Shown here piece after piece: positions 1 through 64,000 of a stretch of DNA of 64,000 nt. The notes under the pieces were generated by a model. The model ran no database searches and was not told the DNA's origin. It saw nothing but the letters and a program-made list of their open reading frames with translations. Made by a program: the position numbers and the translations under genes. The stretch lies in the NCBI RefSeq assembly GCF_054482525.1, contig NZ_CM137006.1; one strand, written 5' to 3'. Every line of letters starts with the position of its first letter. The stretch's first letter is position 1.

Positions 1-808
1 CCTGTCGCTCGACAATGTAGCGGCGAAAGCAGGTTATTCCAAGTGGCACTTACAGAGAATGTTTAAAGATGTCACTGGCCATGCTATTGGCGCGTATATT
101 CGTGCTCGTCGTTTGTCGAAATCGGCGGTCGCACTACGCCTGACTGCGCGTCCGATTCTGGACATCGCGCTGCAATACCGCTTCGACTCTCAACAGACAT
201 TTACCCGCGCATTCAAGAAGCAGTTTGCCCAGACTCCTGCACTTTACCGCCGTTCTCCTGAATGGAGCGCCTTTGGTATTCGCCCGCCGCTACGTCTGGG
301 TGAATTCACTATGCCAGAGCACAAATTTGTCACCCTGGAAGATACGCCGCTGATTGGTGTTACCCAGAGCTACTCCTGTTCGCTGGAGCAAATCTCTGAT
401 TTCCGCCATGAAATGCGTTATCAGTTCTGGCACGATTTTCTCGGCAACGCGCCGACCATTCCGCCGGTGCTCTACGGCCTGAATGAAACGCGTCCGAGTC
501 AGGATAAAGACGACGAACAAGAAGTATTCTATACCACCGCGTTAGCCCAGGATCAGGCAGATGGCTATGTACTGACGGGGCATCCGGTGATGCTGCAGGG
601 CGGCGAATATGTGATGTTTACCTATGAAGGTCTGGGAACCGGCGTGCAGGAGTTTATCCTGACGGTATACGGAACGTGCATGCCAATGCTCAACCTGACG
701 CGCCGTAAAGGTCAGGATATTGAGCGATACTACCCGGCAGAAGATGCCAAAGCGGGAGATCGCCCAATTAATCTGCGCTGTGAACTACTGATTCCGATCC
801 GTCGTTAA
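1..808 (+). CDS. rob: Rob, AraC/XylS-family transcriptional regulator; 5' end cut by window edge (frame starts at base 2)
   Basis: ORF 59..808 and in-frame upstream codons translate to the Rob C-terminal region (...WHLQRMFKDVTGHAIGAYIRARRL...LRCELLIPIRR). Confidence 0.9.
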   Translation, partial: LSLDNVAAKAGYSKWHLQRMFKDVTGHAIGAYIRARRLSKSAVALRLTARPILDIALQYRFDSQQTFTRAFKKQFAQTPALYRRSPEWSAFGIRPPLRLGEFTMPEHKFVTLEDTPLIGVTQSYSCSLEQISDFRHEMRYQFWHDFLGNAPTIPPVLYGLNETRPSQDKDDEQEVFYTTALAQDQADGYVLTGHPVMLQGGEYVMFTYEGLGTGVQEFILTVYGTCMPMLNLTRRKGQDIERYYPAEDAKAGDRPINLRCELLIPIRR

Positions 809-1452
809 CGCTGCAGCTCATCTAATGCAGGGGCGTCCAGATGCGAGATGTCCCCTGCGGTTTCAACGACCCAGCCAGACGCCAGCCACAGGCTTTCCTG
901 ATAATCCACGCGCGAAATAGAACAGTTACGCAAACGTAAGCGACGCTCTGCCCATGCTGGTAATCCGAGAATCGTACTCACCAGGCATCCCAGTGCAATA
1001 CCATGGCTCACCAGCAGCGGTCGGCTTCCCTGCGGTAAGTCCCGGCAAGATTCCAGTGCCGCATTGACGCGATCGCTGAGCTCCTGCATTGACTCGCCTT
1101 CAGGAATACGCCCGTCAACGGTGCCATTGACCAGCTGCCGACGCCAGTTCTCTTCTTCTTCGGTCAGAGAATCGATATGTCTTTTTTCCAGCACACCCAT
1201 GTTTAATTCACGCAGGCGAGAATCAAAGATGATGTCACAGCCGCAGGCCTGGGCGATGATTTCCGCCGTACGCCGGGTGCGCCCTAAATCGCTACTGATG
1301 ATATGCGTAATGCCAAGCTCTTTGGCACGGGTTGCCACCTGCATCGCCTGTTGCTCACCTTTGGCTGTCAGCGGGCTGTCAGACTGGCCCTGAATACGTC
1401 GCTCGGCGTTCCACTGCGTTTCACCGTGGCGGACTAGGTATACCTGTAACAT
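805..1452 (-). CDS. gpmB: probable phosphoglycerate mutase GpmB (histidine phosphatase family)
   Basis: 215 aa ORF, MLQVYLVRHGETQWN... RHG phosphatase motif; convergent with rob, stop codons overlap. Confidence 0.9.
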   Translation of the reverse strand: MLQVYLVRHGETQWNAERRIQGQSDSPLTAKGEQQAMQVATRAKELGITHIISSDLGRTRRTAEIIAQACGCDIIFDSRLRELNMGVLEKRHIDSLTEEEENWRRQLVNGTVDGRIPEGESMQELSDRVNAALESCRDLPQGSRPLLVSHGIALGCLVSTILGLPAWAERRLRLRNCSISRVDYQESLWLASGWVVETAGDISHLDAPALDELQR

Positions 1453-1491
1453 GCTTTTTTTCCGTATACTGCTGTAACGTTAATTTTCTGA

Positions 1492-2354
<863 letters not shown>

Positions 2355-2386
2355 TTAGCGGGGGAAGCAAAATGCCTCCCCCGGTT

Positions 2387-2404
2387 GTACTCGCTAAAGA
2401 GTAC
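2387..2404. promoter_or_regulatory. TrpR operator in trpR promoter (GTACTC-N6-GAGTAC palindrome), autoregulation site; coordinates approximate
   Basis: palindrome GTACTCGCTAAAGAGTAC about 50 bp upstream of trpR start codon; matches known Trp-box half sites. Confidence 0.6.
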
Positions 2405-2428
2405 GATAGCATATCATAAACGTGCGGA

Positions 2429-4366
2429 TCAGTAACGACGTCCCCATTCCGTGGCGCTCATCAATGTCGGTTTATCCCCCATGAAATAGCGGTAGTAAGC
2501 GTCATAAGCCAGCACGTTCTTCACATAACCGCGCGTCTCGGAAAACGGAATACTCTCGACGAATGCCACTGCGTCGATACGCCCGGCGCTATTGCCAAGC
2601 CAGGTTCGCACCCGCCCTGGTCCGGCGTTATAAGCTGCTGAGGAGAAAATACGGTTATTACCAAACTGCTGATAAACATATTGCAGGTAACTGGTGCCAA
2701 TGTTGATGTTCGTTTCCGGATCCAGCAATTGTCCTGGGCTGCTATAACCAGGAATAGAGAACATCTTCACCGTATGGGTCGCCGTGCCCGGCATAATCTG
2801 CATCAGGCCGCTGGCCCCTACCGGTGATTTCACTTTCGGATTCCAGGCGCTCTCCTGACGGGCAATCGCCATCGCATAGCTTTGCGGGATCTCCTTCCCA
2901 CTGGTGTAACGTTTGAAAAGATCGTTGTAAGCCAGCGGGAATCGCTCTTCCAGATGATCCCATAGCTTCCCGGCGATCGTTGCCTGAACGCTAAGATCCC
3001 ACCATTGGTTATTGAAAGCATACCGAGCAAGTTGAGCCTGCTCTGTTTTTGACTTGCTCTTCACCAGATTGGCCCACTCGCTACGCGCGGTATTATCGAG
3101 ATTCCAGTACATCAACTCGCGCACGCGCGCCATCTCCGGCCCCTGAGTCAGGGCGCTGTCAACATTCTGCGGCGCTTTATCAATCTTCAGCTCGTACTCT
3201 TCACCGATGCGTTGTGCAGCAACCATCGGGTAGAAACCTCGCTGTTGCATGAGTTGATGCAAAATCTCTTTTGCTTCAGCTTCACGTCCGCGTTCAAGCA
3301 GTAAATCCGCCTGCCAGTAACGCCATTCATCTTTCTCTTTCGCCTCCATCGGCAGACGCGCCAGCCAGGTATTCAGGCCGCGACGATCGCCGGTGCCAAG
3401 CGCCATTCGCACACGGCGTTCAATAAGCGAAGTAGATTGCGAACGCATAATGGCGTCATCACGCCATTTCGCCTGTTCGTCGGTGACATCGTTGCCCATC
3501 AAACGCCAGGCGATGATATCGCGCAGCTCCTGAATCTGATCTTCATTAAGCTGCTGCGCCTGGGCAAGCGACGGGATCATCAGCCGTGCATTTTCAGCAT
3601 CCTGCCGCGCCACACTGGCAAACGCCACCGCCGCCATTTGACGGGTAAAATCGGTCGCTCCGGTTGTACGCGCGAAGGTCAGTACCGTATTAGGGTTGTT
3701 CGCCAGTGAAATGATTGCCGAGGCGATAGTCTGGTAATCGGCAGGCATCTGCCCTGCCAGCACTGTTACCAGGCCAGTGTTACCCGCTTTCATCGCCAGA
3801 CGGATACGCTCTAAATACGCCAGCGGATCTTGTTTACCTGACGCACGCCAGACGCTAAATAACTTGTCACAGGCGTTAGGCTGGCTCTTGCCGGTTAGCC
3901 ACAGCTCTTTCGCCCCTTGCCAGGCTTCTTCACTCTGCCCGGTATTCCATTTCGCATAGTAGTAATTACATTGCGCTTCGGTAGTTCCGGGCTTTTCCGG
4001 GCTAAAGGCTAACAAGCCACGCCAGTCTTCACGCCGCGCCAGTTCATTGACGAAACGAGATTGGAGCGTGCGAGCGGGAGGAAGCGTGGGGTTAGCGCGA
4101 ACAAAGTTAGTGACCGTCACCGCCGGTTGATTCATCAGGTCATCGGTGATCTGACGGTATTCCAGGTAGGGATAAAGCGGATAATCCTTCAGTCCAGGCA
4201 TCATTTGTTCGACCACATCCATTTGTCGATTATCCCAGGCCTGCTTGATTTGGGCGTAGCGGCTACGCTGCTCATCCAGTGAGTCGGCTCGCGCCACGCT
4301 GCTGACCGTCAGCAGACAGACACCGGCAGCCAACAGCCGCCAGGTAACGTGTTTGGCTTTTTCCAC
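2429..4366 (-). CDS. slt: soluble lytic murein transglycosylase Slt70 (GTG start inferred; ORF extends to 4396)
   Basis: 655 aa ORF; signal peptide VTWRLLAAGVCLLTVSSVARA, C-terminal GH23 lysozyme-like domain (...ESAWNPKVKSPVGASGLMQIMPGTA...). Confidence 0.9.
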   Translation of the reverse strand: MEKAKHVTWRLLAAGVCLLTVSSVARADSLDEQRSRYAQIKQAWDNRQMDVVEQMMPGLKDYPLYPYLEYRQITDDLMNQPAVTVTNFVRANPTLPPARTLQSRFVNELARREDWRGLLAFSPEKPGTTEAQCNYYYAKWNTGQSEEAWQGAKELWLTGKSQPNACDKLFSVWRASGKQDPLAYLERIRLAMKAGNTGLVTVLAGQMPADYQTIASAIISLANNPNTVLTFARTTGATDFTRQMAAVAFASVARQDAENARLMIPSLAQAQQLNEDQIQELRDIIAWRLMGNDVTDEQAKWRDDAIMRSQSTSLIERRVRMALGTGDRRGLNTWLARLPMEAKEKDEWRYWQADLLLERGREAEAKEILHQLMQQRGFYPMVAAQRIGEEYELKIDKAPQNVDSALTQGPEMARVRELMYWNLDNTARSEWANLVKSKSKTEQAQLARYAFNNQWWDLSVQATIAGKLWDHLEERFPLAYNDLFKRYTSGKEIPQSYAMAIARQESAWNPKVKSPVGASGLMQIMPGTATHTVKMFSIPGYSSPGQLLDPETNINIGTSYLQYVYQQFGNNRIFSSAAYNAGPGRVRTWLGNSAGRIDAVAFVESIPFSETRGYVKNVLAYDAYYRYFMGDKPTLMSATEWGRRY

Positions 4367-4495
4367 AAGCGCATCCTCTAAGTGTAAATACATCAATGCA
4401 GCGTCATGCCGCGTAATAGATTTATGCTAACCAGTCATTGCCGTTTACGCCACGTTACGGACACTTTTTTACTTTTATACTCTAAATAATTCGAG

Positions 4496-4600
4496 TTGCA
4501 GGAAGGCGATAAGTGAGTGAGTCCCCAGGAGCTTACAGAAGTAAGTGACTGGGGTGAGCGAGCGTAAGCGCAGCACATGCAACTTGAAGTATGACGAGTA
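4496..4600 (+). repeat. copy A of a ~100-nt structured repeat in the ettA 5' leader (second copy at ~59184..59288)
   Basis: ttgcaggaaggcgataagtgagtgagtccccaggagcttacagaagtaagtgactggggtgagcgagcg... about 85% identical to the sequence upstream of btsT; nested hairpin CCCCAG/CTGGGG with CTTAC/GTAAG. Confidence 0.6.
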
Positions 4601-4701
4601 TACTGCGAGGGTGATCGACCGGCTGGGATTAGATAAGGAAACAGGCTACACTTCGCCTTTGAAAACTCATCATCACGATAAACATAGAGGCGAAGTCCAA
4701 C

Positions 4702-6369
4702 GTGGCTCAATTCGTTTATACCATGCATCGTGTCGGCAAAGTTGTTCCGCCGAAACGTCATATTTTGAAAAACATCTCTCTGAGTTTCTTCCCTGGGGCA
4801 AAAATTGGTGTCCTGGGTCTGAACGGCGCGGGTAAGTCCACCCTGCTGCGCATTATGGCGGGCATTGATAAAGACATCGAAGGCGAAGCGCGTCCGCAAC
4901 CGGATATCAAGATTGGTTATCTGCCGCAGGAACCGCAGCTGAACCCGGAACACACCGTGCGTGAGTCCATTGAAGAAGCGGTTTCTGAAGTGGTTAACGC
5001 CCTGAAACGCCTGGATGAAGTGTATGCACTGTACGCCGATCCGGATGCCGATTTTGACAAGCTGGCCGCTGAACAAGGCCGTCTGGAAGAGATCATTCAG
5101 GCTCACGACGGTCACAACCTGAACGTTCAGCTGGAGCGTGCGGCGGATGCGCTGCGTCTGCCGGACTGGGACGCGAAAATCGCTAACCTCTCCGGTGGTG
5201 AGCGTCGTCGCGTGGCGTTGTGCCGCCTGCTGCTGGAAAAACCAGACATGCTGCTGCTCGACGAACCGACCAACCACCTGGATGCCGAATCCGTGGCCTG
5301 GCTGGAACGCTTCCTGCACGACTTCGAAGGCACCGTTGTGGCGATTACCCACGACCGTTACTTCCTTGATAACGTTGCAGGCTGGATCCTCGAACTGGAC
5401 CGCGGTGAAGGTATTCCGTGGGAAGGCAACTACTCCTCCTGGCTGGAGCAGAAAGATCAGCGTCTGGCGCAGGAAGCTTCACAAGAAGCGGCGCGTCGTA
5501 AGTCGATCGAGAAAGAGCTGGAGTGGGTACGTCAGGGGACTAAAGGCCGTCAGTCGAAAGGTAAAGCACGTCTGGCACGCTTTGAAGAGCTGAACAGCAC
5601 CGAATATCAGAAACGTAACGAAACCAACGAACTGTTTATTCCACCAGGACCGCGTCTGGGCGATAAAGTGCTGGAAGTCAGCAATCTGCGTAAATCCTAT
5701 GGCGATCGTCTGCTGATTGACTCCCTGAGCTTCTCGATCCCGAAAGGAGCGATCGTCGGGATCATCGGTCCGAACGGTGCGGGTAAATCGACCCTGTTCC
5801 GTATGATCTCCGGTCAGGAACAGCCGGACAGCGGCACCATCACTCTGGGTGAAACGGTGAAACTGGCATCGGTTGATCAGTTCCGTGACTCAATGGATAA
5901 CAGCAAAACCGTTTGGGAAGAAGTTTCCGGCGGGCTGGATATCATGAAAATCGGCAACACCGAGATGCCAAGCCGCGCCTACGTTGGCCGCTTTAACTTT
6001 AAAGGGGTTGATCAGGGTAAACGCGTTGGTGAACTCTCCGGCGGTGAGCGCGGTCGTCTGCATCTGGCGAAGCTGCTGCAAGTTGGCGGCAACATGCTGC
6101 TGCTCGACGAACCAACCAACGACCTGGATATCGAAACCCTGCGCGCGCTGGAAAACGCCCTGCTGGAGTTCCCGGGCTGCGCGATGGTTATCTCGCACGA
6201 CCGTTGGTTCCTCGACCGTATCGCCACGCACATTCTGGATTACCAGGATGAAGGTAAAGTTGAGTTCTTCGAAGGTAACTTTACCGAGTACGAAGAGTAC
6301 AAGAAACGCACGCTGGGCGCAGACGCGCTGGAGCCGAAGCGTATCAAGTACAAGCGTATTGCGAAGTAA
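4702..6369 (+). CDS. ettA: energy-dependent translational throttle protein EttA (ABC-F ATPase)
   Basis: 555 aa ORF with two ABC ATPase domains (GLNGAGKST... LSGGERRR...; GPNGAGKST... LSGGERGR...). Confidence 0.93.
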   Translation: MAQFVYTMHRVGKVVPPKRHILKNISLSFFPGAKIGVLGLNGAGKSTLLRIMAGIDKDIEGEARPQPDIKIGYLPQEPQLNPEHTVRESIEEAVSEVVNALKRLDEVYALYADPDADFDKLAAEQGRLEEIIQAHDGHNLNVQLERAADALRLPDWDAKIANLSGGERRRVALCRLLLEKPDMLLLDEPTNHLDAESVAWLERFLHDFEGTVVAITHDRYFLDNVAGWILELDRGEGIPWEGNYSSWLEQKDQRLAQEASQEAARRKSIEKELEWVRQGTKGRQSKGKARLARFEELNSTEYQKRNETNELFIPPGPRLGDKVLEVSNLRKSYGDRLLIDSLSFSIPKGAIVGIIGPNGAGKSTLFRMISGQEQPDSGTITLGETVKLASVDQFRDSMDNSKTVWEEVSGGLDIMKIGNTEMPSRAYVGRFNFKGVDQGKRVGELSGGERGRLHLAKLLQVGGNMLLLDEPTNDLDIETLRALENALLEFPGCAMVISHDRWFLDRIATHILDYQDEGKVEFFEGNFTEYEEYKKRTLGADALEPKRIKYKRIAK

Positions 6370-6399
6370 TGCATAAAATGCCGGATGCGGCGCGCCAGC

Positions 6400-6520
6400 A
6401 TCGCATCCGGTATTAGTTAAATGATTAGTCCCCGGAAAAAGGCAGAATTTTCTTTAAGCGTATTAGCTCAGATGCGGACTGACACCTCAAATCAAGCGGG
6501 AACTCATGGTTCCCGCTTAA
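6400..6520. terminator. bidirectional terminator region between convergent ettA and LysR-family gene (REP-like GC hairpin plus second hairpin); approximate
   Basis: gccggatgcggcgcgccagcatcgcatccggt hairpin after ettA stop; aagcgggaactcatggttcccgctt hairpin after LysR gene stop. Confidence 0.5.
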
Positions 6521-6524
6521 CGTT

Positions 6525-7412
6525 TTATTCACCGCGCAAAATCTGGCGGAAATGGGAAACCAGCGGACGTTGGTTGGCTTTATGCCAGGCTGCCCATAAT
6601 TGCGTTGAATAATTCATCCACGGCAATTCACGTAATACCACCCCTTCCGGCGCATTATGACGCAGACTATGTTGAATTAAGGCCAGACCTAATCCCGCAG
6701 CGACCAGACCTAAGGCCGTGAGTGGTTCACCCGCTTCCAGGCGAATATCAGGATTAAACCCGGCGTTAACACAGGCGGCGACAAAATGATCGCGAGAATG
6801 CGCATCGTCGTTATGAATCACCGCAATCCACTGCTCATCGCCAAGTTGTGACGCGACAAGGTTTTCCTCCTGCGCCAGAGGATGATTTTGCGGTAAGGCC
6901 AACAACATTCGATCATCCAGAACCTGAATATATTCCAGATCCTGCTCGCTGTCGGTGGGCGGCGTATCGACCAGAGAAAAATCGAGACTGCGCTGGCGCA
7001 GGCCTTCAATCTGGGTCGCCGGTGGTTGGCTGTAAAGTGCGATATGCACATTCGGACGCGATACACGTAACGTACGTAGCGCCGTAGAAAGCACACCGGA
7101 ATGCATGGCGTTTTCGATATAGCCAATACACAAGCCACCATCTTCCCCCCGTCCCAGGCGTTTGCCTAACGACTCCAGGCGGTTGGCGTGTGTCAGCAAC
7201 GAACGTGTTTCGGCAAGGAATGTCTGTCCATCAGCGGTCAGGCGAATGCGCTGCTGATTACGCTCAAACAGCGTCAGCCCCAGCCGTTCTTCCAGTTGTG
7301 CAATCTGGCGGCTCAGCGGTGATTGCGAGATATGTAATCGCTCGGCTGCGCGTCCCACGTGCTCTTCTTCTGCGACCACCACGAAGTACTTCAGTTGGCG
7401 TAAATCAATCAT
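6525..7412 (-). CDS. LysR-family transcriptional regulator (LTTR), divergent from AKR-SDR-SRPBCC operon
   Basis: ORF 6525..7505; LTTR HTH start MIDLRQLKYFVVVAEEEHVGRAAERLHISQSPLSRQIAQLEERLG at codon 32; ATG with GAGG RBS. Confidence 0.8.
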   Translation of the reverse strand: MIDLRQLKYFVVVAEEEHVGRAAERLHISQSPLSRQIAQLEERLGLTLFERNQQRIRLTADGQTFLAETRSLLTHANRLESLGKRLGRGEDGGLCIGYIENAMHSGVLSTALRTLRVSRPNVHIALYSQPPATQIEGLRQRSLDFSLVDTPPTDSEQDLEYIQVLDDRMLLALPQNHPLAQEENLVASQLGDEQWIAVIHNDDAHSRDHFVAACVNAGFNPDIRLEAGEPLTALGLVAAGLGLALIQHSLRHNAPEGVVLRELPWMNYSTQLWAAWHKANQRPLVSHFRQILRGE

Positions 7413-7458
7413 GTTAGACCTCAAAGGACTTAAGTCAGACGAATTATGTCCTATCAAG

Positions 7459-7482
7459 TCACAACCTCGCAAGGTATTGTGA
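7459..7482. promoter_or_regulatory. candidate LTTR operator TCACAA-N12-TTGTGA in the LysR/AKR divergent intergenic region; approximate
   Basis: interrupted inverted repeat between the divergent start codons (7412 and 7546). Confidence 0.35.
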
Positions 7483-7545
7483 TCCACGTCACAGGGCGAT
7501 AGCAAAAAAATGCCCTAACCCAAACCGAATAATTGAGGACATCTT

Positions 7546-8556
7546 ATGAGCATCAAAAATTTACTTCCCGGCAAAATTGGCTTAGGCGGCGCACCACTCG
7601 GCAACATGTTTCGTGCCATTCCGGAAGACGAGGCCCACGCCACCGTGAGCGAAGCCTGGAACCTGGGCGTGCGTTACTTTGATACCGCGCCGCTGTACGG
7701 CTCTGGCCTTTCTGAAATCCGCATGGGCGAAGCGCTGTCTCAGTATCCACGTGATGAATACGTTCTGAGCAGCAAAGTCGGCCGCATCATGCTGGACGAA
7801 ATGGAAGATCCGGCAAAACGTGATTTCGGTGAAAAAGGTGGCCTGTTCGAACACGGCCTGAAAAACAAAATTCTGAATGACTACTCTGCTGACGCCACGC
7901 TGCGCTCAATTGAAGACAGCCTGAAACGCCTGCAAACAGATCGTCTGGATATTGTCTGGATCCACGACCCGGCGCAGGACTTCTACGGTGACAGCTGGCT
8001 GGAACAGTTCAACATAGCCCGTACCGGTGCGTTTCGTGCGCTGACACGTTTGCGTGACGAAGGTGTGATTAAAGCCTGGGGACTGGGTGTGAATCGCGTC
8101 GAACCTTGCGAACTGACGCTGGCGCTGGACGAACCGAAGCCGGATGCGTTCCTGCTGGCGGGGCGTTATTCCCTGCTGGATCACGAACGTGCGCTGCAAC
8201 GCCTGATGCCAGAAGCACTGGAACAGAACGTGGATATTGTTGTGGGCGGTCCGTACAGCTCTGGCGTACTGGCAGGCGGCGAGCACTTTGAATATCAGAA
8301 AGCTTCTGCGGCCATCCAGCAGAAAGTGGCGCAAATTAACACCATTGCCACACGTTTCAATGTGAACGTTAAAGCAGCTGCGCTGCAGTTCGCGCTGGCA
8401 AACCCGGCCGTTGCGGCGGTTATTCCTGGCTCCAGCCGTCCTGGCCGTATGGCAGAAGATCTGGCCGCACTGAATGCGCCTGTTCCGGCTGAATTCTGGG
8501 CAGAAATGCGCCGTCAAAATCTGGTTGCGGAAAACGCTCCGCTGCCGACCCGTTAA
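7546..8556 (+). CDS. aldo-keto reductase family oxidoreductase
   Basis: 336 aa ORF MSIKNLLPGKIGLGGAPLGNMF...GVRYFDTAPLYGSG...; AKR signature; RBS TGAGGA. Confidence 0.8.
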   Translation: MSIKNLLPGKIGLGGAPLGNMFRAIPEDEAHATVSEAWNLGVRYFDTAPLYGSGLSEIRMGEALSQYPRDEYVLSSKVGRIMLDEMEDPAKRDFGEKGGLFEHGLKNKILNDYSADATLRSIEDSLKRLQTDRLDIVWIHDPAQDFYGDSWLEQFNIARTGAFRALTRLRDEGVIKAWGLGVNRVEPCELTLALDEPKPDAFLLAGRYSLLDHERALQRLMPEALEQNVDIVVGGPYSSGVLAGGEHFEYQKASAAIQQKVAQINTIATRFNVNVKAAALQFALANPAVAAVIPGSSRPGRMAEDLAALNAPVPAEFWAEMRRQNLVAENAPLPTR

Positions 8557-8575
8557 TCAACCTGGTGAGAAAACG

Positions 8576-9373
8576 ATGAAACTGGATCTGACAGGTAAAG
8601 TCGCGGTGGTCAGCGGCTCAACCTCCGGCATTGGGCAGGGTATCGCCGCCGGACTGGCAAAAGCAGGCGCAACGGTGGTTGTCGTCGGCCGTAAACAGAG
8701 CGGCGTTGATGACGCCATGGCTGCGATTGCGGCACAAACCCCCACAGCGTCACTGCGCGGCGTGGTGGCGGATCTCAGCACCGAAGACGGCGTGGCTGCG
8801 CTGATCGCTGCAGTCCCAACGGCTGATGTGCTGGTCAATAATCTGGGCATTTTTAACGATAAAGATTTCTTTAGCGTTCCGGATGATGAGTGGATGCACT
8901 TCTATAACGTCAACGTCCTCTCCGGCGTTCGTCTGGCGCGTCACTATGCGCCAGGCATGACGGAACAGGGCTGGGGGCGGATTATTTTTGTCTCGTCCGA
9001 ATCCGGCGTGGCAATCCCTGGCGACATGATCAACTACGGCGTCACCAAAGCCGCGAATCTGGCGGTTTCTCATGGTCTGGCGAAACGACTGGCGGGGACC
9101 GGTGTGACCGTCAACGCCATACTGCCAGGGCCAACCTTTACCGATGGCCTGAAAGAGATGCTGGCGGATGCCGCTGCACAATCGGGACGCAGTGCGCGTG
9201 AACAGGCCGATGAGTTTGTTAAAACCTCGCGTCCGAGCTCCATCATCCAGCGTGCGGCGGATGTGGAAGAAGTAGCGAATCTGGCGGTTTATCTCGCGTC
9301 ACCGCTTTCCTCGGCAACCACAGGGGCAGCCCTGCGCGTCGATGGCGGTGTCGTCGACACCCTGACTATGTAA
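8576..9373 (+). CDS. short-chain dehydrogenase/reductase (SDR) family oxidoreductase
   Basis: ORF 8474..9373; Rossmann motif start MKLDLTGKVAVVSGSTSGIGQGIA at ATG 8576 with GGTGAG RBS; YxxxK-type catalytic region. Confidence 0.8.
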   Translation: MKLDLTGKVAVVSGSTSGIGQGIAAGLAKAGATVVVVGRKQSGVDDAMAAIAAQTPTASLRGVVADLSTEDGVAALIAAVPTADVLVNNLGIFNDKDFFSVPDDEWMHFYNVNVLSGVRLARHYAPGMTEQGWGRIIFVSSESGVAIPGDMINYGVTKAANLAVSHGLAKRLAGTGVTVNAILPGPTFTDGLKEMLADAAAQSGRSAREQADEFVKTSRPSSIIQRAADVEEVANLAVYLASPLSSATTGAALRVDGGVVDTLTM

Positions 9374-9398
9374 CCCTATAAATTAAGAGAAAATTATC

Positions 9399-9815
9399 AT
9401 GGCTAAAACAACTGTATCGATCGAAATTCCGGCTTCTACCGACGCCGTATGGCAATTGATGGGCGGCTTTGATGCGCTGCCAGACTGGCTGCCGTTCATC
9501 CCGAAAAGCGTAGTGACAGAAGGCGGTCGCGTTCGTTCGCTGACAACCTCTGACGGCGGCACTGTGGTTGAACGTCTGGAAGCGTTTGATAACCGTCAAC
9601 GCAGTTATACCTATTCCATTATTCAGGCACCGTTCCCGGTGGTGGATTACCTCTCCACCATTACCGTTCATGAAACCGCCGACAGCCAGGTTTCCCGTGT
9701 GGAATGGTTCGGTGAATTCACCCCGGTGAATGTGACGAACGAAGAGGCCGAAGCGCTGTTTACCGGCATCTATCGGGATGGTCTCAAGGCGCTGAAGGAC
9801 AACTTTGTTGCCTGA
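9399..9815 (+). CDS. SRPBCC (Bet v1-like / polyketide cyclase-dehydrase fold) family protein
   Basis: 138 aa ORF MAKTTVSIEIPASTDAVWQLMGGFDALPDWLPF...; 25 bp after SDR gene, likely same operon. Confidence 0.65.
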   Translation: MAKTTVSIEIPASTDAVWQLMGGFDALPDWLPFIPKSVVTEGGRVRSLTTSDGGTVVERLEAFDNRQRSYTYSIIQAPFPVVDYLSTITVHETADSQVSRVEWFGEFTPVNVTNEEAEALFTGIYRDGLKALKDNFVA

Positions 9816-9972
9816 TGCAATCGACAGGCGTCGGAACGTCCGGCGTCTGATTATTAACAAAATCAGAATAGTCTATTGTCATTTGTATCATTTATGTTAT
9901 CAGGCAGCAGGCGTATTCTCTCCCCATCGCGTTAATAAACGCCAAACAATTAAGACACTCTGGAATATAAAC

Positions 9973-10185
9973 ATGAAAACGATCATCGCAATTTTTACAG
10001 CTTCTCTTTTCTCTGTCGCGGCGTTTAACGCATCGGCGCAAAGCGTGACAGCAACCGGTACAACACTGGATTCCGCTGAAGCGGTTATTGCGCAGAAAGC
10101 GAAAGAGATGAACGCCTCTGAATATAAAATTACCAGCGCTCGCATGGGCAATACCGTCACCATGAGTGCCGAACTGTATAAATAA
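9973..10185 (+). CDS. small secreted DUF1471 (YdgH/BhsA/McbA-like) stress protein
   Basis: 70 aa, signal peptide MKTIIAIFTASLFSVAAFNASA then ...ASEYKITSARMGNTVTMSAELYK typical of the family. Confidence 0.6.
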   Translation: MKTIIAIFTASLFSVAAFNASAQSVTATGTTLDSAEAVIAQKAKEMNASEYKITSARMGNTVTMSAELYK

Positions 10186-10233
10186 TCGCGCGAGGGACCC
10201 ATTACGTAATTTGCTAAATATGCGCTGAATGCG

Positions 10234-10520
10234 TTGCCATTAATAAACCGTATTGTAATGCCACCGATGACGCGTTCCCGCGCGGGTGACGTTGCGACTG
10301 ACATAATGGCGGACTATTACGCGCAGCGCGCCAGTGCTGGACTTTTCATTAGCGAAGGTACGCAAATCAGCAGAAGCGCTGCGCATAATTTTCCACGGCA
10401 CGCTGATTTACTCCGGTAAAGACACCAAAGCGCGCGCCGAACAGGCGCTGGCTAACGGCTAGTCGGATCTGATTGGATTTGGTCGTCCGTATAGTGCCAA
10501 AAGCGGAAGTTGGTAGTTTC
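10234..10520 (+). pseudogene. remnant of an Old Yellow Enzyme (NemA-like NADH:flavin oxidoreductase) gene with large internal deletion and premature stops
   Basis: ORF 10234..10419 INRIVMPPMTRSRAGDV...MADYYAQRASAGLFISEGTQIS matches OYE N-terminus; downstream ...GKDTKARAEQALANG*SDLIGFGRP matches OYE C-terminal region; intervening ~280 codons missing. Confidence 0.55.
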
Positions 10521-10612
10521 AGCCTATGTTGATAAACGGGGAGCCGGTCAGCACGTAAAGAGATTTTTTTGTACTGCTATGGCCCGATCAAAAATCGATT
10601 GAGCCGAATGTG

Positions 10613-10984
10613 CTAGCTATCTCCGAAGATAATTTTTTCGAGCTCCTGCAAGTCCTGCTGTGATTGCTCGTTAAGGTTAGCCTCTAACTTGTCGTACCAT
10701 GTAAGCAGTTTCTTGCCAAGTGGTGTCAAAACCGAGCCTCCACCTTTACTGCCGCCTGTTGATGTAATTACCACCGGCTTACCTATGCCTTTATTGAGTG
10801 TATCAATCAGGAGCCACGCCCTTTTATAGGGGATTCCCAGATCTTTTGCGGCAGCTGAAAGGGAATGAAACCCATCTATAGCTCGTAAAAGATCGATTTT
10901 CCCCGGTCCCAGCGAGATATTGTCATTAATGTAGATTCGGGGTCTGACCAAAATAAAATCAAACATAAGCGTTTTTTTATTCAT
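10613..10984 (-). CDS. ModE N-terminal-domain-like winged-helix transcriptional regulator (no TOBE domains)
   Basis: ORF 10613..11002; MNKKTLMFDF...IDLLRAIDGFHSLSAAAKDLGIPYKRAWLLIDTLNKGIGKPVVITSTGGSKGGGSVLTPLGKKLL; ATG 10984 preceded by GGAG. Confidence 0.65.
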   Translation of the reverse strand: MNKKTLMFDFILVRPRIYINDNISLGPGKIDLLRAIDGFHSLSAAAKDLGIPYKRAWLLIDTLNKGIGKPVVITSTGGSKGGGSVLTPLGKKLLTWYDKLEANLNEQSQQDLQELEKIIFGDS

Positions 10985-11009
10985 TCTGAGAACTCCGTGC
11001 AAAGTATTT

Positions 11010-11816
11010 TTATCGGGTGTGTTTGAAAGTTTTGATGGCAGAAATAAGAAGGATCACACCAAGTAAAGTCATAAGGGCTTTAAGTGGGAACAAGCCGACC
11101 ATAAGTCCACCAATTGCTGCACCAATTACTGAACCAATAACCATCCATACAAACAGTGTCCTTTCTTGCTTCAGAATCAGGAAAGCATCTGCATTTATAT
11201 AACGGGAAAAGCCAACAATCATTGTTGGCAGGCTAATCATCAGTGAAAGACTTCCGGCCAGTTTAATATCTGCCCCGAAAAGGATAACGATTGTGGGGAT
11301 AAGAAGCTCTCCGCCAGCCACTCCGAGCAATGCTGCGACTATCCCGATAAAGCCCCCTGATACCACCCCCACAATAATCATGGCAAGGCCAGGTTGAAAT
11401 AACCCGCCTGAAATACTGTGCAACGGCATCCAGGCTTCAGAGAGCATGACAAAAGACAGTAAAACAAGCAGGATCAGAATGATTCTGTCCAGCCAGATTC
11501 TGGACATCTTTATGGCACGACCTGCGGCCCACCATGCTCCAATAAGACTTCCTGCCAGCAAATTTATGACAATATCAAGATGCGCCACCAACTGATCAAA
11601 AGATATAGATTTTGTTCGGAAAATTAAAGCAATAGCCACCACGGCGAGACTCATTGCTTTGTTAAAAATGACGGCTTCCAGAGAAGGGATTTTGAAACTA
11701 CCGATCAGTACGGGAAGGCGAAATTCAGCCCCTCCGAGGCCAATCAACCCACCTAAAGCCCCTATTACCGCGCCTGAGAAAAAACCTTTACCATTCCTGT
11801 TTGAAACTGACGACAT
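11010..11816 (-). CDS. TauE/SafE (DUF81) family anion (sulfite/sulfonate-type) exporter, integral membrane
   Basis: 268 aa highly hydrophobic ORF with Gly-rich TM helices (GALGGLIGLGGAEF..., GVAGGELLIPTIVILF...); GAGAGGA RBS. Confidence 0.8.
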   Translation of the reverse strand: MSSVSNRNGKGFFSGAVIGALGGLIGLGGAEFRLPVLIGSFKIPSLEAVIFNKAMSLAVVAIALIFRTKSISFDQLVAHLDIVINLLAGSLIGAWWAAGRAIKMSRIWLDRIILILLVLLSFVMLSEAWMPLHSISGGLFQPGLAMIIVGVVSGGFIGIVAALLGVAGGELLIPTIVILFGADIKLAGSLSLMISLPTMIVGFSRYINADAFLILKQERTLFVWMVIGSVIGAAIGGLMVGLFPLKALMTLLGVILLISAIKTFKHTR

Positions 11817-11833
11817 GCGTTCCTCTCTAATTC

Positions 11834-11855
11834 GTTATGTCTTTTTTGACATAAC
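11834..11855. promoter_or_regulatory. perfect inverted repeat GTTATGTC-TTTTTT-GACATAAC just upstream of the TauE RBS (candidate operator or 5'-UTR hairpin); approximate
   Basis: 8-bp perfect arms, 6-nt T spacer, ~18-39 bp upstream of TauE start. Confidence 0.5.
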
Positions 11856-12000
11856 GACAAGCATAGCATTGCAGAACAGGCGTCTGGTAGTTGCTTGTAA
11901 AGACGAGGATTGATCCAGGTTAAAATTTATTCTATTAACCTGCTCTCCGTTGTTTAACACACCACGATTTATGTGATGCTTTCATGAGAAATTAAAACAA

Positions 12001-12207
12001 CTAAGAACTTCCGCTTCTCGCTCGAAGCGGACTGTCAGATTTGATTGCATTCTGGCTACGCAACTGGTCGGTTGGAATATGAAGTTGCTCACGAATAGCC
12101 TTAGCATCCGCAATTTCGTAGCGGGTCACCCGTGCAGGTTCTTTTAAACCTTGTTTAATCTCAACAGCCTCTTCCAGAGAGGTTTTCAACTTATCAAAAA
12201 AACTCAT
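12001..12207 (-). CDS. small ORF with N-terminal similarity to HigA/MqsA-type antitoxins but lacking the HTH; possible gene remnant
   Basis: 68 aa MSFFDKLKTSLEEAVEIKQGLKEPARVTRYEIADAKAIREQLHIPTDQ...; expected HTH helix absent in all frames downstream. Confidence 0.35.
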   Translation of the reverse strand: MSFFDKLKTSLEEAVEIKQGLKEPARVTRYEIADAKAIREQLHIPTDQLRSQNAIKSDSPLRARSGSS

Positions 12208-12240
12208 TTTATACCTCGCCTTTGAGCCGTTTCGTCACGG

Positions 12241-13473
12241 TTATCTCTGCTCGCCCATCATCTCCCGCACCAGCTCCACACAGCGCAGGAAACGGCTGTC
12301 GTAATCGTCCTCTTCAACCCGCACAAATTCGATATTGTTCTCTTCCAGCATCTCCACCAGCAAGTTCTGGAACTCTTTGCGATCCACCGAACTGCCGAGG
12401 CTGCGTAAACCATCCGCCACCCACGGGGTGTTGTTCTCCAGCAGGATCACCAGATCAAAACGGTATTCATCAATCAGCGCCTGCACGAACGGATGCTCCC
12501 GCCCTTCGTACTTTTTGCAGAACGCCTGGGTAGTGACAAAATCAGTGTCGATAAACGCCACTTTATTGGCATATTTCACTGCAAAATCAATGTATTGAGC
12601 GTGTCCCAGCGCGATTTTATCGTAGTCGGAATACTGCAATGCGATCTCATCACCGCCAAGGTGTGAAAAGACATAATCGCGACCATATTCCCATGCACTG
12701 GTAGTGTTGAAGATATTAGCAAGTTTGTTTACCAGGGTTGATTTACCGCTCGACTCGCCGCCAAGGATCGCCACGGTACGCACAAAGAACGGCTTCACTT
12801 CGGTGGGAATATATTCCCAGTAGCGGAACGGGTTTTCGCGGATCTGCGCACCGCTGATACTCATAAAGGTGCGTTTCGGATCGACCAGCACCGTCTCGAT
12901 CCCCAGATGTTCCATATACTGTGGCGCATCGGCTTCTTCCGAGGTGTAGATCAGGTCCGGCTGGATCCCCTTTTCAGCCATAAACTTTTTGATGCCGTTG
13001 CTCCACACATCCCAGCCGTGCGGATACGGCTCCATGCCCTCTTCGTTGAAGGCATGAATACGGATATTTTTCTGATATTTAAAGGTTTGCAATAACCAGC
13101 GCAGACGATCCGGCACCGTGGGCTGCTGCGACATGGCGCTGTCTTCAAACAACGCACGGTCACGGGTATCGTCAAAGCCCATAATGATATGCAGCTCGTC
13201 AACCTGGCTACAGGCGCGCTGGATAAGGTAGATATGTCCGGTATGCAGCGGGTAGAACTTACCGAATACGACACCAATGGTTTTCTTCTGCCGGGGAAAC
13301 TCAAGCCCCAAAAAACGGTGCAACGCCTCCAGCTTTTGCGCGCTGGGGCTTTTAATTTTGGCATTCAGTAACTGGCTTAAATACCCTTTGGTCATACCGC
13401 TGGCATCAGCTACCTGCTGTAGCGTGCAGCCTTGTTGCTTGATGGCAGTTTTCAGGTAATCAAATGACGACAT
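12241..13473 (-). CDS. nadR: NadR: NMN adenylyltransferase / ribosylnicotinamide kinase / transcriptional repressor
   Basis: ORF 12241..13494; K-12-like start MSSFDYLKTAIKQQGCTLQQVADASGMTKGYLSQLLN at codon 8; Walker A GGESSGKST. Confidence 0.92.
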   Translation of the reverse strand: MSSFDYLKTAIKQQGCTLQQVADASGMTKGYLSQLLNAKIKSPSAQKLEALHRFLGLEFPRQKKTIGVVFGKFYPLHTGHIYLIQRACSQVDELHIIMGFDDTRDRALFEDSAMSQQPTVPDRLRWLLQTFKYQKNIRIHAFNEEGMEPYPHGWDVWSNGIKKFMAEKGIQPDLIYTSEEADAPQYMEHLGIETVLVDPKRTFMSISGAQIRENPFRYWEYIPTEVKPFFVRTVAILGGESSGKSTLVNKLANIFNTTSAWEYGRDYVFSHLGGDEIALQYSDYDKIALGHAQYIDFAVKYANKVAFIDTDFVTTQAFCKKYEGREHPFVQALIDEYRFDLVILLENNTPWVADGLRSLGSSVDRKEFQNLLVEMLEENNIEFVRVEEDDYDSRFLRCVELVREMMGEQR

Positions 13474-13493
13474 ATCTCCCTCCGTATCTCTCA

Positions 13494-14876
13494 TTATAAG
13501 TCGTCGAACACGCTAAGCGCGTCGGAGAGTTTTTTAACGCCAAAAATCTGCATCCCTTCCGGCGCTTTTTTCGGTACGTTAGCCGCCGGAACAATCGCCC
13601 GGCGAAAACCGTGTTTCGCCGCTTCTGAGATACGTTCCTGACCGCTGGGCACCGGGCGGATCTCCCCTGCCAGCCCGACTTCACCAAACACCACCAGATC
13701 CTGCGGCAGCGGTCTGTCGCGCAGGCTGGAAACCATCGCCAGCAGTAACGCTAAGTCGGCGCTGGTTTCGGTTACCTTCACGCCGCCGACCACGTTAACA
13801 AATACATCCTGATCGGCCATTTGCAACCCACCGTGACGGTGCAGCACCGCCAGCAGGATTGCCAGACGGTTTTGCTCCAGCCCTACTGCGACGCGGCGTG
13901 GGTTCGCCATCATCGAGTGATCGACCAATGCCTGAATCTCCACCAGCAGTGGACGCGTTCCTTCCCATACCACCATCACTGAACTACCAGAGGTCACTTC
14001 ATCGCCGCGGCTTAAAAAGATGGCGGAAGGGTTGCTGACTTCACGCAGCCCCTGTTCAGTCATCGCGAAGACGCCCAGCTCATTCACAGCGCCGAAGCGG
14101 TTTTTATGGCTGCGCAGGGTGCGGAAACGGGAGTCGGCATCGCCGTCCAGAAGCACCGAACAGTCGATACAGTGTTCCAGCACTTTCGGGCCAGCCAGCG
14201 AACCATCTTTGGTTACGTGCCCGACCATGACAATCGCCACGCCGCGCGTTTTGGCGAAGCGCGTCAGATAAGCCGCCGTTTCACGCACCTGCGCCACGCT
14301 GCCAGGCGATGACTGTACATCCGCCATATGCATCACCTGGATCGAGTCAATTACCATCAGCTTCGGTTGCTCTTCTTCGGCAATCAGGCAGATCTGCTCG
14401 ATGCTGGTTTCCGACAACATATTGAGATTGTCAGTCGGCAGGCCAAGGCGATGAGCGCGCATTGCCACCTGTTGCAGCGACTCTTCGCCAGTGACATACA
14501 GCGTTTTCATCTGCTGCGCCAGTTTGCACAGCGTTTGCAACAACAGCGTGGATTTCCCCGCACCTGGGTTACCGCCAATCAGAATGGCGCTTCCCGGCAC
14601 CACCCCGCCGCCTAATACGCGGTCGAACTCTTTAAATCCGGTAGAAAAACGCGGCAGCTCCTCAAGGCTGATGTCGGAGAGTTTCTGGACTTTTGCCACT
14701 CCGGCGCTACCGGCATAGCCACTGAGACGCTCGTTACGCGCCACCGTTGGCGACGCAGCAAGACGCACCTCGGTGATGGTGTTCCAGGCATGACAGGCAC
14801 TGCACTGCCCCTGCCAGCGCGGATAATCGGCCCCGCATTCATTACAAACAAAGGCGCGTTTTGGAGCTTTTGCCAC
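13494..14876 (-). CDS. radA: DNA repair protein RadA (Sms)
   Basis: ORF 13494..14924; VAKAPKRAFVCNECGADYPRWQGQCSACHAWNT zinc finger, Walker A GGNPGAGKST; GTG start inferred at codon 17. Confidence 0.92.
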   Translation of the reverse strand: MAKAPKRAFVCNECGADYPRWQGQCSACHAWNTITEVRLAASPTVARNERLSGYAGSAGVAKVQKLSDISLEELPRFSTGFKEFDRVLGGGVVPGSAILIGGNPGAGKSTLLLQTLCKLAQQMKTLYVTGEESLQQVAMRAHRLGLPTDNLNMLSETSIEQICLIAEEEQPKLMVIDSIQVMHMADVQSSPGSVAQVRETAAYLTRFAKTRGVAIVMVGHVTKDGSLAGPKVLEHCIDCSVLLDGDADSRFRTLRSHKNRFGAVNELGVFAMTEQGLREVSNPSAIFLSRGDEVTSGSSVMVVWEGTRPLLVEIQALVDHSMMANPRRVAVGLEQNRLAILLAVLHRHGGLQMADQDVFVNVVGGVKVTETSADLALLLAMVSSLRDRPLPQDLVVFGEVGLAGEIRPVPSGQERISEAAKHGFRRAIVPAANVPKKAPEGMQIFGVKKLSDALSVFDDL

Positions 14877-14924
14877 GGTGTACCTCGTTAATGCTGTGCC
14901 GCCCGCAGGATGACGGGCAGGCAA

Positions 14925-15893
14925 TTACTTCTGATTCAGGCTGCCAGAGAGGATGCAGAATACCCCCATCAGGTCAGCGTGACGGATGGTGACTTCCGTT
15001 TTTTCATTCACTTTTGGCTTGGCATGGTAGGCAATCCCCAGCCCTGCCGCTTTGATCATCGGCAGGTCATTGGCTCCATCGCCAATCGCCACAGTCTGCG
15101 CCAGCGGGATTTCATACTCCTGCGCGAGGCGAGTTAGAGTTTTCGCTTTGTACTGCGCGTCTACGATGTCGCCGATCACATTGCCGGTAAATTTACCGTC
15201 CATGATCTCCAGTTCATTGGCTACCACGGCTGTCAGGCGCAGCTTGTCGCGCAGGTATTCAGCAAAGAAAGTAAAGCCACCGGAGGCAATCGCCACTTTC
15301 CAGCCCAGCGTTTCCAGCTTGAGTACCAGTTGCGTTAAGCCTGGCATCAGCGGCAGATTTTCACGCACCTGTTGCAGAATATTGGCGTCAGCGCCTTTCA
15401 GCGTCGCCACGCGGCTGCGCAGGCTGGCGGTAAAATCGAGTTCGCCGCGCATCGCCCGTTCGGTTACCTCCGCCACCATCTCGCCCGTTCCGGCCAGTTT
15501 GGCAATTTCATCAATACATTCAATCTGGATGGCGGTGGAATCCATGTCCATCACCAGCAAACCCGGCGTGCGCAGGTGCGGGATTTTCCCCAGCGGCACG
15601 ACATCCAGCTGCGCTTCGTGGGCCAGGCGCGTAGCCCGCGCGGTGAGTGAACCTGCCAGACGAATCACCTGATAATCTTCCACGCACCAGGCGGCAACAA
15701 TCACCATCGCCGCGCCCAGTTTGCTCTGGTATTGGGTCAGACGTTGTTTATCCAGCCCACGACCATACAGCAGCCAGCCGCTACGACCTGCGTGGTAATC
15801 CAGTGGCATCACTTCATCACCACTTAATGAAAGAGGCAGACCGGGCCATAAAGAGACATCTTCAGGCAGGTCGCACCAGGTAATGTTAGGCAT
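14925..15893 (-). CDS. serB: phosphoserine phosphatase SerB (HAD family)
   Basis: ORF 14925..16031; MPNITWCDLPEDVSLWPG start at codon 47; HAD motif DMDST. Confidence 0.92.
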   Translation of the reverse strand: MPNITWCDLPEDVSLWPGLPLSLSGDEVMPLDYHAGRSGWLLYGRGLDKQRLTQYQSKLGAAMVIVAAWCVEDYQVIRLAGSLTARATRLAHEAQLDVVPLGKIPHLRTPGLLVMDMDSTAIQIECIDEIAKLAGTGEMVAEVTERAMRGELDFTASLRSRVATLKGADANILQQVRENLPLMPGLTQLVLKLETLGWKVAIASGGFTFFAEYLRDKLRLTAVVANELEIMDGKFTGNVIGDIVDAQYKAKTLTRLAQEYEIPLAQTVAIGDGANDLPMIKAAGLGIAYHAKPKVNEKTEVTIRHADLMGVFCILSGSLNQK

Positions 15894-15998
15894 TAAGGCT
15901 CCTGTAAAATCGTTCGAAGCAGGGAAAATAACGCATGAGGCTACCTTGTATCCATTGCTTCTGGCAACATTAAGTCTCAAATTTTCAAAGGGTGGAAG

Positions 15999-16643
15999 AT
16001 GGCTCGCACAAAACTGAAATTCCGGCTGCATCGGGCAGTGATTGTCCTGTTCTGTCTTGCCTTGTTAGTGGCGCTGATGCAGGGAGCGTCATGGTTTAGT
16101 CAAAACCACCAGCGACAGCGTAATCCACAGCTGGAAGAACTGGCCCGCACCCTGGCGCGTCAGGTGACGCTGAACGTTGCACCGCTGATGCGTACCGACT
16201 CACCGGATGAAAAACGCATTCAGGCGATCCTTGATCAGTTAACGGATGAAAGCCGTATCCTCGACGCGGGCGTGTATGACGAACAAGGCGATCTTATCGC
16301 CCGTTCTGGCGAAAGCGTCGAAGTGCGCGACCGGTTGGCGCTCGACGGCAAAAAAGCGGGCGGCTATTTTAACCAGCAGATTGTCGAACCTATTGCCGGG
16401 AAAAACGGACCGCTCGGCTATCTGCGCCTGACGCTCGACACCCATACGCTCGCCACCGAAGCCCAACAGGTGGATAACACCACTAACATTTTACGCCTGA
16501 TGTTGCTGCTCTCACTGGCAATCGGCGTAGTACTGACCCGCACGCTGCTACAGGGTAAACGCACCCGCTGGCAGCAATCGCCCTTCCTGTTAACCGCCAG
16601 CAAACCGGTGCCGGAAGAGGAAGAAAGCGAGAAAAAAGAGTGA
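15999..16643 (+). CDS. ytjB: membrane protein Smp (YtjB)
   Basis: 214 aa ORF MARTKLKFRLHRAVIVLFCLALLVALMQGASWF... Confidence 0.85.
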   Translation: MARTKLKFRLHRAVIVLFCLALLVALMQGASWFSQNHQRQRNPQLEELARTLARQVTLNVAPLMRTDSPDEKRIQAILDQLTDESRILDAGVYDEQGDLIARSGESVEVRDRLALDGKKAGGYFNQQIVEPIAGKNGPLGYLRLTLDTHTLATEAQQVDNTTNILRLMLLLSLAIGVVLTRTLLQGKRTRWQQSPFLLTASKPVPEEEESEKKE

Positions 16644-16670
16644 CCCATTACTACAAGAAAGGAAATCGTT

Positions 16671-17687
16671 ATGTCCACATTACGCCTGCTCATCTCTGAC
16701 TCTTACGACCCGTGGTTTAACCTGGCGGTGGAGGAGTGTATTTTTCGCCAGATGCCCGCCACGCAGCGCGTTCTGTTTCTCTGGCGCAATGCCGACACGG
16801 TAGTGATTGGTCGCGCACAGAACCCGTGGAAAGAGTGTAATACCCGGCGGATGGAAGAAGATAACGTCCGCCTGGCGCGGCGCAGTAGCGGCGGTGGCGC
16901 GGTGTTCCACGATCTCGGCAATACCTGTTTTACCTTTATGGCTGGCAAACCGGAGTACGATAAAACTATCTCCACGTCGATTGTGCTTAATGCGCTGAAC
17001 GCGCTCGGCGTCACCGCCGAAGCGTCCGGACGTAACGATCTGGTGGTGAAAACCGCCGAAGGCGACCGCAAAGTCTCAGGCTCGGCCTATCGCGAAACCA
17101 AAGATCGCGGCTTCCACCACGGCACCTTGCTGCTCAATGCCGACCTTAGCCGCCTGGCAAACTATCTCAATCCGGATAAAAAGAAACTGGCGGCGAAAGG
17201 CATTACGTCGGTACGTTCCCGCGTGACCAACCTCACCGAGCTGCTGCCGGGGATCACCCATGAGCAGGTTTGCGAGGCCATAACCAAGGCCTTTTTCGCC
17301 CATTATGGCGAGCGCGTGGAAGCGGAAATCATCTCCCCGGACAAAACGCCAGACTTGCCAAACTTCGCCGAAACCTTTGCCCGCCAGAGTAGCTGGGAAT
17401 GGAACTTCGGTCAGGCTCCGGCATTCTCGCATCTGCTGGATGAACGCTTTACTTGGGGCGGTGTGGAACTGCATTTCGACGTTGAAAAAGGCCATATCAC
17501 CCGCGCCCAGGTGTTTACCGACAGCCTCAACCCCGCGCCGCTGGAAGCCCTCGCCGGACGACTGCAAGGCTGCCTGTACCGCGCAGATATGCTGCAACAG
17601 GAGTGCGAAGCGCTGTTGGTTGACTTCCCGGAACAGGAAAAAGAGCTACGGGAGTTATCGGCATGGATGGCGGGGGCGGTAAGGTAA
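16671..17687 (+). CDS. lplA: lipoate-protein ligase A
   Basis: 338 aa [60 protein letters not shown]... Confidence 0.93.
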
Positions 17688-17718
17688 CTCGCTGATTAAA
17701 ATATCCAAGGAAGGAAAT

Positions 17719-17982
17719 ATGATCGATCTGGAAAACCAGGAACGGGAGATTATCAATTTAATGTTCAGCCAGGGTATATCCTGGATAACTGCCGTGCGTA
17801 TCAGGCATAAACTATCACTTGCTGAAGTAAGTAAAATGTTAGGTATCTCCATTAATTCTCTAAAACAGATCGAAAAGACGGAACGGCTTAGTTCAAACAT
17901 CAAAAGCAAAATGGCAGGAATTTATGGTTGTCCACCAGAGTTGCTGATATGCCCTTCCTGGATGACGGCTGAACATAAATGA
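17719..17982 (+). CDS. small HTH (XRE/Cro-like) DNA-binding protein, strain-specific; sits where K-12 has yjjJ (hipH)
   Basis: 87 aa; HTH-like segment ...ISWITAVRIRHKLSLAEVSKMLGISINSLKQIEKTE...; strong RBS AAGGAAGGA; local sequence is AT-rich. Confidence 0.5.
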   Translation: MIDLENQEREIINLMFSQGISWITAVRIRHKLSLAEVSKMLGISINSLKQIEKTERLSSNIKSKMAGIYGCPPELLICPSWMTAEHK

Positions 17983-18080
17983 ATAGATTCGTGAATAGAT
18001 ACTTGAATGTATTTTATTTTCTATCCATATGAAAAATAATAGTGAATCTATAAATCAGTTGCTATTGATGAATAGATACT
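17980..18080. repeat. cluster of ~5 direct repeats of TGAAT(N2)AT (three exact TGAATAGAT) in the AT-rich spacer between the HTH gene and the deoD terminator; approximate
   Basis: atgaatagattcgtgaatagatacttgaatgtat...agtgaatctat...gatgaatagatact. Confidence 0.5.
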
Positions 18081-18083
18081 AAA

Positions 18084-18112
18084 AAGCCGGAGCAGTCCCC
18101 CACTCCGGCTTA
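18084..18112. terminator. rho-independent terminator hairpin (GCCGGAG-loop-CTCCGGC) flanked by A/T runs, terminating deoD; approximate
   Basis: aaaaagccggagcagtcccccactccggcttaa immediately downstream of deoD stop on the minus strand. Confidence 0.65.
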
Positions 18113-18142
18113 ACACGACGTTCGCCTTTCAGCAAAACACAA

Positions 18143-18862
18143 TTACTCTTTATCGCCCAGCAGAACGGATTCCAGTGCGATTTTGATCATGTCGTTGAAG
18201 GTGGTCTGACGCTCAGCGGCAGTGGTCTGCTCGTGAGTGCGGATGTGGTCAGATACGGTACAGATGGTCAGGGCTTTCGCGCCAAATTCTGCAGCGACGC
18301 CGTAGATACCAGCTGCTTCCATTTCCACGCCGAGGATGCCGTATTTTTCCATCACGTCGAACATTTCGCCGTCCGGAGAGTAGAACAGGTCAGCGGAGAA
18401 CAGGTTACCAACGCGAGCATCAACGCCCAGTGCTTTAGCCGCGTCTACCGCGTTACGCACCATGTCAAAGTCAGCGATAGCGGCAAAGTCATGGTCTTTA
18501 AAACGGATACGGTTAACTTTGGAATCGGTGCAGGCACCCATACCGATAACGACGTCGCGCAGTTTTACGTGTGGCAGAACAGCGCCACAGGAGCCTACGC
18601 GGATAATTTTCTTCACGCCGAAATCGGTGATCAGTTCTTTGGTGTAGATGGAGCAGGACGGGATACCCATACCGTGACCCATTACGGAAATTTTGCGGCC
18701 TTTGTAAGTACCGGTGAAGCCCAGCATACCGCGAACGTTGTTCACTTCACGGGCATCTTCAAGGAAAGTTTCAGCAATATACTTCGCACGCAGCGGGTCG
18801 CCTGGCATCAAAACTACGTCAGCGAAATCGCCCATTTCTGCATTAATGTGTGGGGTAGCCAT
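18143..18862 (-). CDS. deoD: purine nucleoside phosphorylase DeoD
   Basis: ORF 18143..18919; [33 protein letters not shown] start at codon 20. Confidence 0.93.
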
Positions 18863-18918
18863 TGTTTTATCCTTTTTGTGACATAACAAAGGCGGAGTCA
18901 ACGCTCCGCCCAAATCCA

Positions 18919-20163
<1,245 letters not shown>

Positions 20164-20193
20164 TCAAATTTAAATGATCAGATCAGTATACCG

Positions 20194-21516
20194 TTATTCG
20201 CTGATACGGCGATAGACAGTTGGTGTGCTTTCCGGTGCTTTATCGGCAAGTTTAATTGCCGCTTTCACCGCTTTCGCCGCTTCCTGCCAGCTGTTTTCGT
20301 CTTTCGCGTGGATAACCGCCAGTGGACGCTGACCGTCTACCTGGTCGCCCAAACGCGCCATATCAGTAAAGCCGACGCTGTAATCGATGGTGTCAGATGC
20401 CTGGCGGCGTCCGCCGCCCATTGCAACCACTGCCATCCCCAGCGCACGGGTATCCATTTCACTGACAAAACCTTCGGTATCAGCATAGACTGCTTTCGTC
20501 AGCATCGCTGTCGGCAGATACTTCGCGTAGTTCTCAACGAAGTCGGTTGGGCCTTTTTGTGCCGCTACCATACGACCAAAGACTTCTGCCGCTTTACCGT
20601 TGTCCAGCACCGCCTGCAATTTCGCGCGCGCTTCGGCGTCATCTTTCGCCAGTTTGCCGGAGATAAGCATCTCTACGCACAGCGCCATCGTGACATCAAA
20701 CAGACGCGGGTTACGATACTCACCCGTCAGGAACTGCACCGCTTCACGAACTTCAACCGCGTTACCTGCACTGGAGGCCAGTACCTGATTCATATCGGTG
20801 AGCAGCGCGGTGGTACGCACGCCCGCGCCGTTAGCTACGCCAACAATCGCTTCGGCAAGGGCTTCAGAAAGTTCGTAGGTCGGCATAAATGCACCGCTAC
20901 CCACTTTCACGTCCATCACCAGCGCATCCAGACCTTCCGCCAGTTTCTTCGCCAGGATCGAGGCAGTGATCAGCGGGATGGAGTCCACGGTTGCGGTAAT
21001 ATCACGGGTCGCGTAGAAACGTTTATCCGCCGGAGCCAGTGAGCTGGTCTGGCCGATAATCGCCACGCCGACGTCTTTAATAATTTCGCGGAAACGGTTG
21101 TCATCCGGGAAAATGTCGAAGCCAGGGATGGATTCCAGTTTGTCGAGCGTACCGCCAGTATGACCGAGGCCGCGACCGGAGATCATCGGAATATAGCCGC
21201 CGCAGGCTGCGACCATCGGCCCCAACATCAGCGAAGTCACATCGCCGACGCCGCCGGTCGAGTGTTTATCAACAATCGGGCCATTCAGATGCAGGCTTTT
21301 CCAGTCGAGAACGGTTCCTGAATCTCGCATCGCCATGGTCAGCGAGACACGCTCAGGCATTGTCATATCGTGGAAGAAAATGGTCATCGCGAGGGCGGCA
21401 ATCTGCCCTTCGGAGATAGTGTTGTCGCGAATACCGTTGATAAAGAAACGAATTTCTTCATCGCTCAGCGCATGACCATCACGTTTTTTACGAATAATTT
21501 CTTGTGCGAGAAACAA
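20194..21516 (-). CDS. deoA: thymidine phosphorylase DeoA (TTG start inferred)
   Basis: ORF 20194..21585; [41 protein letters not shown]...; GGAGG RBS before TTG at codon 24. Confidence 0.9.
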
Positions 21517-21593
21517 GGTAACCTCCCGTGGAAAAGAGACGAGGTAATCGGGGAACCGGATGAGCATCGCTGCGTCATCCGGCAAATCAAGCC

Positions 21594-22373
21594 TTAGTAG
21601 CTGCTGGCGCTCTTACCGTCGCCGTGGCCCAGAGCCTTCAGCAGGCTTGCCAGCAGGCTGGAAGCGCCAAAGCGGTAGTGACGCGCATCGGCCCAGTCAG
21701 CGCCGAACAGTTCATCGGCGATGGCGAGATATTTCTGCGCATCTTCCGCAGTACGCACGCCGCCCGCCGGTTTGAAACCAACGGTTTTTTCTACGCCCAT
21801 ATCACGGATCACTTCCATCATGATGCGCGCGCTTTCCGGCGTCGCGTTCACTGCCACTTTACCGGTAGAGGTTTTGATGAAGTCAGCACCCGCTTTGATG
21901 GAGATTTCAGACGCTTTACGGATCAGCGCTTCGTCTTTCAGTTCGCCGGTTTCGATGATCACTTTCAGCAGTACGTTAGCCGCAGCGCAAGCCTCTTTAC
22001 AGGCTTTCACCAGGTCAAAACCAACCTGCTCGTTACCCGCCATCAGCGCACGGTAAGGGAACACCACGTCAACTTCATCGGCACCGTAGGCGATTGCCGC
22101 ACGGGTTTCTGCCAGCGCGATTTCGATGTCGTCGTTACCGTGTGGGAAGTTGGTTACCGTAGCGATACGGATTTCCGGGGTACCCTGCTCTTTCAGCGTT
22201 TTGCGAGCAATTGGGATAAAGCGAGGATAGATACAGATAGCGGCGGTATTGCCGACCGGAGTTTTGGCCTGATGACACAGAGCAATTACTTTCTCGTCGG
22301 TGTCGTCGTCATTCAGGGTGGTCAGGTCCATCAATTTCAGTGCACGCAGGCTGCTTGCTTTCAGATCAGTCAT
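21594..22373 (-). CDS. deoC: deoxyribose-phosphate aldolase DeoC
   Basis: ORF 21594..22397; [39 protein letters not shown] start at codon 9; AGGAGA RBS. Confidence 0.93.
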
Positions 22374-22416
22374 TTCATTCTCCTGGCTTGTCGCCAATAA
22401 AATTCACCTTGCGAGT

Positions 22417-22433
22417 TTGTTAGTATTCTAACA
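22417..22433. promoter_or_regulatory. DeoR operator O2 (TGTTAGTATTCTAACA) at deoP2; approximate
   Basis: 16-bp near-perfect palindrome ~45 bp upstream of deoC start; matches DeoR consensus TGTTAGAA-TTCTAACA. Confidence 0.7.
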
Positions 22434-22630
22434 TCTACTCCGCAACACACTTCGATATACATCACAATTAAGGAAATCTACTTACAAGTTTGCATCACTG
22501 TAATGCGATCTGGTTCAAATAATTCACTTTCAAATGAATGCGTCAGTGGTGGCAAACGCATCAGGATCAAAGTGAACATCACGAAACTTCTTACAATGGC
22601 GCATCACCTTCGGCATAAAAGGAAAAGAAG

Positions 22631-24181
22631 ATGCCCACTTCTCATGAAAATGCACTGCAACAACGTTGCCAGCAAATTGTCACCAGCCCGGTACTTAGCC
22701 CGGAGCAGAAGCGCCATTTTCTGGCACTGGAAGCAGAAAACAATCTGCCTTATCCGCAGCTTCCTGCCGAAGCCCGCCGCGCGCTGGATGAGGGTGTAAT
22801 CTGCGATATGTTTGAAGGTCATGCGCCGTACAAACCGCGCTATGTCTTACCCGATTACGCCCGTTTTCTGGCGAACGGTTCCGAATGGCTGGAGCTGGAA
22901 GGCGCGAAAGATCTTGATGATGCACTCTCTCTGCTGACCATTCTTTACCACCACGTACCGTCGGTCACATCGATGCCGGTCTACCTGGGGCAACTGGATG
23001 CGTTGTTGCAACCATATGTTAGAATTCTAACACAAGACGAGATCGATATTCGAATAAAACGTTTCTGGCGTTACCTCGACAGAACCCTGCCAGACGCCTT
23101 TATGCACGCCAATATCGGCCCGTCTGATTCGCCCATCACCCGTGCAATCTTACGTGCAGATGCAGAGCTGAAGCAGGTTTCACCGAACCTGACCTTTATC
23201 TACGATCCTGAAATCACCCCTGATGACCTGCTGCTGGAAGTGGCGAAGAACATCTGTGAATGTAGCAAACCGCACATCGCCAACGGTCCGGTGCATGATA
23301 AAATTTTCACAAAAGGGGGCTACGGGATTGTGAGCTGTTACAACTCACTGCCGCTGGCGGGTGGTGGCAGCACGCTGGTACGCCTTAACCTGAAAGCCAT
23401 TGCCGAGCGCAGCGAATCGCTGGATGACTTCTTTGCGCGCACTCTACCGCACTACTGCCAGCAGCAGATCGCCATCATCGATGCGCGGTGTGAATTCCTC
23501 TATCAACAATCACACTTCTTTGAGAATAGCTTCCTGGTGAAAGAAGGGCTGATTAACCCTGAACGTTTTGTGCCAATGTTTGGCATGTATGGGCTGGCGG
23601 AAGCGGTTAACTTGCTGTGTGAGAAAGAAGGGATTGCCGCGCGCTACGGTAAAGAAGCCGCCGCAAATGAAGTGGGTTATCGCATCAGCGCGCAACTGGC
23701 GGAGTTTGTCGCCAATACCCCCGTGAAATATGGCTGGCAAAAACGCGCCATGTTACACGCACAGTCGGGGATAAGTTCCGATATCGGCACCACGCCGGGC
23801 GCACGTTTGCCGTATGGCGATGAGCCAGATCCGATCACCCATCTGCAAACTGTCGCCCCGCATCATGCTTATTATTATTCCGGCATCAGCGACATTCTGA
23901 CGCTCGACGAAACCATCAAACGTAATCCGCAGGCGCTGGTACAGCTTTGCCTCGGTGCCTTTAAAGCCGGAATGCGTGAATTTACCGCCAATGTCAGCGG
24001 TAACGATCTGGTTCGCGTTACTGGTTATATGGTGCGTTTGTCGGATTTAGAAAAATATCGCGCCGAAGGTTCACGTACCAACACCACCTGGCTGGGCGAA
24101 GAAGCAGCACGCAACACTCGTATTCTGGAACGCCAGCCGCGCGTGATAAGCCATGAACAGCAGATGCGCTTTAGTCAGTAA
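22631..24181 (+). CDS. yjjI: YjjI, glycine-radical-enzyme-like protein of unknown function
   Basis: 516 aa [47 protein letters not shown]... Confidence 0.85.
23017..23032. promoter_or_regulatory. DeoR operator O1 (perfect TGTTAGAATTCTAACA) at deoP1, inside the yjjI coding sequence
   Basis: perfect 16-bp palindrome exactly 600 bp upstream of O2; spans yjjI codons 129-134 (YVRILT). Confidence 0.7.
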
Positions 24182-25016
24182 GATTATCCCCTTCTCCTGC
24201 GTTGACGGGCCAGGCAGTCGTCTGGCTCTGTTTTTGCAGGGCTGCAATCTGCGCTGCAAAAACTGTCACAATCCGTGGACGATGGGACGCTGCAATGACT
24301 GCGGGGAGTGCGTGCCACAGTGTCCGCATCAGGCGTTGCAGATTGTTGACGGCAAAGTGGTGTGGAACGCTGTGGTCTGCGAGCAGTGTGATACCTGCCT
24401 GAAGATGTGTCCGCAACATGCCACGCCAATGGCGCAATCCATGAACGTGGACGAGGTGCTTAGTCACGTTCGCAAAGCGGTGCTGTTTATCGAAGGGATA
24501 ACGGTGAGCGGCGGCGAAGCCACGACCCAGCTGCCGTTTGTGATGGCGCTGTTTACTGCCATCAAAAACGATCCGCAATTGTGCCATCTCACCTGTCTGG
24601 TGGACAGTAACGGTATGTTGAGCGAAACCGGCTGGGAAAAATTGCTCCCGGTGTGCGACGGCGCAATGCTCGATCTCAAAGCGTGGGGGAGCGAATGTCA
24701 TCAGCAATTAACCGGACGCGATAATCAGCAGATTAAGCGCAGCATCTGTTTGCTGGCAGAGCGCGGTAAGCTGGCGGAACTGCGTTTGCTGGTAATCCCT
24801 GGCCAGGTGGATTATTTGCAACACATCGAAGAACTGGCGGCGTTTATCAAGGGAGTCGGCGATGTTCCGGTACGCCTGAACGCGTTTCATGCCCACGGCG
24901 TGTATGGCGAGGCGCAAAGCTGGGCGAGCGCCACGCCGGAAGACGTTGAGCCGTTGGCTGATGCGTTACGGGAGCGCGGGGTGAGCCGCTTAATATTCCC
25001 GGCGCTGTATTTGTGA
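24153..25016 (+). CDS. yjjW: YjjW, radical SAM glycyl-radical-enzyme activating protein with extra Cys-rich (ferredoxin-like) region
   Basis: 287 aa ORF; CxxxCxxC-type motif [13 protein letters not shown], second Cys cluster [15 protein letters not shown]...[12 protein letters not shown]; overlaps yjjI 3' end. Confidence 0.8.
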
Positions 25017-25132
25017 CATGCCGGATACGGCCTATGGTTCGGCACAGACTTGTAGGTCTGATAAGACGCGTCAAGCGTCGCATCAGACATTGTGCGCCAA
25101 CTGCCGGATGCGGCGTGAACGCCTTGTCCGGC
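25017..25132. repeat. REP/BIME repetitive extragenic palindromes between convergent yjjW and yjjV; approximate
   Basis: gccggatacggcc..., taggtctgataagacgcgtcaagcgtcgcatcagaca, gccggatgcggcgtgaacgccttgtccggcctac. Confidence 0.8.
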
Positions 25133-25912
25133 CTACGGCACGTTAAACAACGTATATGTATTATTTAGCAACGCTTGCGCAATCTCATCCGCTGGTTCCG
25201 GACGCAACTCGCAAAGCACGTCAAACACCCGCGCGGCCTGTTCCGGGCGGTTAGGCTGCCCCTGAAAACCGTTGAGCGGCATATCCGGCGCGTCGGTTTC
25301 CAGCAACAACGATGCCAGCGGTAATTTTGCGATGACATCGCGGGTTTTACTGGCGCGTGGATAGGTGATAGTACCGCCTACGCCGATTTTGTAGCCCAGC
25401 TGTACAAACCGTTCGGCCTGTTGCAGGCTGCCGGAAAAACCATGAACCACGCCAGAGCGCGGCAAATCGTGGAGTTTAAGATGCATCGCGAGTTTGTCGT
25501 GCGTGCGTCGTGAATGCAGGATCACCGGCAGATCGTAGCGTTTCGCCAGTTTCAGTTGTTCGTCGAGTAACCACTGCTGCCTCTCAAATTGCGGATCGTC
25601 GCCGAAGAGATCCAGACCGATCTCCCCCACCGCCACCACCTTCGCCGGACGCCTTTCCAGCGCCTGCTGTAGCTGATCAAGAGACACATCGCTATGTTTT
25701 TCCAACATACCAGGATGCAAGCCCAATGCGGCATACAGCGGTTGATATTTTTCCGCTAACGCCTGCACGCGGGCAAAATTTTCCGCCTCGGTTGCCGGAA
25801 CAATGATCTTGCCTACGCCCGCTTGTGCCGCGCGTTGCAGGCTGGCCTCTTCATCGCCACTAAACGGCGGGAAATCAAAATGGCAGTGGGTGTCGATAAA
25901 ACAGCAAATCAA
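25133..25912 (-). CDS. yjjV: TatD-family metal-dependent hydrolase/DNase YjjV
   Basis: 259 aa ORF MICCFIDTHCHFDFPPF...; TatD HxH motif. Confidence 0.88.
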   Translation of the reverse strand: MICCFIDTHCHFDFPPFSGDEEASLQRAAQAGVGKIIVPATEAENFARVQALAEKYQPLYAALGLHPGMLEKHSDVSLDQLQQALERRPAKVVAVGEIGLDLFGDDPQFERQQWLLDEQLKLAKRYDLPVILHSRRTHDKLAMHLKLHDLPRSGVVHGFSGSLQQAERFVQLGYKIGVGGTITYPRASKTRDVIAKLPLASLLLETDAPDMPLNGFQGQPNRPEQAARVFDVLCELRPEPADEIAQALLNNTYTLFNVP

Positions 25913-26982
25913 GCCAGATCCTCATTGTTAAATGTCGGGTCGTTCGCCTGCGGAGCATCGCTCACTTCGGCAACCAGCGTATCGTTGGCGACTGGCGCAG
26001 GCGGAATGACAATCGATTCCGGCGTCACCACTGGCACCAGATGGCGGGTTAGCGGCGCTTTTTCAGTTAATAGCTTGCCAACCGTTGCCAGGAAATAACG
26101 ACCGCATAAACGCCCAAGTTTATAGTCTTCACGCAGCGCCGGAATCCGACTGCCAAGCGCGATACTATGCAATGGCTTCGGCGGATAAATTTCGAATATC
26201 CGCAGTTTGCCCGGTGGTTTCTCAATAAATTGCTGAATGTCACGATAGCTGGTTTCATGATGCTGCACCAGATTGACCAGCGGCTGCAGGCTACTGTCAC
26301 CCAGCCAGCGTTCCATGCGTTTGAACCACTGCGGCGTGTAGTACATTTGCGACGGCACGGTGCGGATGACGACCAACGTTTTAGCGCCCTGCCTTGCCGC
26401 CTCTTTAACCGGAATCGCATCACTGATCCCGCCATCCAGGTAGTTAATGCCTTCCAGCGACACTCCGCTACGATAAAAGCCAGGTATCGCACTGGAGGCG
26501 CGAATCACATCCAGCCAGTTTTGTTTGGTTGGTAAAAAGTAATTCGGCGCGTAGTCATCCTGACGACAGGCGCACATATAAAACGATTTGCCGCTGTCAA
26601 ACAACCGCGCGGCGGTGTCCATTTGCAACGGCATCTGGCTTGCGGTGGCCTCCACCAGCCAGTCGAGATCGATAAGATTTCCTCCACGGACAAAGCGCAA
26701 TGGATCGAAAAATTCGCGTTTTGTGGTATAGCGCATGATGACTTTGCGCGCGTAACCGGGCTGATTGCAGATATACGCCGAGAGGTTCTGCGCCCCGGCA
26801 GATGTGCCAAGATAAAGATCGAAAGGATTAAACTGCGCGCGCATAAACTCATCCAGCACGCCAGCCGTGAAAATTCCACGCTGTCCGCCGCCTTCGCACA
26901 CCAGAGCTATTCGTCCAGGCTGGAACGGCCTTAGCGACAACGGCGCAATATTACCAAGCGTTACAGGTATTCGCTGCCCCAC
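25909..26982 (-). CDS. yjjU: patatin-like phospholipase YjjU (GTG start inferred; ORF extends to 27018)
   Basis: RIALVCEGGGQRGIFTAGVLDEF...GTSAGA patatin motifs GGGxRG and GxSxG. Confidence 0.85.
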   Translation of the reverse strand: MGQRIPVTLGNIAPLSLRPFQPGRIALVCEGGGQRGIFTAGVLDEFMRAQFNPFDLYLGTSAGAQNLSAYICNQPGYARKVIMRYTTKREFFDPLRFVRGGNLIDLDWLVEATASQMPLQMDTAARLFDSGKSFYMCACRQDDYAPNYFLPTKQNWLDVIRASSAIPGFYRSGVSLEGINYLDGGISDAIPVKEAARQGAKTLVVIRTVPSQMYYTPQWFKRMERWLGDSSLQPLVNLVQHHETSYRDIQQFIEKPPGKLRIFEIYPPKPLHSIALGSRIPALREDYKLGRLCGRYFLATVGKLLTEKAPLTRHLVPVVTPESIVIPPAPVANDTLVAEVSDAPQANDPTFNNEDLA

Positions 26983-27103
26983 CTCTGCCTTCCTGTTTTT
27001 GTTGTGAAAGAATGACAAAGTAACGCAATTTATTATTCGCTAAAACCGCAAAAGCCAGTCCGCTGGACTGGCTTTGGATAAAATTTTCTTAATGGTCTGA
27101 AAT

Positions 27104-27265
27104 CTAGGGTCGTTTTCGGCCCATGAACAAACTCACCAGGAACAGAATAATCCCGACGACAAAGACAATTTTAGCTGCGCCTGCAGCGGTACCGGCCAGA
27201 CCACCAAACCCAAGTGCGGCGGCGATTAACGCGATAACCAGAAATATGATGCCCCAACGAAACAT
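27104..27265 (-). CDS. ytjA: small membrane protein YtjA (DUF1328)
   Basis: ORF 27104..27295; [53 protein letters not shown] from codon 11. Confidence 0.75.
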
Positions 27266-27391
27266 AAGCGTCTCCTTTACCATAGTTAATGTCACCGCTT
27301 GATATGAGCGTGAAAATCACTCAATGCGATATTTTTAGTGTGGTGCACATCGCGCCTCCCGACAAAGTTCGGGAGGACGAATTACGACGAA

Positions 27392-27997
27392 TTACTTAGT
27401 TTTCAGATCATTTTTAACGCTTTTCACACCATCTACCGCTTTGGCGATACTTTCAGCACGGTCGCTCTGTGCCTGGGAATCGACGGTACCGGAGAGCTGA
27501 ACCACGCCGTCGGTGGTTTCAACTTTCACATGACGGGAAGGGACGATATCGTCCGCCAGCAGTTTGGCTTTGATTTCACTGGTGGTGGCGGTGTCACCCG
27601 CGTAGCCCTTCACAGAGCCTTCTTTAGCGTCGCGAACGTGCAGTTTGTCGCTGACAGAGGTCACGCCTTCAACGCCTTTGGCCACTTTCACTGCCTCTTC
27701 GGCCTGGGCCTGGCTTTCAACGAAACCGCTCAGGGTCACGACTTTTTGATCGGTTTTGACAGAGATATCGGTGCTCTTGATGTTGTCATGATCCACCAGC
27801 GCCGCCTTCACTTTCGCGGTGATGGCGCTGTCATCCATGAAATTACCGACTTTATTCATAGAGCTATCGACTTTTTGCCCTGCGCTTTCATTGGTAGTCT
27901 GCGCGTTGTTTTCCGCGTAGGCAGAGCCGGTCGCGACGGCAGAGGTCAACATTACAGCCAGCAGAGTTTTCGAAATCTTCAGTCTTGTCATAGTCAT
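27392..27997 (-). CDS. osmY: osmotically inducible periplasmic protein OsmY (two BON domains)
   Basis: ORF 27392..28075; [28 protein letters not shown] signal peptide from codon 27. Confidence 0.92.
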
Positions 27998-28389
27998 CGA
28001 TTTATTCCTGTATGTTTGCTCGTAATTTGAGCCTGGCAACACGAGGTTGCATTGCTGAATAGGGAGAGACTTCACCCTCTACAGAAGTCAATGGCCGCCA
28101 TCACAAAAGCGATGGGTGATGAATAACGACCATTACAGCCTCTGAATCAGTTATTAATATCGGTAGAATGACAATCGACGGCTTTAGATACTAATATCTA
28201 CGCATTGAACGGTATTTAATGCCGTCAGAAATGTCATTACTTTGTTAAATATAGATCACAATTTTGAAACCGCTCGGGATATCAGCGAAAACATAAGCAA
28301 AAGTGAATGTTTTAAGAACATTCCGTAAGCGGCTAATAAGGAAGGGAAATTGACAGGGCGCAGCGGCTACCGCGCCCTGGAGGCAAGAA

Positions 28390-29979
28390 TTAATGCTCGC
28401 GGGTCTGGTGGAACTGAACGTCCGGATAACGTTCCTGCGCCAGACGCAGGTTGACCATGCTGGTAGCGATGTAAGCGAGGTTATCGCCGCCATCAAGCGC
28501 CAGTTGACTTTCGTTCTTACGCTTGAACTCTTCGAATTTCTTCGCGTCCGCACATTCTACCCAGCGTGCAGTGGCAACGTTGACTGACTCATACACTGCT
28601 TCAACGTTGTATTCGCTCTTCAGGCGCGCTACCACCACATCAAACTGCAGCACACCAACTGCACCAACGATCAGATCGTTGTTGGAGATCGGACGGAACA
28701 CCTGCACCGCGCCCTCTTCGGAAAGCTGTACCAGCCCTTTGAGTAGCTGTTTTTGCTTCAGCGGATCTTTCAGGCGGATACGACGGAACAGTTCTGGTGC
28801 GAAGTTCGGAATACCGGTGAACTTCATCATCTCACCCTGGGTAAAGGTGTCGCCGATCTGAATGGTGCCGTGGTTGTGCAGGCCGAGGATATCGCCAGGA
28901 TACGCTTCTTCAACGTGCGAACGGTCACCCGCCATAAAGGTCAGCGCGTCGGAGATCACCACATCTTTCGCAGTACGCACCTGGCGCAGCTTCATGCCTT
29001 TTTCATATTTACCGGACACCACACGCATAAACGCCACGCGGTCGCGGTGTTTCGGGTCCATGTTGGCCTGAATTTTAAATACGAAGCCGGTAAATTTGTC
29101 TTCGCTCGCCTCTACGGTACGGGTATCAGTCTGACGCGGCATCGGCGCAGGGGCCCACTCCACCAGGCCATCCAGCATATGATCAACGCCGAAGTTACCC
29201 AGCGCAGTACCGAAGAATACCGGAGTGATTTCGCCCGCAAGGAACAGCTCTTTGTCGAACTCGTTAGACGCGCCTTTCACCAGCTCCAGTTCATCACGCA
29301 GCTGCTGCGCCAGATCTTCACCAACCGCAGCGTCGAGATCCGGGTTATTCAACCCTTTAACAATGCGGACTTCCTGAATGGTGTGGCCTTTACCGCTCTG
29401 ATAAAGATAGGTTTCGTCTTTATAAAGGTGGTAAACGCCTTTAAACAGCTTGCCGCAGCCAATCGGCCAGGTGATCGGTGCGCAGCCGATTTTCAGCTCG
29501 TTTTCAACTTCATCGAGCAGTTCCATCGGGTCGCGGATATCACGGTCAAGTTTGTTCATAAAGGTGAGGATCGGCGTGTCGCGCAGACGGGTAACTTCCA
29601 TCAGCTTACGGGTACGATCTTCAACACCTTTTGCGGCGTCGATAACCATCAGGCAGCAGTCCACCGCCGTCAGGGTACGATAGGTATCTTCCGAGAAGTC
29701 TTCGTGCCCCGGGGTGTCTAGCAGGTTAACCAGGCAATCGTGATACGGAAACTGCATCACAGAAGTAGTAATGGAGATCCCACGCTGCTTTTCCATCTCC
29801 ATCCAGTCCGACTTAGCGTGCTGGTTGGAACCACGGCCTTTTACTGTACCGGCGGTCTGAATGGCCTGTCCGAACAGCAGCACCTTCTCGGTGATGGTAG
29901 TCTTACCGGCGTCCGGGTGAGAAATAATGGCAAAAGTGCGGCGCTTCGCCACCTCTTGCAAATAAGGAGACAACGTCAT
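28390..29979 (-). CDS. prfC: peptide chain release factor 3 (RF3, translational GTPase)
   Basis: ORF 28390..30006; [41 protein letters not shown] from codon 10. Confidence 0.93.
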
Positions 29980-30069
29980 AATTCTTTCTTCTTGAGTAAG
30001 CGGCATCGCGCCGCGCTTGTTGAAAACGAAAAATTGCGGCTATTTTACCCATCAACGGGGGGGAGGCAA

Positions 30070-30747
30070 TCAGTGTTTACACAGGAGCTGCTCCAGTTCG
30101 TGCAACGAAGAAACGGTCCAGGTAGGCGCGATGCCTTCTGGTTGCTCGCGATTGTGCGCATTCAGCCAGCAGGTCGCAAGCCCGGCGTTGATGCCACCGA
30201 GAATATCGGACTCGGCAGTGTCGCCAACCATCAGCACGCGTGAACGGTCAGGATTGCCCGCCTGTTCCAGCGCATAATCGAAAATTTTCTTATTCGGTTT
30301 GGCAACGCCAACTTCTTCGGAAATCACCAGCAAATCGAAATAATCACGCAGGCCCGTGCGTTCCAGACGCACTTGCTGCAAGGCGCTAAAGCCGTTGGTG
30401 ATGATGCCGATTTTGGCGTTGCCACGAATGGCGTTAAGCAGAGAAACCGCGCCCGGCAGCGGCGTACAGATTTCCGCCATCGCATTAATAAAGGCTTCGT
30501 TGAGTTTACCCGGCTCGACGTTCAGCCGTTCGGCCCAGCTCTCAAACCGCCCGTGCTGAAGCTGTAATGAAGTGATCGCGCCGTTTTGATAATCCACCCA
30601 CAGTGGCTTGTTAACGGCCTGATAGTCCTGAAAATCTTCAGCGGTAAAGGTGACGCTGTAATCAAGAAACATCCGCTGCAGGCCGGTGAATGAGTCAAAG
30701 GTAAACAGCGTTTCATCGGCATCAAAGAAAATCCAGTCCCACTTCAT
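30070..30747 (-). CDS. yjjG: pyrimidine 5'-nucleotidase YjjG (HAD family)
   Basis: 225 aa [23 protein letters not shown]... HAD motif I DxDET. Confidence 0.88.
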
Positions 30748-30761
30748 TATTCCACCTTGTC

Positions 30762-31208
30762 TTACATACTGATTGGCAACGCCATGATGATGGCGTCTTC
30801 GCGACCGTCCGTGGTGGGGTAGTAATTGCGGCGAATCGTCGCCTCGTTAAAGCCTAAACTTTCGTACAGGGCAATGGCGGCAGCGTTTGAGGCACGGACT
30901 TCCAGCCATAGCGTCGCCACGCCGCGTTTTTCCAGTTCGTCGATCAGATGTTCCAGCAGCGCCCTTCCCAATCCCTGACGCTGATAGTCAGGATCGACCG
31001 CAATATTGAACAATGTAGCTTCATCCAGCACCACTTGCGTAATCGCAAACGCCGCCATTTTGCCGTTTTGCGTTAACTGAAAGTTGAGATAACGCTCGCC
31101 CTGGTTGCTGGCAAAGGTTTTTTCACTCCACGGAAAGGCGTGGGCGCGTTGTTCAATGTGGTAAGCCGCTGGTAAATCAGTCGTTTCGAGGGAAGAAATC
31201 GTGTTCAT
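30762..31208 (-). CDS. rimI: ribosomal protein S18 alanine N-acetyltransferase RimI
   Basis: 148 aa [39 protein letters not shown]...[12 protein letters not shown]. Confidence 0.9.
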
Positions 31209-31590
31209 ATGTGCAAATTTGTTGCCATAACGCGGCGCGTGCCGTTGGGTTTGCCCGTAATTCGGTGAGCGCCGGTGATGCCACCTGAGCGCCTTCCAGT
31301 GATAGCGGTTCGTCAGTACCCAACCGCCAGCTGTTGCAGCGACTGCCTTGCGGCAGCATCGCGATTTTTTCTGGCGTCAGTTGCAGCACTTGATCGGGGC
31401 TGACGGTTAATGCGCGCAGAACATCGCTCACTAAAGGATCAGTCAGGGCGGGAAGATCGTTTGCCACCATCACCAGACGGACGTGTGCCGGGATCGCAAT
31501 GGCAATCTCCCCCTGCAACGCGCCAGGGCGACGCAGCGACCACTGGGTAATGCCCAGTTGCTGTAACTGCCAGTCTCGTCGGGATGTCAT
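31177..31590 (-). CDS. holD: DNA polymerase III psi subunit HolD
   Basis: 137 aa ORF MTSRRDWQLQQLGITQWSLRRPGALQGEIAIAIP...; 3' end overlaps rimI start by ~32 bp. Confidence 0.9.
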   Translation of the reverse strand: MTSRRDWQLQQLGITQWSLRRPGALQGEIAIAIPAHVRLVMVANDLPALTDPLVSDVLRALTVSPDQVLQLTPEKIAMLPQGSRCNSWRLGTDEPLSLEGAQVASPALTELRANPTARAALWQQICTYEHDFFPRND

Positions 31591-31692
31591 AGCGAATCGC
31601 TCCTGTTGTCAGGGGCGCAAATATAGCAAATTCGTCGATACCGCGCCAACATATGGCTATAATCGCCGCCAGTATCAATTGAGGAGCATTCC

Positions 31693-32724
31693 ATGTCTGC
31701 ATTTACCCCGGCAAGTGAAGTCTTGCTGCGTCACAGTGATGATTTCGAACAAAGCCGTATTCTTTTTGCCGGAGACTTACAGGATGACCTGCCCGCGCGT
31801 TTAGATACCGCGGTCAGCCGTGCTCATACCCAGCAATTCCACCACTGGCAGGTGTTAAGCCGCCAGATGGGGGATAACGCCCGTTTTAGCCTGGTCGCTA
31901 CGGCGGATGACGTCGCAGATTGCAATACGCTGATTTACTACTGGCCGAAGAACAAACCGGAAGCCCAGTTCCAGTTGATGAATTTACTTTCTCTGCTGCC
32001 GGTGGGCACTGATATTTTTGTCGTTGGCGAGAACCGCAGCGGCGTGCGCAGCGCAGAACAGATGCTGGCAGATTATGCGCCGTTGAATAAAGTCGACAGC
32101 GCCCGTCGCTGTGGCCTCTATTTTGGTCGTCTGGAAAAGCAGCCGGTATTTGATGCCGATAAATTCTGGGGCGAATATAACGTGGATGGCCTGACGGTCA
32201 AAACGCTGCCGGGCGTGTTTAGCCGCGACGGTCTGGATGTCGGTAGCCAGTTACTGCTCTCGACGTTAACTCCGCACACGAAAGGTAAAGTGCTGGATGT
32301 CGGCTGTGGCGCGGGCGTGCTTTCTGTTGCCTTTGCGCGCCATTCACCGAAAATTCGTCTCACTCTGTGCGATGTCTCTGCGCCAGCGGTAGAAGCCAGC
32401 CGCGCAACACTTGCGGCCAACGGTGTTGAAGGTGAAGTCTTTGCCAGTAACGTCTTTTCCGAGGTGAAAGGTCGTTTTGATATGATCATCTCCAACCCGC
32501 CGTTCCACGATGGGATGCAAACCAGCCTCGATGCGGCGCAAACGCTGATTCGCGGCGCGGTGCGTCATCTTAATAGCGGCGGCGAGCTGCGAATTGTAGC
32601 GAACGCCTTCCTGCCTTATCCGGACGTGCTGGATGAGACATTTGGCTTCCATGAAGTTATCGCACAAACCGGGCGCTTCAAGGTGTATCGCGCCATTATG
32701 ACCCGCCAGGCGAAGAAAGGTTGA
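31693..32724 (+). CDS. rsmC: 16S rRNA (guanine1207-N2)-methyltransferase RsmC
   Basis: 343 aa ORF; SAM-binding motif [12 protein letters not shown] and NPPFH catalytic motif. Confidence 0.9.
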
Positions 32725-32854
32725 GTATCTGATATCTGTCGCCGCATACCGTGTCGGATGCGGCGTACACGCCTTCTCTGACCGACAAACGAATTATCCA
32801 CAATTCGCTGATGGACATTTTTCCAGCAATTACACCTCCGGCGATAATTAACTA

Positions 32855-32882
32855 TTGACGAAAAGCTGAAAACCACTAGAAT
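32855..32882 (+). promoter_or_regulatory. sigma70 promoter of the tRNA-Leu operon (TTGACG -35, TAGAAT -10, GC-rich discriminator); approximate
   Basis: ttgacg-N16-tagaat followed by gcgcctcc ~40 bp upstream of first tRNA. Confidence 0.6.
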
Positions 32883-32923
32883 GCGCCTCCGTGGTAGCAA
32901 TTCTTTTTAAGAATTGATGGTAT

Positions 32924-33010
32924 GCGAAGGTGGCGGAATTGGTAGACGCGCTAGCTTCAGGTGTTAGTGTCCTTACGGACGTGGGGGTTCAAGTCCCCCC
33001 CCTCGCACCA
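32924..33010 (+). tRNA. leuQ: tRNA-Leu (anticodon CAG), 87 nt incl. CCA
   Basis: gcgaaggtggcggaattggtagacgcgctagcttcaggtgttagtgtccttacggacgtgggggttcaagtcccccccctcgcacca; D-arm, CAG anticodon loop (cttCAGgt), long variable arm, T-arm GGTTCAAGTCC. Confidence 0.93.
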
Positions 33011-33038
33011 AAAACCACGTTGATATTGCTCGCACTGG

Positions 33039-33125
33039 GCGAAGGTGGCGGAATTGGTAGACGCGCTAGCTTCAGGTGTTAGTGTTCTTACGGACGTGGG
33101 GGTTCAAGTCCCCCCCCTCGCACCA
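33039..33125 (+). tRNA. leuP: tRNA-Leu (CAG), 87 nt; differs from flanking copies by one base in the variable arm (gtgtTctt vs gtgtCctt)
   Basis: second tandem copy after a 28-nt spacer. Confidence 0.93.
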
Positions 33126-33159
33126 AACGAGGCGATATCAAAAAAAGTAAGATGACTGT

Positions 33160-33246
33160 GCGAAGGTGGCGGAATTGGTAGACGCGCTAGCTTCAGGTGT
33201 TAGTGTCCTTACGGACGTGGGGGTTCAAGTCCCCCCCCTCGCACCA
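33160..33246 (+). tRNA. leuV: tRNA-Leu (CAG), 87 nt
   Basis: third tandem copy after a 34-nt spacer; identical to first copy. Confidence 0.93.
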
Positions 33247-33284
33247 ATTATCTTTACTTCCTTTCTTGTTGCTTCCCTGTTTTA

Positions 33285-33521
33285 TCATCCCTGCTTCAAA
33301 TTCATTATCATCAGCATGATGCCAGCAATAAGCGCCAGGCACGATGGCAGCAAAACGTAATGCCGCAACTGTTTGTGATACAGCATCACCGGCGTCAATA
33401 CTAATCCCATCAGAATGATAATCCGCCATTGATCCGGCGATAAATCCGCATACATCAGCCCTGCAATCAGCAATCCCGGCAGCAACACTCCCCAGCCACT
33501 GCCCAGCGTACGTTGCAACAT
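33285..33521 (-). CDS. yjjZ: small inner-membrane protein YjjZ
   Basis: ORF 33285..33632; MLQRTLGSGWGVLLPGLLIAGLMYADLSPDQWRIIILMGLVLTPVMLYHKQ from codon 38. Confidence 0.65.
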   Translation of the reverse strand: MLQRTLGSGWGVLLPGLLIAGLMYADLSPDQWRIIILMGLVLTPVMLYHKQLRHYVLLPSCLALIAGIMLMIMNLKQG

Positions 33522-33537
33522 GGTTTCATCTCTTTCA

Positions 33538-33580
33538 TTGATAATGATAACTAATATCATATGATAATTTTTATCATTTG
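33538..33580. promoter_or_regulatory. overlapping Fur boxes in the yjjZ/fhuF divergent promoter; approximate
   Basis: gataatgataactaatatcatatgataatttttatcatt resembles Fur consensus GATAATGATAATCATTATC repeated. Confidence 0.75.
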
Positions 33581-33661
33581 CAAGCCAGAGAAATCCCTTG
33601 CTATCGGGTAAACCTATCGCTAGGATTAGCAATCATTATCATTTAGATTACTATCCCGATT

Positions 33662-34450
33662 ATGGCCTATCGTTCCGCACCGCTCTATGAAGATGTTATC
33701 TGGCGAACGCATCTCCAGCCGCAGGATGCTGGGCTTGCACAAGCCATACGGGCGACGATCGCCGAACATCGTGAACATTTGCTCGAGTTTATCCGCCTGG
33801 ATGAACCCGCTCCGCTTAACGCCATGACGCTGGCGCAATGGTCATCAACGAATGCGCTAAGTTCTCTACTCGCGGTCTATTCCGATCATATCTATCGCAA
33901 CCAACCAACGATGATCCGCGAGAACAAACCGCTGATCTCACTATGGGCGCAATGGTATATCGGCCTGATGGTGCCACCGTTAATGTTGGCGCTGCTGACG
34001 CAGGAAAAAGCATTAGATGTGTCGCCGGAACATTTCCACGTTAAGTTTCACGAAACCGGACGCGCCGCCTGTTTCTGGGTCGATGTGTGTGAAGATAAAA
34101 ACGCAACACTACATTCGCCGCAGCAGCGAATGGAAACGTTAATCAGTCAGGCGCTGGTTCCGGTAGTGCAGGCATTAGAAGCAACGGGAGAGATCAACGG
34201 CAAACTTATCTGGAGCAATACCGGTTATTTGATCAACTGGTATCTGACTGAGATGAAACAGCTGCTTGGCGAGGCGACGGTTGAATCGCTGCGCCATGCC
34301 CTCTTTTTTGAGAAAATGCTCACGAACGGTGAAGATAATCCACTCTGGCGTACCGTGGTACTGCGCGACGGCCTGCTGGTGCGCCGCACTTGCTGCCAGC
34401 GTTATCGCTTACCGGATGTGCAGCAATGTGGCGATTGTACGCTGAAATGA
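33662..34450 (+). CDS. fhuF: ferric-siderophore reductase FhuF (2Fe-2S)
   Basis: 262 aa ORF MAYRSAPLYEDVIWRTHLQPQDAGLAQ...; C-terminal Cys cluster CCQRYRLPDVQQCGDC. Confidence 0.92.
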   Translation: MAYRSAPLYEDVIWRTHLQPQDAGLAQAIRATIAEHREHLLEFIRLDEPAPLNAMTLAQWSSTNALSSLLAVYSDHIYRNQPTMIRENKPLISLWAQWYIGLMVPPLMLALLTQEKALDVSPEHFHVKFHETGRAACFWVDVCEDKNATLHSPQQRMETLISQALVPVVQALEATGEINGKLIWSNTGYLINWYLTEMKQLLGEATVESLRHALFFEKMLTNGEDNPLWRTVVLRDGLLVRRTCCQRYRLPDVQQCGDCTLK

Positions 34451-34487
34451 AAGCACTGCCGGGGAAGTAAACCCGGCATCATGCGGA

Positions 34488-35165
34488 TTAATAGGGATGC
34501 AACACATTACTTGCTTCGCAATGCCGCATACATAACAGAATATCTGCGGCCTCCAACAACCCTGCATCAGAACTGACGCCCAGTTTCGACATCACATTAA
34601 ATTTATGTGCACGGATCGTTTTGATATTGCGTTTAAGCTGCTCGGCAATTTGTGTCATTGAGTAGCCACGCGACATAAAGCGCAATATTTCTCTCTCCGT
34701 CGGGCTTAGCGTTCGGCTTTGATTAATGTACCACTGATTGTTCAGTCGGTCGGTCGCCTGACGTACACCATTTAATGACAAAAAGAGTTCCTGATGAAAA
34801 ATCTCCAGCGTTGACGCTTTACTTAATACACCGTCCAACGGTGATGGCGACAATGAACCAATCAGCCGAGCTTCAATATCATCATCCGCAATAACTAAAC
34901 GCCGGGTACGCGGAAACTTAATCGCCAGTTCAGTCAGGCAAGATAATCCCTCTCTGCGCTCACTTCTCATGGCAGAAAAAGAAAAAATGACCGCCGCAAA
35001 CGAGATCCGCGACATGGCATCCTGAAATGACTCCTGACTGGTATAGGTATGGAGCTTATAAGGGTTACCCGCAAACTTTCTGAATAAACTCTCAATACCG
35101 ATACTACTCATGACGCATTTTTCTATGAGTGCGACATTTCTCTTCTTAATTCGGCTGTGTTCCAT
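34488..35165 (-). CDS. bglJ: LuxR-family transcriptional activator BglJ
   Basis: 225 aa ORF with C-terminal LuxR HTH ([45 protein letters not shown]). Confidence 0.88.
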
Positions 35166-35848
35166 TCTGCGGCATCTCCATAAACAGAAGGCAAGTTAAG
35201 TTCTCTTGCACCCTGCGCGCTATTTATCCATGCATACATTTCAGCGTTGCTGTGAATTGCCAGTCGACGCATCGCACTGTTTTTTTGGGCGCTGATAGTT
35301 TTATTACTTTTCTTAAGCAATGAAGCTATCTGGTTGATGCCCCATCCTTTACCTAATAGCCGCAGCACTTTGCGCTCTGAAAGAGTGAGAATGACGGAGC
35401 GATAGCTAAAATCATGAGTTTCAGTCATTGCCGGAGAGGTCAGCATGGCGCTGATACGCTCTGCGTGCGTATTGCCGGAACGTACGGTCTTGACCAGATT
35501 CTCAATGGGTTCAACATCAGACAATAACGTCGCCGTAGGGCACATGAGCAATTCTACTGCCTGGGAATACCAGGAGCGTGACACCATGAAAACCCAGTGA
35601 ATTTCCCGATATTGCGAGATTAAAGAATAATAATGTTCACAAACAGAACGTGGATCTTCACTTTCACCGGCTAAATCAGCAATGACTAATCCGGAACGAC
35701 GTAATTGTAATAAGGTAAGGTCCTCCGCAGAGGCGCTGGATATTATTTCATATTCAGGGAAGTGAGTCCTCATGACCTCTTTTAACCCTGCTTGCATAAC
35801 AGGTATTTTACTGATAACAATTCCATTTTTGCAGCATCCTGGCAACAT
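35123..35848 (-). CDS. yjjQ: LuxR-family regulator YjjQ
   Basis: 241 aa ORF with C-terminal LuxR HTH ([41 protein letters not shown]); overlaps bglJ start. Confidence 0.88.
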
Positions 35849-36466
35849 ATTTCCTCCACATCCACTGTCTAAAAATTATGATGGTTTATTCAGGATATTC
35901 ATTCCTTAAATGTTTCCAGCAAATTAATAGATTAAGCGAATAAATTATCCTTAGCATTCACTTTCATATCAGCATACTCCTGCTGCACAACAACTCCACT
36001 GCATGTGTCAGAAGGTTAGCATCAAATGATAACCTAGTGAAATAGCCTGGAGACATTTAAAATATCTACATTAAGTTGTTAGAAATACTTAATGAAAAAC
36101 AGAATTCTCATTCATTTAATTTATAATTAACTGATATCCCTTCCAGTAGAATGCAAAATCACACAATCAATATTTATTCAATAAAATCTGATAGTTTTAA
36201 CTTGTAAAAAATAAAAAACGCGCCCAGTTATCTTTTATCCTGATTCGTAAAGGCTAAACAATAAATTCATTATAGTGATAATATTCATGTGATAATTTGT
36301 TTGCGGCGAGAGATAATTCGCTTTTTATCACCGAGCTTCTCCCGATAACCAGGATTAATCAGCGCAATTTTGATCTTAACCTACCGCAAAACAACCGTGC
36401 TTCATGATACAAATGGATTCTCATTATCTGAACAATACGCAGCACGTCTATGACAAAGGGCGAGTT
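35849..36466. promoter_or_regulatory. AT-rich divergent yjjQ-bglJ / yjjP control region (typical of H-NS-silenced promoters)
   Basis: ~600 bp with long A/T tracts (e.g. ttaatttataattaactgatatc, aaaataaaaaacg) between divergent start codons. Confidence 0.55.
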
Positions 36467-37237
36467 ATGCAAACTGAGCAACAGCGAGCCGTAACACGGC
36501 TTTGTATCCAGTGTGGATTATTTCTTTTGCAACATGGTGCCGAAAGCGCGTTGGTTGATGAGCTTTCCTCACGACTGGGTCGGGCGTTGGGAATGGACAG
36601 CGTCGAAAGTTCTATCTCTTCGAACGCCATAGTGCTGACAACCATTAAAGATGGGCAATGCCTGACATCGACACGAAAAAATCACGATCGCGGCATTAAT
36701 ATGCATGTGGTGACTGAAGTCCAGCACATTGTGATTCTGGCGGAGCATCATCTGCTGGATTACAAAGGTGTAGAGAAACGATTTAGCCAAATTCAGCCAT
36801 TACGTTACCCGAGATGGCTGGTAGCCTTAATGGTCGGCCTTTCTTGCGCCTGTTTCTGTAAACTCAATAAAGGTGGCTGGGATGGTGCCGTCATCACCTT
36901 CTTTGCCAGTACGGTCGCGATGTATATCCGCCAGCTGCTGGCACAACGTCATCTTCATCCACAGATCAACTTTTGCCTCACCGCTTTCGCCGCCACCACC
37001 ATTTCCGGTTTGCTTTTGCAACTTCCCACTTTCAGCAATACACCCACTATCGCGATGGCCGCCAGCGTTCTGCTGCTGGTGCCGGGTTTTCCGTTGATTA
37101 ATGCCGTCGCCGATATGTTTAAAGGCCACATCAATACCGGACTGGCACGCTGGGCGATCGCCAGTCTGCTGACACTGGCTACCTGCGTCGGCGTGGTGAT
37201 GGCACTGACGATTTGGGGGCTACGCGGATGGGTGTGA
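36467..37237 (+). CDS. yjjP: ThrE-family inner membrane protein YjjP
   Basis: ORF 36404..37237; K-12-length product if started at [21 protein letters not shown] (codon 22). Confidence 0.8.
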
Positions 37238-37701
37238 TCGAATTTCTGTTAGCGTTGGCGCAGGATATGATCCTCGCCGCCATTCCTGCGGTCGGCTTTG
37301 CGATGGTGTTCAACGTTCCCGTGCGGGCGTTACGCTGGTGTGCGCTGCTTGGCTCGATAGGTCATGGTTCCCGAATGATCTTAATGACCAGCGGGCTGAA
37401 TATTGAGTGGTCAACTTTTATGGCTTCTATGCTGGTCGGCACCATTGGTATTCAATGGTCGCGCTGGTATCTGGCGCATCCGAAAGTGTTTACCGTGGCG
37501 GCTGTTATTCCTATGTTCCCTGGCATATCGGCTTATACCGCAATGATTTCGGCGGTAAAAATCAGCCAGCTAGGTTACAGCGAACCGTTGATGATTACCC
37601 TGTTAACCAACTTTCTTACAGCTTCATCAATTGTTGGTGCGTTATCCATCGGTCTTTCCATTCCTGGATTATGGTTGTACCGCAAGCGCCCTCGCGTATA
37701 A
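37228..37701 (+). CDS. yjjB: inner membrane protein YjjB
   Basis: ORF 37213..37701; [31 protein letters not shown]...; overlaps yjjP 3' end. Confidence 0.82.
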
Positions 37702-37807
37702 AATTGCCTCGCTTAAGCACACGGATGAGAGACAGCCTCCTCTCCTCCGTGTGTTACTATAAAAGTTATCTCCCTTCTCGTTCATCGTTCCATATTTGAG
37801 AAACAGT

Positions 37808-38347
37808 ATGTCTTCCAGAGTTTTGACCCCGGACGTCGTTGGTATTGACGCCCTGGTACACGATCACCAAACCGTTCTGGCAAAAGCTGAAGGCGGTGTG
37901 GTTGCCGTATTTGCTAACAATGCCCCGGCGTTTTATGCCGTCACGCCTGCACGCCTGGCTGAACTGCTGGCGCTGGAAGAAAAGCTGGCGCGTCCGGGAA
38001 GCGATGTCGCTCTGGACGATCAACTCTATCAGGAACCGCAAGCCGCTCCCGTTGCTGTACCCATGGGGAAATTCGCCATGTATCCGGACTGGCAACCCGA
38101 TGCCGACTTTATCCGCCTGGCGGCGCTATGGGGCGTGGCACTAAGAGAGCCGGTGACCACCGAAGAACTGGCCTCATTCATTGCCTACTGGCAGGCGGAA
38201 GGTAAAGTCTTTCACCATGTGCAGTGGCAACAAAAACTGGCGCGCAGCCTGCAAATCGGCCGTGCCAGCAACGGCGGACTGCCGAAACGAGATGTGAATA
38301 CGGTCAGTGAACCTGACAGCCAAATTCCACCAGGATTCAGAGGGTAA
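37808..38347 (+). CDS. dnaT: primosomal protein DnaT
   Basis: ORF 37796..38347; [47 protein letters not shown]. Confidence 0.9.
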
Positions 38348-38349
38348 CG

Positions 38350-39087
38350 ATGAAAAACGTTGGCGACCTGATGCAACGCCTGCAAAAAATGATGCCTGCC
38401 CATATCAAACCTGCTTTCAAAACGGGTGAAGAACTACTGGCCTGGCAGAAAGAACAAGGGGCGATCCGCTCCGCCGCTCTCGAACGTGAAAATCGGGCGA
38501 TGAAAATGCAGCGCACCTTTAACCGCTCCGGTATTCGTCCACTGCATCAGAACTGCTCCTTTGAGAACTATCGCGTTGAGTGTGAAGGGCAGATGAATGC
38601 GTTAAGCAAAGCGCGCCAGTATGTCGAAGAGTTTGACGGCAACATCGCCAGCTTCATCTTTTCTGGTAAGCCAGGAACCGGCAAAAACCATCTGGCGGCA
38701 GCAATCTGCAACGAGCTGCTGCTACGCGGTAAATCCGTATTGATCATCACCGTGGCCGATATTATGTCGGCGATGAAAGATACCTTCAGGAATAGCGGTA
38801 CCAGCGAAGAACAACTGCTTAACGATCTGAGCAACGTTGATCTGCTGGTGATCGATGAGATCGGCGTACAGACCGAATCGAAATACGAAAAAGTGATCAT
38901 CAATCAGATCGTCGATCGCCGCTCTTCTTCCAAACGCCCAACCGGGATGCTGACCAACAGTAATATGGAAGAGATGACCAAGTTGCTGGGCGAACGCGTG
39001 ATGGACCGTATGCGCCTGGGTAACAGTTTGTGGGTGATCTTCAACTGGGATAGCTACCGTAGCCGGGTAACGGGTAAAGAGTATTAA
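38350..39087 (+). CDS. dnaC: helicase loader DnaC (AAA+ ATPase)
   Basis: 245 aa ORF; Walker A GKPGTGKNHLAAA, Walker B LLVIDEIG. Confidence 0.92.
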   Translation: MKNVGDLMQRLQKMMPAHIKPAFKTGEELLAWQKEQGAIRSAALERENRAMKMQRTFNRSGIRPLHQNCSFENYRVECEGQMNALSKARQYVEEFDGNIASFIFSGKPGTGKNHLAAAICNELLLRGKSVLIITVADIMSAMKDTFRNSGTSEEQLLNDLSNVDLLVIDEIGVQTESKYEKVIINQIVDRRSSSKRPTGMLTNSNMEEMTKLLGERVMDRMRLGNSLWVIFNWDSYRSRVTGKEY

Positions 39088-39132
39088 TCCCCGTTTCTGG
39101 CGGTATACTGCGACACAATTCCACCTTGAGTA

Positions 39133-39630
39133 ATGATGATGAAAACTGTTAAACATCTTCTGTGCTGTGCCATTGCCGCCAGCGCATTAATTTCCACCGG
39201 GGTGCATGCTGCGTCCTGGAAAGATGCGCTCTCCAGCGCCGCCAGCGAACTTGGCAACCAAAACAGCACGACACAGGAAGGCGGTTGGTCGCTCGCGTCA
39301 TTAACTAACTTGCTTAGCAGCGGAAACCAGGCCTTAAGCGCAGATAACATGAACAATGCCGCAGGCATTCTGCAATACTGCGCGAAGCAAAAGCTGGCTT
39401 CGGTAACCGATGCCGAAAACATCAAGAATCAGGTACTGGAAAAACTGGGCCTGAACAGTGAAGAGCAAAAAGAAGACACCAATTATCTGGATGGCATTCA
39501 GGGTTTGCTGAAAACCAAAGATGGTCAGCAACTCAATCTGGATAATATTGGAACGACTCCGCTGGCAGAAAAGGTGAAAACCAAAGCCTGCGATCTGGTG
39601 TTAAAGCAGGGGCTGAACTTCATTTCCTGA
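39133..39630 (+). CDS. yjjA: secreted protein YjjA
   Basis: 165 aa ORF MMMKTVKHLLCCAIAASALISTGVHA signal peptide. Confidence 0.8.
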   Translation: MMMKTVKHLLCCAIAASALISTGVHAASWKDALSSAASELGNQNSTTQEGGWSLASLTNLLSSGNQALSADNMNNAAGILQYCAKQKLASVTDAENIKNQVLEKLGLNSEEQKEDTNYLDGIQGLLKTKDGQQLNLDNIGTTPLAEKVKTKACDLVLKQGLNFIS

Positions 39631-39883
39631 ACCGCGAAACGCCGCGTTTTAGCTGTTACCCGGCTGACGCGGCTCTCTCCTGCCCTTTTCCCTGCTCCTG
39701 GACGGTTTTACCCCTGTAACACGGGAAGCGAACGCGATCAAAAAAGTCTGTTTATAAACTAATTCCTAACAACATCGCATTTTTTTGACACTAGAATTGC
39801 AGCAATATGGCGACGCCATTACATTGTGCTTCTCAAAAAGCTTAAACGTTGGCTAAACGGCCCGGTTTAGTGAGGATCGCCCG

Positions 39884-42175
39884 TTGTCAGAACTACTCTC
39901 TTTCGCCCTTTTTCTCGCCTCTGTGCTGATTTACGCATGGAAAGCGGGACGTAACACCTGGTGGTTTGCAGCCACATTAACGGTGCTGGGGCTATTTGTC
40001 GTTTTAAATATCACCCTGTTTGCCAGCGACTATTTTACTGGCGATGGTATTAACGACGCGGTTCTCTATACCTTAACCAACAGCCTGACCGGTGCTGGCG
40101 TCAGCAAATACATTCTTCCGGGTATCGGCATTGTGCTGGGGCTGACGGCGGTGTTCGGTGCGCTGGGCTGGATCCTGCGCCGTCGTCGTCATCATCCGCA
40201 CCATTTTGGTTACAGCCTGCTGGCGCTCTTACTGGCGCTGGGTTCGGTGGACGCCAGCCCGGCATTTCGTCAGATAACGGAACTGGTGAAGTCCCAGTCA
40301 CGCGACGGCGACCCGGACTTTGCGGCTTATTATAAAGAGCCGTCGAAAACTATCCCTGACCCGAAACTCAACCTGGTTTATATCTACGGCGAAAGTCTCG
40401 AGCGGACCTATTTTGATAACGAAGCTTTCCCGGATCTCACGCCTGAACTGGGCGCGTTGAAAAATGAAGGCCTGGATTTCAGCCACACGCAGCAGCTGCC
40501 GGGAACGGATTACACGATTGCGGGTATGGTGGCTTCTCAGTGCGGCATTCCGCTTTTTGCCCCATTTGAAGGTAACGCCTCCGCTTCTGTTTCCAGCTTC
40601 TTCCCGCAGAACATCTGTCTGGGCGATATCCTGAAAAACTCGGGTTATCAGAACTATTTCGTGCAGGGCGCGAATCTGCGTTTTGCCGGTAAAGATGTGT
40701 TCCTGAAGTCGCATGGCTTCGACCACTTATACGGCTCAGAAGAGCTGAAAAGCGTGGTGGCCGACCCGCACTATCGCAACGACTGGGGATTCTACGACGA
40801 TACCGTTCTCGATGAAGCGTGGAAAAAGTTTGAAGAGCTTTCCCGCTCAGGTCAGCGATTCTCACTGTTTACCCTGACAGTCGATACCCATCACCCGGAT
40901 GGTTTTATCTCGCGTACCTGTAACCGCAAAAAATATGATTTTGACGGTAAGCCGAATCAGTCATTCAGCGCGGTAAGTTGCAGCCAGGAGAATATCGCGA
41001 CGTTTATCAACAAAATCAAAGCGTCACCGTGGTTTAAAGATACTGTTATCGTCGTCTCTTCTGACCATTTAGCGATGAACAACACGGCGTGGAAATACCT
41101 TAATAAGCAGGATCGCAATAACCTGTTTTTTGTCATCCGTGGCGACAAGCCGCAGCAAGAGACGCTGGCAGTGAAGCGTAACACGATGGATAACGGCGCG
41201 ACGGTGCTGGACATTCTCGGTGGCGATAACTATCTCGGACTTGGTCGTAGCAGTTTATCCGGGCAGTCAATGTCAGAAATCTTCCTCAATATCAAAGAGA
41301 AAACATTGGCGTGGAAGCCGGATATCATCCGCCTGTGGAAATTCCCTAAAGAGATGAAAGAGTTCACCATCGACCAGCAGAAAAACATGATTGCCTTCTC
41401 GGGTAGCCATTTCCGTTTGCCGCTGCTGTTGCGGGTTTCAGACAAACGCGTGGAACCGCTGCCGGAAAGCGAATACTCAGCACCGCTGCGTTTCCAGCTG
41501 GCCGATTTCGCTCCACGCGACAATTTCGTCTGGGTTGACCGTTGCTACAAGATGGCACAACTTTGGGCTCCGGAACTGGCACTCTCCACCGACTGGTGTG
41601 TCTCGCAAGGGCAGCTTGGCGGTCAGCAAATTGTTCAGCATGTTGACAAAACAATGTGGAAGGGCAAAACGGCATTTAAAGATACGGTCATCGACATGGC
41701 GCGTTACAAAGGCAATGTCGATACGCTGAAGATTGTTGATAACGATATTCGCTACAAAGCCGACAGTTTCATCTTTAACGTCGCCGGTGCGCCAGAAGAG
41801 GTGAAACAGTTTAGCGGGATTTCCCGTCCGGAGTCGTGGGGCCGCTGGTCCAACGCGCAACTGGGCGACGAAGTAAAAATCGAGTACAAGCATCCGCTGC
41901 CGAAGAAATTTGACCTGGTGATTACCGCCAAAGCATACGGCAATAACGCCAGCCGTCCTATTCCGGTACGCGTAGGCAATGAAGAACAAACTCTTGTGCT
42001 GGGCAATGAAGTGACCACCACCACGCTGCATTTCGATAACCAAACCGATGCCGACACGCTGGTAATTGTGCCGCCGGAACCTGTCTCAACCAACGAAGGG
42101 AATATCCTCGGACACTCGCCGCGTAAACTCGGGATCGGCATGGTGGAAATTAAAGTGGTAGAACGTGAAGGGTAA
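39884..42175 (+). CDS. opgB: phosphoglycerol transferase I (OPG biosynthesis), sulfatase-like
   Basis: 763 aa ORF; N-terminal TM helices ([21 protein letters not shown]...) and sulfatase domain; start codon appears to be TTG. Confidence 0.9.
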
Positions 42176-42312
42176 TTCCTGACTGATGTGTAGGTCGCAT
42201 AAGGTGCGACCTACACGCCTTCTCCGGCTTACAACACACTATTAAGAAACAAAAAAAACAGCGCCCAACACTTCCCCGGACGCTGCATGGCAACTTTAAT
42301 AATCTCGCCTTA

Positions 42313-43335
42313 TCAGAAAGTAATTACACCCTTAATCAACTCACGATTGTTAATCACATCACGCTCGTAGGTTTCTGCCAGCGTGGCGAACGGGTAGCGA
42401 TGGGTTAACATCATGTCGGCAGTGATTTTCCCTTCCGCCATCAGTCGACCGACTTTAGCGAAATCTTCCGGCGTGGCGTTGCGGCTGCCCATCATCGTCG
42501 TTTCTTTTTTATGGAATTCCGGATCGGAGAACTGCAACTCACCTTTAAACAGGCCGACAAATACCACCGTGCCGCCGTGACGAATCAGATTCACGGTGTT
42601 ATTCATCGCATGTTGATTACCTGTCGCGTCGATCACTTTCTGCGCCAGCGAACCACCAAACTGCGCCCGCAGCTGCGCGTCAAAATCTTCGGCTGACGGG
42701 TCCAGTACAGGTAATTCCAGACGCGTTGCCACATGTTCACGGCGCGCCGGACTGGTATCCGCCACCACCACCTGTGCGCCATCGGCTTTAGCGATTGCCG
42801 CCGCGCCCAGACCGATTGGCCCCGCCCCGACCACCAGCACCTGCTCGCCGGGAGCAATGGCTGCGCGACGCACCGCATGAGCGCTAATAGCGAAAGGTTC
42901 AATCAATGCTGCCGCCTGCGGGTCAATACCATCTGCGGGCAAAATGTTCGCCACCGGCACGCTCAAATACTCACTAAAACCGCCATCCTGATGCACGCCA
43001 ATGACTGAAATTTTTTCACAGCAATTGGTACGCCCGCTTTTACACGCCGGGCATTGCTGACAGGCAACATAAGGGATCACAGCAACTTGCTGACCATTTT
43101 TAAGATCAGCAATATTTTTACCCAGCCCAACAATCTCCCCACATATTTCATGGCCTAAAACCCGTGGATAACTAAAAAATGGTTGATTTCCACCCCAGGC
43201 ATGAATATCGGTACCGCAAATCCCGACAGACTTAATTTTTATTAATGCTTCATTGTCACCCGGAATAGGTATCTCGCGTTGTTTCCAGACTAATTCTTTC
43301 GGCTGCTGGCAAATTAAAACATTCATCGTAGACAT
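42313..43335 (-). CDS. lgoD: L-galactonate 5-dehydrogenase (Zn-dependent alcohol dehydrogenase family)
   Basis: ORF 42313..43350; MSTMNVLICQQPKELVWKQREIPIPGDNEALIKIKSVGICGTDIHAW. Confidence 0.88.
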   Translation of the reverse strand: MSTMNVLICQQPKELVWKQREIPIPGDNEALIKIKSVGICGTDIHAWGGNQPFFSYPRVLGHEICGEIVGLGKNIADLKNGQQVAVIPYVACQQCPACKSGRTNCCEKISVIGVHQDGGFSEYLSVPVANILPADGIDPQAAALIEPFAISAHAVRRAAIAPGEQVLVVGAGPIGLGAAAIAKADGAQVVVADTSPARREHVATRLELPVLDPSAEDFDAQLRAQFGGSLAQKVIDATGNQHAMNNTVNLIRHGGTVVFVGLFKGELQFSDPEFHKKETTMMGSRNATPEDFAKVGRLMAEGKITADMMLTHRYPFATLAETYERDVINNRELIKGVITF

Positions 43336-43473
43336 GATTCGGCTCTCCATTTTTTGTTGCCTTAGATATCAATGAAAATGAAAAATGGCAGCGGAACGGA
43401 AAATCTGTTTTGTGAAAACACACGCATAAAAATGTTTTAAATCGGGTTTTAATGGACTCACAAGGAGGAAAAT

Positions 43474-44388
43474 ATGAGTCGTTCACAAAATTTACGCCAC
43501 AATGTGATTAACCAGGTCATTGATGATATGGCGCGGGGTCATATCCCTTCCCCACTTCCATCGCAAAGTGCGCTGGCGGAAATGTACAACATCAGCCGCA
43601 CTACAGTGCGTCATATTCTCAGCCACTTACGCGAATGCGGCGTCTTAACGCAGGTTGGAAACGACTATGTTATTGCGCGTAAACCTGACCATGATGACGG
43701 TTTCGCCTGTACTACCGCTTCAATGAGTGAACAAAACAAAGTGTTTGAGCAGGCTTTTTTCACGATGATAAACCAGCGCCAGTTACGCCCTGGGGAAACT
43801 TTTTCTGAACTGCAACTGGCTCGGGCCGCGGGTGTCAGCCCGGTTGTAGTAAGAGAATATCTTTTAAAATTCGGCCGTTATAATCTTATTCAAAGCGAAA
43901 AGCGCGGCCAGTGGAGCATGAAGCAATTCGATCAATCCTACGCTGAGCAGCTGTTTGAGCTACGCGAAATGCTCGAAACTCATTCACTTCAGCACTTTCT
44001 CAACCTGCCTGATCATGATCCTCGCTGGCTGCAGGCGAAAACCATGCTCGAACGTCATCGGCTACTGCGTGACAACATCGGCAATAGCTTTCGCATGTTC
44101 TCGCAACTTGACAGAGATTTTCACTCCTTACTGCTTTCAGCTGCCGACAATATCTTTTTTGATCAATCGCTTGAGATCATCTCAGTCATCTTTCATTTTC
44201 ACTATCAATGGGACGAAAGCGATCTTAAACAGCGCAATATCATTGCCGTCGATGAGCATATGACCATTCTCAGCGCTCTGATTTGCCGCAGTGACCTTGA
44301 TGCCACCCTTGCGCTCCGTAACCATTTGAATTCAGCTAAACAATCAATGATTCGATCCATTAATGAGAACACGCGTTATGCTCATTAA
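43474..44388 (+). CDS. lgoR: GntR/FadR-family regulator of L-galactonate catabolism
   Basis: 304 aa ORF; N-terminal GntR HTH (SQSALAEMYNISRTTVRHILSHL). Confidence 0.85.
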   Translation: MSRSQNLRHNVINQVIDDMARGHIPSPLPSQSALAEMYNISRTTVRHILSHLRECGVLTQVGNDYVIARKPDHDDGFACTTASMSEQNKVFEQAFFTMINQRQLRPGETFSELQLARAAGVSPVVVREYLLKFGRYNLIQSEKRGQWSMKQFDQSYAEQLFELREMLETHSLQHFLNLPDHDPRWLQAKTMLERHRLLRDNIGNSFRMFSQLDRDFHSLLLSAADNIFFDQSLEIISVIFHFHYQWDESDLKQRNIIAVDEHMTILSALICRSDLDATLALRNHLNSAKQSMIRSINENTRYAH

Positions 44389-44602
44389 GTACGGATTAAA
44401 AACAGCAAACTATTAGCGGGTGCACGGTTTTATCAAAAGATAAATACCGGGAAATTCCCGCTTACCTATGCTCACAATCAGTCGACTAAAAATGTTTTTG
44501 TGAGCGGTAGTAAAGTCCTAAAACTTTAACCTGCCGTTAATGTCAACCTTGCGTAATGCACAATTACGTAAACAATTAAAATTATAAATACAGGAGTCCG
44601 GC

Positions 44603-45964
44603 GTGGAAAAAGAAAATATCACCCTCGATCCGCGTTCTTCATTTACTCCATCTTCGTCGGCAGATATTCCCGTGCCACCAGATGGATTAGTTCAACGCAG
44701 TACCCGAATTAAACGCATTCAAGCCACCGCCATGTTGTTATTATTTTTTGCGGCGGTAATCAATTATCTCGACCGCAGTTCGCTGTCGGTAGCAAATTTA
44801 ACGATTCGTGAAGAATTGGGATTAAGTGCCACCGAAATCGGCGCTTTGCTCTCCGTGTTTTCACTCGCTTACGGGATTGCGCAACTTCCTTGCGGCCCAC
44901 TATTGGATCGTAAAGGCCCACGCCTGATGCTGGGACTGGGGATGTTCTTCTGGTCACTGTTCCAGGCCATGTCTGGCATGGTGCACAGCTTTACGCAGTT
45001 CGTGTTGGTGCGTATCGGTATGGGGATTGGTGAAGCGCCGATGAACCCATGTGGCGTAAAAGTCATTAACGACTGGTTCAACATCAAAGAGCGCGGACGC
45101 CCGATGGGCTTCTTCAACGCAGCTTCTACCATTGGCGTAGCCGTAAGCCCACCGATTCTGGCAGCGATGATGCTGGTGATGGGCTGGCGCGGGATGTTTA
45201 TTACCATTGGTGTACTGGGGATTTTTCTCGCCATCGGCTGGTATATGCTCTATCGCAACCGCGAGCACGTAGAACTGACTGCCGTTGAACAAGCTTATCT
45301 CAATGCAGGTAGCGTCAATGCCCGCCGAGATCCGCTCAGTTTTGCCGAATGGCGCAGCCTGTTCCGTAACCGCACAATGTGGGGAATGATGCTCGGATTC
45401 AGTGGCATCAACTACACTGCGTGGCTGTATCTGGCCTGGCTTCCTGGTTACCTGCAAACAGCCTATAACCTGGATTTAAAAAGCACAGGGTTGATGGCGG
45501 CTATCCCTTTCCTGTTTGGGGCTGCCGGGATGCTGGTCAACGGTTACGTTACTGACTGGCTGGTCAAAGGGGGAATGGCTCCGATTAAAAGCCGTAAGAT
45601 CTGCATTATTGCCGGGATGTTCTGTTCTGCCGCCTTTACGCTGGTCGTACCGCAAGCGACAACATCCATGACGGCGGTTCTGCTGATTGGCATGGCACTG
45701 TTCTGTATTCACTTTGCCGGAACATCCTGCTGGGGCTTGATCCACGTCGCAGTTGCTTCTCGCATGACTGCATCGGTGGGCAGTATCCAGAACTTTGCCA
45801 GCTTCATCTGCGCCTCTTTTGCGCCGATCATTACTGGTTTTATTGTTGATACCACCCACTCATTCCGTCTGGCACTAATCATCTGCGGTTGCGTCACCGC
45901 GGCGGGTGCACTGGCGTACATCTTCCTGGTTCGTCAGCCGATCAACGACCCGCGTAAAGATTAA
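44603..45964 (+). CDS. lgoT: MFS L-galactonate:H+ symporter
   Basis: 453 aa, 12-TM MFS ORF MEKENITLDPRSSFTP...; GTG start. Confidence 0.88.
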   Translation: MEKENITLDPRSSFTPSSSADIPVPPDGLVQRSTRIKRIQATAMLLLFFAAVINYLDRSSLSVANLTIREELGLSATEIGALLSVFSLAYGIAQLPCGPLLDRKGPRLMLGLGMFFWSLFQAMSGMVHSFTQFVLVRIGMGIGEAPMNPCGVKVINDWFNIKERGRPMGFFNAASTIGVAVSPPILAAMMLVMGWRGMFITIGVLGIFLAIGWYMLYRNREHVELTAVEQAYLNAGSVNARRDPLSFAEWRSLFRNRTMWGMMLGFSGINYTAWLYLAWLPGYLQTAYNLDLKSTGLMAAIPFLFGAAGMLVNGYVTDWLVKGGMAPIKSRKICIIAGMFCSAAFTLVVPQATTSMTAVLLIGMALFCIHFAGTSCWGLIHVAVASRMTASVGSIQNFASFICASFAPIITGFIVDTTHSFRLALIICGCVTAAGALAYIFLVRQPINDPRKD

Positions 45965-46012
45965 TCTCCCTATGCCCGATAACATTTTGCTTATCGGGCA
46001 TTTTTATGGCGA

Positions 46013-47668
46013 TTAAAACGTTTCCCAGTTCTCCTCGCTATCTGCCATGGCCATTTTACGCGGCGTAGCTGGCGTCACGGTTTTTACCACAGCCGATGTT
46101 TCACGCTGCTGTTGCTGAATCCGGAACACTGCCACAGCTTCGGTCAGGCGACTGGCCTGCTCTTCCAGCGCGGCGGCGGCAGCGGCAGATTCTTCCACCA
46201 GCGCAGCGTTCTGTTGAGTTACCCGGTCCATCTCAGCGACCGCTAAGCCAACCTGATCGATACCACGGCTCTGCTCATCAGAAGCAGAAGCTATTTCGCC
46301 CATAATGTCCGTCACGCGGGTCACAGCACTGACAATCTCCGCCATTGTTTCCCCGGCGCTTTCGACCAGCGTAGAGCCAACATCCACTTTCCCCACCGAG
46401 TCTTCAATCAGGCTTTTAATTTCACGAGCCGCCTGGGCGCTACGCTGGGCCAGATTACGCACTTCTCCCGCAACCACCGCAAAACCGCGCCCTTGCTCAC
46501 CCGCACGCGCAGCCTCAACCGCGGCGTTCAAAGCCAGAATATTGGTCTGGAAGGCAATGCCGTCAATTACGCTGATAATATCGGCGATTTTCTGCGAACT
46601 GGTGGAGATATCGCGCATGGTCTGCACCACGTTATCCACCACTTTGCCGCCGCGTTGCGCCGTTTCAGAAGCACTTAATGCCAGATGGCTGGCCTGGCGC
46701 GCATTCTCGGCGTTCTGTTTCACCGTTGCGGTCAGTTGCTCCATGCTGGCTGCCGTCTCTTCCAGCGAAGCGGCCTGTTGCTCGGTGCGCGAAGAGAGAT
46801 CGTTATTACCGGTGGCGATTTCGCTGGCACCGCTATAGATGGCATTGGCCCCGTTGCGCACATCACCGACGGTACGCATCAGCTCTCCCTGCATATGGCG
46901 CAAACTCTCTGCCAGTTGCCCCATCTCATTAGAGCCATCCACCTCAATCGGTTTCACCAGATCGCCGCCTGCAATATGACGAATGCTGTCAATCAGGCGA
47001 TTCATTGGCGCTACCAACGAGGCTTTAATACCGAACCAGACGGCGAAGATGACCGCCAGTACGACGATCATCACGCCCACCAGAATCCACATCGCCTGGC
47101 TGTAGGAGGCATTGTTATCGCTGACGGCGATATCATAGAGCCGATCGTTTTGCTCCATGTAAGCCACATACTGCTTCTCGAAAGCGTCCTGATATCCCTG
47201 GGTCGGCTGATCAAAGAACTCGTTGATTTTGCCTGCACCTAACAGTTGGATCAGCTCCGCCAGCGCATTGTGATAAATATCGTAATTACGTTTGATCTCT
47301 GACGCTGCGGCGGTGCTCTGACGCGGGTCACGCGGCAACGCTTCGTAATCCGCCCAGTTTTTTTCCGCCTGTTTCAGCGAAATACTGGCACTCTGCATCA
47401 GCTCAGCAACGGTTGAACCGCTACCAATATTATTCTGATCCATCATGTAGCGGATACCCGCGCGGTTGAGGGTGTTACGCGTCTGCAACAACGCAACCCA
47501 GCTGCCATTCAGCGTGGATTGCTGCTGGCGAATGGTTTGTAAAACAGTGAAATTTTCTTTGTCATTCTTTAAGGCATTAAAGAACAGACCGCCTGAAGTC
47601 AGTTGTAAAAGGCCAAAAACGGCCAAAACCAGCAGTAAGCTGGTCACAATTTTGATACGTTTTAACAT
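46013..47668 (-). CDS. tsr: methyl-accepting chemotaxis protein I (serine chemoreceptor)
   Basis: 551 aa [43 protein letters not shown]...; HAMP and MCP signalling domain; C-terminal NWETF. Confidence 0.93.
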
Positions 47669-47786
47669 GGTTTCTCTTTCCTGTGGACCGATGCAAGATT
47701 TTCGGCCTGGAAAGCAAAAACTTTATGAAAAGGTGTAACCCGCCATCCATGGAAAAACCAGGCGCTGGTTATCAGATATTAAAAAG

Positions 47787-48233
47787 TTATTCATTATCGC
47801 CCGGGATGTCTTCTTGTCGGGAATTACCCAGAGCAATAAATTCCTCTAACAGATGGGTTAACTGTTGCATTTTCTCGGCAGTAAACTGAGCTTCAATCTG
47901 CCGATAGGCTTCTTCAATCTGTGTCTGAGCGCGGTTATACAGGGCCTGCCCCTCTTTGGTCAGCGAGATATAGAGCTTCCGCTGATCATTGATCGGCTTT
48001 AATCGCAACACTAAACCGTCGCGTTCCATCCGCGTGAGGATCCCGGTCAGGCTTGGGCGCAAAATGCAGGCGCGATACGCCAGATCGTGAAAATCCATTG
48101 ATGGGCTTTCCGCCAGAATACGCACGATGCGCCACTGTTGCTCTGTCAAATTATGCCGTTTAACGATTGGGCGAAAATAACTCATCGCCGCTTCTCGCGC
48201 CTGGAGCAACGCAATGGTTAGTGAGTCGTGCAT
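47787..48233 (-). CDS. hpaR: MarR-family repressor of the hpa meta-cleavage operon
   Basis: ORF 47787..48314; MHDSLTIALLQAREAAMSYFRPIVKRHNLTEQQWRIVRILAESPSMDFHDLAYRACI from codon 28. Confidence 0.85.
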   Translation of the reverse strand: MHDSLTIALLQAREAAMSYFRPIVKRHNLTEQQWRIVRILAESPSMDFHDLAYRACILRPSLTGILTRMERDGLVLRLKPINDQRKLYISLTKEGQALYNRAQTQIEEAYRQIEAQFTAEKMQQLTHLLEEFIALGNSRQEDIPGDNE

Positions 48234-48455
48234 TATCTTTCCCCTGAAAAATTCAAAATCATTAATATAGAAACAGTTAATCATCACGTTACCGGGACTG
48301 CGCTGCCCCTGCAATTCTTCATTTTATCAAAATTGAGCATGTTTTGTTAACTTACTGATATTTAATATTTTATTATCTTTAAATGTAAATAGTTTGTTAA
48401 TTAGATCACATTTACATCACTTACTTTTGCCAAACTACGCAATCGGGAATAAAAG

Positions 48456-48479
48456 TAATCATTAACATATTAATGATTA
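48456..48479. promoter_or_regulatory. candidate HpaR operator: near-perfect palindrome TAATCATTAACATATTAATGATTA overlapping the hpaG promoter; approximate
   Basis: 24-bp palindrome ~25 bp upstream of hpaG start in the hpaR/hpaG divergent region. Confidence 0.55.
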
Positions 48480-48504
48480 AGATGATCGAATCCGAGGAGT
48501 GGTA

Positions 48505-49794
48505 ATGAAAGGCACTATCTTCGCCGTAGCGTTGAACCATCGCAGCCAACTTGATGCATGGCAGGAAGCGTTCCAGCAATCCCCCTACAAAGCCCCGCCT
48601 AAAACTGCGGTCTGGTTTATTAAACCGCGCAATACGGTGATTGGTTGCGGTGAACCGATTCCCTTTCCACAGGGTGAAAAGGTACTGAGCGGTGCGACTG
48701 TTGCGCTGATTGTGGGAAAAACGGCGACGAAAGTACGTGAAGAAGATGCAGCAGAGTACATCGCCGGATATGCGCTGGCTAACGACGTCAGCCTGCCGGA
48801 AGAGAGCTTTTACCGCCCGGCAATCAAAGCAAAATGTCGTGATGGATTCTGCCCCATTGGCGAAACCGTGGCTCTCAGCAATGTCGATAATCTGACCATC
48901 TATACCGAGATCAACGGGCGTCCTGCCGATCACTGGAACACCGCCGATTTACAACGTAATGCCGCGCAGTTGCTGAGCGCTCTGAGCGAATTTGCCACGC
49001 TGAATCCAGGCGATGCCATTCTGCTCGGCACGCCACAGGCGCGCGTGGAAATACAGCCAGGCGATCGCGTTCGTGTTCTCGCTGAAGGTTTCCCGCCACT
49101 GGAAAATCCGGTAATGGACGAACGTGAAGTGACCACGCGCAAGAGCTTCCCAACGCAGCCACACCCGCACGGCACGCTGTTTGCCCTCGGCCTGAACTAC
49201 GCCGACCACGCCAGCGAACTGGAATTTAAGCCACCGGAAGAACCGCTGGTGTTCCTGAAAGCGCCGAATACCCTCACTGGCGATAACCAGACCTCCGTGC
49301 GCCCGAACAATATTGAATATATGCACTACGAAGCGGAGCTGGTGGTGGTGATTGGCAAGCAGGCGCGTAACGTCAGCGAAGCCGATGCTATGGATTATGT
49401 CGCGGGCTACACCGTGTGTAACGACTACGCCATTCGCGACTATCTGGAAAACTACTACCGCCCTAACCTGCGGGTAAAAAGCCGCGACGGACTGACGCCG
49501 ATGCTTTCAACCATCGTGCCGAAAGAGGCGATCCCGGACCCGCATAATCTGACCCTTCGCACCTTCGTCAACGGCGAGTTACGCCAGAAAGGCACCACCG
49601 CCGATCTGATCTTCAGCGTGCCCTTCCTGATCGCCTACTTAAGCGAATTTATGACCCTGAATCCGGGCGACATGATCGCCACCGGCACACCAAAAGGCTT
49701 ATCTGACGTGGTGCCTGGCGATGAAGTAGTAGTGGAAGTAGAAGGCGTGGGCCGCCTGGTGAACCGAATTGTGAGTGAGGAAACAGCGAAATGA
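48505..49794 (+). CDS. hpaG: bifunctional 5-carboxymethyl-2-oxo-hex-3-ene-1,7-dioate decarboxylase / isomerase (two FAH-like domains)
   Basis: ORF 48499..49794; MKGTIFAVALNHRSQLDAWQEAF...; GAGGAG RBS. Confidence 0.9.
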   Translation: MKGTIFAVALNHRSQLDAWQEAFQQSPYKAPPKTAVWFIKPRNTVIGCGEPIPFPQGEKVLSGATVALIVGKTATKVREEDAAEYIAGYALANDVSLPEESFYRPAIKAKCRDGFCPIGETVALSNVDNLTIYTEINGRPADHWNTADLQRNAAQLLSALSEFATLNPGDAILLGTPQARVEIQPGDRVRVLAEGFPPLENPVMDEREVTTRKSFPTQPHPHGTLFALGLNYADHASELEFKPPEEPLVFLKAPNTLTGDNQTSVRPNNIEYMHYEAELVVVIGKQARNVSEADAMDYVAGYTVCNDYAIRDYLENYYRPNLRVKSRDGLTPMLSTIVPKEAIPDPHNLTLRTFVNGELRQKGTTADLIFSVPFLIAYLSEFMTLNPGDMIATGTPKGLSDVVPGDEVVVEVEGVGRLVNRIVSEETAK

Positions 49795-51257
49795 AAAAAG
49801 TAAATCATTGGATCAACGGCAAAAATGTTGCAGGTAACGACTACTTCCAGACCACCAATCCGGCAACGGGTGAAGTGCTGGCGGATGTGGCCTCTGGCGG
49901 TGAAGCGGAGATCAATCAGGCGGTAGCGGCAGCGAAAGAGGCGTTCCCGAAATGGGCCAATCTGCCGATGAAAGAGCGTGCGCGCCTGATGCGCCGTCTG
50001 GGCGATCTGATCGACCAGAACGTGCCTGAGATCGCCGCGATGGAAACCGCGGACACGGGCCTGCCAATCCATCAGACCAAAAATGTGTTGATCCCACGCG
50101 CTTCTCACAACTTTGAATTTTTCGCGGAAGTCTGCCAGCAGATGAACGGCAAGACCTATCCGGTTGACGACAAGATGCTCAACTACACGCTGGTGCAACC
50201 GGTAGGCGTTTGTGCGCTGGTATCGCCGTGGAACGTGCCGTTTATGACCGCCACATGGAAGGTCGCGCCGTGTCTGGCGCTGGGCAATACCGCGGTGTTG
50301 AAAATGTCGGAACTCTCCCCGCTGACCGCTGACCGCCTGGGTGAGCTGGCGCTGGAAGCCGGTATTCCGGCGGGCGTGCTGAACGTGGTACAGGGCTACG
50401 GCGCAACCGCAGGCGATGCGCTGGTTCGTCATCATGACGTACGTGCCGTGTCGTTCACCGGCGGTACGGCCACCGGGCGCAACATCATGAAAAACGCCGG
50501 GCTGAAAAAATACTCCATGGAACTGGGCGGTAAATCGCCGGTGCTGATTTTTGAAGATGCCGATATTGAACGCGCGCTGGACGCTGCCCTGTTCACCATC
50601 TTCTCGATCAACGGCGAGCGCTGCACCGCCGGTTCGCGCATCTTTATTCAGCAAAGCATCTACCCGGAATTCGTTAAACGCTTTGCCGAACGCGCCAACC
50701 GTCTGCGCGTGGGCGATCCGAACGATCCGAATACCCAGGTTGGGGCGCTTATCAGCCAGCAACACTGGGAAAAAGTCTCCGGCTATATTCGTCTCGGCAT
50801 TGAAGAAGGCGCAACCCTGCTGGCGGGCGGTCCGGATAAACCGTCCGACCTGCCTGCGCACCTGAAAGGCGGCAACTTCCTGCGCCCAACGGTGCTGGCT
50901 GACGTTGATAACCGTATGCGCGTCGCCCAGGAAGAGATTTTCGGGCCGGTCGCCTGTCTGCTGCCGTTTAAAGACGAAGCCGAAGGCTTACGTCTGGCAA
51001 ACGACGTGGAGTACGGCCTCGCGTCGTACATCTGGACACAGGATGTCAGCAAAGTGTTACGCCTGGCGCGTGGCATTGAAGCAGGCATGGTGTTCGTCAA
51101 CACCCAGAACGTGCGTGACCTGCGCCAGCCATTTGGCGGCGTAAAAGCCTCCGGCACCGGGCGTGAAGGCGGTGAGTACAGCTTCGAAGTGTTCGCGGAA
51201 ATGAAGAACGTCTGCATTTCCATGGGCGACCATCCAATTCCGAAATGGGGAGTCTGA
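49791..51257 (+). CDS. hpaE: 5-carboxymethyl-2-hydroxymuconate semialdehyde dehydrogenase
   Basis: 488 aa aldehyde dehydrogenase; ATGA start/stop overlap with hpaG. Confidence 0.9.
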   Translation: MKKVNHWINGKNVAGNDYFQTTNPATGEVLADVASGGEAEINQAVAAAKEAFPKWANLPMKERARLMRRLGDLIDQNVPEIAAMETADTGLPIHQTKNVLIPRASHNFEFFAEVCQQMNGKTYPVDDKMLNYTLVQPVGVCALVSPWNVPFMTATWKVAPCLALGNTAVLKMSELSPLTADRLGELALEAGIPAGVLNVVQGYGATAGDALVRHHDVRAVSFTGGTATGRNIMKNAGLKKYSMELGGKSPVLIFEDADIERALDAALFTIFSINGERCTAGSRIFIQQSIYPEFVKRFAERANRLRVGDPNDPNTQVGALISQQHWEKVSGYIRLGIEEGATLLAGGPDKPSDLPAHLKGGNFLRPTVLADVDNRMRVAQEEIFGPVACLLPFKDEAEGLRLANDVEYGLASYIWTQDVSKVLRLARGIEAGMVFVNTQNVRDLRQPFGGVKASGTGREGGEYSFEVFAEMKNVCISMGDHPIPKWGV

Positions 51258-51258
51258 T

Positions 51259-52110
51259 ATGGGTAAGTTAGCGTTAGCCGCCAAGATCACGCACGTACCG
51301 TCGATGTATCTCTCTGAACTGCCAGGGAAAAACCACGGTTGCCGCCAGGGTGCGATTGACGGGCATAAAGAGATCAGCAAGCGTTGCCGGGAAATGGGCG
51401 TCGATACCATTATCGTTTTCGATACCCACTGGCTGGTCAACAGTGCTTATCACATCAACTGTGCAGACCATTTTGAAGGCGTCTACACCAGCAACGAGCT
51501 GCCGCATTTTATCCGCGATATGACCTACAACTACGAGGGCAACCCGGAGTTGGGGCAGCTTATTGCCGATGAAGCCTTAAAACTCGGCGTGCGGGCAAAA
51601 GCGCACAATATTCCCAGCCTGAAACTGGAATACGGCACGCTGGTGCCAATGCGCTACATGAATGAAGACAAGCACTTCAAAGTGGTCTCCATTTCGGCTT
51701 TCTGCACGGTTCACGATTTTGCCGACAGCCGCAAGCTTGGCGAAGCGATTGTGAAAGCGATCGAACAGTACGACGGCACCGTGGCGGTCCTTGCCAGCGG
51801 TTCGTTATCGCACCGCTTTATTGACGATCAGCGTGCGGAAGAAGGGATGAACAGCTACACCCGCGAGTTCGACCGCCAGATGGACGAGCGCGTGGTGAAG
51901 CTGTGGCGCGAAGGCCAGTTCAAAGAGTTCTGCAATATGCTGCCGGAGTACGCCGACTACTGCTACGGCGAAGGCAATATGCACGACACGGTGATGCTGC
52001 TGGGGATGCTCGGCTGGGATAAATACGACGGCAAGGTGGAGTTTATTACCGAGCTGTTCCCAAGCTCTGGCACTGGTCAGGTTAACGCTGTTTTCCCGCT
52101 TCCCGCGTAA
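51259..52110 (+). CDS. hpaD: 3,4-dihydroxyphenylacetate (homoprotocatechuate) 2,3-dioxygenase
   Basis: 283 aa ORF MGKLALAAKITHVPSMYLSELPGKNHGCRQGAIDGHKE... Confidence 0.9.
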   Translation: MGKLALAAKITHVPSMYLSELPGKNHGCRQGAIDGHKEISKRCREMGVDTIIVFDTHWLVNSAYHINCADHFEGVYTSNELPHFIRDMTYNYEGNPELGQLIADEALKLGVRAKAHNIPSLKLEYGTLVPMRYMNEDKHFKVVSISAFCTVHDFADSRKLGEAIVKAIEQYDGTVAVLASGSLSHRFIDDQRAEEGMNSYTREFDRQMDERVVKLWREGQFKEFCNMLPEYADYCYGEGNMHDTVMLLGMLGWDKYDGKVEFITELFPSSGTGQVNAVFPLPA

Positions 52111-52119
52111 GGAACCACC

Positions 52120-52500
52120 ATGCCGCACTTTATCGTGGAATGTACTGAAAATATTCGTCAAGAAGCCCGCTTACCTGAGCTGTTTGCCAGTGTTAACACC
52201 GCACTGGCGGCGACGGGGATTTTTCCGCTTGGGGGAATACGTAGCCGGGCGCACTGGATCGATACCTGGCAAATGGCCGATGGCAAGCACGATTACGCCT
52301 TTGTGCATATGACGCTAAAAATCGGCAGCGGGCGCAGTCTGGAAAGCCGTCAGGAAGTAGGTGAAATGCTGTTTGATCTGATTAAAACGCACTTCGCCTC
52401 ACTGATGGAGAGCCGTTACCTGGCGCTTTCATTTGAGATTGCAGAGCTGCACCCGACGTTGAATTTCAAACAGAACAACGTACACGCGTTGTTTAAATAA
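52120..52500 (+). CDS. hpaF: 5-carboxymethyl-2-hydroxymuconate delta-isomerase
   Basis: 126 aa [36 protein letters not shown]... Confidence 0.9.
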
Positions 52501-52567
52501 ATTTGCACCAGCTTCCAGGCCGGATGATAAGGCGCAGCCGCATCCGGCAATGCCACAGGATATCGCC

Positions 52568-53371
52568 ATGTTCGATAAACACACCCACACCCTGATCGCC
52601 CAGCGTCTGGATCAGGCAGAAAAACAGCGCGAACAGATCCGCGCGATCTCGCTGGATTACCCGGAGATCACCATCGAAGACGCTTACGCGGTGCAGCGTG
52701 AATGGGTTCGACTGAAAATCGCCGAAGGTCGCACGCTGAAAGGCCACAAAATCGGCCTGACCTCGAAAGCGATGCAGGCCAGCTCACAAATCAGCGAGCC
52801 GGATTACGGTGCCCTGCTGGATGACATGTTCTTCCACGATGGCAGCGATATCCCGACCGATCGCTTTATCGTGCCGCGCATTGAAGTGGAGCTGGCTTTC
52901 GTGCTGGCAAAACCGCTGCGTGGGCCAAACTGCACGCTGTTCGACGTTTACAACGCCACGGACTATGTGATCCCGGCGCTGGAGCTGATCGACGCTCGCT
53001 GCCACAACATCGATCCGGAAACCCAGCGCCCGCGTAAAGTGTTCGACACCATTTCTGATAACGCCGCCAATGCCGGGGTGATCCTCGGTGGTCGTCCGAT
53101 CAAACCTGACGAGCTGGATCTGCGTTGGATCTCCGCCCTCATGTATCGCAATGGCGTGATTGAAGAAACCGGCGTCGCCGCTGGTGTGCTGAATCATCCG
53201 GCAAACGGCGTGGCCTGGCTGGCGAACAAACTCGCACCGTATGACGTACAACTGGAAGCCGGGCAAATCATTCTCGGCGGTTCGTTCACCCGCCCGGTTC
53301 CGGCGCGTAAGGGCGACACCTTCCACGTCGATTACGGCAACATGGGTTCCATTAGCTGCCGCTTTGTTTAA
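52568..53371 (+). CDS. hpaH: 2-oxo-hept-4-ene-1,7-dioate hydratase
   Basis: ORF 52550..53371; [28 protein letters not shown]... from codon 7. Confidence 0.88.
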
Positions 53372-53381
53372 GGAGAGAACG

Positions 53382-54170
53382 ATGGAAAACAGTTTTAAAG
53401 CGGCGCTGAAAGCAGGCCGCCCGCAGATCGGATTATGGCTGGGGCTAAGTAGCAGCTACAGCGCAGAGTTACTGGCCGGAGCAGGATTCGACTGGTTATT
53501 GATCGACGGTGAGCACGCGCCGAATAACGTGCAAACCGTGCTCACCCAACTACAGGCGATTGCGCCCTATCCCAGCCAGCCGGTAGTACGTCCGTCGTGG
53601 AACGATCCGGTGCAAATCAAACAACTGCTGGACGTCGGCACACAAACCTTACTGGTGCCGATGGTACAAAACGCCGACGAAGCCCGTGAAGCGGTACGCG
53701 CCACCCGTTATCCCCCCGCCGGTATTCGTGGTGTGGGCAGTGCGCTGGCCCGCGCCTCGCGCTGGAATCGTATTCCTGATTACCTGCAAAAAGCCAACGA
53801 TCAAATGTGCGTGCTGGTGCAGATCGAAACGCGTGAGGCAATGAAGAACCTACCGCAGATTCTGGACGTGGAAGGGGTAGACGGCGTGTTTATCGGCCCG
53901 GCGGATCTGAGCGCCGATATGGGTTATGCCGGTAATCCGCAGCACCCGGAAGTGCAGGCCGCCATTGAACAGGCGATCGTGCAAATCCGTGAAGCGGGCA
54001 AAGCGCCGGGGATCCTGATCGCCAATGAGCAACTGGCAAAACGCTACCTGGAACTGGGCGCGCTATTTGTCGCCGTCGGCGTTGACACCACCCTGCTCGC
54101 CCGCGCCGCCGAAGCGCTGGCAGCACGGTTTGGCGCGCAGGCTACAGCGATTAAGCCCGGCGTGTATTAA
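53382..54170 (+). CDS. hpaI: 4-hydroxy-2-oxo-heptane-1,7-dioate aldolase (HpcH/HpaI family)
   Basis: in-frame part of ORF 53241..54170; [48 protein letters not shown]; GGAGAG RBS. Confidence 0.88.
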
Positions 54171-54250
54171 TGCCGGATGCGCTGCGCTTATCCGGCCTAC
54201 ACTCGCACCAAACCGTAGGCCGGATAAGGCGTTTACGCCGCATCCGCCAT
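54171..54250. repeat. REP/BIME palindromic repeats after hpaI; approximate
   Basis: tgccggatgcgctgcgcttatccggcctac...gtaggccggataaggcgtttacgccgcatccg. Confidence 0.8.
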
Positions 54251-54293
54251 AAACCTTGTCGTACCCTACAAAAATCCCATTAGAGGAAGAAAA

Positions 54294-55670
54294 ATGAGCG
54301 ACACCTCACCTGCCATACCGGAAAGTATCGATCCGGCAAATCAGCATAAAACGCTGACTGCCGGACAACAGGCGGTTATTAAGAAGCTGTTTCGCCGCCT
54401 GATCGTCTTTCTGTTCGTGCTGTTTATCTTCTCGTTCCTTGATCGCATCAACATCGGCTTTGCCGGGCTCACGATGGGACGCGACCTCGGTCTGAGCGCC
54501 ACCATGTTTGGCCTCGCCACCACCCTGTTCTACGCCGCTTATGTCATCTTCGGCATTCCCAGCAACATTATGCTGAGTATTGTCGGTGCGCGGCGCTGGA
54601 TCGCCACCATCATGGTGCTTTGGGGCATCGCCTCTACGGTCACCATGTTTGCCACTGGCCCCACCAGCTTGTACGTACTGCGCATACTGGTTGGCATTAC
54701 CGAAGCCGGCTTTCTGCCTGGCATTCTGCTGTATTTAACCTTCTGGTTTCCGGCCTATTTCCGCGCCCGTGCCAACGCCTTGTTTATGGTAGCAATGCCG
54801 GTAACGACAGCGTTGGGATCGATCGTTTCCGGCTACATTTTGTCGCTGGATGGCGTAATGGCATTAAAAGGCTGGCAGTGGCTGTTTTTGCTGGAAGGCT
54901 TCCCGTCGGTATTACTCGGCGTCATGGTGTGGTTCTGGCTTGATGACTCACCGGACAAAGCTAAGTGGCTGACGAAAGAAGACAAAAAATGCCTGCAAGA
55001 GATGATGGATAACGATCGTCTGACGCTGGTTCAGCCAGAGGGAGCCATCAGCCACCACGCCATGCAACAACGCAGCATGTGGCGGGAGATCTTCACTCCG
55101 GTGGTGATGATGTATACCCTGGCGTATTTCTGCCTGACCAACACACTTAGTGCAATCAGCATCTGGACACCGCAGATCCTACAAAGCTTTAATCAGGGTA
55201 GCAGTAATATCACCATCGGCCTGCTGGCCGCCGTACCGCAGATTTGTACCATTCTCGGGATGATCTACTGGAGCCGTCACTCAGATCGCCGCCAGGAACG
55301 AAGGCATCACACCGCCCTTCCTTATTTGTTCGCTGCCGCTGGTTGGTTACTGGCTTCGGCAACTGATCACAACATGATCCAGATGCTGGGGATCATTATG
55401 GCTTCGACCGGATCATTCAGCGCAATGGCGATTTTCTGGACAACACCGGATCAGTCCATCAGCCTGCGGGCACGAGCGATCGGTATTGCGGTGATCAACG
55501 CCACTGGCAACATTGGTTCAGCATTAAGTCCGTTTATGATCGGCTGGTTGAAAGATCTGACCGGCAGCTTTAACAGTGGATTGTGGTTTGTTGCCGCGCT
55601 GCTGGTGATTGGTGCGGGGATTATCTGGGCGATTCCAATGCAGTCCTCCCGTCCGCGAGCGACCCCGTAA
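54294..55670 (+). CDS. hpaX: MFS 4-hydroxyphenylacetate permease
   Basis: 458 aa 12-TM MFS ORF. Confidence 0.88.
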   Translation: MSDTSPAIPESIDPANQHKTLTAGQQAVIKKLFRRLIVFLFVLFIFSFLDRINIGFAGLTMGRDLGLSATMFGLATTLFYAAYVIFGIPSNIMLSIVGARRWIATIMVLWGIASTVTMFATGPTSLYVLRILVGITEAGFLPGILLYLTFWFPAYFRARANALFMVAMPVTTALGSIVSGYILSLDGVMALKGWQWLFLLEGFPSVLLGVMVWFWLDDSPDKAKWLTKEDKKCLQEMMDNDRLTLVQPEGAISHHAMQQRSMWREIFTPVVMMYTLAYFCLTNTLSAISIWTPQILQSFNQGSSNITIGLLAAVPQICTILGMIYWSRHSDRRQERRHHTALPYLFAAAGWLLASATDHNMIQMLGIIMASTGSFSAMAIFWTTPDQSISLRARAIGIAVINATGNIGSALSPFMIGWLKDLTGSFNSGLWFVAALLVIGAGIIWAIPMQSSRPRATP

Positions 55671-55679
55671 GGAACGACG

Positions 55680-56570
55680 ATGTGTGACCGTCAGATTGCC
55701 AATATTGATATCAGCAAAGAGTACGATGAAAGCCTGGGTACTGACGATGTGCATTATCAGTCGTTCGCCCGCATGGCGGCATTTTTTGGCCGCCATATGC
55801 TGCCACATCGCCACGAACAGTACTTTCAGATGCATTTCCTCAATAGCGGACAGATTGAGCTACAGCTTGACGATCATCGCTACTCGGTGGAAGCGCCCCT
55901 GTTTGTCCTGACGCCACCGTCAGTACCTCATGCGTTTATTACGGAGTCTGACGCCGACGGTCATGTGTTGACGGTACGGGAAGATCTGATCTGGCCCCTG
56001 CTGGAAGTTCTTTATCCGGGCACTCGGGAAACCTTCGGCCTGCCGGGGATTTGCCTGTCACTGGCAGATAAACCCGACGAACTGGCGGCGCTGGAACACT
56101 ATTGGCAACTGATAGAGCGGGAATCGGTAGAACAACTGCCTGGACGGGAACACACCCTGACGCTACTGGCACAGGCAGTGTTCACCCTACTGCTGCGTAA
56201 CGCAAAACTCGACGACCATGCCGCCAGCGGGATGCGCGGAGAATTAAAACTGTTCCAACGTTTTCATATGCTGATTGAAAGCCATTTTCACCAGCACTGG
56301 ACAGTACCGGATTACGCTAACGAACTGCATATCACCGAATCACGACTCACGGACATCTGCCGTCGCTTTGCCAACCGTCCGCCAAAACGGTTGATTTTCG
56401 ACAGGCAGCTGCGAGAAGCCAAACGGCTGCTGCTGTTTTCTGATAACGCCGTGAACAATATTGCCTGGCAACTCGGTTTTAAGGATCCGGCTTATTTTGC
56501 CCGCTTTTTTAATCGCTTAGTCGGTTGCTCGCCCAGTGCTTATCGTGCCAAAAAAGTACCTGTGACGTGA
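55680..56570 (+). CDS. hpaA: AraC/XylS-family activator of hpaBC
   Basis: 296 aa ORF; cupin-like N-terminal domain and C-terminal AraC HTH (...AYFARFFNRLVGCSPSAYR). Confidence 0.88.
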   Translation: MCDRQIANIDISKEYDESLGTDDVHYQSFARMAAFFGRHMLPHRHEQYFQMHFLNSGQIELQLDDHRYSVEAPLFVLTPPSVPHAFITESDADGHVLTVREDLIWPLLEVLYPGTRETFGLPGICLSLADKPDELAALEHYWQLIERESVEQLPGREHTLTLLAQAVFTLLLRNAKLDDHAASGMRGELKLFQRFHMLIESHFHQHWTVPDYANELHITESRLTDICRRFANRPPKRLIFDRQLREAKRLLLFSDNAVNNIAWQLGFKDPAYFARFFNRLVGCSPSAYRAKKVPVT

Positions 56571-56820
56571 AAATCCCTTAGCCTTAACGGGAAACCAGGC
56601 ACCACCTGCTATTCCCCTTTCTCCGCCTGGAGCAAGGGGATTTAGTAACGTTAAAAATCGTTAAAAGCGACCTCGATCACAAAACCGTACCCGACATGAA
56701 AAGTACCAGCCATTGTCCCAAAAGTGTCTTCCCGTAATCGCCCCTGCAAGCTTCAATTGAATAACAAAAACAACACACAAAATTAACAATCGTATTCCGA
56801 TTAATACTGTAGAGGTCGAC

Positions 56821-58383
56821 ATGAAACCAGAAGATTTCCGCGCCAGTACCCAACGTCCGTTCACCGGGGAAGAGTATCTGAAAAGCCTGCAGGATGGTCG
56901 AGAGATCTATATCTATGGCGAGCGAGTGAAAGACGTCACCACTCATCCGGCATTTCGTAATGCGGCAGCGTCTGTTGCCCAACTGTACGACGCGCTACAC
57001 AAACCGGAGATGCAGGACTCTCTGTGTTGGAACACCGACACCGGCAGCGGCGGCTATACCCATAAATTCTTCCGCGTGGCGAAAAGTGCCGACGACCTGC
57101 GCCAGCAACGCGACGCCATCGCTGAGTGGTCACGCCTGAGCTATGGCTGGATGGGCCGTACCCCAGACTACAAAGCTGCTTTCGGTTGCGCACTGGGCGC
57201 GAATCCGGGCTTTTACGGTCAGTTCGAGCAGAACGCCCGTAACTGGTACACCCGTATTCAGGAAACTGGCCTCTACTTTAACCACGCGATTGTTAACCCA
57301 CCGATCGATCGTCATTTGCCGACCGATAAAGTAAAAGACGTTTACATCAAGCTGGAAAAAGAGACTGACGCCGGGATTATCGTCAGCGGTGCGAAAGTGG
57401 TTGCCACCAACTCGGCGCTGACTCACTACAACATGATTGGCTTCGGCTCGGCACAAGTGATGGGCGAAAACCCGGACTTCGCACTGATGTTCGTTGCGCC
57501 AATGGATGCCGATGGCGTGAAATTAATCTCCCGCGCCTCTTATGAGATGGTCGCGGGTGCTACCGGCTCGCCGTACGACTACCCGCTCTCCAGCCGCTTC
57601 GATGAGAACGATGCGATTCTGGTGATGGATAACGTGCTGATCCCATGGGAAAACGTGCTGATCTACCGCGATTTTGATCGCTGCCGTCGCTGGACGATGG
57701 AAGGCGGTTTCGCCCGTATGTATCCGCTGCAAGCCTGTGTGCGCCTGGCAGTGAAATTAGACTTCATTACGGCACTGCTGAAAAAATCACTCGAATGTAC
57801 CGGCACCCTGGAGTTCCGTGGCGTGCAGGCCGATCTCGGTGAAGTGGTGGCGTGGCGCAACACCTTCTGGGCATTGAGTGACTCGATGTGTTCAGAAGCA
57901 ACGCCGTGGGTCAACGGGGCTTATTTACCGGATCATGCCGCACTGCAAACCTATCGCGTACTGGCACCAATGGCCTACGCGAAGATCAAAAACATTATCG
58001 AACGCAACGTTACCAGTGGCCTGATCTATCTCCCTTCCAGTGCCCGTGACCTGAACAATCCGCAGATCGACCAGTATCTGGCGAAGTATGTGCGCGGTTC
58101 GAATGGTATGGATCACGTCCAGCGCATCAAGATCCTCAAACTGATGTGGGATGCCATTGGCAGCGAATTTGGTGGTCGTCACGAACTGTATGAAATCAAC
58201 TACTCCGGTAGCCAGGATGAGATTCGCCTGCAGTGTCTGCGCCAGGCACAAAGCTCCGGCAATATGGACAAGATGATGGCGATGGTTGATCGCTGCCTGT
58301 CGGAATACGACCAGAACGGCTGGACTGTGCCGCACCTGCACAACAACGACGATATCAACATGCTGGATAAGCTGCTGAAATAA
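56821..58383 (+). CDS. hpaB: 4-hydroxyphenylacetate 3-monooxygenase, oxygenase component
   Basis: 520 aa ORF MKPEDFRASTQRPFTGEEYLKSLQDGREIYIYGERVKDVTTHPAFRNAA... Confidence 0.92.
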   Translation: MKPEDFRASTQRPFTGEEYLKSLQDGREIYIYGERVKDVTTHPAFRNAAASVAQLYDALHKPEMQDSLCWNTDTGSGGYTHKFFRVAKSADDLRQQRDAIAEWSRLSYGWMGRTPDYKAAFGCALGANPGFYGQFEQNARNWYTRIQETGLYFNHAIVNPPIDRHLPTDKVKDVYIKLEKETDAGIIVSGAKVVATNSALTHYNMIGFGSAQVMGENPDFALMFVAPMDADGVKLISRASYEMVAGATGSPYDYPLSSRFDENDAILVMDNVLIPWENVLIYRDFDRCRRWTMEGGFARMYPLQACVRLAVKLDFITALLKKSLECTGTLEFRGVQADLGEVVAWRNTFWALSDSMCSEATPWVNGAYLPDHAALQTYRVLAPMAYAKIKNIIERNVTSGLIYLPSSARDLNNPQIDQYLAKYVRGSNGMDHVQRIKILKLMWDAIGSEFGGRHELYEINYSGSQDEIRLQCLRQAQSSGNMDKMMAMVDRCLSEYDQNGWTVPHLHNNDDINMLDKLLK

Positions 58384-58400
58384 CGCAGCAGGAGGTTAAG

Positions 58401-58913
58401 ATGCAATTAGATGAACAACGCCTGCGCTTTCGTGACGCAATGGCCAGCCTGTCGGCAGCGGTAAATATTATCACCACCGAGGGCAACGCCGGGCAATGCG
58501 GGATTACGGCAACGGCTGTCTGCTCGGTCACGGATACACCACCGTCGCTGATGGTGTGCATTAACGCCAACAGTGCGATGAACCCGGTTTTTCAGGGCAA
58601 CGGTAAGTTGTGCGTCAACGTCCTCAACCATGAGCAGGAACTGATGGCACGCCACTTCGCGGGCATGACAGGCATGGCGATGGAAGAGCGTTTTAGCCTC
58701 TCATGCTGGCAAAAAGGTCCGCTGGCGCAGCCGGTGCTAAAAGGTTCGCTGGCCAGTCTTGAAGGTGAGATCCGCGATGTGCAGGCAATTGGCACACATC
58801 TGGTGTATCTGGTGGAGATTAAAAACATCATCCTCAGTGCAGAAGGTCACGGACTTATCTACTTTAAACGCCGTTTCCATCCGGTGATGCTGGAAATGGA
58901 AGCTGCGATTTAA
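58401..58913 (+). CDS. hpaC: 4-hydroxyphenylacetate 3-monooxygenase, flavin reductase component
   Basis: 170 aa ORF MQLDEQRLRFRDAMASLSAAVNIITTEGNAGQCGITATAVCSVTDTPPSLMVCIN...; GGAGG RBS. Confidence 0.9.
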   Translation: MQLDEQRLRFRDAMASLSAAVNIITTEGNAGQCGITATAVCSVTDTPPSLMVCINANSAMNPVFQGNGKLCVNVLNHEQELMARHFAGMTGMAMEERFSLSCWQKGPLAQPVLKGSLASLEGEIRDVQAIGTHLVYLVEIKNIILSAEGHGLIYFKRRFHPVMLEMEAAI

Positions 58914-58920
58914 GCTCCAG

Positions 58921-58952
58921 CCCCTTCACGTATTCGTCGAAGGGGCATTTTT
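58921..58952 (+). terminator. rho-independent terminator of hpaBC (CCCCTTC-loop-GAAGGGG then T-tract); approximate
   Basis: ccccttcacgtattcgtcgaaggggcattttta directly after hpaC stop. Confidence 0.75.
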
Positions 58953-58954
58953 AT

Positions 58955-58970
58955 TGTGATCTCAATCACA
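58955..58970. promoter_or_regulatory. CRP (cAMP receptor protein) consensus site TGTGA-N6-TCACA upstream of btsT; approximate
   Basis: tgtgatctcaatcaca, perfect match to both CRP half-sites. Confidence 0.7.
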
Positions 58971-58998
58971 TATCCACCCGATGAATAATTCTTGCCCA

Positions 58999-59026
58999 AC
59001 CGCTCACCGCCATTCCTGACCGCTTA
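58999..59026. promoter_or_regulatory. direct repeat ACCGCTCA-N12-ACCGCTTA, candidate LytTR response-regulator (BtsR/YehT) binding site in the btsT promoter; approximate
   Basis: two 8-bp direct repeats at the spacing expected for LytTR regulators. Confidence 0.6.
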
Positions 59027-59183
59027 CATCCCTAAAATAACCACTCAGTTATTTACCTTACTTTATGCGCGCGTAACTCTGGCAACATCACTGCAGGATA
59101 GCGGTCAATTTACCTCCTCAAACGCAACGCAAACCTAGAACGGCTTCGGCCTATGATTAACAAATTACTCTATGGATTTTGGT

Positions 59184-59288
59184 TTGCAGGAAGGCAGCAA
59201 GTGAGTGAATCCCCGGGAGCTTACAACAGTAAGTGACAGGGGTGAACGAACGCAGCTGCCGCACCTGTAAGCCAAAAGACGACGAGTA
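59184..59288 (+). repeat. copy B of the ~100-nt structured repeat, immediately upstream of btsT start codon
   Basis: ttgcaggaaggcagcaagtgagtgaatccccgggagcttacaacagtaagtgacaggggtgaacgaacg...gacgagta; same orientation and ~85% identity to copy A (4496..4600). Confidence 0.6.
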
Positions 59289-59305
59289 AAATGCCAGGTT
59301 TTACT

Positions 59306-61456
59306 ATGGATACGAAAAAACTATTCAAGCACATACCCTGGGTGATTCTCGGAATCATCGGTGCATTCTGCCTCGCGGTAGTTGCATTACGTCGGGGGGA
59401 GCACGTCAGCGCCCTGTGGATCGTGGTCGCCTCTGTGTCGGTGTATCTGGTGGCTTATCGCTACTACAGTCTGTACATCGCCCAGAAGGTGATGAAACTC
59501 GACCCCACGCGCGCGACGCCTGCGGTTATTAACAACGACGGTCTGAACTACGTTCCGACCAACCGTTACGTGTTGTTTGGTCACCACTTCGCCGCTATCG
59601 CCGGTGCTGGTCCGCTGGTTGGACCGGTTCTCGCCGCGCAGATGGGCTACCTGCCTGGCACGCTGTGGCTGCTGGCGGGGGTCGTGCTGGCCGGTGCGGT
59701 TCAGGACTTTATGGTGCTGTTTATCTCCTCTCGCCGTAACGGCGCATCTCTCGGTGAGATGATCAAAGAAGAGATGGGACCAGTACCGGGGACTATCGCG
59801 CTGTTTGGCTGTTTCTTAATCATGATCATCATCCTCGCCGTCCTGGCGCTGATTGTGGTTAAAGCCCTGGCCGAAAGTCCGTGGGGTGTCTTCACCGTTT
59901 GCTCAACCGTACCGATTGCGCTGTTTATGGGTATCTACATGCGCTTTATCCGTCCGGGGCGTGTGGGTGAAGTCTCTGTCATTGGTATCGTGCTGCTGGT
60001 TGCCTCTATCTACTTCGGTGGCGTGATTGCTCACGATCCGTACTGGGGTCCGGCACTGACCTTTAAAGACACCACCATTACCTTCGCGCTGATTGGCTAT
60101 GCGTTTGTTTCCGCACTGCTGCCGGTGTGGCTGATCCTCGCACCGCGCGACTATCTGGCAACCTTCCTGAAAATCGGTGTTATCGTCGGCCTGGCGCTGG
60201 GTATCGTGGTGCTGAACCCGGAACTGAAAATGCCTGCGATGACCCAGTACATTGACGGTACTGGCCCGCTGTGGAAAGGCGCTCTGTTCCCGTTCCTGTT
60301 CATCACCATCGCCTGTGGTGCGGTATCTGGCTTCCACGCACTGATCTCTTCCGGTACGACACCGAAACTGCTGGCTAATGAAACCGACGCGCGTTTCATT
60401 GGCTACGGCGCAATGCTGATGGAGTCCTTCGTGGCGATTATGGCGCTGGTTGCTGCGTCCATCATCGAACCGGGTCTTTACTTCGCGATGAACACCCCGC
60501 CTGCTGGCCTCGGCATCACCATGCCTAACCTGCATGAAATGGGTGGCGAGAACGCGCCGATCATCATGGCGCAGCTGAAAGACGTTACCGCACACGCGGC
60601 AGCGACCGTCAGCTCCTGGGGCTTCGTGATTTCGCCAGAGCAGATCCTGCAAACCGCGAAAGACATTGGTGAGCCTTCTGTCCTGAACCGTGCAGGTGGT
60701 GCGCCGACGCTGGCGGTAGGTATCGCTCACGTGTTCCACAAAGTGCTGCCGATGGCTGACATGGGCTTCTGGTATCACTTCGGTATTCTGTTCGAAGCCC
60801 TGTTCATCCTGACCGCGCTGGATGCGGGTACCCGTTCTGGCCGCTTTATGCTGCAAGACCTGCTGGGTAACTTTATCCCGTTCCTGAAAAAAACCGACTC
60901 TCTGGTTGCTGGTATCATCGGTACTGCGGGCTGTGTGGGTCTGTGGGGCTACCTGCTGTATCAGGGCGTGGTCGATCCGCTGGGCGGCGTTAAGAGCCTG
61001 TGGCCGCTGTTCGGTATCTCCAACCAGATGCTGGCAGCCGTGGCGCTGGTACTGGGTACCGTTGTGCTGATTAAGATGAAGCGCACCCAATACATCTGGG
61101 TAACTGTTGTTCCGGCTGTATGGCTGCTTATCTGCACCACCTGGGCGCTGGGCCTGAAACTGTTCAGCACCAACCCGCAGATGGAAGGCTTCTTCTACAT
61201 GGCAAGCCAGTACAAAGAGAAGATTGCTAACGGTACTGACCTGACGGCGCAGCAGATTGCCAACATGAACCACATCGTTGTGAACAACTACACCAACGCA
61301 GGCCTGAGTATTCTGTTCCTGATTGTGGTGTACAGCATCATCTTCTACGGTTTCAAAACCTGGCTTGCGGTGCGTAACAGCGACAAACGTACTGACAAAG
61401 AAACACCGTACGTTCCAATCCCGGAAGGCGGCGTGAAGATCTCTTCGCACCACTAA
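59306..61456 (+). CDS. btsT: CstA-family pyruvate/H+ symporter BtsT (YjiY)
   Basis: ORF 59291..61456; MDTKKLFKHIPWVILGIIGAFCLAVVALRRGEHVSALWIVVASVSVYLVAYRYYS... from codon 6; polytopic membrane protein. Confidence 0.9.
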   Translation: MDTKKLFKHIPWVILGIIGAFCLAVVALRRGEHVSALWIVVASVSVYLVAYRYYSLYIAQKVMKLDPTRATPAVINNDGLNYVPTNRYVLFGHHFAAIAGAGPLVGPVLAAQMGYLPGTLWLLAGVVLAGAVQDFMVLFISSRRNGASLGEMIKEEMGPVPGTIALFGCFLIMIIILAVLALIVVKALAESPWGVFTVCSTVPIALFMGIYMRFIRPGRVGEVSVIGIVLLVASIYFGGVIAHDPYWGPALTFKDTTITFALIGYAFVSALLPVWLILAPRDYLATFLKIGVIVGLALGIVVLNPELKMPAMTQYIDGTGPLWKGALFPFLFITIACGAVSGFHALISSGTTPKLLANETDARFIGYGAMLMESFVAIMALVAASIIEPGLYFAMNTPPAGLGITMPNLHEMGGENAPIIMAQLKDVTAHAAATVSSWGFVISPEQILQTAKDIGEPSVLNRAGGAPTLAVGIAHVFHKVLPMADMGFWYHFGILFEALFILTALDAGTRSGRFMLQDLLGNFIPFLKKTDSLVAGIIGTAGCVGLWGYLLYQGVVDPLGGVKSLWPLFGISNQMLAAVALVLGTVVLIKMKRTQYIWVTVVPAVWLLICTTWALGLKLFSTNPQMEGFFYMASQYKEKIANGTDLTAQQIANMNHIVVNNYTNAGLSILFLIVVYSIIFYGFKTWLAVRNSDKRTDKETPYVPIPEGGVKISSHH

Positions 61457-61461
61457 CCGTG

Positions 61462-61495
61462 TTTAGCCCCGCTTCGGCGGGGCTTTGTTCTTATC
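61462..61495 (+). terminator. rho-independent terminator after btsT (GCCCCGC-ttcg-GCGGGGC then T-rich); approximate
   Basis: tagccccgcttcggcggggctttgttctt. Confidence 0.7.
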
Positions 61496-61505
61496 AGAGT
61501 GAACT

Positions 61506-61709
61506 ATGTTTGGTAACTTAGGACAGGCAAAAAAATATCTCGGCCAGGCGGCGAAGATGTTGATTGGCATTCCAGACTACGACAACTACGTCGAGCATAT
61601 GAAGACCAACCATCCCGACAAGCCGTACATGAGCTATGAAGAATTCTTCCGCGAACGCCAGAACGCGCGCTACGGCGGCGATGGTAAAGGCGGTATGCGC
61701 TGTTGTTAA
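61506..61709 (+). CDS. yjiX: small protein YjiX (DUF466, CstA-associated)
   Basis: 67 aa [70 protein letters not shown]. Confidence 0.85.
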
Positions 61710-61719
61710 TGGAGAGAGC

Positions 61720-62676
61720 ATGAACCCGATTGCAGTTACCCTACTCACCGGTTTTTTAGGCGCGGGCAAAACCACCCTGCTGCGCCATATTCTTAACGAA
61801 CAACACGGCTACAAGATTGCCGTGATTGAAAACGAATTCGGCGAAGTCTCCGTTGATGATCAACTGATTGGCGATCGCGCCACGCAGATCAAAACGCTGA
61901 CCAACGGCTGCATCTGCTGTTCGCGCTCCAACGAGCTGGAGGACGCGCTACTCGACCTGCTGGACAATCTCGACAAGGGCAATATTCAGTTCGACCGTCT
62001 GGTCATTGAATGCACCGGCATGGCCGATCCCGGCCCGATTATTCAGACCTTTTTCTCCCATGAGATTTTATGCCAGCGCTACCTGCTGGACGGCGTGATT
62101 GCGCTGGTGGACGCGGTACATGCCGATGAGCAGATGAACCAGTTCACCATCGCCCAGTCACAGGTTGGCTACGCCGACCGTATTCTGCTGACTAAAACCG
62201 ACGTCGCAGGTGAAGCAGAAAAACTGCGCGAACGCCTGGCACGCATCAACGCCCGCGCACCGGTCTACACCGTTACCCACGGCGACATCGACCTGGGCCT
62301 GCTGTTCAACACCAACGGTTTTATGCTGGAAGAGAACGTCGTCAGCACCAAACCGCGTTTCCACTTTATCGCGGATAAACAAAACGATATTTCGTCGATT
62401 GTGGTGGAACTGGATTACCCGGTAGATATCAGCGAAGTTTCCCGGGTGATGGAAAACCTGCTGCTGGAGTCGGCAGATAAACTGCTGCGTTACAAAGGGA
62501 TGCTGTGGATTGACGGCGAACCTAACCGTCTGCTGTTCCAGGGCGTCCAGCGCCTCTACAGCGCCGACTGGGACCGCCCGTGGGGCGATGAAAAACCGCA
62601 TAGCACGATGGTGTTTATCGGGATTCAGCTGCCGGAGGATGAGATTCGGGCGGCGTTTGCGGAACTCAAAAAGTAA
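61720..62676 (+). CDS. yjiA: CobW/HypB/UreG-family P-loop GTPase YjiA (Zn-associated)
   Basis: in-frame part of ORF 61636..62676; MNPIAVTLLTGFLGAGKTTLLRHILNE Walker A; GCICCS metal motif. Confidence 0.88.
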   Translation: MNPIAVTLLTGFLGAGKTTLLRHILNEQHGYKIAVIENEFGEVSVDDQLIGDRATQIKTLTNGCICCSRSNELEDALLDLLDNLDKGNIQFDRLVIECTGMADPGPIIQTFFSHEILCQRYLLDGVIALVDAVHADEQMNQFTIAQSQVGYADRILLTKTDVAGEAEKLRERLARINARAPVYTVTHGDIDLGLLFNTNGFMLEENVVSTKPRFHFIADKQNDISSIVVELDYPVDISEVSRVMENLLLESADKLLRYKGMLWIDGEPNRLLFQGVQRLYSADWDRPWGDEKPHSTMVFIGIQLPEDEIRAAFAELKK

Positions 62677-62753
62677 CCAGCCCTCCAACATCACAATACC
62701 TGAGACTTTATCACCCTCATATTCCTCCTGAATATGAGGGCTTTCGGGCTTAA

Positions 62754-64000
62754 TTATCTCTGAACGTGCAACACTTCCTGCGACTCCTTATGCGCCTCCA
62801 CATCCTGCTTCGTTAACCAGAGCGACTTACGACCAAAATTTTCGTACATTTTCAGCTGATCTTCATAGTGCTTATCAACTGTTCCATCGGGAGCAATAAA
62901 TCCACTCTGACCGGGTGCGACCACATCCCAGGCAAGCACCGGGCGATCGCTCGTCATTGGTGAGAAGACAATCATATCGTTTTCTGTTCCACGGTTTTGA
63001 TACTCCGCCTGATGACGCGCTTCTTCCGCTGCGGCCTGCGGTACGCCAAAGAAATTATTTGCCCGGAACGTTAAGGCCATTGCAGGTGTTTTCCAGTTAC
63101 TCACATTATTGCCATAGCGTTTGGAAAGAGTCTCCCAGGTATCTTCCAGCGCAGCCAACACAACCTCCTGCTGTGATTTCCCGGCAAACAGATCAACCGC
63201 CTGTGGGATTGGTGATTTGTCTCCCTGCACCGCCTCATACAAAATTTTTGCTCCAACACTTATATTCAGCGAACCAGTTGGACCGTCCTGGGTTGTTTCG
63301 TAGCCACTGGCGCTGTACCACTTATCAAATGGCATAGGTACAACAGCCACTACGGTACGCTTCAACATACTGGTCAGCCAAACGTTTAGGATGGCAGAGC
63401 CTGGCTGTTGCCAGGTTTTACCATCATCATTGAGCAGATTGATGCCATCCCAACGTGTTAATGTTTCTACCAACTGACGACGCGGATCGCTCTGTGTCAA
63501 ACCAGATGTCGCTGCTTGCAGAGTAGGTAAAAAAAGCCTCAGGTTAAGATCCTGACGACTGGTTTGGCGAATAACATCCCATGCCTGATCAGCAGTTAAG
63601 CGTGGCTTTTGCTCAAGCAGTCGGTCGATCTCCGTAACGCGATCTGCACCACCCCACAAAAAGGCAAACAGATCCGAAGCGGGATAATCTTTTTGGGGGG
63701 AATTGTTCCAGTTAGCAATATATCCCGACTGGGGGTTATACACCTTAGGGTTCATTTCAAAAGGCAATAGCCCTTTCCAGTCCCATTTTCCCGTACCAGG
63801 AACGGGTAATCGCGGATCATGGCCTGATTGACGATCTGGATAAGCACCAGTATGAACATAACCAATATTGCCGTTTACATCAGCATAGTACCAGTTGATG
63901 GTCAGTGCTTGTTTCGCTGCCTGCTGTGTCCACTCCTGCCAATTTTTGGCCTTCATCTGATGAGTCCAGGCCAGCAAAGACGCCACCTCTTTACCATCCC
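62754..64000 (-). CDS. pac: penicillin G acylase (Ntn-hydrolase), 3' portion; gene continues beyond window end
   Basis: ORF 62754..63986 with no start in window; C-terminus ...[30 protein letters not shown] and internal ...[56 protein letters not shown] match E. coli penicillin amidase beta subunit. Confidence 0.85.

What the first reader, a model, noticed from the sequence alone, without database searches (positions are those of the whole stretch)
47787..58913. Complete 11-gene 4-hydroxyphenylacetate catabolic island between tsr and btsT
All hpa genes are present and look intact, with tight spacing (hpaG/hpaE share an ATGA overlap), REP elements after hpaI, and palindromic candidate HpaR operators in the hpaR/hpaG divergent region. 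This cluster is known from E. coli B, C and W and is absent from K-12. Together with pac downstream it places the sequence in an E. coli W-like lineage. It is known biology, so interest is moderate.
Basis: established knowledge. Interest (0 to 1): 0.3.

Follow-up and report, generated by a model that had tools for sequence, protein, structure and literature searches.

The report
Intact E. coli 4-hydroxyphenylacetate catabolic cluster

Summary
Window 47787-58913 carries hpaR | hpaGEDFHI | hpaXA | hpaBC between tsr and btsT. All 11 ORFs are full length with no frameshifts. Each matches its own NCBIfam equivalog model end to end.

The sequence details also hold: the hpaG/hpaE ATGA overlap, two inverted REP units after hpaI, and a perfect palindrome (TAATCATTAA-N4-TTAATGATTA) before hpaG.

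- The window is E. coli PCN033 (O11, phylogroup D), with 1 mismatch in 25 kb. That genome paper already lists this cluster.
- The window is equally distant (about 98.4%) from W, B and K-12.
- hpa occurs in about 38% and pac in about 20% of 5,426 complete E. coli genomes. E. coli B has hpa without pac.
- The same tsr-hpa-btsT order occurs in another Escherichia species, in Citrobacter and in Pseudocitrobacter. Together with normal GC content and no mobility signatures, this points to an ancestral locus lost in K-12, not an acquired island.

One side finding came up. hpaF alone is 80.6% identical to W's hpaF, against 97-99% for the other ten genes. E. coli splits about 50:50 between two hpaF alleles, and the window carries the native Escherichia (B-type) allele.

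Overall this is known biology of low interest.

The parts
46013..47668 (-). tsr (serine chemoreceptor), left flanking core gene
   Evidence: PGAP annotation of the identical PCN033 record; 98.4% identical to K-12
47730..59015 (.). Block that K-12 replaces with 149 bp of unrelated or diverged sequence. The right 65 bp (58950-59015) is a diverged homologue of K-12 sequence that includes the CRP site.
   Evidence: blastn-short of the K-12 tsr-btsT spacer against the window; global alignment gives 52 of 96 columns identical
47787..48233 (-). hpaR, MarR-type repressor of the meta operon
   Evidence: TIGR02337 HpaR equivalog, 201 bits against a cut-off of 121; protein identical to W and B (WP_000543916.1)
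48253..48283 (.). Second candidate HpaR site next to the hpaR start, with half-site ATCATTAA at 48258-48265 and TTAATCAT 11 nt downstream
   Evidence: Half-site count; 100% conserved with W. Assignment as an operator is inferred.
48456..48479 (.). Perfect palindrome TAATCATTAA-CATA-TTAATGATTA, the candidate main HpaR operator, 25 bp upstream of the hpaG ATG
   Evidence: unique in 64 kb; contains the TTAA-N4-TTAA core reported for HpaR sites 'similar to E. coli W' (PMC7180172); identical in W
48505..49794 (+). hpaG, bifunctional OPET decarboxylase / HHDD isomerase
   Evidence: NF011750, 976 bits against a cut-off of 811, positions 1-429 of 429
49791..51257 (+). hpaE, CHMS dehydrogenase; its start overlaps the hpaG stop (ATGA)
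   Evidence: TIGR02299, 739 bits against 638; overlap seen
51259..52110 (+). hpaD, homoprotocatechuate 2,3-dioxygenase
   Evidence: TIGR02298, 549 bits against 316
52120..52500 (+). hpaF, CHM isomerase. This is the B-type / native Escherichia allele, 80.6% nt and 84% aa identical to the W and C allele.
   Evidence: NF011605, 263 bits against 215
52519..52548 (.). Single REP unit in the 67-bp hpaF-hpaH spacer. W and the outgroup Escherichia have two units in 110 bp.
52568..53371 (+). hpaH, 2-oxo-hept-4-ene-1,7-dioate hydratase
   Evidence: TIGR02312, 465 bits against 351
53382..54170 (+). hpaI, 4-hydroxy-2-oxoheptanedioate aldolase
   Evidence: TIGR02311, 434 bits against 369
54172..54249 (.). 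Inverted pair of REP units (BIME-like) between hpaI and hpaX. W has 51 bp more here.
54294..55670 (+). hpaX, MFS 4-hydroxyphenylacetate permease
   Evidence: TIGR02332, 893 bits against 615
55680..56570 (+). hpaA, AraC/XylS-type activator of hpaBC
   Evidence: TIGR02297, 387 bits against 275
56571..56820 (.). hpaA-hpaB regulatory spacer (hpaBC promoter region), with a hairpin at 56613-56640
   Evidence: 245 of 250 nt identical to W; hairpin. Promoter assignment rests on published W work and was not tested here.
56821..58383 (+). hpaB, 4-HPA 3-monooxygenase, oxygenase component
   Evidence: TIGR02310, 1110 bits against 885; protein identical to W
58401..58913 (+). hpaC, flavin:NAD(P)H reductase component
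   Evidence: NF012030, 385 bits against 315
58920..58952 (+). Intrinsic terminator-like hairpin plus T-run after hpaC
   Evidence: -19.1 kcal/mol, z = -6.45
58955..58970 (.). Perfect CRP consensus TGTGA-N6-TCACA upstream of btsT. K-12 has TGTGATATGAATCACA at the equivalent place.
59019..59047 (.). BtsR (YehT) boxes ACCGCTTA and ACCACTCA with a 13-bp spacing; the btsT promoter region is retained intact
   Evidence: identical to the 3' 34 nt of the K-12 'yjiY YehT bs' oligo in PMC4847170
59152..59290 (.). ERIC/IRU-like dispersed repeat in the btsT leader; K-12 has 16 bp here
   Evidence: hairpin of -61.6 kcal/mol, z = -8.1; median 9 copies per genome, with this copy in about 2,060 genomes
59306..61456 (+). 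btsT (yjiY), pyruvate/H+ symporter, right flanking core gene
62754..64000 (-). 3' part of pac (penicillin G acylase), cut off by the window end

Best explanation
Window 47787-58913 is the complete and apparently functional 4-hydroxyphenylacetate (homoprotocatechuate meta-cleavage) catabolic cluster of E. coli strain PCN033.

Pathway, from established work on E. coli W and C:
1. HpaX imports 4-HPA or 3-HPA.
2. HpaA, with the aromatic acid bound, activates hpaBC.
3. HpaBC hydroxylates 4-HPA to 3,4-dihydroxyphenylacetate.
4. That product and the substrates release the MarR-type repressor HpaR from a palindromic operator overlapping the hpaG promoter.
5. HpaD (ring cleavage), HpaE (dehydrogenase), HpaF (isomerase), HpaG (decarboxylase/isomerase), HpaH (hydratase) and HpaI (aldolase) convert the ring to pyruvate plus succinic semialdehyde.

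Shown here: gene content, intactness, family membership, conservation of the regulatory DNA, purifying selection and genomic position. Inferred here: actual expression and growth.

The locus is best read as an ancestral Escherichia locus that has diverged along with the chromosome and has been lost in K-12 and many other lineages. It is not an island gained by a W-like lineage.
For: - The window is identical to PCN033: 100% over 13 kb and 1 mismatch in 25,001 nt.
- All 11 ORFs are intact and have the same lengths as in W.
- All 11 match their equivalog HMMs over the full length and above the curated cut-offs.
- Codon differences from W are 197 synonymous against 31 nonsynonymous.
- The operator palindrome and both promoter-proximal regions are identical to W. 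The motif is unique in the window and fits the published HpaR core TTAA-N4-TTAA (PMC7180172).
- The hpaC terminator is present.
- E. coli B encodes the identical HpaF protein, and B strains are reported to grow on 4-HPA (Cooper and Skinner 1980, as cited in PMC7180172). Growth on 3-HPA tracks hpaB presence in APEC (PMC12444784).
- Evidence for an ancestral locus: the ten hpa genes other than hpaF diverge from W and B by 1.7-1.9%, and flanking core genes by 1.5-1.6%. The hpaC-btsT adjacency, and tsr-hpa where the contig allows, is seen in a divergent Escherichia (L046), Citrobacter sp. 18056 (L019) and Pseudocitrobacter (L022, L024). GC is 54.4% against 50.8% and 53.7% in the flanks. No border repeats of 9 bp or more and no mobility genes were found.
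Against: - No expression or growth data exist for PCN033 itself. The genome paper only predicts the phenotype.
- The primary E. coli W regulation papers (Galan 2001 and 2003, Prieto 1996) were not readable here. Operator and promoter assignments therefore rest on sequence identity to W and on a secondary citation.
- The K-12 'empty site' is not a clean deletion. It has 149 bp of unmatched or diverged sequence and lacks the ERIC copy, so the history of loss is more complex than a single excision.
- About 600 genomes have neither state.
- Outgroup sampling is one genome per species and was limited by the search patterns.
Confidence: 0.9

Rival explanations
1. One reading: a horizontally acquired hpa island which, together with pac, marks an E. 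coli W-like lineage.
For: W has exactly the same gene order, yjiR-yjiS-pac-yjiA-yjiX-btsT-hpaC...hpaR-tsr. K-12 lacks both hpa and pac.
Against: The window is PCN033, phylogroup D. It is equidistant from W, B and K-12 at 98.4-98.5%. hpa is in 38% and pac in 20% of complete genomes, across many serotypes. B has hpa without pac. hpaF is 80.6% identical to W's but 98.7% to B's. Outgroup synteny is conserved and there is no island signature.
Confidence: 0.04
2. The cluster is present but cryptic or non-functional in this strain, for example because the divergent HpaF allele or the REP and ERIC differences impair the pathway or its expression.
For: HpaF differs at 20 of 126 residues from the biochemically and structurally characterised W and C enzyme. 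The REP spacers are shorter than in W. No growth data exist for PCN033.
Against: None of the 20 differences falls on the 37 invariant columns of 76 orthologues. At the five columns that are at least 90% conserved, the window allele carries the consensus residue. Within hpaF, 39 codons differ synonymously and 20 nonsynonymously. The same protein is encoded by E. coli B, a reported 4-HPA utiliser, and the allele is in 1,083 genomes. The regulatory DNA is identical to W.
Confidence: 0.05
3. For the side finding: the window-type hpaF is the imported allele and the W-type is the native Escherichia allele.
For: The W type is the allele of the classical strains W and C. Both alleles are about equally distant (77-84% nt) from other genera.
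Against: The divergent Escherichia genome L046 carries the window type, at 96.1% nt against 79.8% to the W type. The window allele matches the family consensus at conserved columns where the W allele deviates. The W type clusters with Pseudocitrobacter at 93-98%.
Confidence: 0.15

Closest known systems
hpa cluster of E. coli W ATCC 11105/9637 (GenBank Z37980; Prieto et al. 1996; Galan et al. 2001, 2003)
   Same: Same 11 genes, order, orientation, gene lengths and overlaps. Same chromosomal site between tsr and btsT, with pac beyond yjiA. The HpaR, HpaE, HpaH and HpaB proteins are identical. The operator palindrome and promoter-proximal DNA are identical.
   Different: About 1.7% nt divergence overall. 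hpaF is a different allele (80.6% nt, 84% aa). There is one REP unit instead of two after hpaF (67 bp against 110) and 51 bp less REP sequence after hpaI (123 bp against 174). tsr encodes 551 aa here against 554 in W.
hpa cluster of E. coli B (REL606 / BL21 lineage)
   Same: Same cluster and site. The HpaF protein is identical (WP_001119872.1). The 67-bp and 123-bp REP spacers are the same. The ten other hpa genes are 98.1% nt identical.
   Different: B has no pac. It carries the K-12-like mrr-hsdRMS-symE-mcrBC region between yjiA and yjiS. B belongs to a different phylogroup (A, from my own knowledge), whereas PCN033 is D.
hpc genes of E. coli C and the CHMI crystal structure 1OTG
   Same: Same pathway enzymes. 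HpaF aligns over its full length to 1OTG (E = 1e-70), with the N-terminal proline of the tautomerase fold conserved.
   Different: 1OTG is the W-type allele and differs from the window protein at about 20 of 125 positions.
hpa cluster of Yersinia pseudotuberculosis (PMC7180172)
   Same: HpaR-repressed meta operon with TTAA-N4-TTAA operator cores.
   Different: Yersinia has a split hpaG1/G2, no hpaA, and a single operon, hpaG1G2EDFHIXBC.

Membership tests
E. coli hpa (4-HPA / homoprotocatechuate meta-cleavage) cluster | Eleven genes in the order hpaR (divergent), hpaGEDFHI, hpaXA, hpaBC | tested here: met
   ORF list and the annotation of the identical record; same layout as W and B
E. coli hpa (4-HPA / homoprotocatechuate meta-cleavage) cluster | Each product belongs to its specific enzyme, regulator or transporter family at equivalog level | tested here: met
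   All 11 are above the curated NCBIfam equivalog cut-offs over the full length
E. coli hpa (4-HPA / homoprotocatechuate meta-cleavage) cluster | ORFs intact, with no frameshift or premature stop | tested here: met
   0 internal stops, lengths equal to W, 197 synonymous against 31 nonsynonymous codon differences
E. coli hpa (4-HPA / homoprotocatechuate meta-cleavage) cluster | HpaR operator palindrome in the hpaR-hpaG divergent region | tested here: met
   A perfect inverted repeat at 48456-48479 contains TTAA-N4-TTAA. It is unique in 64 kb and identical to W. HpaR binding itself was not tested.
E. coli hpa (4-HPA / homoprotocatechuate meta-cleavage) cluster | Growth on 4-HPA or 3-HPA as sole carbon source | not testable with these tools
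   Only predicted for PCN033 (PMC4578781). Shown for hpaB-positive APEC (PMC12444784).
E. coli W-like lineage | Sequence closer to W than to other E. coli lineages | tested here: not met
   Flanking core genes are 98.39% identical to W, 98.47% to B and 98.39% to K-12. The window is an exact match to PCN033, phylogroup D.
E. coli W-like lineage | hpa plus pac as a diagnostic combination | tested here: not met
   pac is in 1,074 and hpa in 2,039-2,071 of 5,426 genomes of diverse serotypes, including HS, O145, O103 and O8. Local gene order is shared with W but is not diagnostic.
E. coli W-like lineage | W-type hpa haplotype (hpaF allele and REP spacers) | tested here: not met
   hpaF is 80.8% identical to W's and 98.7% to B's. 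The spacers are 67 and 123 bp as in B, against 110 and 174 bp in W.
Horizontally acquired genomic island | Atypical base composition | tested here: not met
   GC is 54.4% against 52.6% for the window and 50.8% and 53.7% for the flanks
Horizontally acquired genomic island | Integrase or transposase, tRNA target, or flanking direct repeats | tested here: not met
   All long ORFs in the block are accounted for by the hpa genes. There are no shared repeats of 9 bp or more at the borders. The only tRNAs are at 32.9-33.2 kb.
Horizontally acquired genomic island | Absent from the same site in outgroup species | tested here: not met
   The hpaC-btsT adjacency, and tsr-hpa where the contig allows, is found in a divergent Escherichia (L046), Citrobacter sp. 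18056 and Pseudocitrobacter
REP / BIME elements | Imperfect palindromic unit of about 35 bp with a conserved core, multicopy, extragenic, often in inverted pairs | tested here: met
   The core occurs 6 times in the window against 0.24 expected. The inverted pair at 54172-54249 folds at -42.2 kcal/mol. Comparison with the canonical consensus is from memory.
ERIC / IRU element (side feature at 59152-59290) | Imperfect palindrome of about 127 bp, dispersed, extragenic and transcribed, present or absent between strains | tested here: met
   A long hairpin with z = -8.1; median 9 copies per genome in 5,425 of 5,426 genomes; absent at this site in K-12. The match to the ERIC consensus (GTGAATCCCC.GGAGCTTACA / AAGTGAC.GGGGTGA.CG) is from my own knowledge, since no reference model was available.

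The most novel reading that the evidence does not exclude
The hpaF gene alone is a gene-precise cassette polymorphism. Two alleles about 19% apart in nucleotide sequence sit on an otherwise about 98% identical operon, at roughly 52:48 frequency among 2,071 hpaF-carrying E. coli genomes and with almost no intermediates.

The window carries the native Escherichia allele. The allele of the classical strains W and C is a replacement from an unsampled enterobacterial donor. That haplotype was also exchanged with Pseudocitrobacter, whose hpaE, hpaD, hpaF and hpaH are 92-98% identical to E. coli's while their flanks are 79-83%.

If the two isomerase alleles differ functionally, or are kept by balancing selection, this would be an undescribed case of single-enzyme allelic replacement inside a catabolic operon.
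Probability: 0.25. Interest if true: 0.35.

Novelty: already known. Interest (0 to 1): 0.12.

Why it matters
The cluster itself adds nothing new. It is a textbook aromatic-acid pathway, widely used in biotechnology (HpaBC hydroxylase), and it is already reported for this strain.

What is useful is the correction. hpa and pac are common, independently varying and phylogroup-structured accessory traits of E. coli. They should not be used to assign a sequence to the W lineage. The locus also looks ancestral and repeatedly lost rather than acquired.

The hpaF dimorphism and the exchange with Pseudocitrobacter are modest population-genetic curiosities. They matter mostly as a reminder that the characterised W and C enzyme is not the allele carried by about half of hpa-positive E. 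coli, including B and BL21.

Tried and rejected
- I tried to read the primary papers: Galan et al. 2003 (NAR; doi and PMC275547), Prieto et al. 1996 (PMC177627) and Diaz et al. 2001 (PMC99040). None is held. The exact published OPR1 and OPR2 coordinates and promoter start sites could therefore not be checked. I used identity to W and the summary in PMC7180172 instead.
- The Rfam scan of the whole window found nothing inside the hpa region, only naRNA4 at 25055-25133 and three tRNAs.
- The generic sigma-70 and terminator scan was uninformative: 7 promoter-like hits against 8.7 expected and 11 terminator-like hits against 13.3. It missed the hpaC terminator because of its 11-nt loop, so I folded that hairpin directly.
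- I looked for direct repeats or mobility signatures at the borders and found none.
- I considered that the right edge of the hpaF divergent tract lay in the REP spacer. I rejected this because L046 has the window-type hpaF with the W-type 110-bp spacer.
- A literature search for hpaF/hpcD allele variation returned only unrelated hits.
- I did not try to find the donor of W-type hpaF with the large protein searches, because those outputs carry no organism names.

Full report

Yes.
- hpaR 47787-48233 on the minus strand
- hpaG 48505-49794
- hpaE 49791-51257
- hpaD 51259-52110
- hpaF 52120-52500
- hpaH 52568-53371
- hpaI 53382-54170
- hpaX 54294-55670
- hpaA 55680-56570
- hpaB 56821-58383
- hpaC 58401-58913

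The last ten are on the plus strand. The cluster lies between tsr (46013-47668, minus) and btsT (59306-61456, plus). All eleven ORFs have proper starts and stops, no internal stops, and the same lengths as in E. coli W. Each exceeds the curated cut-off of its own NCBIfam equivalog model over the full length.

The sequence details also hold:
- **ATGA overlap.** hpaG and hpaE overlap at 49791-49794.
- **REP elements.** Two inverted REP units follow hpaI at 54172-54249. The 14-nt core occurs six times in the window against 0.24 expected, two of them perfect copies here, and the pair folds at -42.2 kcal/mol, z = -5.7. A further single REP unit follows hpaF.
- **Palindrome.** A perfect TAATCATTAA-CATA-TTAATGATTA lies at 48456-48479, 25 bp upstream of the hpaG start. 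It is the only match to this motif in 64 kb.
- **Half-sites.** All three occurrences in the window of ATCATTAA or its complement fall inside the 271-bp hpaR-hpaG spacer, at 48258, 48458 and 48470.
- **pac.** The 3' part of pac is at 62754-64000 on the minus strand and is truncated by the window end.

**2. What is it and how does it work?**

It is the classical 4-hydroxyphenylacetate / homoprotocatechuate meta-cleavage cluster. The pathway below is established knowledge from the E. coli W and C work, summarised in PMC7180172:
1. HpaX imports the acid.
2. HpaA, an AraC-type regulator, activates hpaBC.
3. HpaBC hydroxylates 4-HPA to 3,4-dihydroxyphenylacetate.
4. HpaR, a MarR-type regulator, represses hpaGEDFHI and itself until an inducer binds.
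5. HpaD, E, F, G, H and I convert the ring to pyruvate and succinic semialdehyde.

What is shown here:
- The genes are intact and belong to the right families.
- They are under purifying selection, with 197 synonymous against 31 nonsynonymous codon differences from W.
- The operator candidates and promoter-proximal DNA are 100% identical to W.
- The palindrome contains the TTAA-N4-TTAA core reported for HpaR sites 'similar to E. coli W'.
- A strong terminator hairpin follows hpaC (-19.1 kcal/mol, z = -6.45).

Expression and growth are inferred, not shown. I could not read the primary regulation papers.

**3. Where does the sequence come from?**

The 13-kb region is 100% identical to E. coli PCN033 and to two other strains. 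The next best genome is 98.7% identical. Over window 39000-64000 there is one mismatch to PCN033 in 25,001 nt. PCN033 is a porcine extraintestinal pathogen of serogroup O11 and phylogroup D. Its genome paper already lists this hpa cluster as 'island XXIV' and predicts 3- and 4-HPA degradation (PMC4578781).

**4. The 'W-like lineage' inference fails.**

W does share the local gene order, including pac between yjiS and yjiA. The other evidence goes against the inference:
- Flanking core genes are 98.39% identical to W, 98.47% to B (REL606) and 98.39% to K-12. The ten hpa genes other than hpaF are 98.29% identical to W's and 98.08% to B's. The window is equidistant from all three.
- The 13-kb hpa region is present in 2,039 of 5,426 complete E. 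coli genomes, and hpaF in 2,071.
- pac is present in 1,074 genomes of many serotypes and hosts.
- E. coli B has hpa but no pac. It carries the K-12-like mrr-hsd-mcr region instead.
- Published work shows that hpa presence is structured by phylogroup: hpaB is in 21/21 phylogroup C, 0/31 B2 and 0/19 G APEC isolates, and growth on 3-HPA follows the gene (PMC12444784).

**5. Island or ancestral locus?**

Compared with K-12, homology stops at 47729, 61 bp upstream of the tsr start, and resumes at 59016. K-12 has 149 bp in place of window 47730-59015. The last 65 bp or so of the window's block (58950-59015) is a diverged homologue of K-12 sequence. It keeps a perfect CRP consensus at 58955-58970.

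The breakpoint lies just upstream of the two BtsR (YehT) boxes at 59019 and 59040. These boxes are identical to the K-12 binding-site oligo in PMC4847170. The btsT control region is therefore intact.

Several lines argue against recent acquisition:
- GC content is 54.4% against 50.8% and 53.7% in the flanks.
- There are no mobility genes and no border repeats of 9 bp or more.
- The cluster has diverged from W and B as much as the flanking core genes have.
- The hpaC-btsT adjacency, and tsr-hpaR where the contig allows, is found in three outgroups: a divergent Escherichia genome (L046, about 91% identical overall), Citrobacter sp. 18056 (L019) and Pseudocitrobacter (L022, L024).

The most economical reading is an ancestral locus lost in K-12 and other lineages. 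The K-12-type empty site is in 2,755 genomes. About 600 genomes have other states. One has a small unrelated ORF in the site, and another has the cluster truncated at the REP after hpaF.

**6. Side finding: hpaF.**

hpaF is only 80.6% nt and 84% aa identical to W's hpaF, while the other ten genes are 97.0-99.2% identical. The divergent tract starts at 52114, four bases after the hpaD stop, and ends at about the hpaF stop.

Among the 2,071 genomes with hpaF, 1,083 carry the window type (95% identity or more), 987 carry the approximately 80.8% type, and one is intermediate.

The evidence on the two alleles:
- The solved CHMI structure 1OTG is of the W type. Its origin in E. coli C is from my own knowledge.
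- E. coli B encodes exactly the window's HpaF protein.
- The divergent Escherichia L046 has the window type, at 96.1% nt against 79.8% to the W type.
- Pseudocitrobacter carries the W type at 93-98% identity. Its hpaE, hpaD and hpaH are 92-97% identical to E. coli's, while tsr, hpaR, hpaX, hpaA and hpaC are only 79-83%.
- None of the 20 amino-acid differences touches an invariant column of 76 orthologues. At five highly conserved columns the window allele carries the consensus residue.

So the window carries the native allele. The W and C allele is a gene-precise replacement from an unsampled donor, and a W-type meta-operon core has been exchanged with Pseudocitrobacter. I found no description of this in the searchable literature, but that search was shallow.

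**7. Other side features.**

A 139-bp ERIC/IRU-like element sits in the btsT leader at 59152-59290, where K-12 has 16 bp. It forms a long hairpin (z = -8.1) and is dispersed at a median of 9 copies per genome. The copy at this site occurs in about 2,060 genomes, about the same number as carry hpa. It therefore belongs to the same haplotype block as hpa.

The REP arrays differ from W by whole units: 67 bp against 110 after hpaF, and 123 against 174 after hpaI.

**8. Verdict.**

The identification as the known hpa cluster is correct, but the lineage inference and the 'island' framing are not supported. The cluster is already known, and is already published for this very strain, so interest is low. 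The hpaF dimorphism is the only mildly novel element.

Noticed in passing
window 52114-52500 (hpaF): Gene-precise allelic dimorphism. hpaF is 80.6% nt identical to W's hpaF against 97-99% for the neighbouring genes. Of 2,071 E. coli genomes with hpaF, 1,083 carry the window type, 987 the W type and 1 is intermediate. The window type is the allele of E. coli B and of a divergent Escherichia species. The W type is the allele of the solved CHMI structure 1OTG.
   Followed up: yes
L022, L024, L025 (Pseudocitrobacter), roughly locus positions 5200-11800: The Pseudocitrobacter hpaG-hpaI core is 86-97% nt identical to E. coli's, and its hpaF is 93-98% identical to the W type. The flanking tsr, hpaR, hpaX, hpaA and hpaC are only 79-83% identical. 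This implies an inter-genus exchange of the meta-operon core. An extra 3.4 kb or so lies between tsr and hpaR there.
   Followed up: partly
window 59152-59290: An ERIC/IRU-like 139-bp hairpin element is inserted in the btsT leader, between the BtsR and CRP sites and the btsT start codon. It is absent at this site in K-12. The copy at this site is in about 2,060 genomes, close to the number of hpa-positive genomes. Any effect on btsT expression is unknown.
   Followed up: partly
window 47730-47786 and 58950-59015, against K-12 NC_000913 4591280-4591656: The K-12 'empty site' is not a clean deletion. It has 149 bp with no match or only about 54% identity to the window, although the flanks are 98% identical. 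The breakpoint abuts the BtsR boxes. About 600 of 5,426 genomes have neither the hpa state nor the K-12 state.
   Followed up: partly
window 62754-64000 and beyond (L001 23755-26295): Here and in W, pac alone occupies the yjiA-yjiS interval. In K-12 and B that interval holds the roughly 16-kb mrr-hsdRMS-symE-mcrBC-yjiV-yjiT 'immigration control' region. The window's pac is about 1.5% diverged from nearly all of the 1,074 other copies.
   Followed up: partly
L084 (E. coli 47-1826), locus positions 13982-14100: A strain whose hpa cluster is truncated immediately after hpaF, at the REP spacer, and joined to iraD. This is a large deletion with a REP-adjacent endpoint.
   Followed up: no
L085 (E. 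coli strain 108), locus positions 2879-3421: Some hpa-negative strains carry a 543-nt hypothetical ORF inserted in the tsr-btsT spacer.
   Followed up: no
window 52501-52567 and 54171-54293: The REP arrays differ from W by whole units: 67 bp against 110, and 123 bp against 174. The 51-bp difference after hpaI is flanked by the repeated sequence GGATAAGGCGT, which suggests REP-REP recombination.
   Followed up: partly
window 25055-25133 and 32924-33243: There is an Rfam naRNA4 (REP-derived nucleoid-associated RNA) match on the minus strand, and three tandem tRNA genes (tRNA-Leu in the W annotation) upstream of the region.
   Followed up: no
window 46013-47668: tsr encodes 551 aa here, as in K-12 and B, but 554 aa in W and some other strains.
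   Followed up: no

Follow-up and report, generated by a model that had tools for sequence, protein, structure and literature searches.

The 58914–59305 interval is very likely the complete cis-regulatory region of btsT (yjiY), a gene controlled by BtsS/BtsR, in its hpa-linked allelic form. By the window we mean the whole 64,000-nucleotide stretch of contig NZ_CM137006.1 (assembly GCF_054482525.1) that was analysed. In it, the interval makes up the entire gap between the hpaC stop codon (58911–58913) and the btsT ATG (59306). The initial annotation had read this gap as the btsT control region, and the gene calls on both sides bear the reading out. The features described below lie on the plus strand unless stated otherwise.

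Upstream, hpaC (58401–58913) is the final gene of hpaBC and encodes the reductase subunit of 4-hydroxyphenylacetate 3-monooxygenase. Its score against NCBIfam NF012030 is 384.6 bits at a cut-off of 315, and RefSeq calls hpaC at the matching position of PCN033, whose locus is 99.996% identical to the window. Downstream, btsT (59306–61456) encodes a pyruvate/H+ symporter of 716 aa, and RefSeq calls the identical sequence BtsT. The product scores 1012.8 bits against the CstA family model; the CstA equivalog cut-off is 1188, and a paralogue is expected to stay below it. The gene order in the PCN033 RefSeq annotation and the window is tsr(-), hpaR(-), hpaGEDFHI-hpaX-hpaA-hpaBC(+), btsT-yjiX-yjiA(+) and penicillin G acylase(-). 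Two small open reading frames, 58992–59138 on the plus and 59221–59358 on the minus strand, overlie regulatory DNA and the ERIC element and were taken as chance frames.

The control region is that of a known system in a common allele, and its novelty is low. The K-12 model of btsT control by CRP, BtsR and CsrA carries over to the hpa-linked allele, which over a third of E. coli strains possess. The main value of this study is careful annotation, and the current understanding is not overturned. The analysis corrects which repeats make up the published BtsR site. Its modest leftovers are a deeply conserved third BtsR box, a polymorphic leader ERIC hairpin and a replacement hotspot whose boundary cuts into the promoter yet spares the CRP site.

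The CRP site and the BtsR boxes

The cAMP-CRP site TGTGATCTCAATCACA (58955–58970, no strand assigned) is a perfect palindrome and matches TGTGA-N6-TCACA at 16/16 specified positions. Two perfect sites of this kind are observed in the window versus 0.06 expected. We surveyed the btsT loci of 77 Enterobacterales species, each represented by a single genome, and in 74 of them a CRP site with no more than one mismatch is fixed at 83–86 bp 5′ of BtsR box 3. The site is kept also in all three diverged E. coli haplotypes. The perfect CRP site of the initial annotation is thus upheld by the consensus match, the conservation across genera and the SELEX of the K-12 orthologue.

The exact 16-mer of the window recurs in 18 other species and is the commonest form, whether hpaC or tsr lies upstream. 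At the same position, K-12 has TGTGATATGAATCACA and O157 has TGTGATCATCATCACA. Judged by this comparison, it is K-12 and O157 that deviate, and the window form is the most widely shared across genera. The CRP site is, on its conservation, native and ancient.

The K-12 orthologue of this site was bound in CRP genomic SELEX as TGTGATTCATATCACA, the reverse complement of TGTGATATGAATCACA, in the yjiY<>tsr spacer (PMC3105977, supplementary file 4). Deletion of crp abolishes the PbtsT-lux activity in K-12 (PMC7730263), and the cAMP/CRP and Csr control of yjiY has been described (PMC5431176). With both the binding and the crp dependence shown for the K-12 orthologue, cAMP-CRP would likewise bind 58955–58970 of the window allele.

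Three BtsR-type boxes follow on one strand within 49 bp. They are box 1 ACCGCTCA (58999–59006), recognized by repeat search and conservation, box 2 ACCGCTTA (59019–59026) and box 3 ACCACTCA (59040–59047). The spacers are 12 bp between boxes 1 and 2 and 13 bp between boxes 2 and 3, making a period of 20–21 bp. In the whole window, 13 copies of the motif are observed versus 5.9 expected. Boxes 2 and 3 differ from each other at exactly the two degenerate positions of ACC[G/A]CT[C/T]A, which we take to be the YehT/BtsR consensus and which fits them both.

The initial annotation had marked boxes 1 and 2 with their N12 spacer as a direct repeat of the BtsR type. Their positions and their type stand, but the pair is not the published site (12 vs 13 bp) and box 3 had been missed. 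On the cited 13-bp spacer and the assumed consensus, the published site fits boxes 2 and 3, not boxes 1 and 2, and box 1 falls outside the two-box site. According to PMC4222967, which cites Kraxenberger 2012, the YehT/BtsR site consists of two direct repeats set 13 bp apart. The K-12 oligonucleotide that bound YehT in SPR spans all three boxes (PMC4847170). Comparison with the published site, which had been proposed as a check, finds 59016–59051 identical to the corresponding part of this bound K-12 DNA, and the pair first annotated fails on its 12-bp spacer.

Box 1 is ACCGCTCA in the window and GCCGCTCA in K-12, where the first base is G, not A. It is conserved as CCGCT(C/T)A across genera and also in three E. 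coli haplotypes whose surrounding sequence is about 50% diverged. At least three boxes, each with at most one mismatch, are found at the 20–21-bp spacing in 76 of the 77 species, and four boxes in 8. The layout of the CRP site plus three boxes is conserved in about 75/77 Enterobacterales species. The 76 species and the survival of box 1 in the diverged haplotypes together indicate that the phased three-box array is the conserved unit.

We infer from this conservation that BtsR uses box 1. Phosphorylated BtsR, a LytTR-type response regulator, would bind the three phased ACC[G/A]CT[C/T]A boxes at intervals of 20–21 bp, about two helical turns, with boxes 2 and 3 identical to those of K-12 and box 1 presumably joining them.

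The promoter core, the leader and its ERIC element

A consensus scan of 58500–59800 yielded no canonical sigma-70 promoter, and this fits an activator-dependent promoter. The best-conserved blocks 3′ of box 3 are ATTTACC, ACTTTACGCGCG, TCTGGCAnnAT and then CAGCAT. Between box 3 and the ribosome-binding site, conservation among 38 species is highest for TGGCAnnAT followed by CAGCAT. CRP and BtsR together would activate a weak sigma-70 promoter, probably TGGCAACAT (59080–59088), a candidate extended −10 by its conservation, and btsT would start near A59095. Counted from this putative start, the three boxes are centred at about −52, −72 and −92 and the CRP site at about −132, roughly on one helical face. 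A literature search for btsT returned no transcription-start or CsrA-footprint data.

A sigma-54 promoter was also considered, as TGGCA-N7-TGCA at 59080–59095 looks similar to one. It was rejected because other genera do not preserve the GG-to-GC spacing, and also because BtsR is a LytTR regulator and no enhancer-binding protein.

From the same putative start, the btsT leader would be about 211 nt long in the window versus about 88 nt in K-12. CsrA would repress the btsT translation, as the K-12 literature shows. A small leader hairpin, GGC-UUCG-GCC (59142–59151), is conserved in Escherichia, Citrobacter, Klebsiella and Raoultella and absent in more distant genera. It shows compensatory changes, being CAGC-UUCG-GCUG in Salmonella and GCAGC-UACG-GCUGC in UBA5654. 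RNAalifold found no pairs on the leaders of 38 species, and an Rfam search of the region returned no family above threshold. The Shine-Dalgarno-like CCAGG (59294–59298) and the annotated BtsT start codon (59306–59308) together span 59294–59308, and their context CCAGGTTTTACTATGGATAC is nearly invariant among the 38 species.

The leader contains an ERIC/IRU element of 123 bp (copy B, 59166–59288) with the termini TACTC...GAGTA. Its position, 3′ of the BtsR boxes and 5′ of the ATG, means that it must belong to the btsT 5′ leader. Another copy (copy A, 4478–4610) lies between slt and ettA, with EttA confirmed downstream, and 59166–59298 aligns with it at 74% identity over 133 bp (E = 9e-20). The initial annotation had treated copy B as a leader element repeated at 4478–4610; the repeat is confirmed, but it is a generic ERIC transposable repeat and not a btsT-specific motif. 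ERIC is a miniature inverted-repeat element (MITE) of about 127 bp with TA flanks (PMC3184786).

The ERIC-PCR primer sequences identify both copies. Copy B matches ERIC1R at 59205–59226 on the minus strand with 2 mismatches and ERIC2 at 59227–59248 on the plus strand with 3, and copy A matches ERIC2 at 4539–4560 with 0 and ERIC1R at 4517–4538 with 2. The two primers stand back-to-back in both copies in the expected geometry, and no chance matches are expected. The Rfam family V_AS5 of Vibrio matches the ERIC weakly, at 30.7 bits versus the gathering score of 96, and this was read as distant ERIC-like similarity, not membership.

As RNA, copy B folds into one long hairpin with 26-nt arms (−63.6 kcal/mol, z = −8.4). 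The hairpin ends 5 nt 5′ of the Shine-Dalgarno and the element ends 17 nt 5′ of the ATG. The leader would hold it as a self-contained structure. Masking of the ribosome-binding site by ERIC was rejected, as the Shine-Dalgarno and AUG have a predicted probability of being unpaired of 0.42 with ERIC versus 0.37 for K-12 without ERIC.

The element is polymorphic. It is present in the btsT leader of 2062 of the 5426 complete E. coli genomes and absent from that of K-12, O157 and strain R32_14_1F, the empty K-12 site being AATACATGCC. The combination of a K-12-type upstream region with ERIC is found in just 1 genome. Beyond E. coli, the same ERIC occurs with 123/123 identity in E. albertii, whose upstream region is tsr/K-12-like, and in Escherichia sp. 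E1V33. E. albertii is identical to the window at 70/71 positions of the adjoining leader and at about 97.6% of the btsT DNA. Citrobacter portucalensis has an ERIC at the same leader position that is nearer to copy A (85%) than to copy B. Orthology and independent insertion are both compatible with these occurrences.

The ERIC hairpin may be a functional post-transcriptional element that alters btsT mRNA stability or translation through the entry of RNase E or RNase III, extra GGA motifs or ribosome standby, so that the BtsT output differs between 38% of the strains and the rest. This we consider unlikely. The very high stability of the hairpin and the recurrence of an ERIC at this leader position in C. 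portucalensis speak for it, as does the review PMC3184786, which, citing De Gregorio 2005, states that transcribed ERICs can change RNA conformation and create RNase E sites. Three GGA triplets (59174, 59189 and 59216) are added to a leader that otherwise has two, but in the long hairpin they fall within stems or internal loops and not within apical ones. The ERIC plus flanking leader is identical to that of E. albertii at 213/214 positions, versus about 97.6% for the btsT coding DNA, but this substitution deficit is weak, with about 5 expected and 1 observed.

Moreover, the Shine-Dalgarno and AUG are predicted to be essentially as accessible with ERIC as without it, the 250-bp distance would by itself account for how tightly ERIC is linked to hpa, and the same regulation is kept in most species, which are without ERIC. 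The ERIC effect on btsT expression is most likely small or none. Similarly unlikely is the wider reading in which the BtsR operator is a phased three-box array that works with a stereospecifically placed far-upstream CRP site and in which, as a second extension of the K-12 model, the ERIC hairpin measurably alters the CsrA- or RNase-dependent BtsT control. If that were true, the regulation of pyruvate scavenging would differ systematically between the hpa+ and hpa− lineages.

The hpa neighbourhood and the terminator

The hpaC–btsT adjacency is found in 2065 of the 5426 complete E. coli genomes (38%). Also, hpaBC lies directly 5′ of btsT in 13 species of Raoultella, the Klebsiella oxytoca group, Citrobacter, Pseudocitrobacter and Enterobacter, each with its own hairpin before the CRP site. 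One Escherichia lineage has only the hpaC 3′ remnant left. The hpa adjacency appears to be an old and widespread arrangement, not a recent insertion.

The initial annotation had supposed that the hpa island was inserted in this strain, and such a recent event would have left the native btsT promoter directly 3′ of a foreign terminator, perhaps altering the btsT regulation. This is very unlikely. K-12 does lack hpa and has a tsr–btsT gap of only 377 bp, and the near-identity of K-12 and the window restarts only at about 59000–59016. However, the same layout exists in the 2065 E. coli genomes and the 13 species of five other genera, and the window CRP 16-mer is the form most shared across genera with either hpa or tsr upstream. 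The event is replacement rather than insertion, and the CRP site, the three boxes and the promoter core are all retained at the same spacing.

Comparison with K-12, suggested for locating the exact insertion junction, reveals none that is simple. The homology covers 47426–47729 on the tsr side and resumes from 59000 on, and between them 11,270 bp replace 133 bp, with the CRP site on the island side. The replaced 133 bp of K-12 include its own CRP site, whose position is kept in the window. The 58955–59015 stretch aligns with K-12 without gaps at about 50% identity, where only the CRP half-sites and CCGCTCA are conserved, so there is no clean junction. As aligned here, the hpa allele brings its own version of the distal promoter.

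E. coli genomes fill the tsr–btsT gap with at least four alternative cassettes. O157 has there a gene for a 180-aa hypothetical protein, and R32_14_1F has a 6-kb island of RpiR, transporter, RidA, D-aminoacylase and deaminase genes. The gap is a cassette-replacement hotspot with its btsT-side boundary just 5′ of, or within, the promoter.

An intrinsic-terminator-like element (58920–58954) begins 6 nt past the hpaC stop and consists of a hairpin (58920–58946) and a U-tract (58947–58954). The GC-rich stem GCCCCUUCACG / CGU-C-GAAGGGGC has 8+3 bp and a 4-nt loop, includes an 8-bp perfect inverted repeat and is followed by AUUUUUAUU. Its folding energy is −20 kcal/mol (z = −3.8), and 0/200 shuffles are equally stable. 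The consensus promoter and terminator scan of 58500–59800 found nothing here because the stem is bulged, and the terminator was recovered by folding only. The hpaBC transcripts would end at this hairpin and U-tract and btsT would be insulated, while read-through from hpaBC to some extent is possible.

A terminator between hpaC and the btsT promoter, as annotated initially, is thus supported by the predicted fold and the U-tract. That the promoter now sits past a foreign operon terminator holds in part, in that the terminator is present but its region is not uniquely tied to hpa. R32_14_1F, with its different island, has the same hairpin right arm, T-tract and CRP haplotype as the window. In other hpa+ genera, the corresponding place between hpaC and the CRP site is taken by a different GC-rich hairpin.

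It is very unlikely that a leaky hairpin and the conserved hpaC–btsT adjacency amount to functional coupling, in which the 4-hydroxyphenylacetate induction of hpaBC reads into btsT and ties a pyruvate-yielding pathway to a pyruvate transporter. The interrupted U-tract (AUUUUUAUU), the bulged stem, the same-strand position of hpaBC immediately 5′ of btsT in six genera and the pyruvate and succinic semialdehyde that the 4-HPA pathway yields as end products (HpaI aldolase step) count for it, but every hpa+ genus has a GC-rich hairpin and T-run between hpaC and the CRP site with differing sequences, which argues for selected insulation, tsr next to btsT with no hpa between them is no rarer an arrangement (22 species directly adjacent) and BtsR and CRP fully account for the K-12 btsT expression.

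Comparison with known systems

The promoter of the same gene in K-12, yjiY (btsT), has a YehT/BtsR direct repeat reportedly described by Kraxenberger et al. in 2012, J Bacteriol 194:4272. The window has the same boxes 2 and 3 and the same promoter core, with 100% identity over 59016–59051 and 93% over 59000–59160. A perfect CRP palindrome at the same distance and the same Shine-Dalgarno/start context are also shared. The cAMP-CRP and CsrA control in K-12 has been established by Behr et al. 2017 (PMC5431176, PMC5552118).

The two alleles differ in the CRP N6 and in the 44 bp between the CRP site and box 2, which are about 50% diverged, and in box 1, ACCGCTCA in the window and GCCGCTCA in K-12. 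Moreover, the window has the 123-bp ERIC in its leader, and its upstream neighbours are hpaC and the terminator, whereas K-12 has the divergent tsr promoter there.

ERIC/IRU elements were reportedly described by Sharples & Lloyd in 1990, Hulton et al. in 1991 and Wilson & Sharp in 2006. Copy B resembles them in its length of about 125 bp, its imperfect palindrome, its ERIC-PCR primer core and its inverted termini with TA. It shares with them also the intergenic transcribed position and the presence/absence polymorphism between strains. Unlike the elements 3′ of genes that the reviewed effects concern (PMC3184786), it lies in a 5′ leader against the ribosome-binding site.

Other LytTR promoters, such as YpdB–yhjX, AgrA P2/P3 and VirR–pfoA, have direct repeats of 8–13 bp set about 12–13 bp apart 5′ of a weak promoter (PMC4847170, PMC4064291), as does btsT. 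In contrast to their canonical two boxes, btsT has three and occasionally four phased boxes, together with a far-upstream CRP site at fixed phasing. In the paralogue cstA, too, the CRP site lies unusually far upstream, expression requires cAMP-CRP and CsrA represses translation (PMC7730263), but cstA is without BtsR boxes and is additionally repressed by Fis.

Contents of the tsr-btsT gap and the flanks of btsT

In E. coli, the tsr-btsT gap has at least four alternative contents, as seen by comparing window 47730-58999 with the loci of K-12, O157 and strain R32_14_1F. K-12 carries nothing extra, O157 a gene for a 180-aa hypothetical protein, and R32_14_1F a 6-kb island with RpiR, SSS-transporter, RidA, D-aminoacylase and deaminase genes, while the window holds the 11.3-kb hpa cluster. 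The distance from the CRP site (58955-58970 in the window) to the BtsR boxes (starting at 58999) is the same across all four versions.

At the other side, a minus-strand ORF at 62754-64000 runs past the window end and is assigned to penicillin G acylase by the 99.996% collinearity with strain PCN033; its 410-aa fragment has no NCBIfam match at 1e-10. With this ORF being penicillin G acylase, hpa and pac genes therefore flank btsT-yjiX-yjiA in the window.

Small features of the btsT promoter and leader

The sequence TGGCAACATCACTGCA at 59080-59095 looks like a sigma-54 promoter of the −24/−12 type, and its O157 counterpart is TGGCAGCATCATTGCA. From the sequence comparison, this likeness is probably a coincidence that overlaps the likely −10 region, because other genera do not keep the GG-to-GC spacing and BtsR does not belong to the enhancer-binding proteins.

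Further downstream, the leader segment TACCTCCTCAA at 59110-59121 resembles the 3′ end of 16S rRNA, being like the anti-Shine-Dalgarno CCUCC. It is kept in many genera, and no pairing partner or function was found for it. The 8-mer CTATGGAT occurs twice, at the ERIC left end (59170-59177) and spanning the btsT start codon (59304-59311). An upstream ORF of 10 codons begins in the ERIC copy with its ATG at 59172, and no Shine-Dalgarno sequence is visible for it.

Other sites and RNA genes in the window

Only one perfect CRP palindrome other than the btsT site is present in the window, TGTGATCCACGTCACA at 7478-7493, which overlaps a minus-strand ORF (6525-7505) and follows ettA at a distance of about 1.1 kb. 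Rfam places the nucleoid-associated non-coding RNA naRNA4/CssrE on the minus strand at 25055-25133 (75.7 bits against a threshold of 59.5), and three tandem tRNA genes on the plus strand at 32924-33243 with identical scores of 48.5 bits each. The position of the trio suggests a putative leuV-leuP-leuQ cluster.

Possible relatives of the btsT-leader ERIC

At the same btsT-leader position, Citrobacter portucalensis carries a second, more consensus-like ERIC (3860-3983 of its locus, L016), and C. gillenii has an empty site. The shared position could mean that this site is a hotspot for insertion, or else that the polymorphism is an ancient one.

The window ERIC (59168-59286) also matches Rfam RF02818, the Vibrio antisense RNA AS5, at full length but weakly, with 30.7 bits (E = 1.3e-4), below the family's gathering score of 96. 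This alignment suggests that the RF02818 family may be ERIC-related.

Follow-up and report, generated by a model that had tools for sequence, protein, structure and literature searches.

Few enzyme genes of industrial use have been studied as intensively as pac, which encodes penicillin G acylase and is used for making 6-aminopenicillanic acid; the structure and maturation of its product, its regulation, and its chromosomal position in Escherichia coli W have all been published. Solved structures cover the enzyme of E. coli ATCC 11105/E. coli W (1PNK and 1GK9, with 1E3A for the precursor) and that of Kluyvera cryocrescens (citrophila) (4PEL/4PEM, with the engineered single-chain variants 7REO/7REP), which belongs to the same family and has the same subunit layout. 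The enzyme splits penicillin G into phenylacetate and 6-aminopenicillanic acid (PMC3032704), and, in nature, it is described as scavenging naturally occurring phenylacetate esters and amides as well as those of related acids (PMC9493321). Binding of PaaX to the pga promoter is relieved by phenylacetyl-CoA (PMC9493321). In E. coli W, pac occupies a chromosomal slot that extends from yjiA to yjiS near hpa, and the genes hsdMRS, mcrBC, and mrr are replaced by it (PMC3032704).

In this work, we analyzed a 64,000-nucleotide stretch (hereafter, the window) of contig NZ_CM137006.1 from the RefSeq assembly GCF_054482525.1. Judging from the comparisons given below, the window very probably (roughly 97%) ends in the 3′ half of a chromosomal pac that encodes a penicillin G acylase (penicillin amidase, EC 3.5.1.11), likely a phenylacetyl scavenger, and that sits in a cassette between yjiA and yjiS. 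The features of this region are listed in Table 1.

Table 1. Positions of pac, its flank and spacer, and two hpa genes in the window.
Feature	Position	Strand	Evidence or context
hpaB	56821-58383		hpa cluster
hpaC	58401-58913		hpa cluster end, 3.8 kb from pac
yjiA (GTPase), conserved flank	61720..62676	+	annotation, BLAST boundaries, sequence comparison
Spacer between convergent yjiA (+) and pac (-), 77 bp	62677..62753	.	strain-variable; K-12 homology ends about 62662
Hairpin, 12-bp stem, 5-nt loop	62713..62741	.	fold -21.5 kcal/mol, z = -3.3
pac 3′ part, 1247 nt	62754..64000	-	open frame; PDB match; PF01804; annotated by RefSeq as "penicillin G acylase" in a genome with 100% identity

At the end of the window, a minus-strand frame (62754-63998) runs for 414 codons without a stop before reaching a TAA (62754-62756), and it continues past the window edge. 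These are codons 433-846 of the 846 codons of pac (49%); the other 432 (51%) lie past position 64000, with bases 63999-64000 belonging to codon 432 as its second and third positions. The program-made list of open reading frames gives instead a 410-aa product that starts from an internal GTG, because frames that cross the window end are omitted from that list. When the 414-aa product was searched against all PDB chain sequences, it matched residues 144-557 of the β chain of the E. coli penicillin G acylase (1GK9, 1PNK, and 1E3A) from end to end, with 410 of the 414 residues identical (99.0%; E = 6.7e-286). The first-pass annotation had described a minus-strand frame ending at 62754, had read its product as the C-terminal part of the β subunit, and had placed the N-terminal part beyond 64000. 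The open frame and its TAA agree with the strand and coordinates, the end-to-end match agrees with the subunit, and the 432 codons farther on agree with the placement of the N-terminal part.

The remainder of the gene was read from a near-identical chromosome. Three complete E. coli chromosomes (PCN033, SCU-102, and 19KM1776) match the last 1401 bases of the window at every position, and the window differs from PCN033 by one mismatch in its last 9401 bases and two in its first 50,000 (3 of the 59,401 bases compared); its source is therefore PCN033 or a strain very closely related to it. In PCN033, the pac coding sequence (2541 nt; 846 aa) is annotated as penicillin G acylase and carries no pseudogene flag. 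Ser β1, the spacer peptide, the α chain, the signal peptide, and the promoter, all located outside the window, were taken from this strain. Its full-length product aligns to residues 1-260 of 1E3A_A (α chain and spacer) and to residues 1-557 of 1GK9_B (β chain), and in the precursor the signal peptide takes up 26 aa, the α chain 209 aa, the spacer 54 aa, and the β chain 557 aa, which are the same segment lengths as in the E. coli ATCC 11105/W enzyme. The first 26 residues (MKNRNRMIVNCVTAYLMCCWSLPALA) end in ALA/EQ, and the EQSSSEIK that follows corresponds to the crystallized α chain from residue 1 onward. The β chain starts with SNMWVIGK, and the spacer-β junction reads ...GYPTT/SNMWVIGK, with the Thr-Ser junction present and Ser β1 placed directly after the 54-aa spacer. 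The signal peptide of an E. coli-type enzyme is thus found in the PCN033 sequence, and export is predicted. Extending the sequence past 64000 and aligning it to the known enzyme, as the first-pass annotation had suggested, returned an intact 846-aa match, and the near-identity to the characterized E. coli-type penicillin G acylase (EC 3.5.1.11) holds along the full length. From what is known of the E. coli enzyme, the 846-aa precursor would be exported to the periplasm via its signal peptide and would then cleave itself, releasing the spacer and exposing the Ser β1 nucleophile; the α/β heterodimer (209 + 557 aa) so formed would hydrolyze the phenylacetyl amide bond.

For the comparison of functional sites, we take Ser β1 to be the nucleophile, Asn β241 and Ala β69 to form the oxyanion hole, and Gln β23, Phe β24, Arg β263 (at the active site), Met α142, and Phe α146 to be further functional residues; Glu α152, Asp β73, Val β75, Asp β76, Pro β205, and Asp β252 are taken as the Ca2+ ligands. 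All of these functional residues and six of the six Ca2+ ligands are present, such that the checked catalytic and Ca2+ residues are the same as in the E. coli ATCC 11105/W enzyme. Residues 144-557 of the β chain are encoded in the window and include Asn β241, Arg β263, Pro β205, and Asp β252, while Ala β69 and Gln β23 come from the PCN033 extension. Unlike the E. coli ATCC 11105/W enzyme, the window part carries four β-chain substitutions relative to the crystallized protein (A362V, P418S, T470A, and T491M), none of which falls on a checked functional residue. There are a few more differences outside the window (read from PCN033), including V34A and N196S in the α chain as well as differences in the spacer from the crystallized sequence; a change from R to Q near residue 98 of the PCN033 β chain is seen in a Kluyvera-like alignment only. 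The host is likewise PCN033-like and not W. From these residues and segments, the pac gene looks complete and competent.

The weaker matches in the PDB search appeared in the expected order, with scores of 846 bits for Kluyvera, 594 for Providencia, and 295 for Alcaligenes compared with 951 for the E. coli enzyme. The K. cryocrescens enzyme aligns from end to end but is more divergent over the same 414 residues, with many substitutions. By this comparison, the window carries the E. coli orthologue.

Of 5426 complete E. coli genomes searched, 1074 (about 20%) had a match to the pac portion of the window at 95-100% identity. There were 1078 matching places, including 1077 in chromosomes and one in a plasmid. 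When the query also spanned the end of yjiA, at least 80% of it was covered in a single place in 1071 genomes; therefore, the yjiA-pac junction is essentially fixed. The carriers include O145:H28 and O103:H2 strains and isolates from humans, cattle, dogs, birds, and water. The gene had been called a hallmark accessory gene of particular strains in the first-pass annotation. Its accessory status stands, but the implied rarity does not, given the number of genomes and the many hosts and serotypes: pac is a fairly common accessory gene, not a marker of few strains. In some genomes (e.g., NZ_AP042682.1, NZ_OY754834.1, and NZ_CP020106.1), the 1247-nt pac query aligns over 1245, 1246, or 1248 nt, and one genome has only a 72% piece of it, annotated as "penicillin acylase family protein." Such length-shifted or partial copies may reflect frameshifts in pac or its disruption in some members of the species.

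We consider it very improbable that the pac of the source genome itself is a pseudogene, or is truncated past 64000, and gives no active enzyme. The half that is visible in the window is intact, the three chromosomes that share the last 1401 bases do so without a single difference, and PCN033 has an intact and unflagged coding sequence; these observations outweigh the location of the 5′ 51% of the gene outside the window and the indication, from the alignments that are off by 1-2 nt and the 72% piece, that damaged copies may exist in the species. A complete pac thus remains the preferred reading for this genome.

The chromosomal setting was compared with that of K-12. With the part past 64000 taken from PCN033, the gene order here is hpaBC, btsT, yjiX, yjiA (+), pac (-), yjiS, and yjiR, whereas K-12 has yjiA-mrr-hsdRMS-symE-mcrBC-yjiV-yjiT-yjiS. 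By BLAST, the homology to K-12 breaks at about 62663 in the window, 14 nt before yjiA itself ends, and a second break coincides with the stop codon of yjiS. The final stretch of yjiA (62663-62676) differs from K-12, and the C terminus of YjiA reads ...AELKK here vs. ...AGLRK in K-12; therefore, the edge of the variable segment lies inside the yjiA coding sequence and not after it. The variable segment is 2,988 bp long and consists of pac with 356 bp upstream and 91 bp downstream; the pac segment has a G+C content of 47% compared to 52.6% for the whole window. In K-12, the same slot between yjiS and yjiA measures 16,007 bp and is known as the "immigration control region" (yjiT-yjiV-mcrCB-symE-hsdSMR-mrr). 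The contents of the two are unrelated: 16.0 kb of restriction and other genes in K-12 and a 3.0-kb cassette of pac with its promoter here, at a site that holds restriction genes in other E. coli. In the annotation of this locus, no hsd, mcr, or mrr genes were found in the yjiA-yjiS slot of the PCN033-type arrangement, and the replacement is of the same kind as that reported for E. coli W.

The spacer between the convergent yjiA and pac contains a hairpin (Table 1), and none of 200 shuffled sequences folded as well. This hairpin lacks a T-run, and a scan of positions 62500-62900 for consensus terminators and promoters found nothing and did not call it. The hairpin is a candidate two-way terminator or 3′-end stabilizer.

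Several other segments of the window differ from K-12. A full hpa (4-hydroxyphenylacetate catabolism) cluster, with hpaR, hpaB, and hpaC, is located at about 45,500-58,913 between tsr and btsT, where K-12 has a short intergenic gap only; hpa is a second accessory aromatic-catabolism block here. The genes nadR and ettA adjoin each other in K-12 but are separated here by about 5.9 kb (approximately 6,525-12,207) that has no K-12 counterpart. This segment contains a nadS fragment, genes for a TauE/SafE exporter, a winged-HTH protein, and two tiny hypothetical proteins, as well as DUF1471, SRPBCC, SDR oxidoreductase, aldo/keto reductase, and LysR regulator genes. Between deoD and lplA, a 264-nt helix-turn-helix gene is found at about 17,719-17,982, and K-12 has the 1.3-kb kinase-toxin gene hipH (yjjJ) instead. 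Also, three tandem tRNA-Leu genes are located at approximately 33,000-33,250 beside yjjZ and rsmC, which is an ordinary feature of the core genome.

Regarding function, this pac most likely serves, in nature, to supply aromatic-acid catabolism by scavenging phenylacetyl and hydroxyphenylacetyl esters and amides. The genomic setting fits a scavenger role because the hpa catabolic cluster lies 3.8 kb from pac. PaaX would repress pac expression, and phenylacetyl-CoA would lift this repression. The 356-bp region upstream of pac in PCN033 contains GATTCG and ...GATCACA... (TCACA-like) elements, which we take to be candidates for the PaaX- and CRP-type sites of the published promoter.

A function in β-lactam resistance, with pac serving to inactivate penicillin, is highly unlikely. 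Penicillin G acylase removes the side chain of its substrate and leaves the β-lactam ring intact. The enzyme does cleave penicillin G (PMC3032704; PMC9493321), yet it has been described as a PaaX-controlled enzyme that scavenges phenylacetyl esters and amides (PMC9493321), and here it is found in a chromosomal catabolic neighborhood beside hpa, with 1077 of the 1078 places in the species chromosomal and no resistance-element context seen. We therefore continue to regard phenylacetyl scavenging as the probable role.

The family assignment was examined with profile models. The window fragment matched PF01804 (Penicil_amidase) with 167.5 bits (E = 8.9e-49) over positions 316-675 of the 675-position profile, i.e., the C-terminal half, as expected for this part of the protein, and the full-length pac product matched it with 462.4 bits over positions 2-675 of 675; the cut-off is 21.3 in both cases. 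Both the fragment and the full-length protein therefore fall within the PF01804 penicillin amidase family (Ntn-hydrolase acylases). Together with the 99.0% identity to the solved E. coli enzyme, this upholds the penicillin amidase (Ntn-hydrolase) identity put forward in the first-pass annotation.

Among the NCBIfam models, none matched the window fragment; because NCBIfam lacks a model specific to penicillin G acylase, no equivalog-level assignment was obtained. With the full-length protein, the PvdQ model alone was returned, for the N-terminal 120 residues and with 57.6 bits, far under its equivalog cut-off of 950, such that the protein does not belong to the PvdQ/AHL acylases. In the PDB search, the penicillin G acylases of the 6NVW/8BR* group scored about 175-180 bits, and D-succinylase was matched over a partial stretch only (E = 6.6e-15). 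The glutaryl-7-ACA/cephalosporin acylases were matched over 80-115 residues with E values of 3e-6 to 9e-5 (about 1e-5 to 1e-6 for the cephalosporin acylases, in partial stretches only), and membership in this group was rejected as well. A different Ntn acylase, whether of the glutaryl-7-ACA/cephalosporin, AHL/PvdQ, or D-succinylase type, has a negligible probability. These enzymes share PF01804 with the window gene and give weak PDB matches, with PvdQ as the sole NCBIfam model returned, but the penicillin G acylase is 99% identical over the whole fragment. A different amidase family, named in the first-pass annotation as the contrary outcome, is thus ruled out by the weak matches to glutaryl/cephalosporin acylases and the far sub-threshold score of PvdQ.

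Taken as an E. coli penicillin G acylase gene, pac and its chromosomal position here are already known, confirmed, and ordinary. It is a rather improbable, speculative thought that the PCN033-type allele could differ measurably in stability, processing, or substrate range, or that the choice between pac and restriction genes at yjiS-yjiA could be under selection as a trade-off in which aromatic scavenging is weighed against protection from foreign DNA. The finding matters little past a correct annotation. What it does show for the species is that pac, carried by roughly a fifth of the complete E. coli genomes and almost always at the same yjiA junction, commonly fills the "immigration control" slot instead and is no rarity there, and that restriction genes of the hsd, mcr, and mrr types are absent from the yjiA-yjiS locus of the PCN033-type strain.
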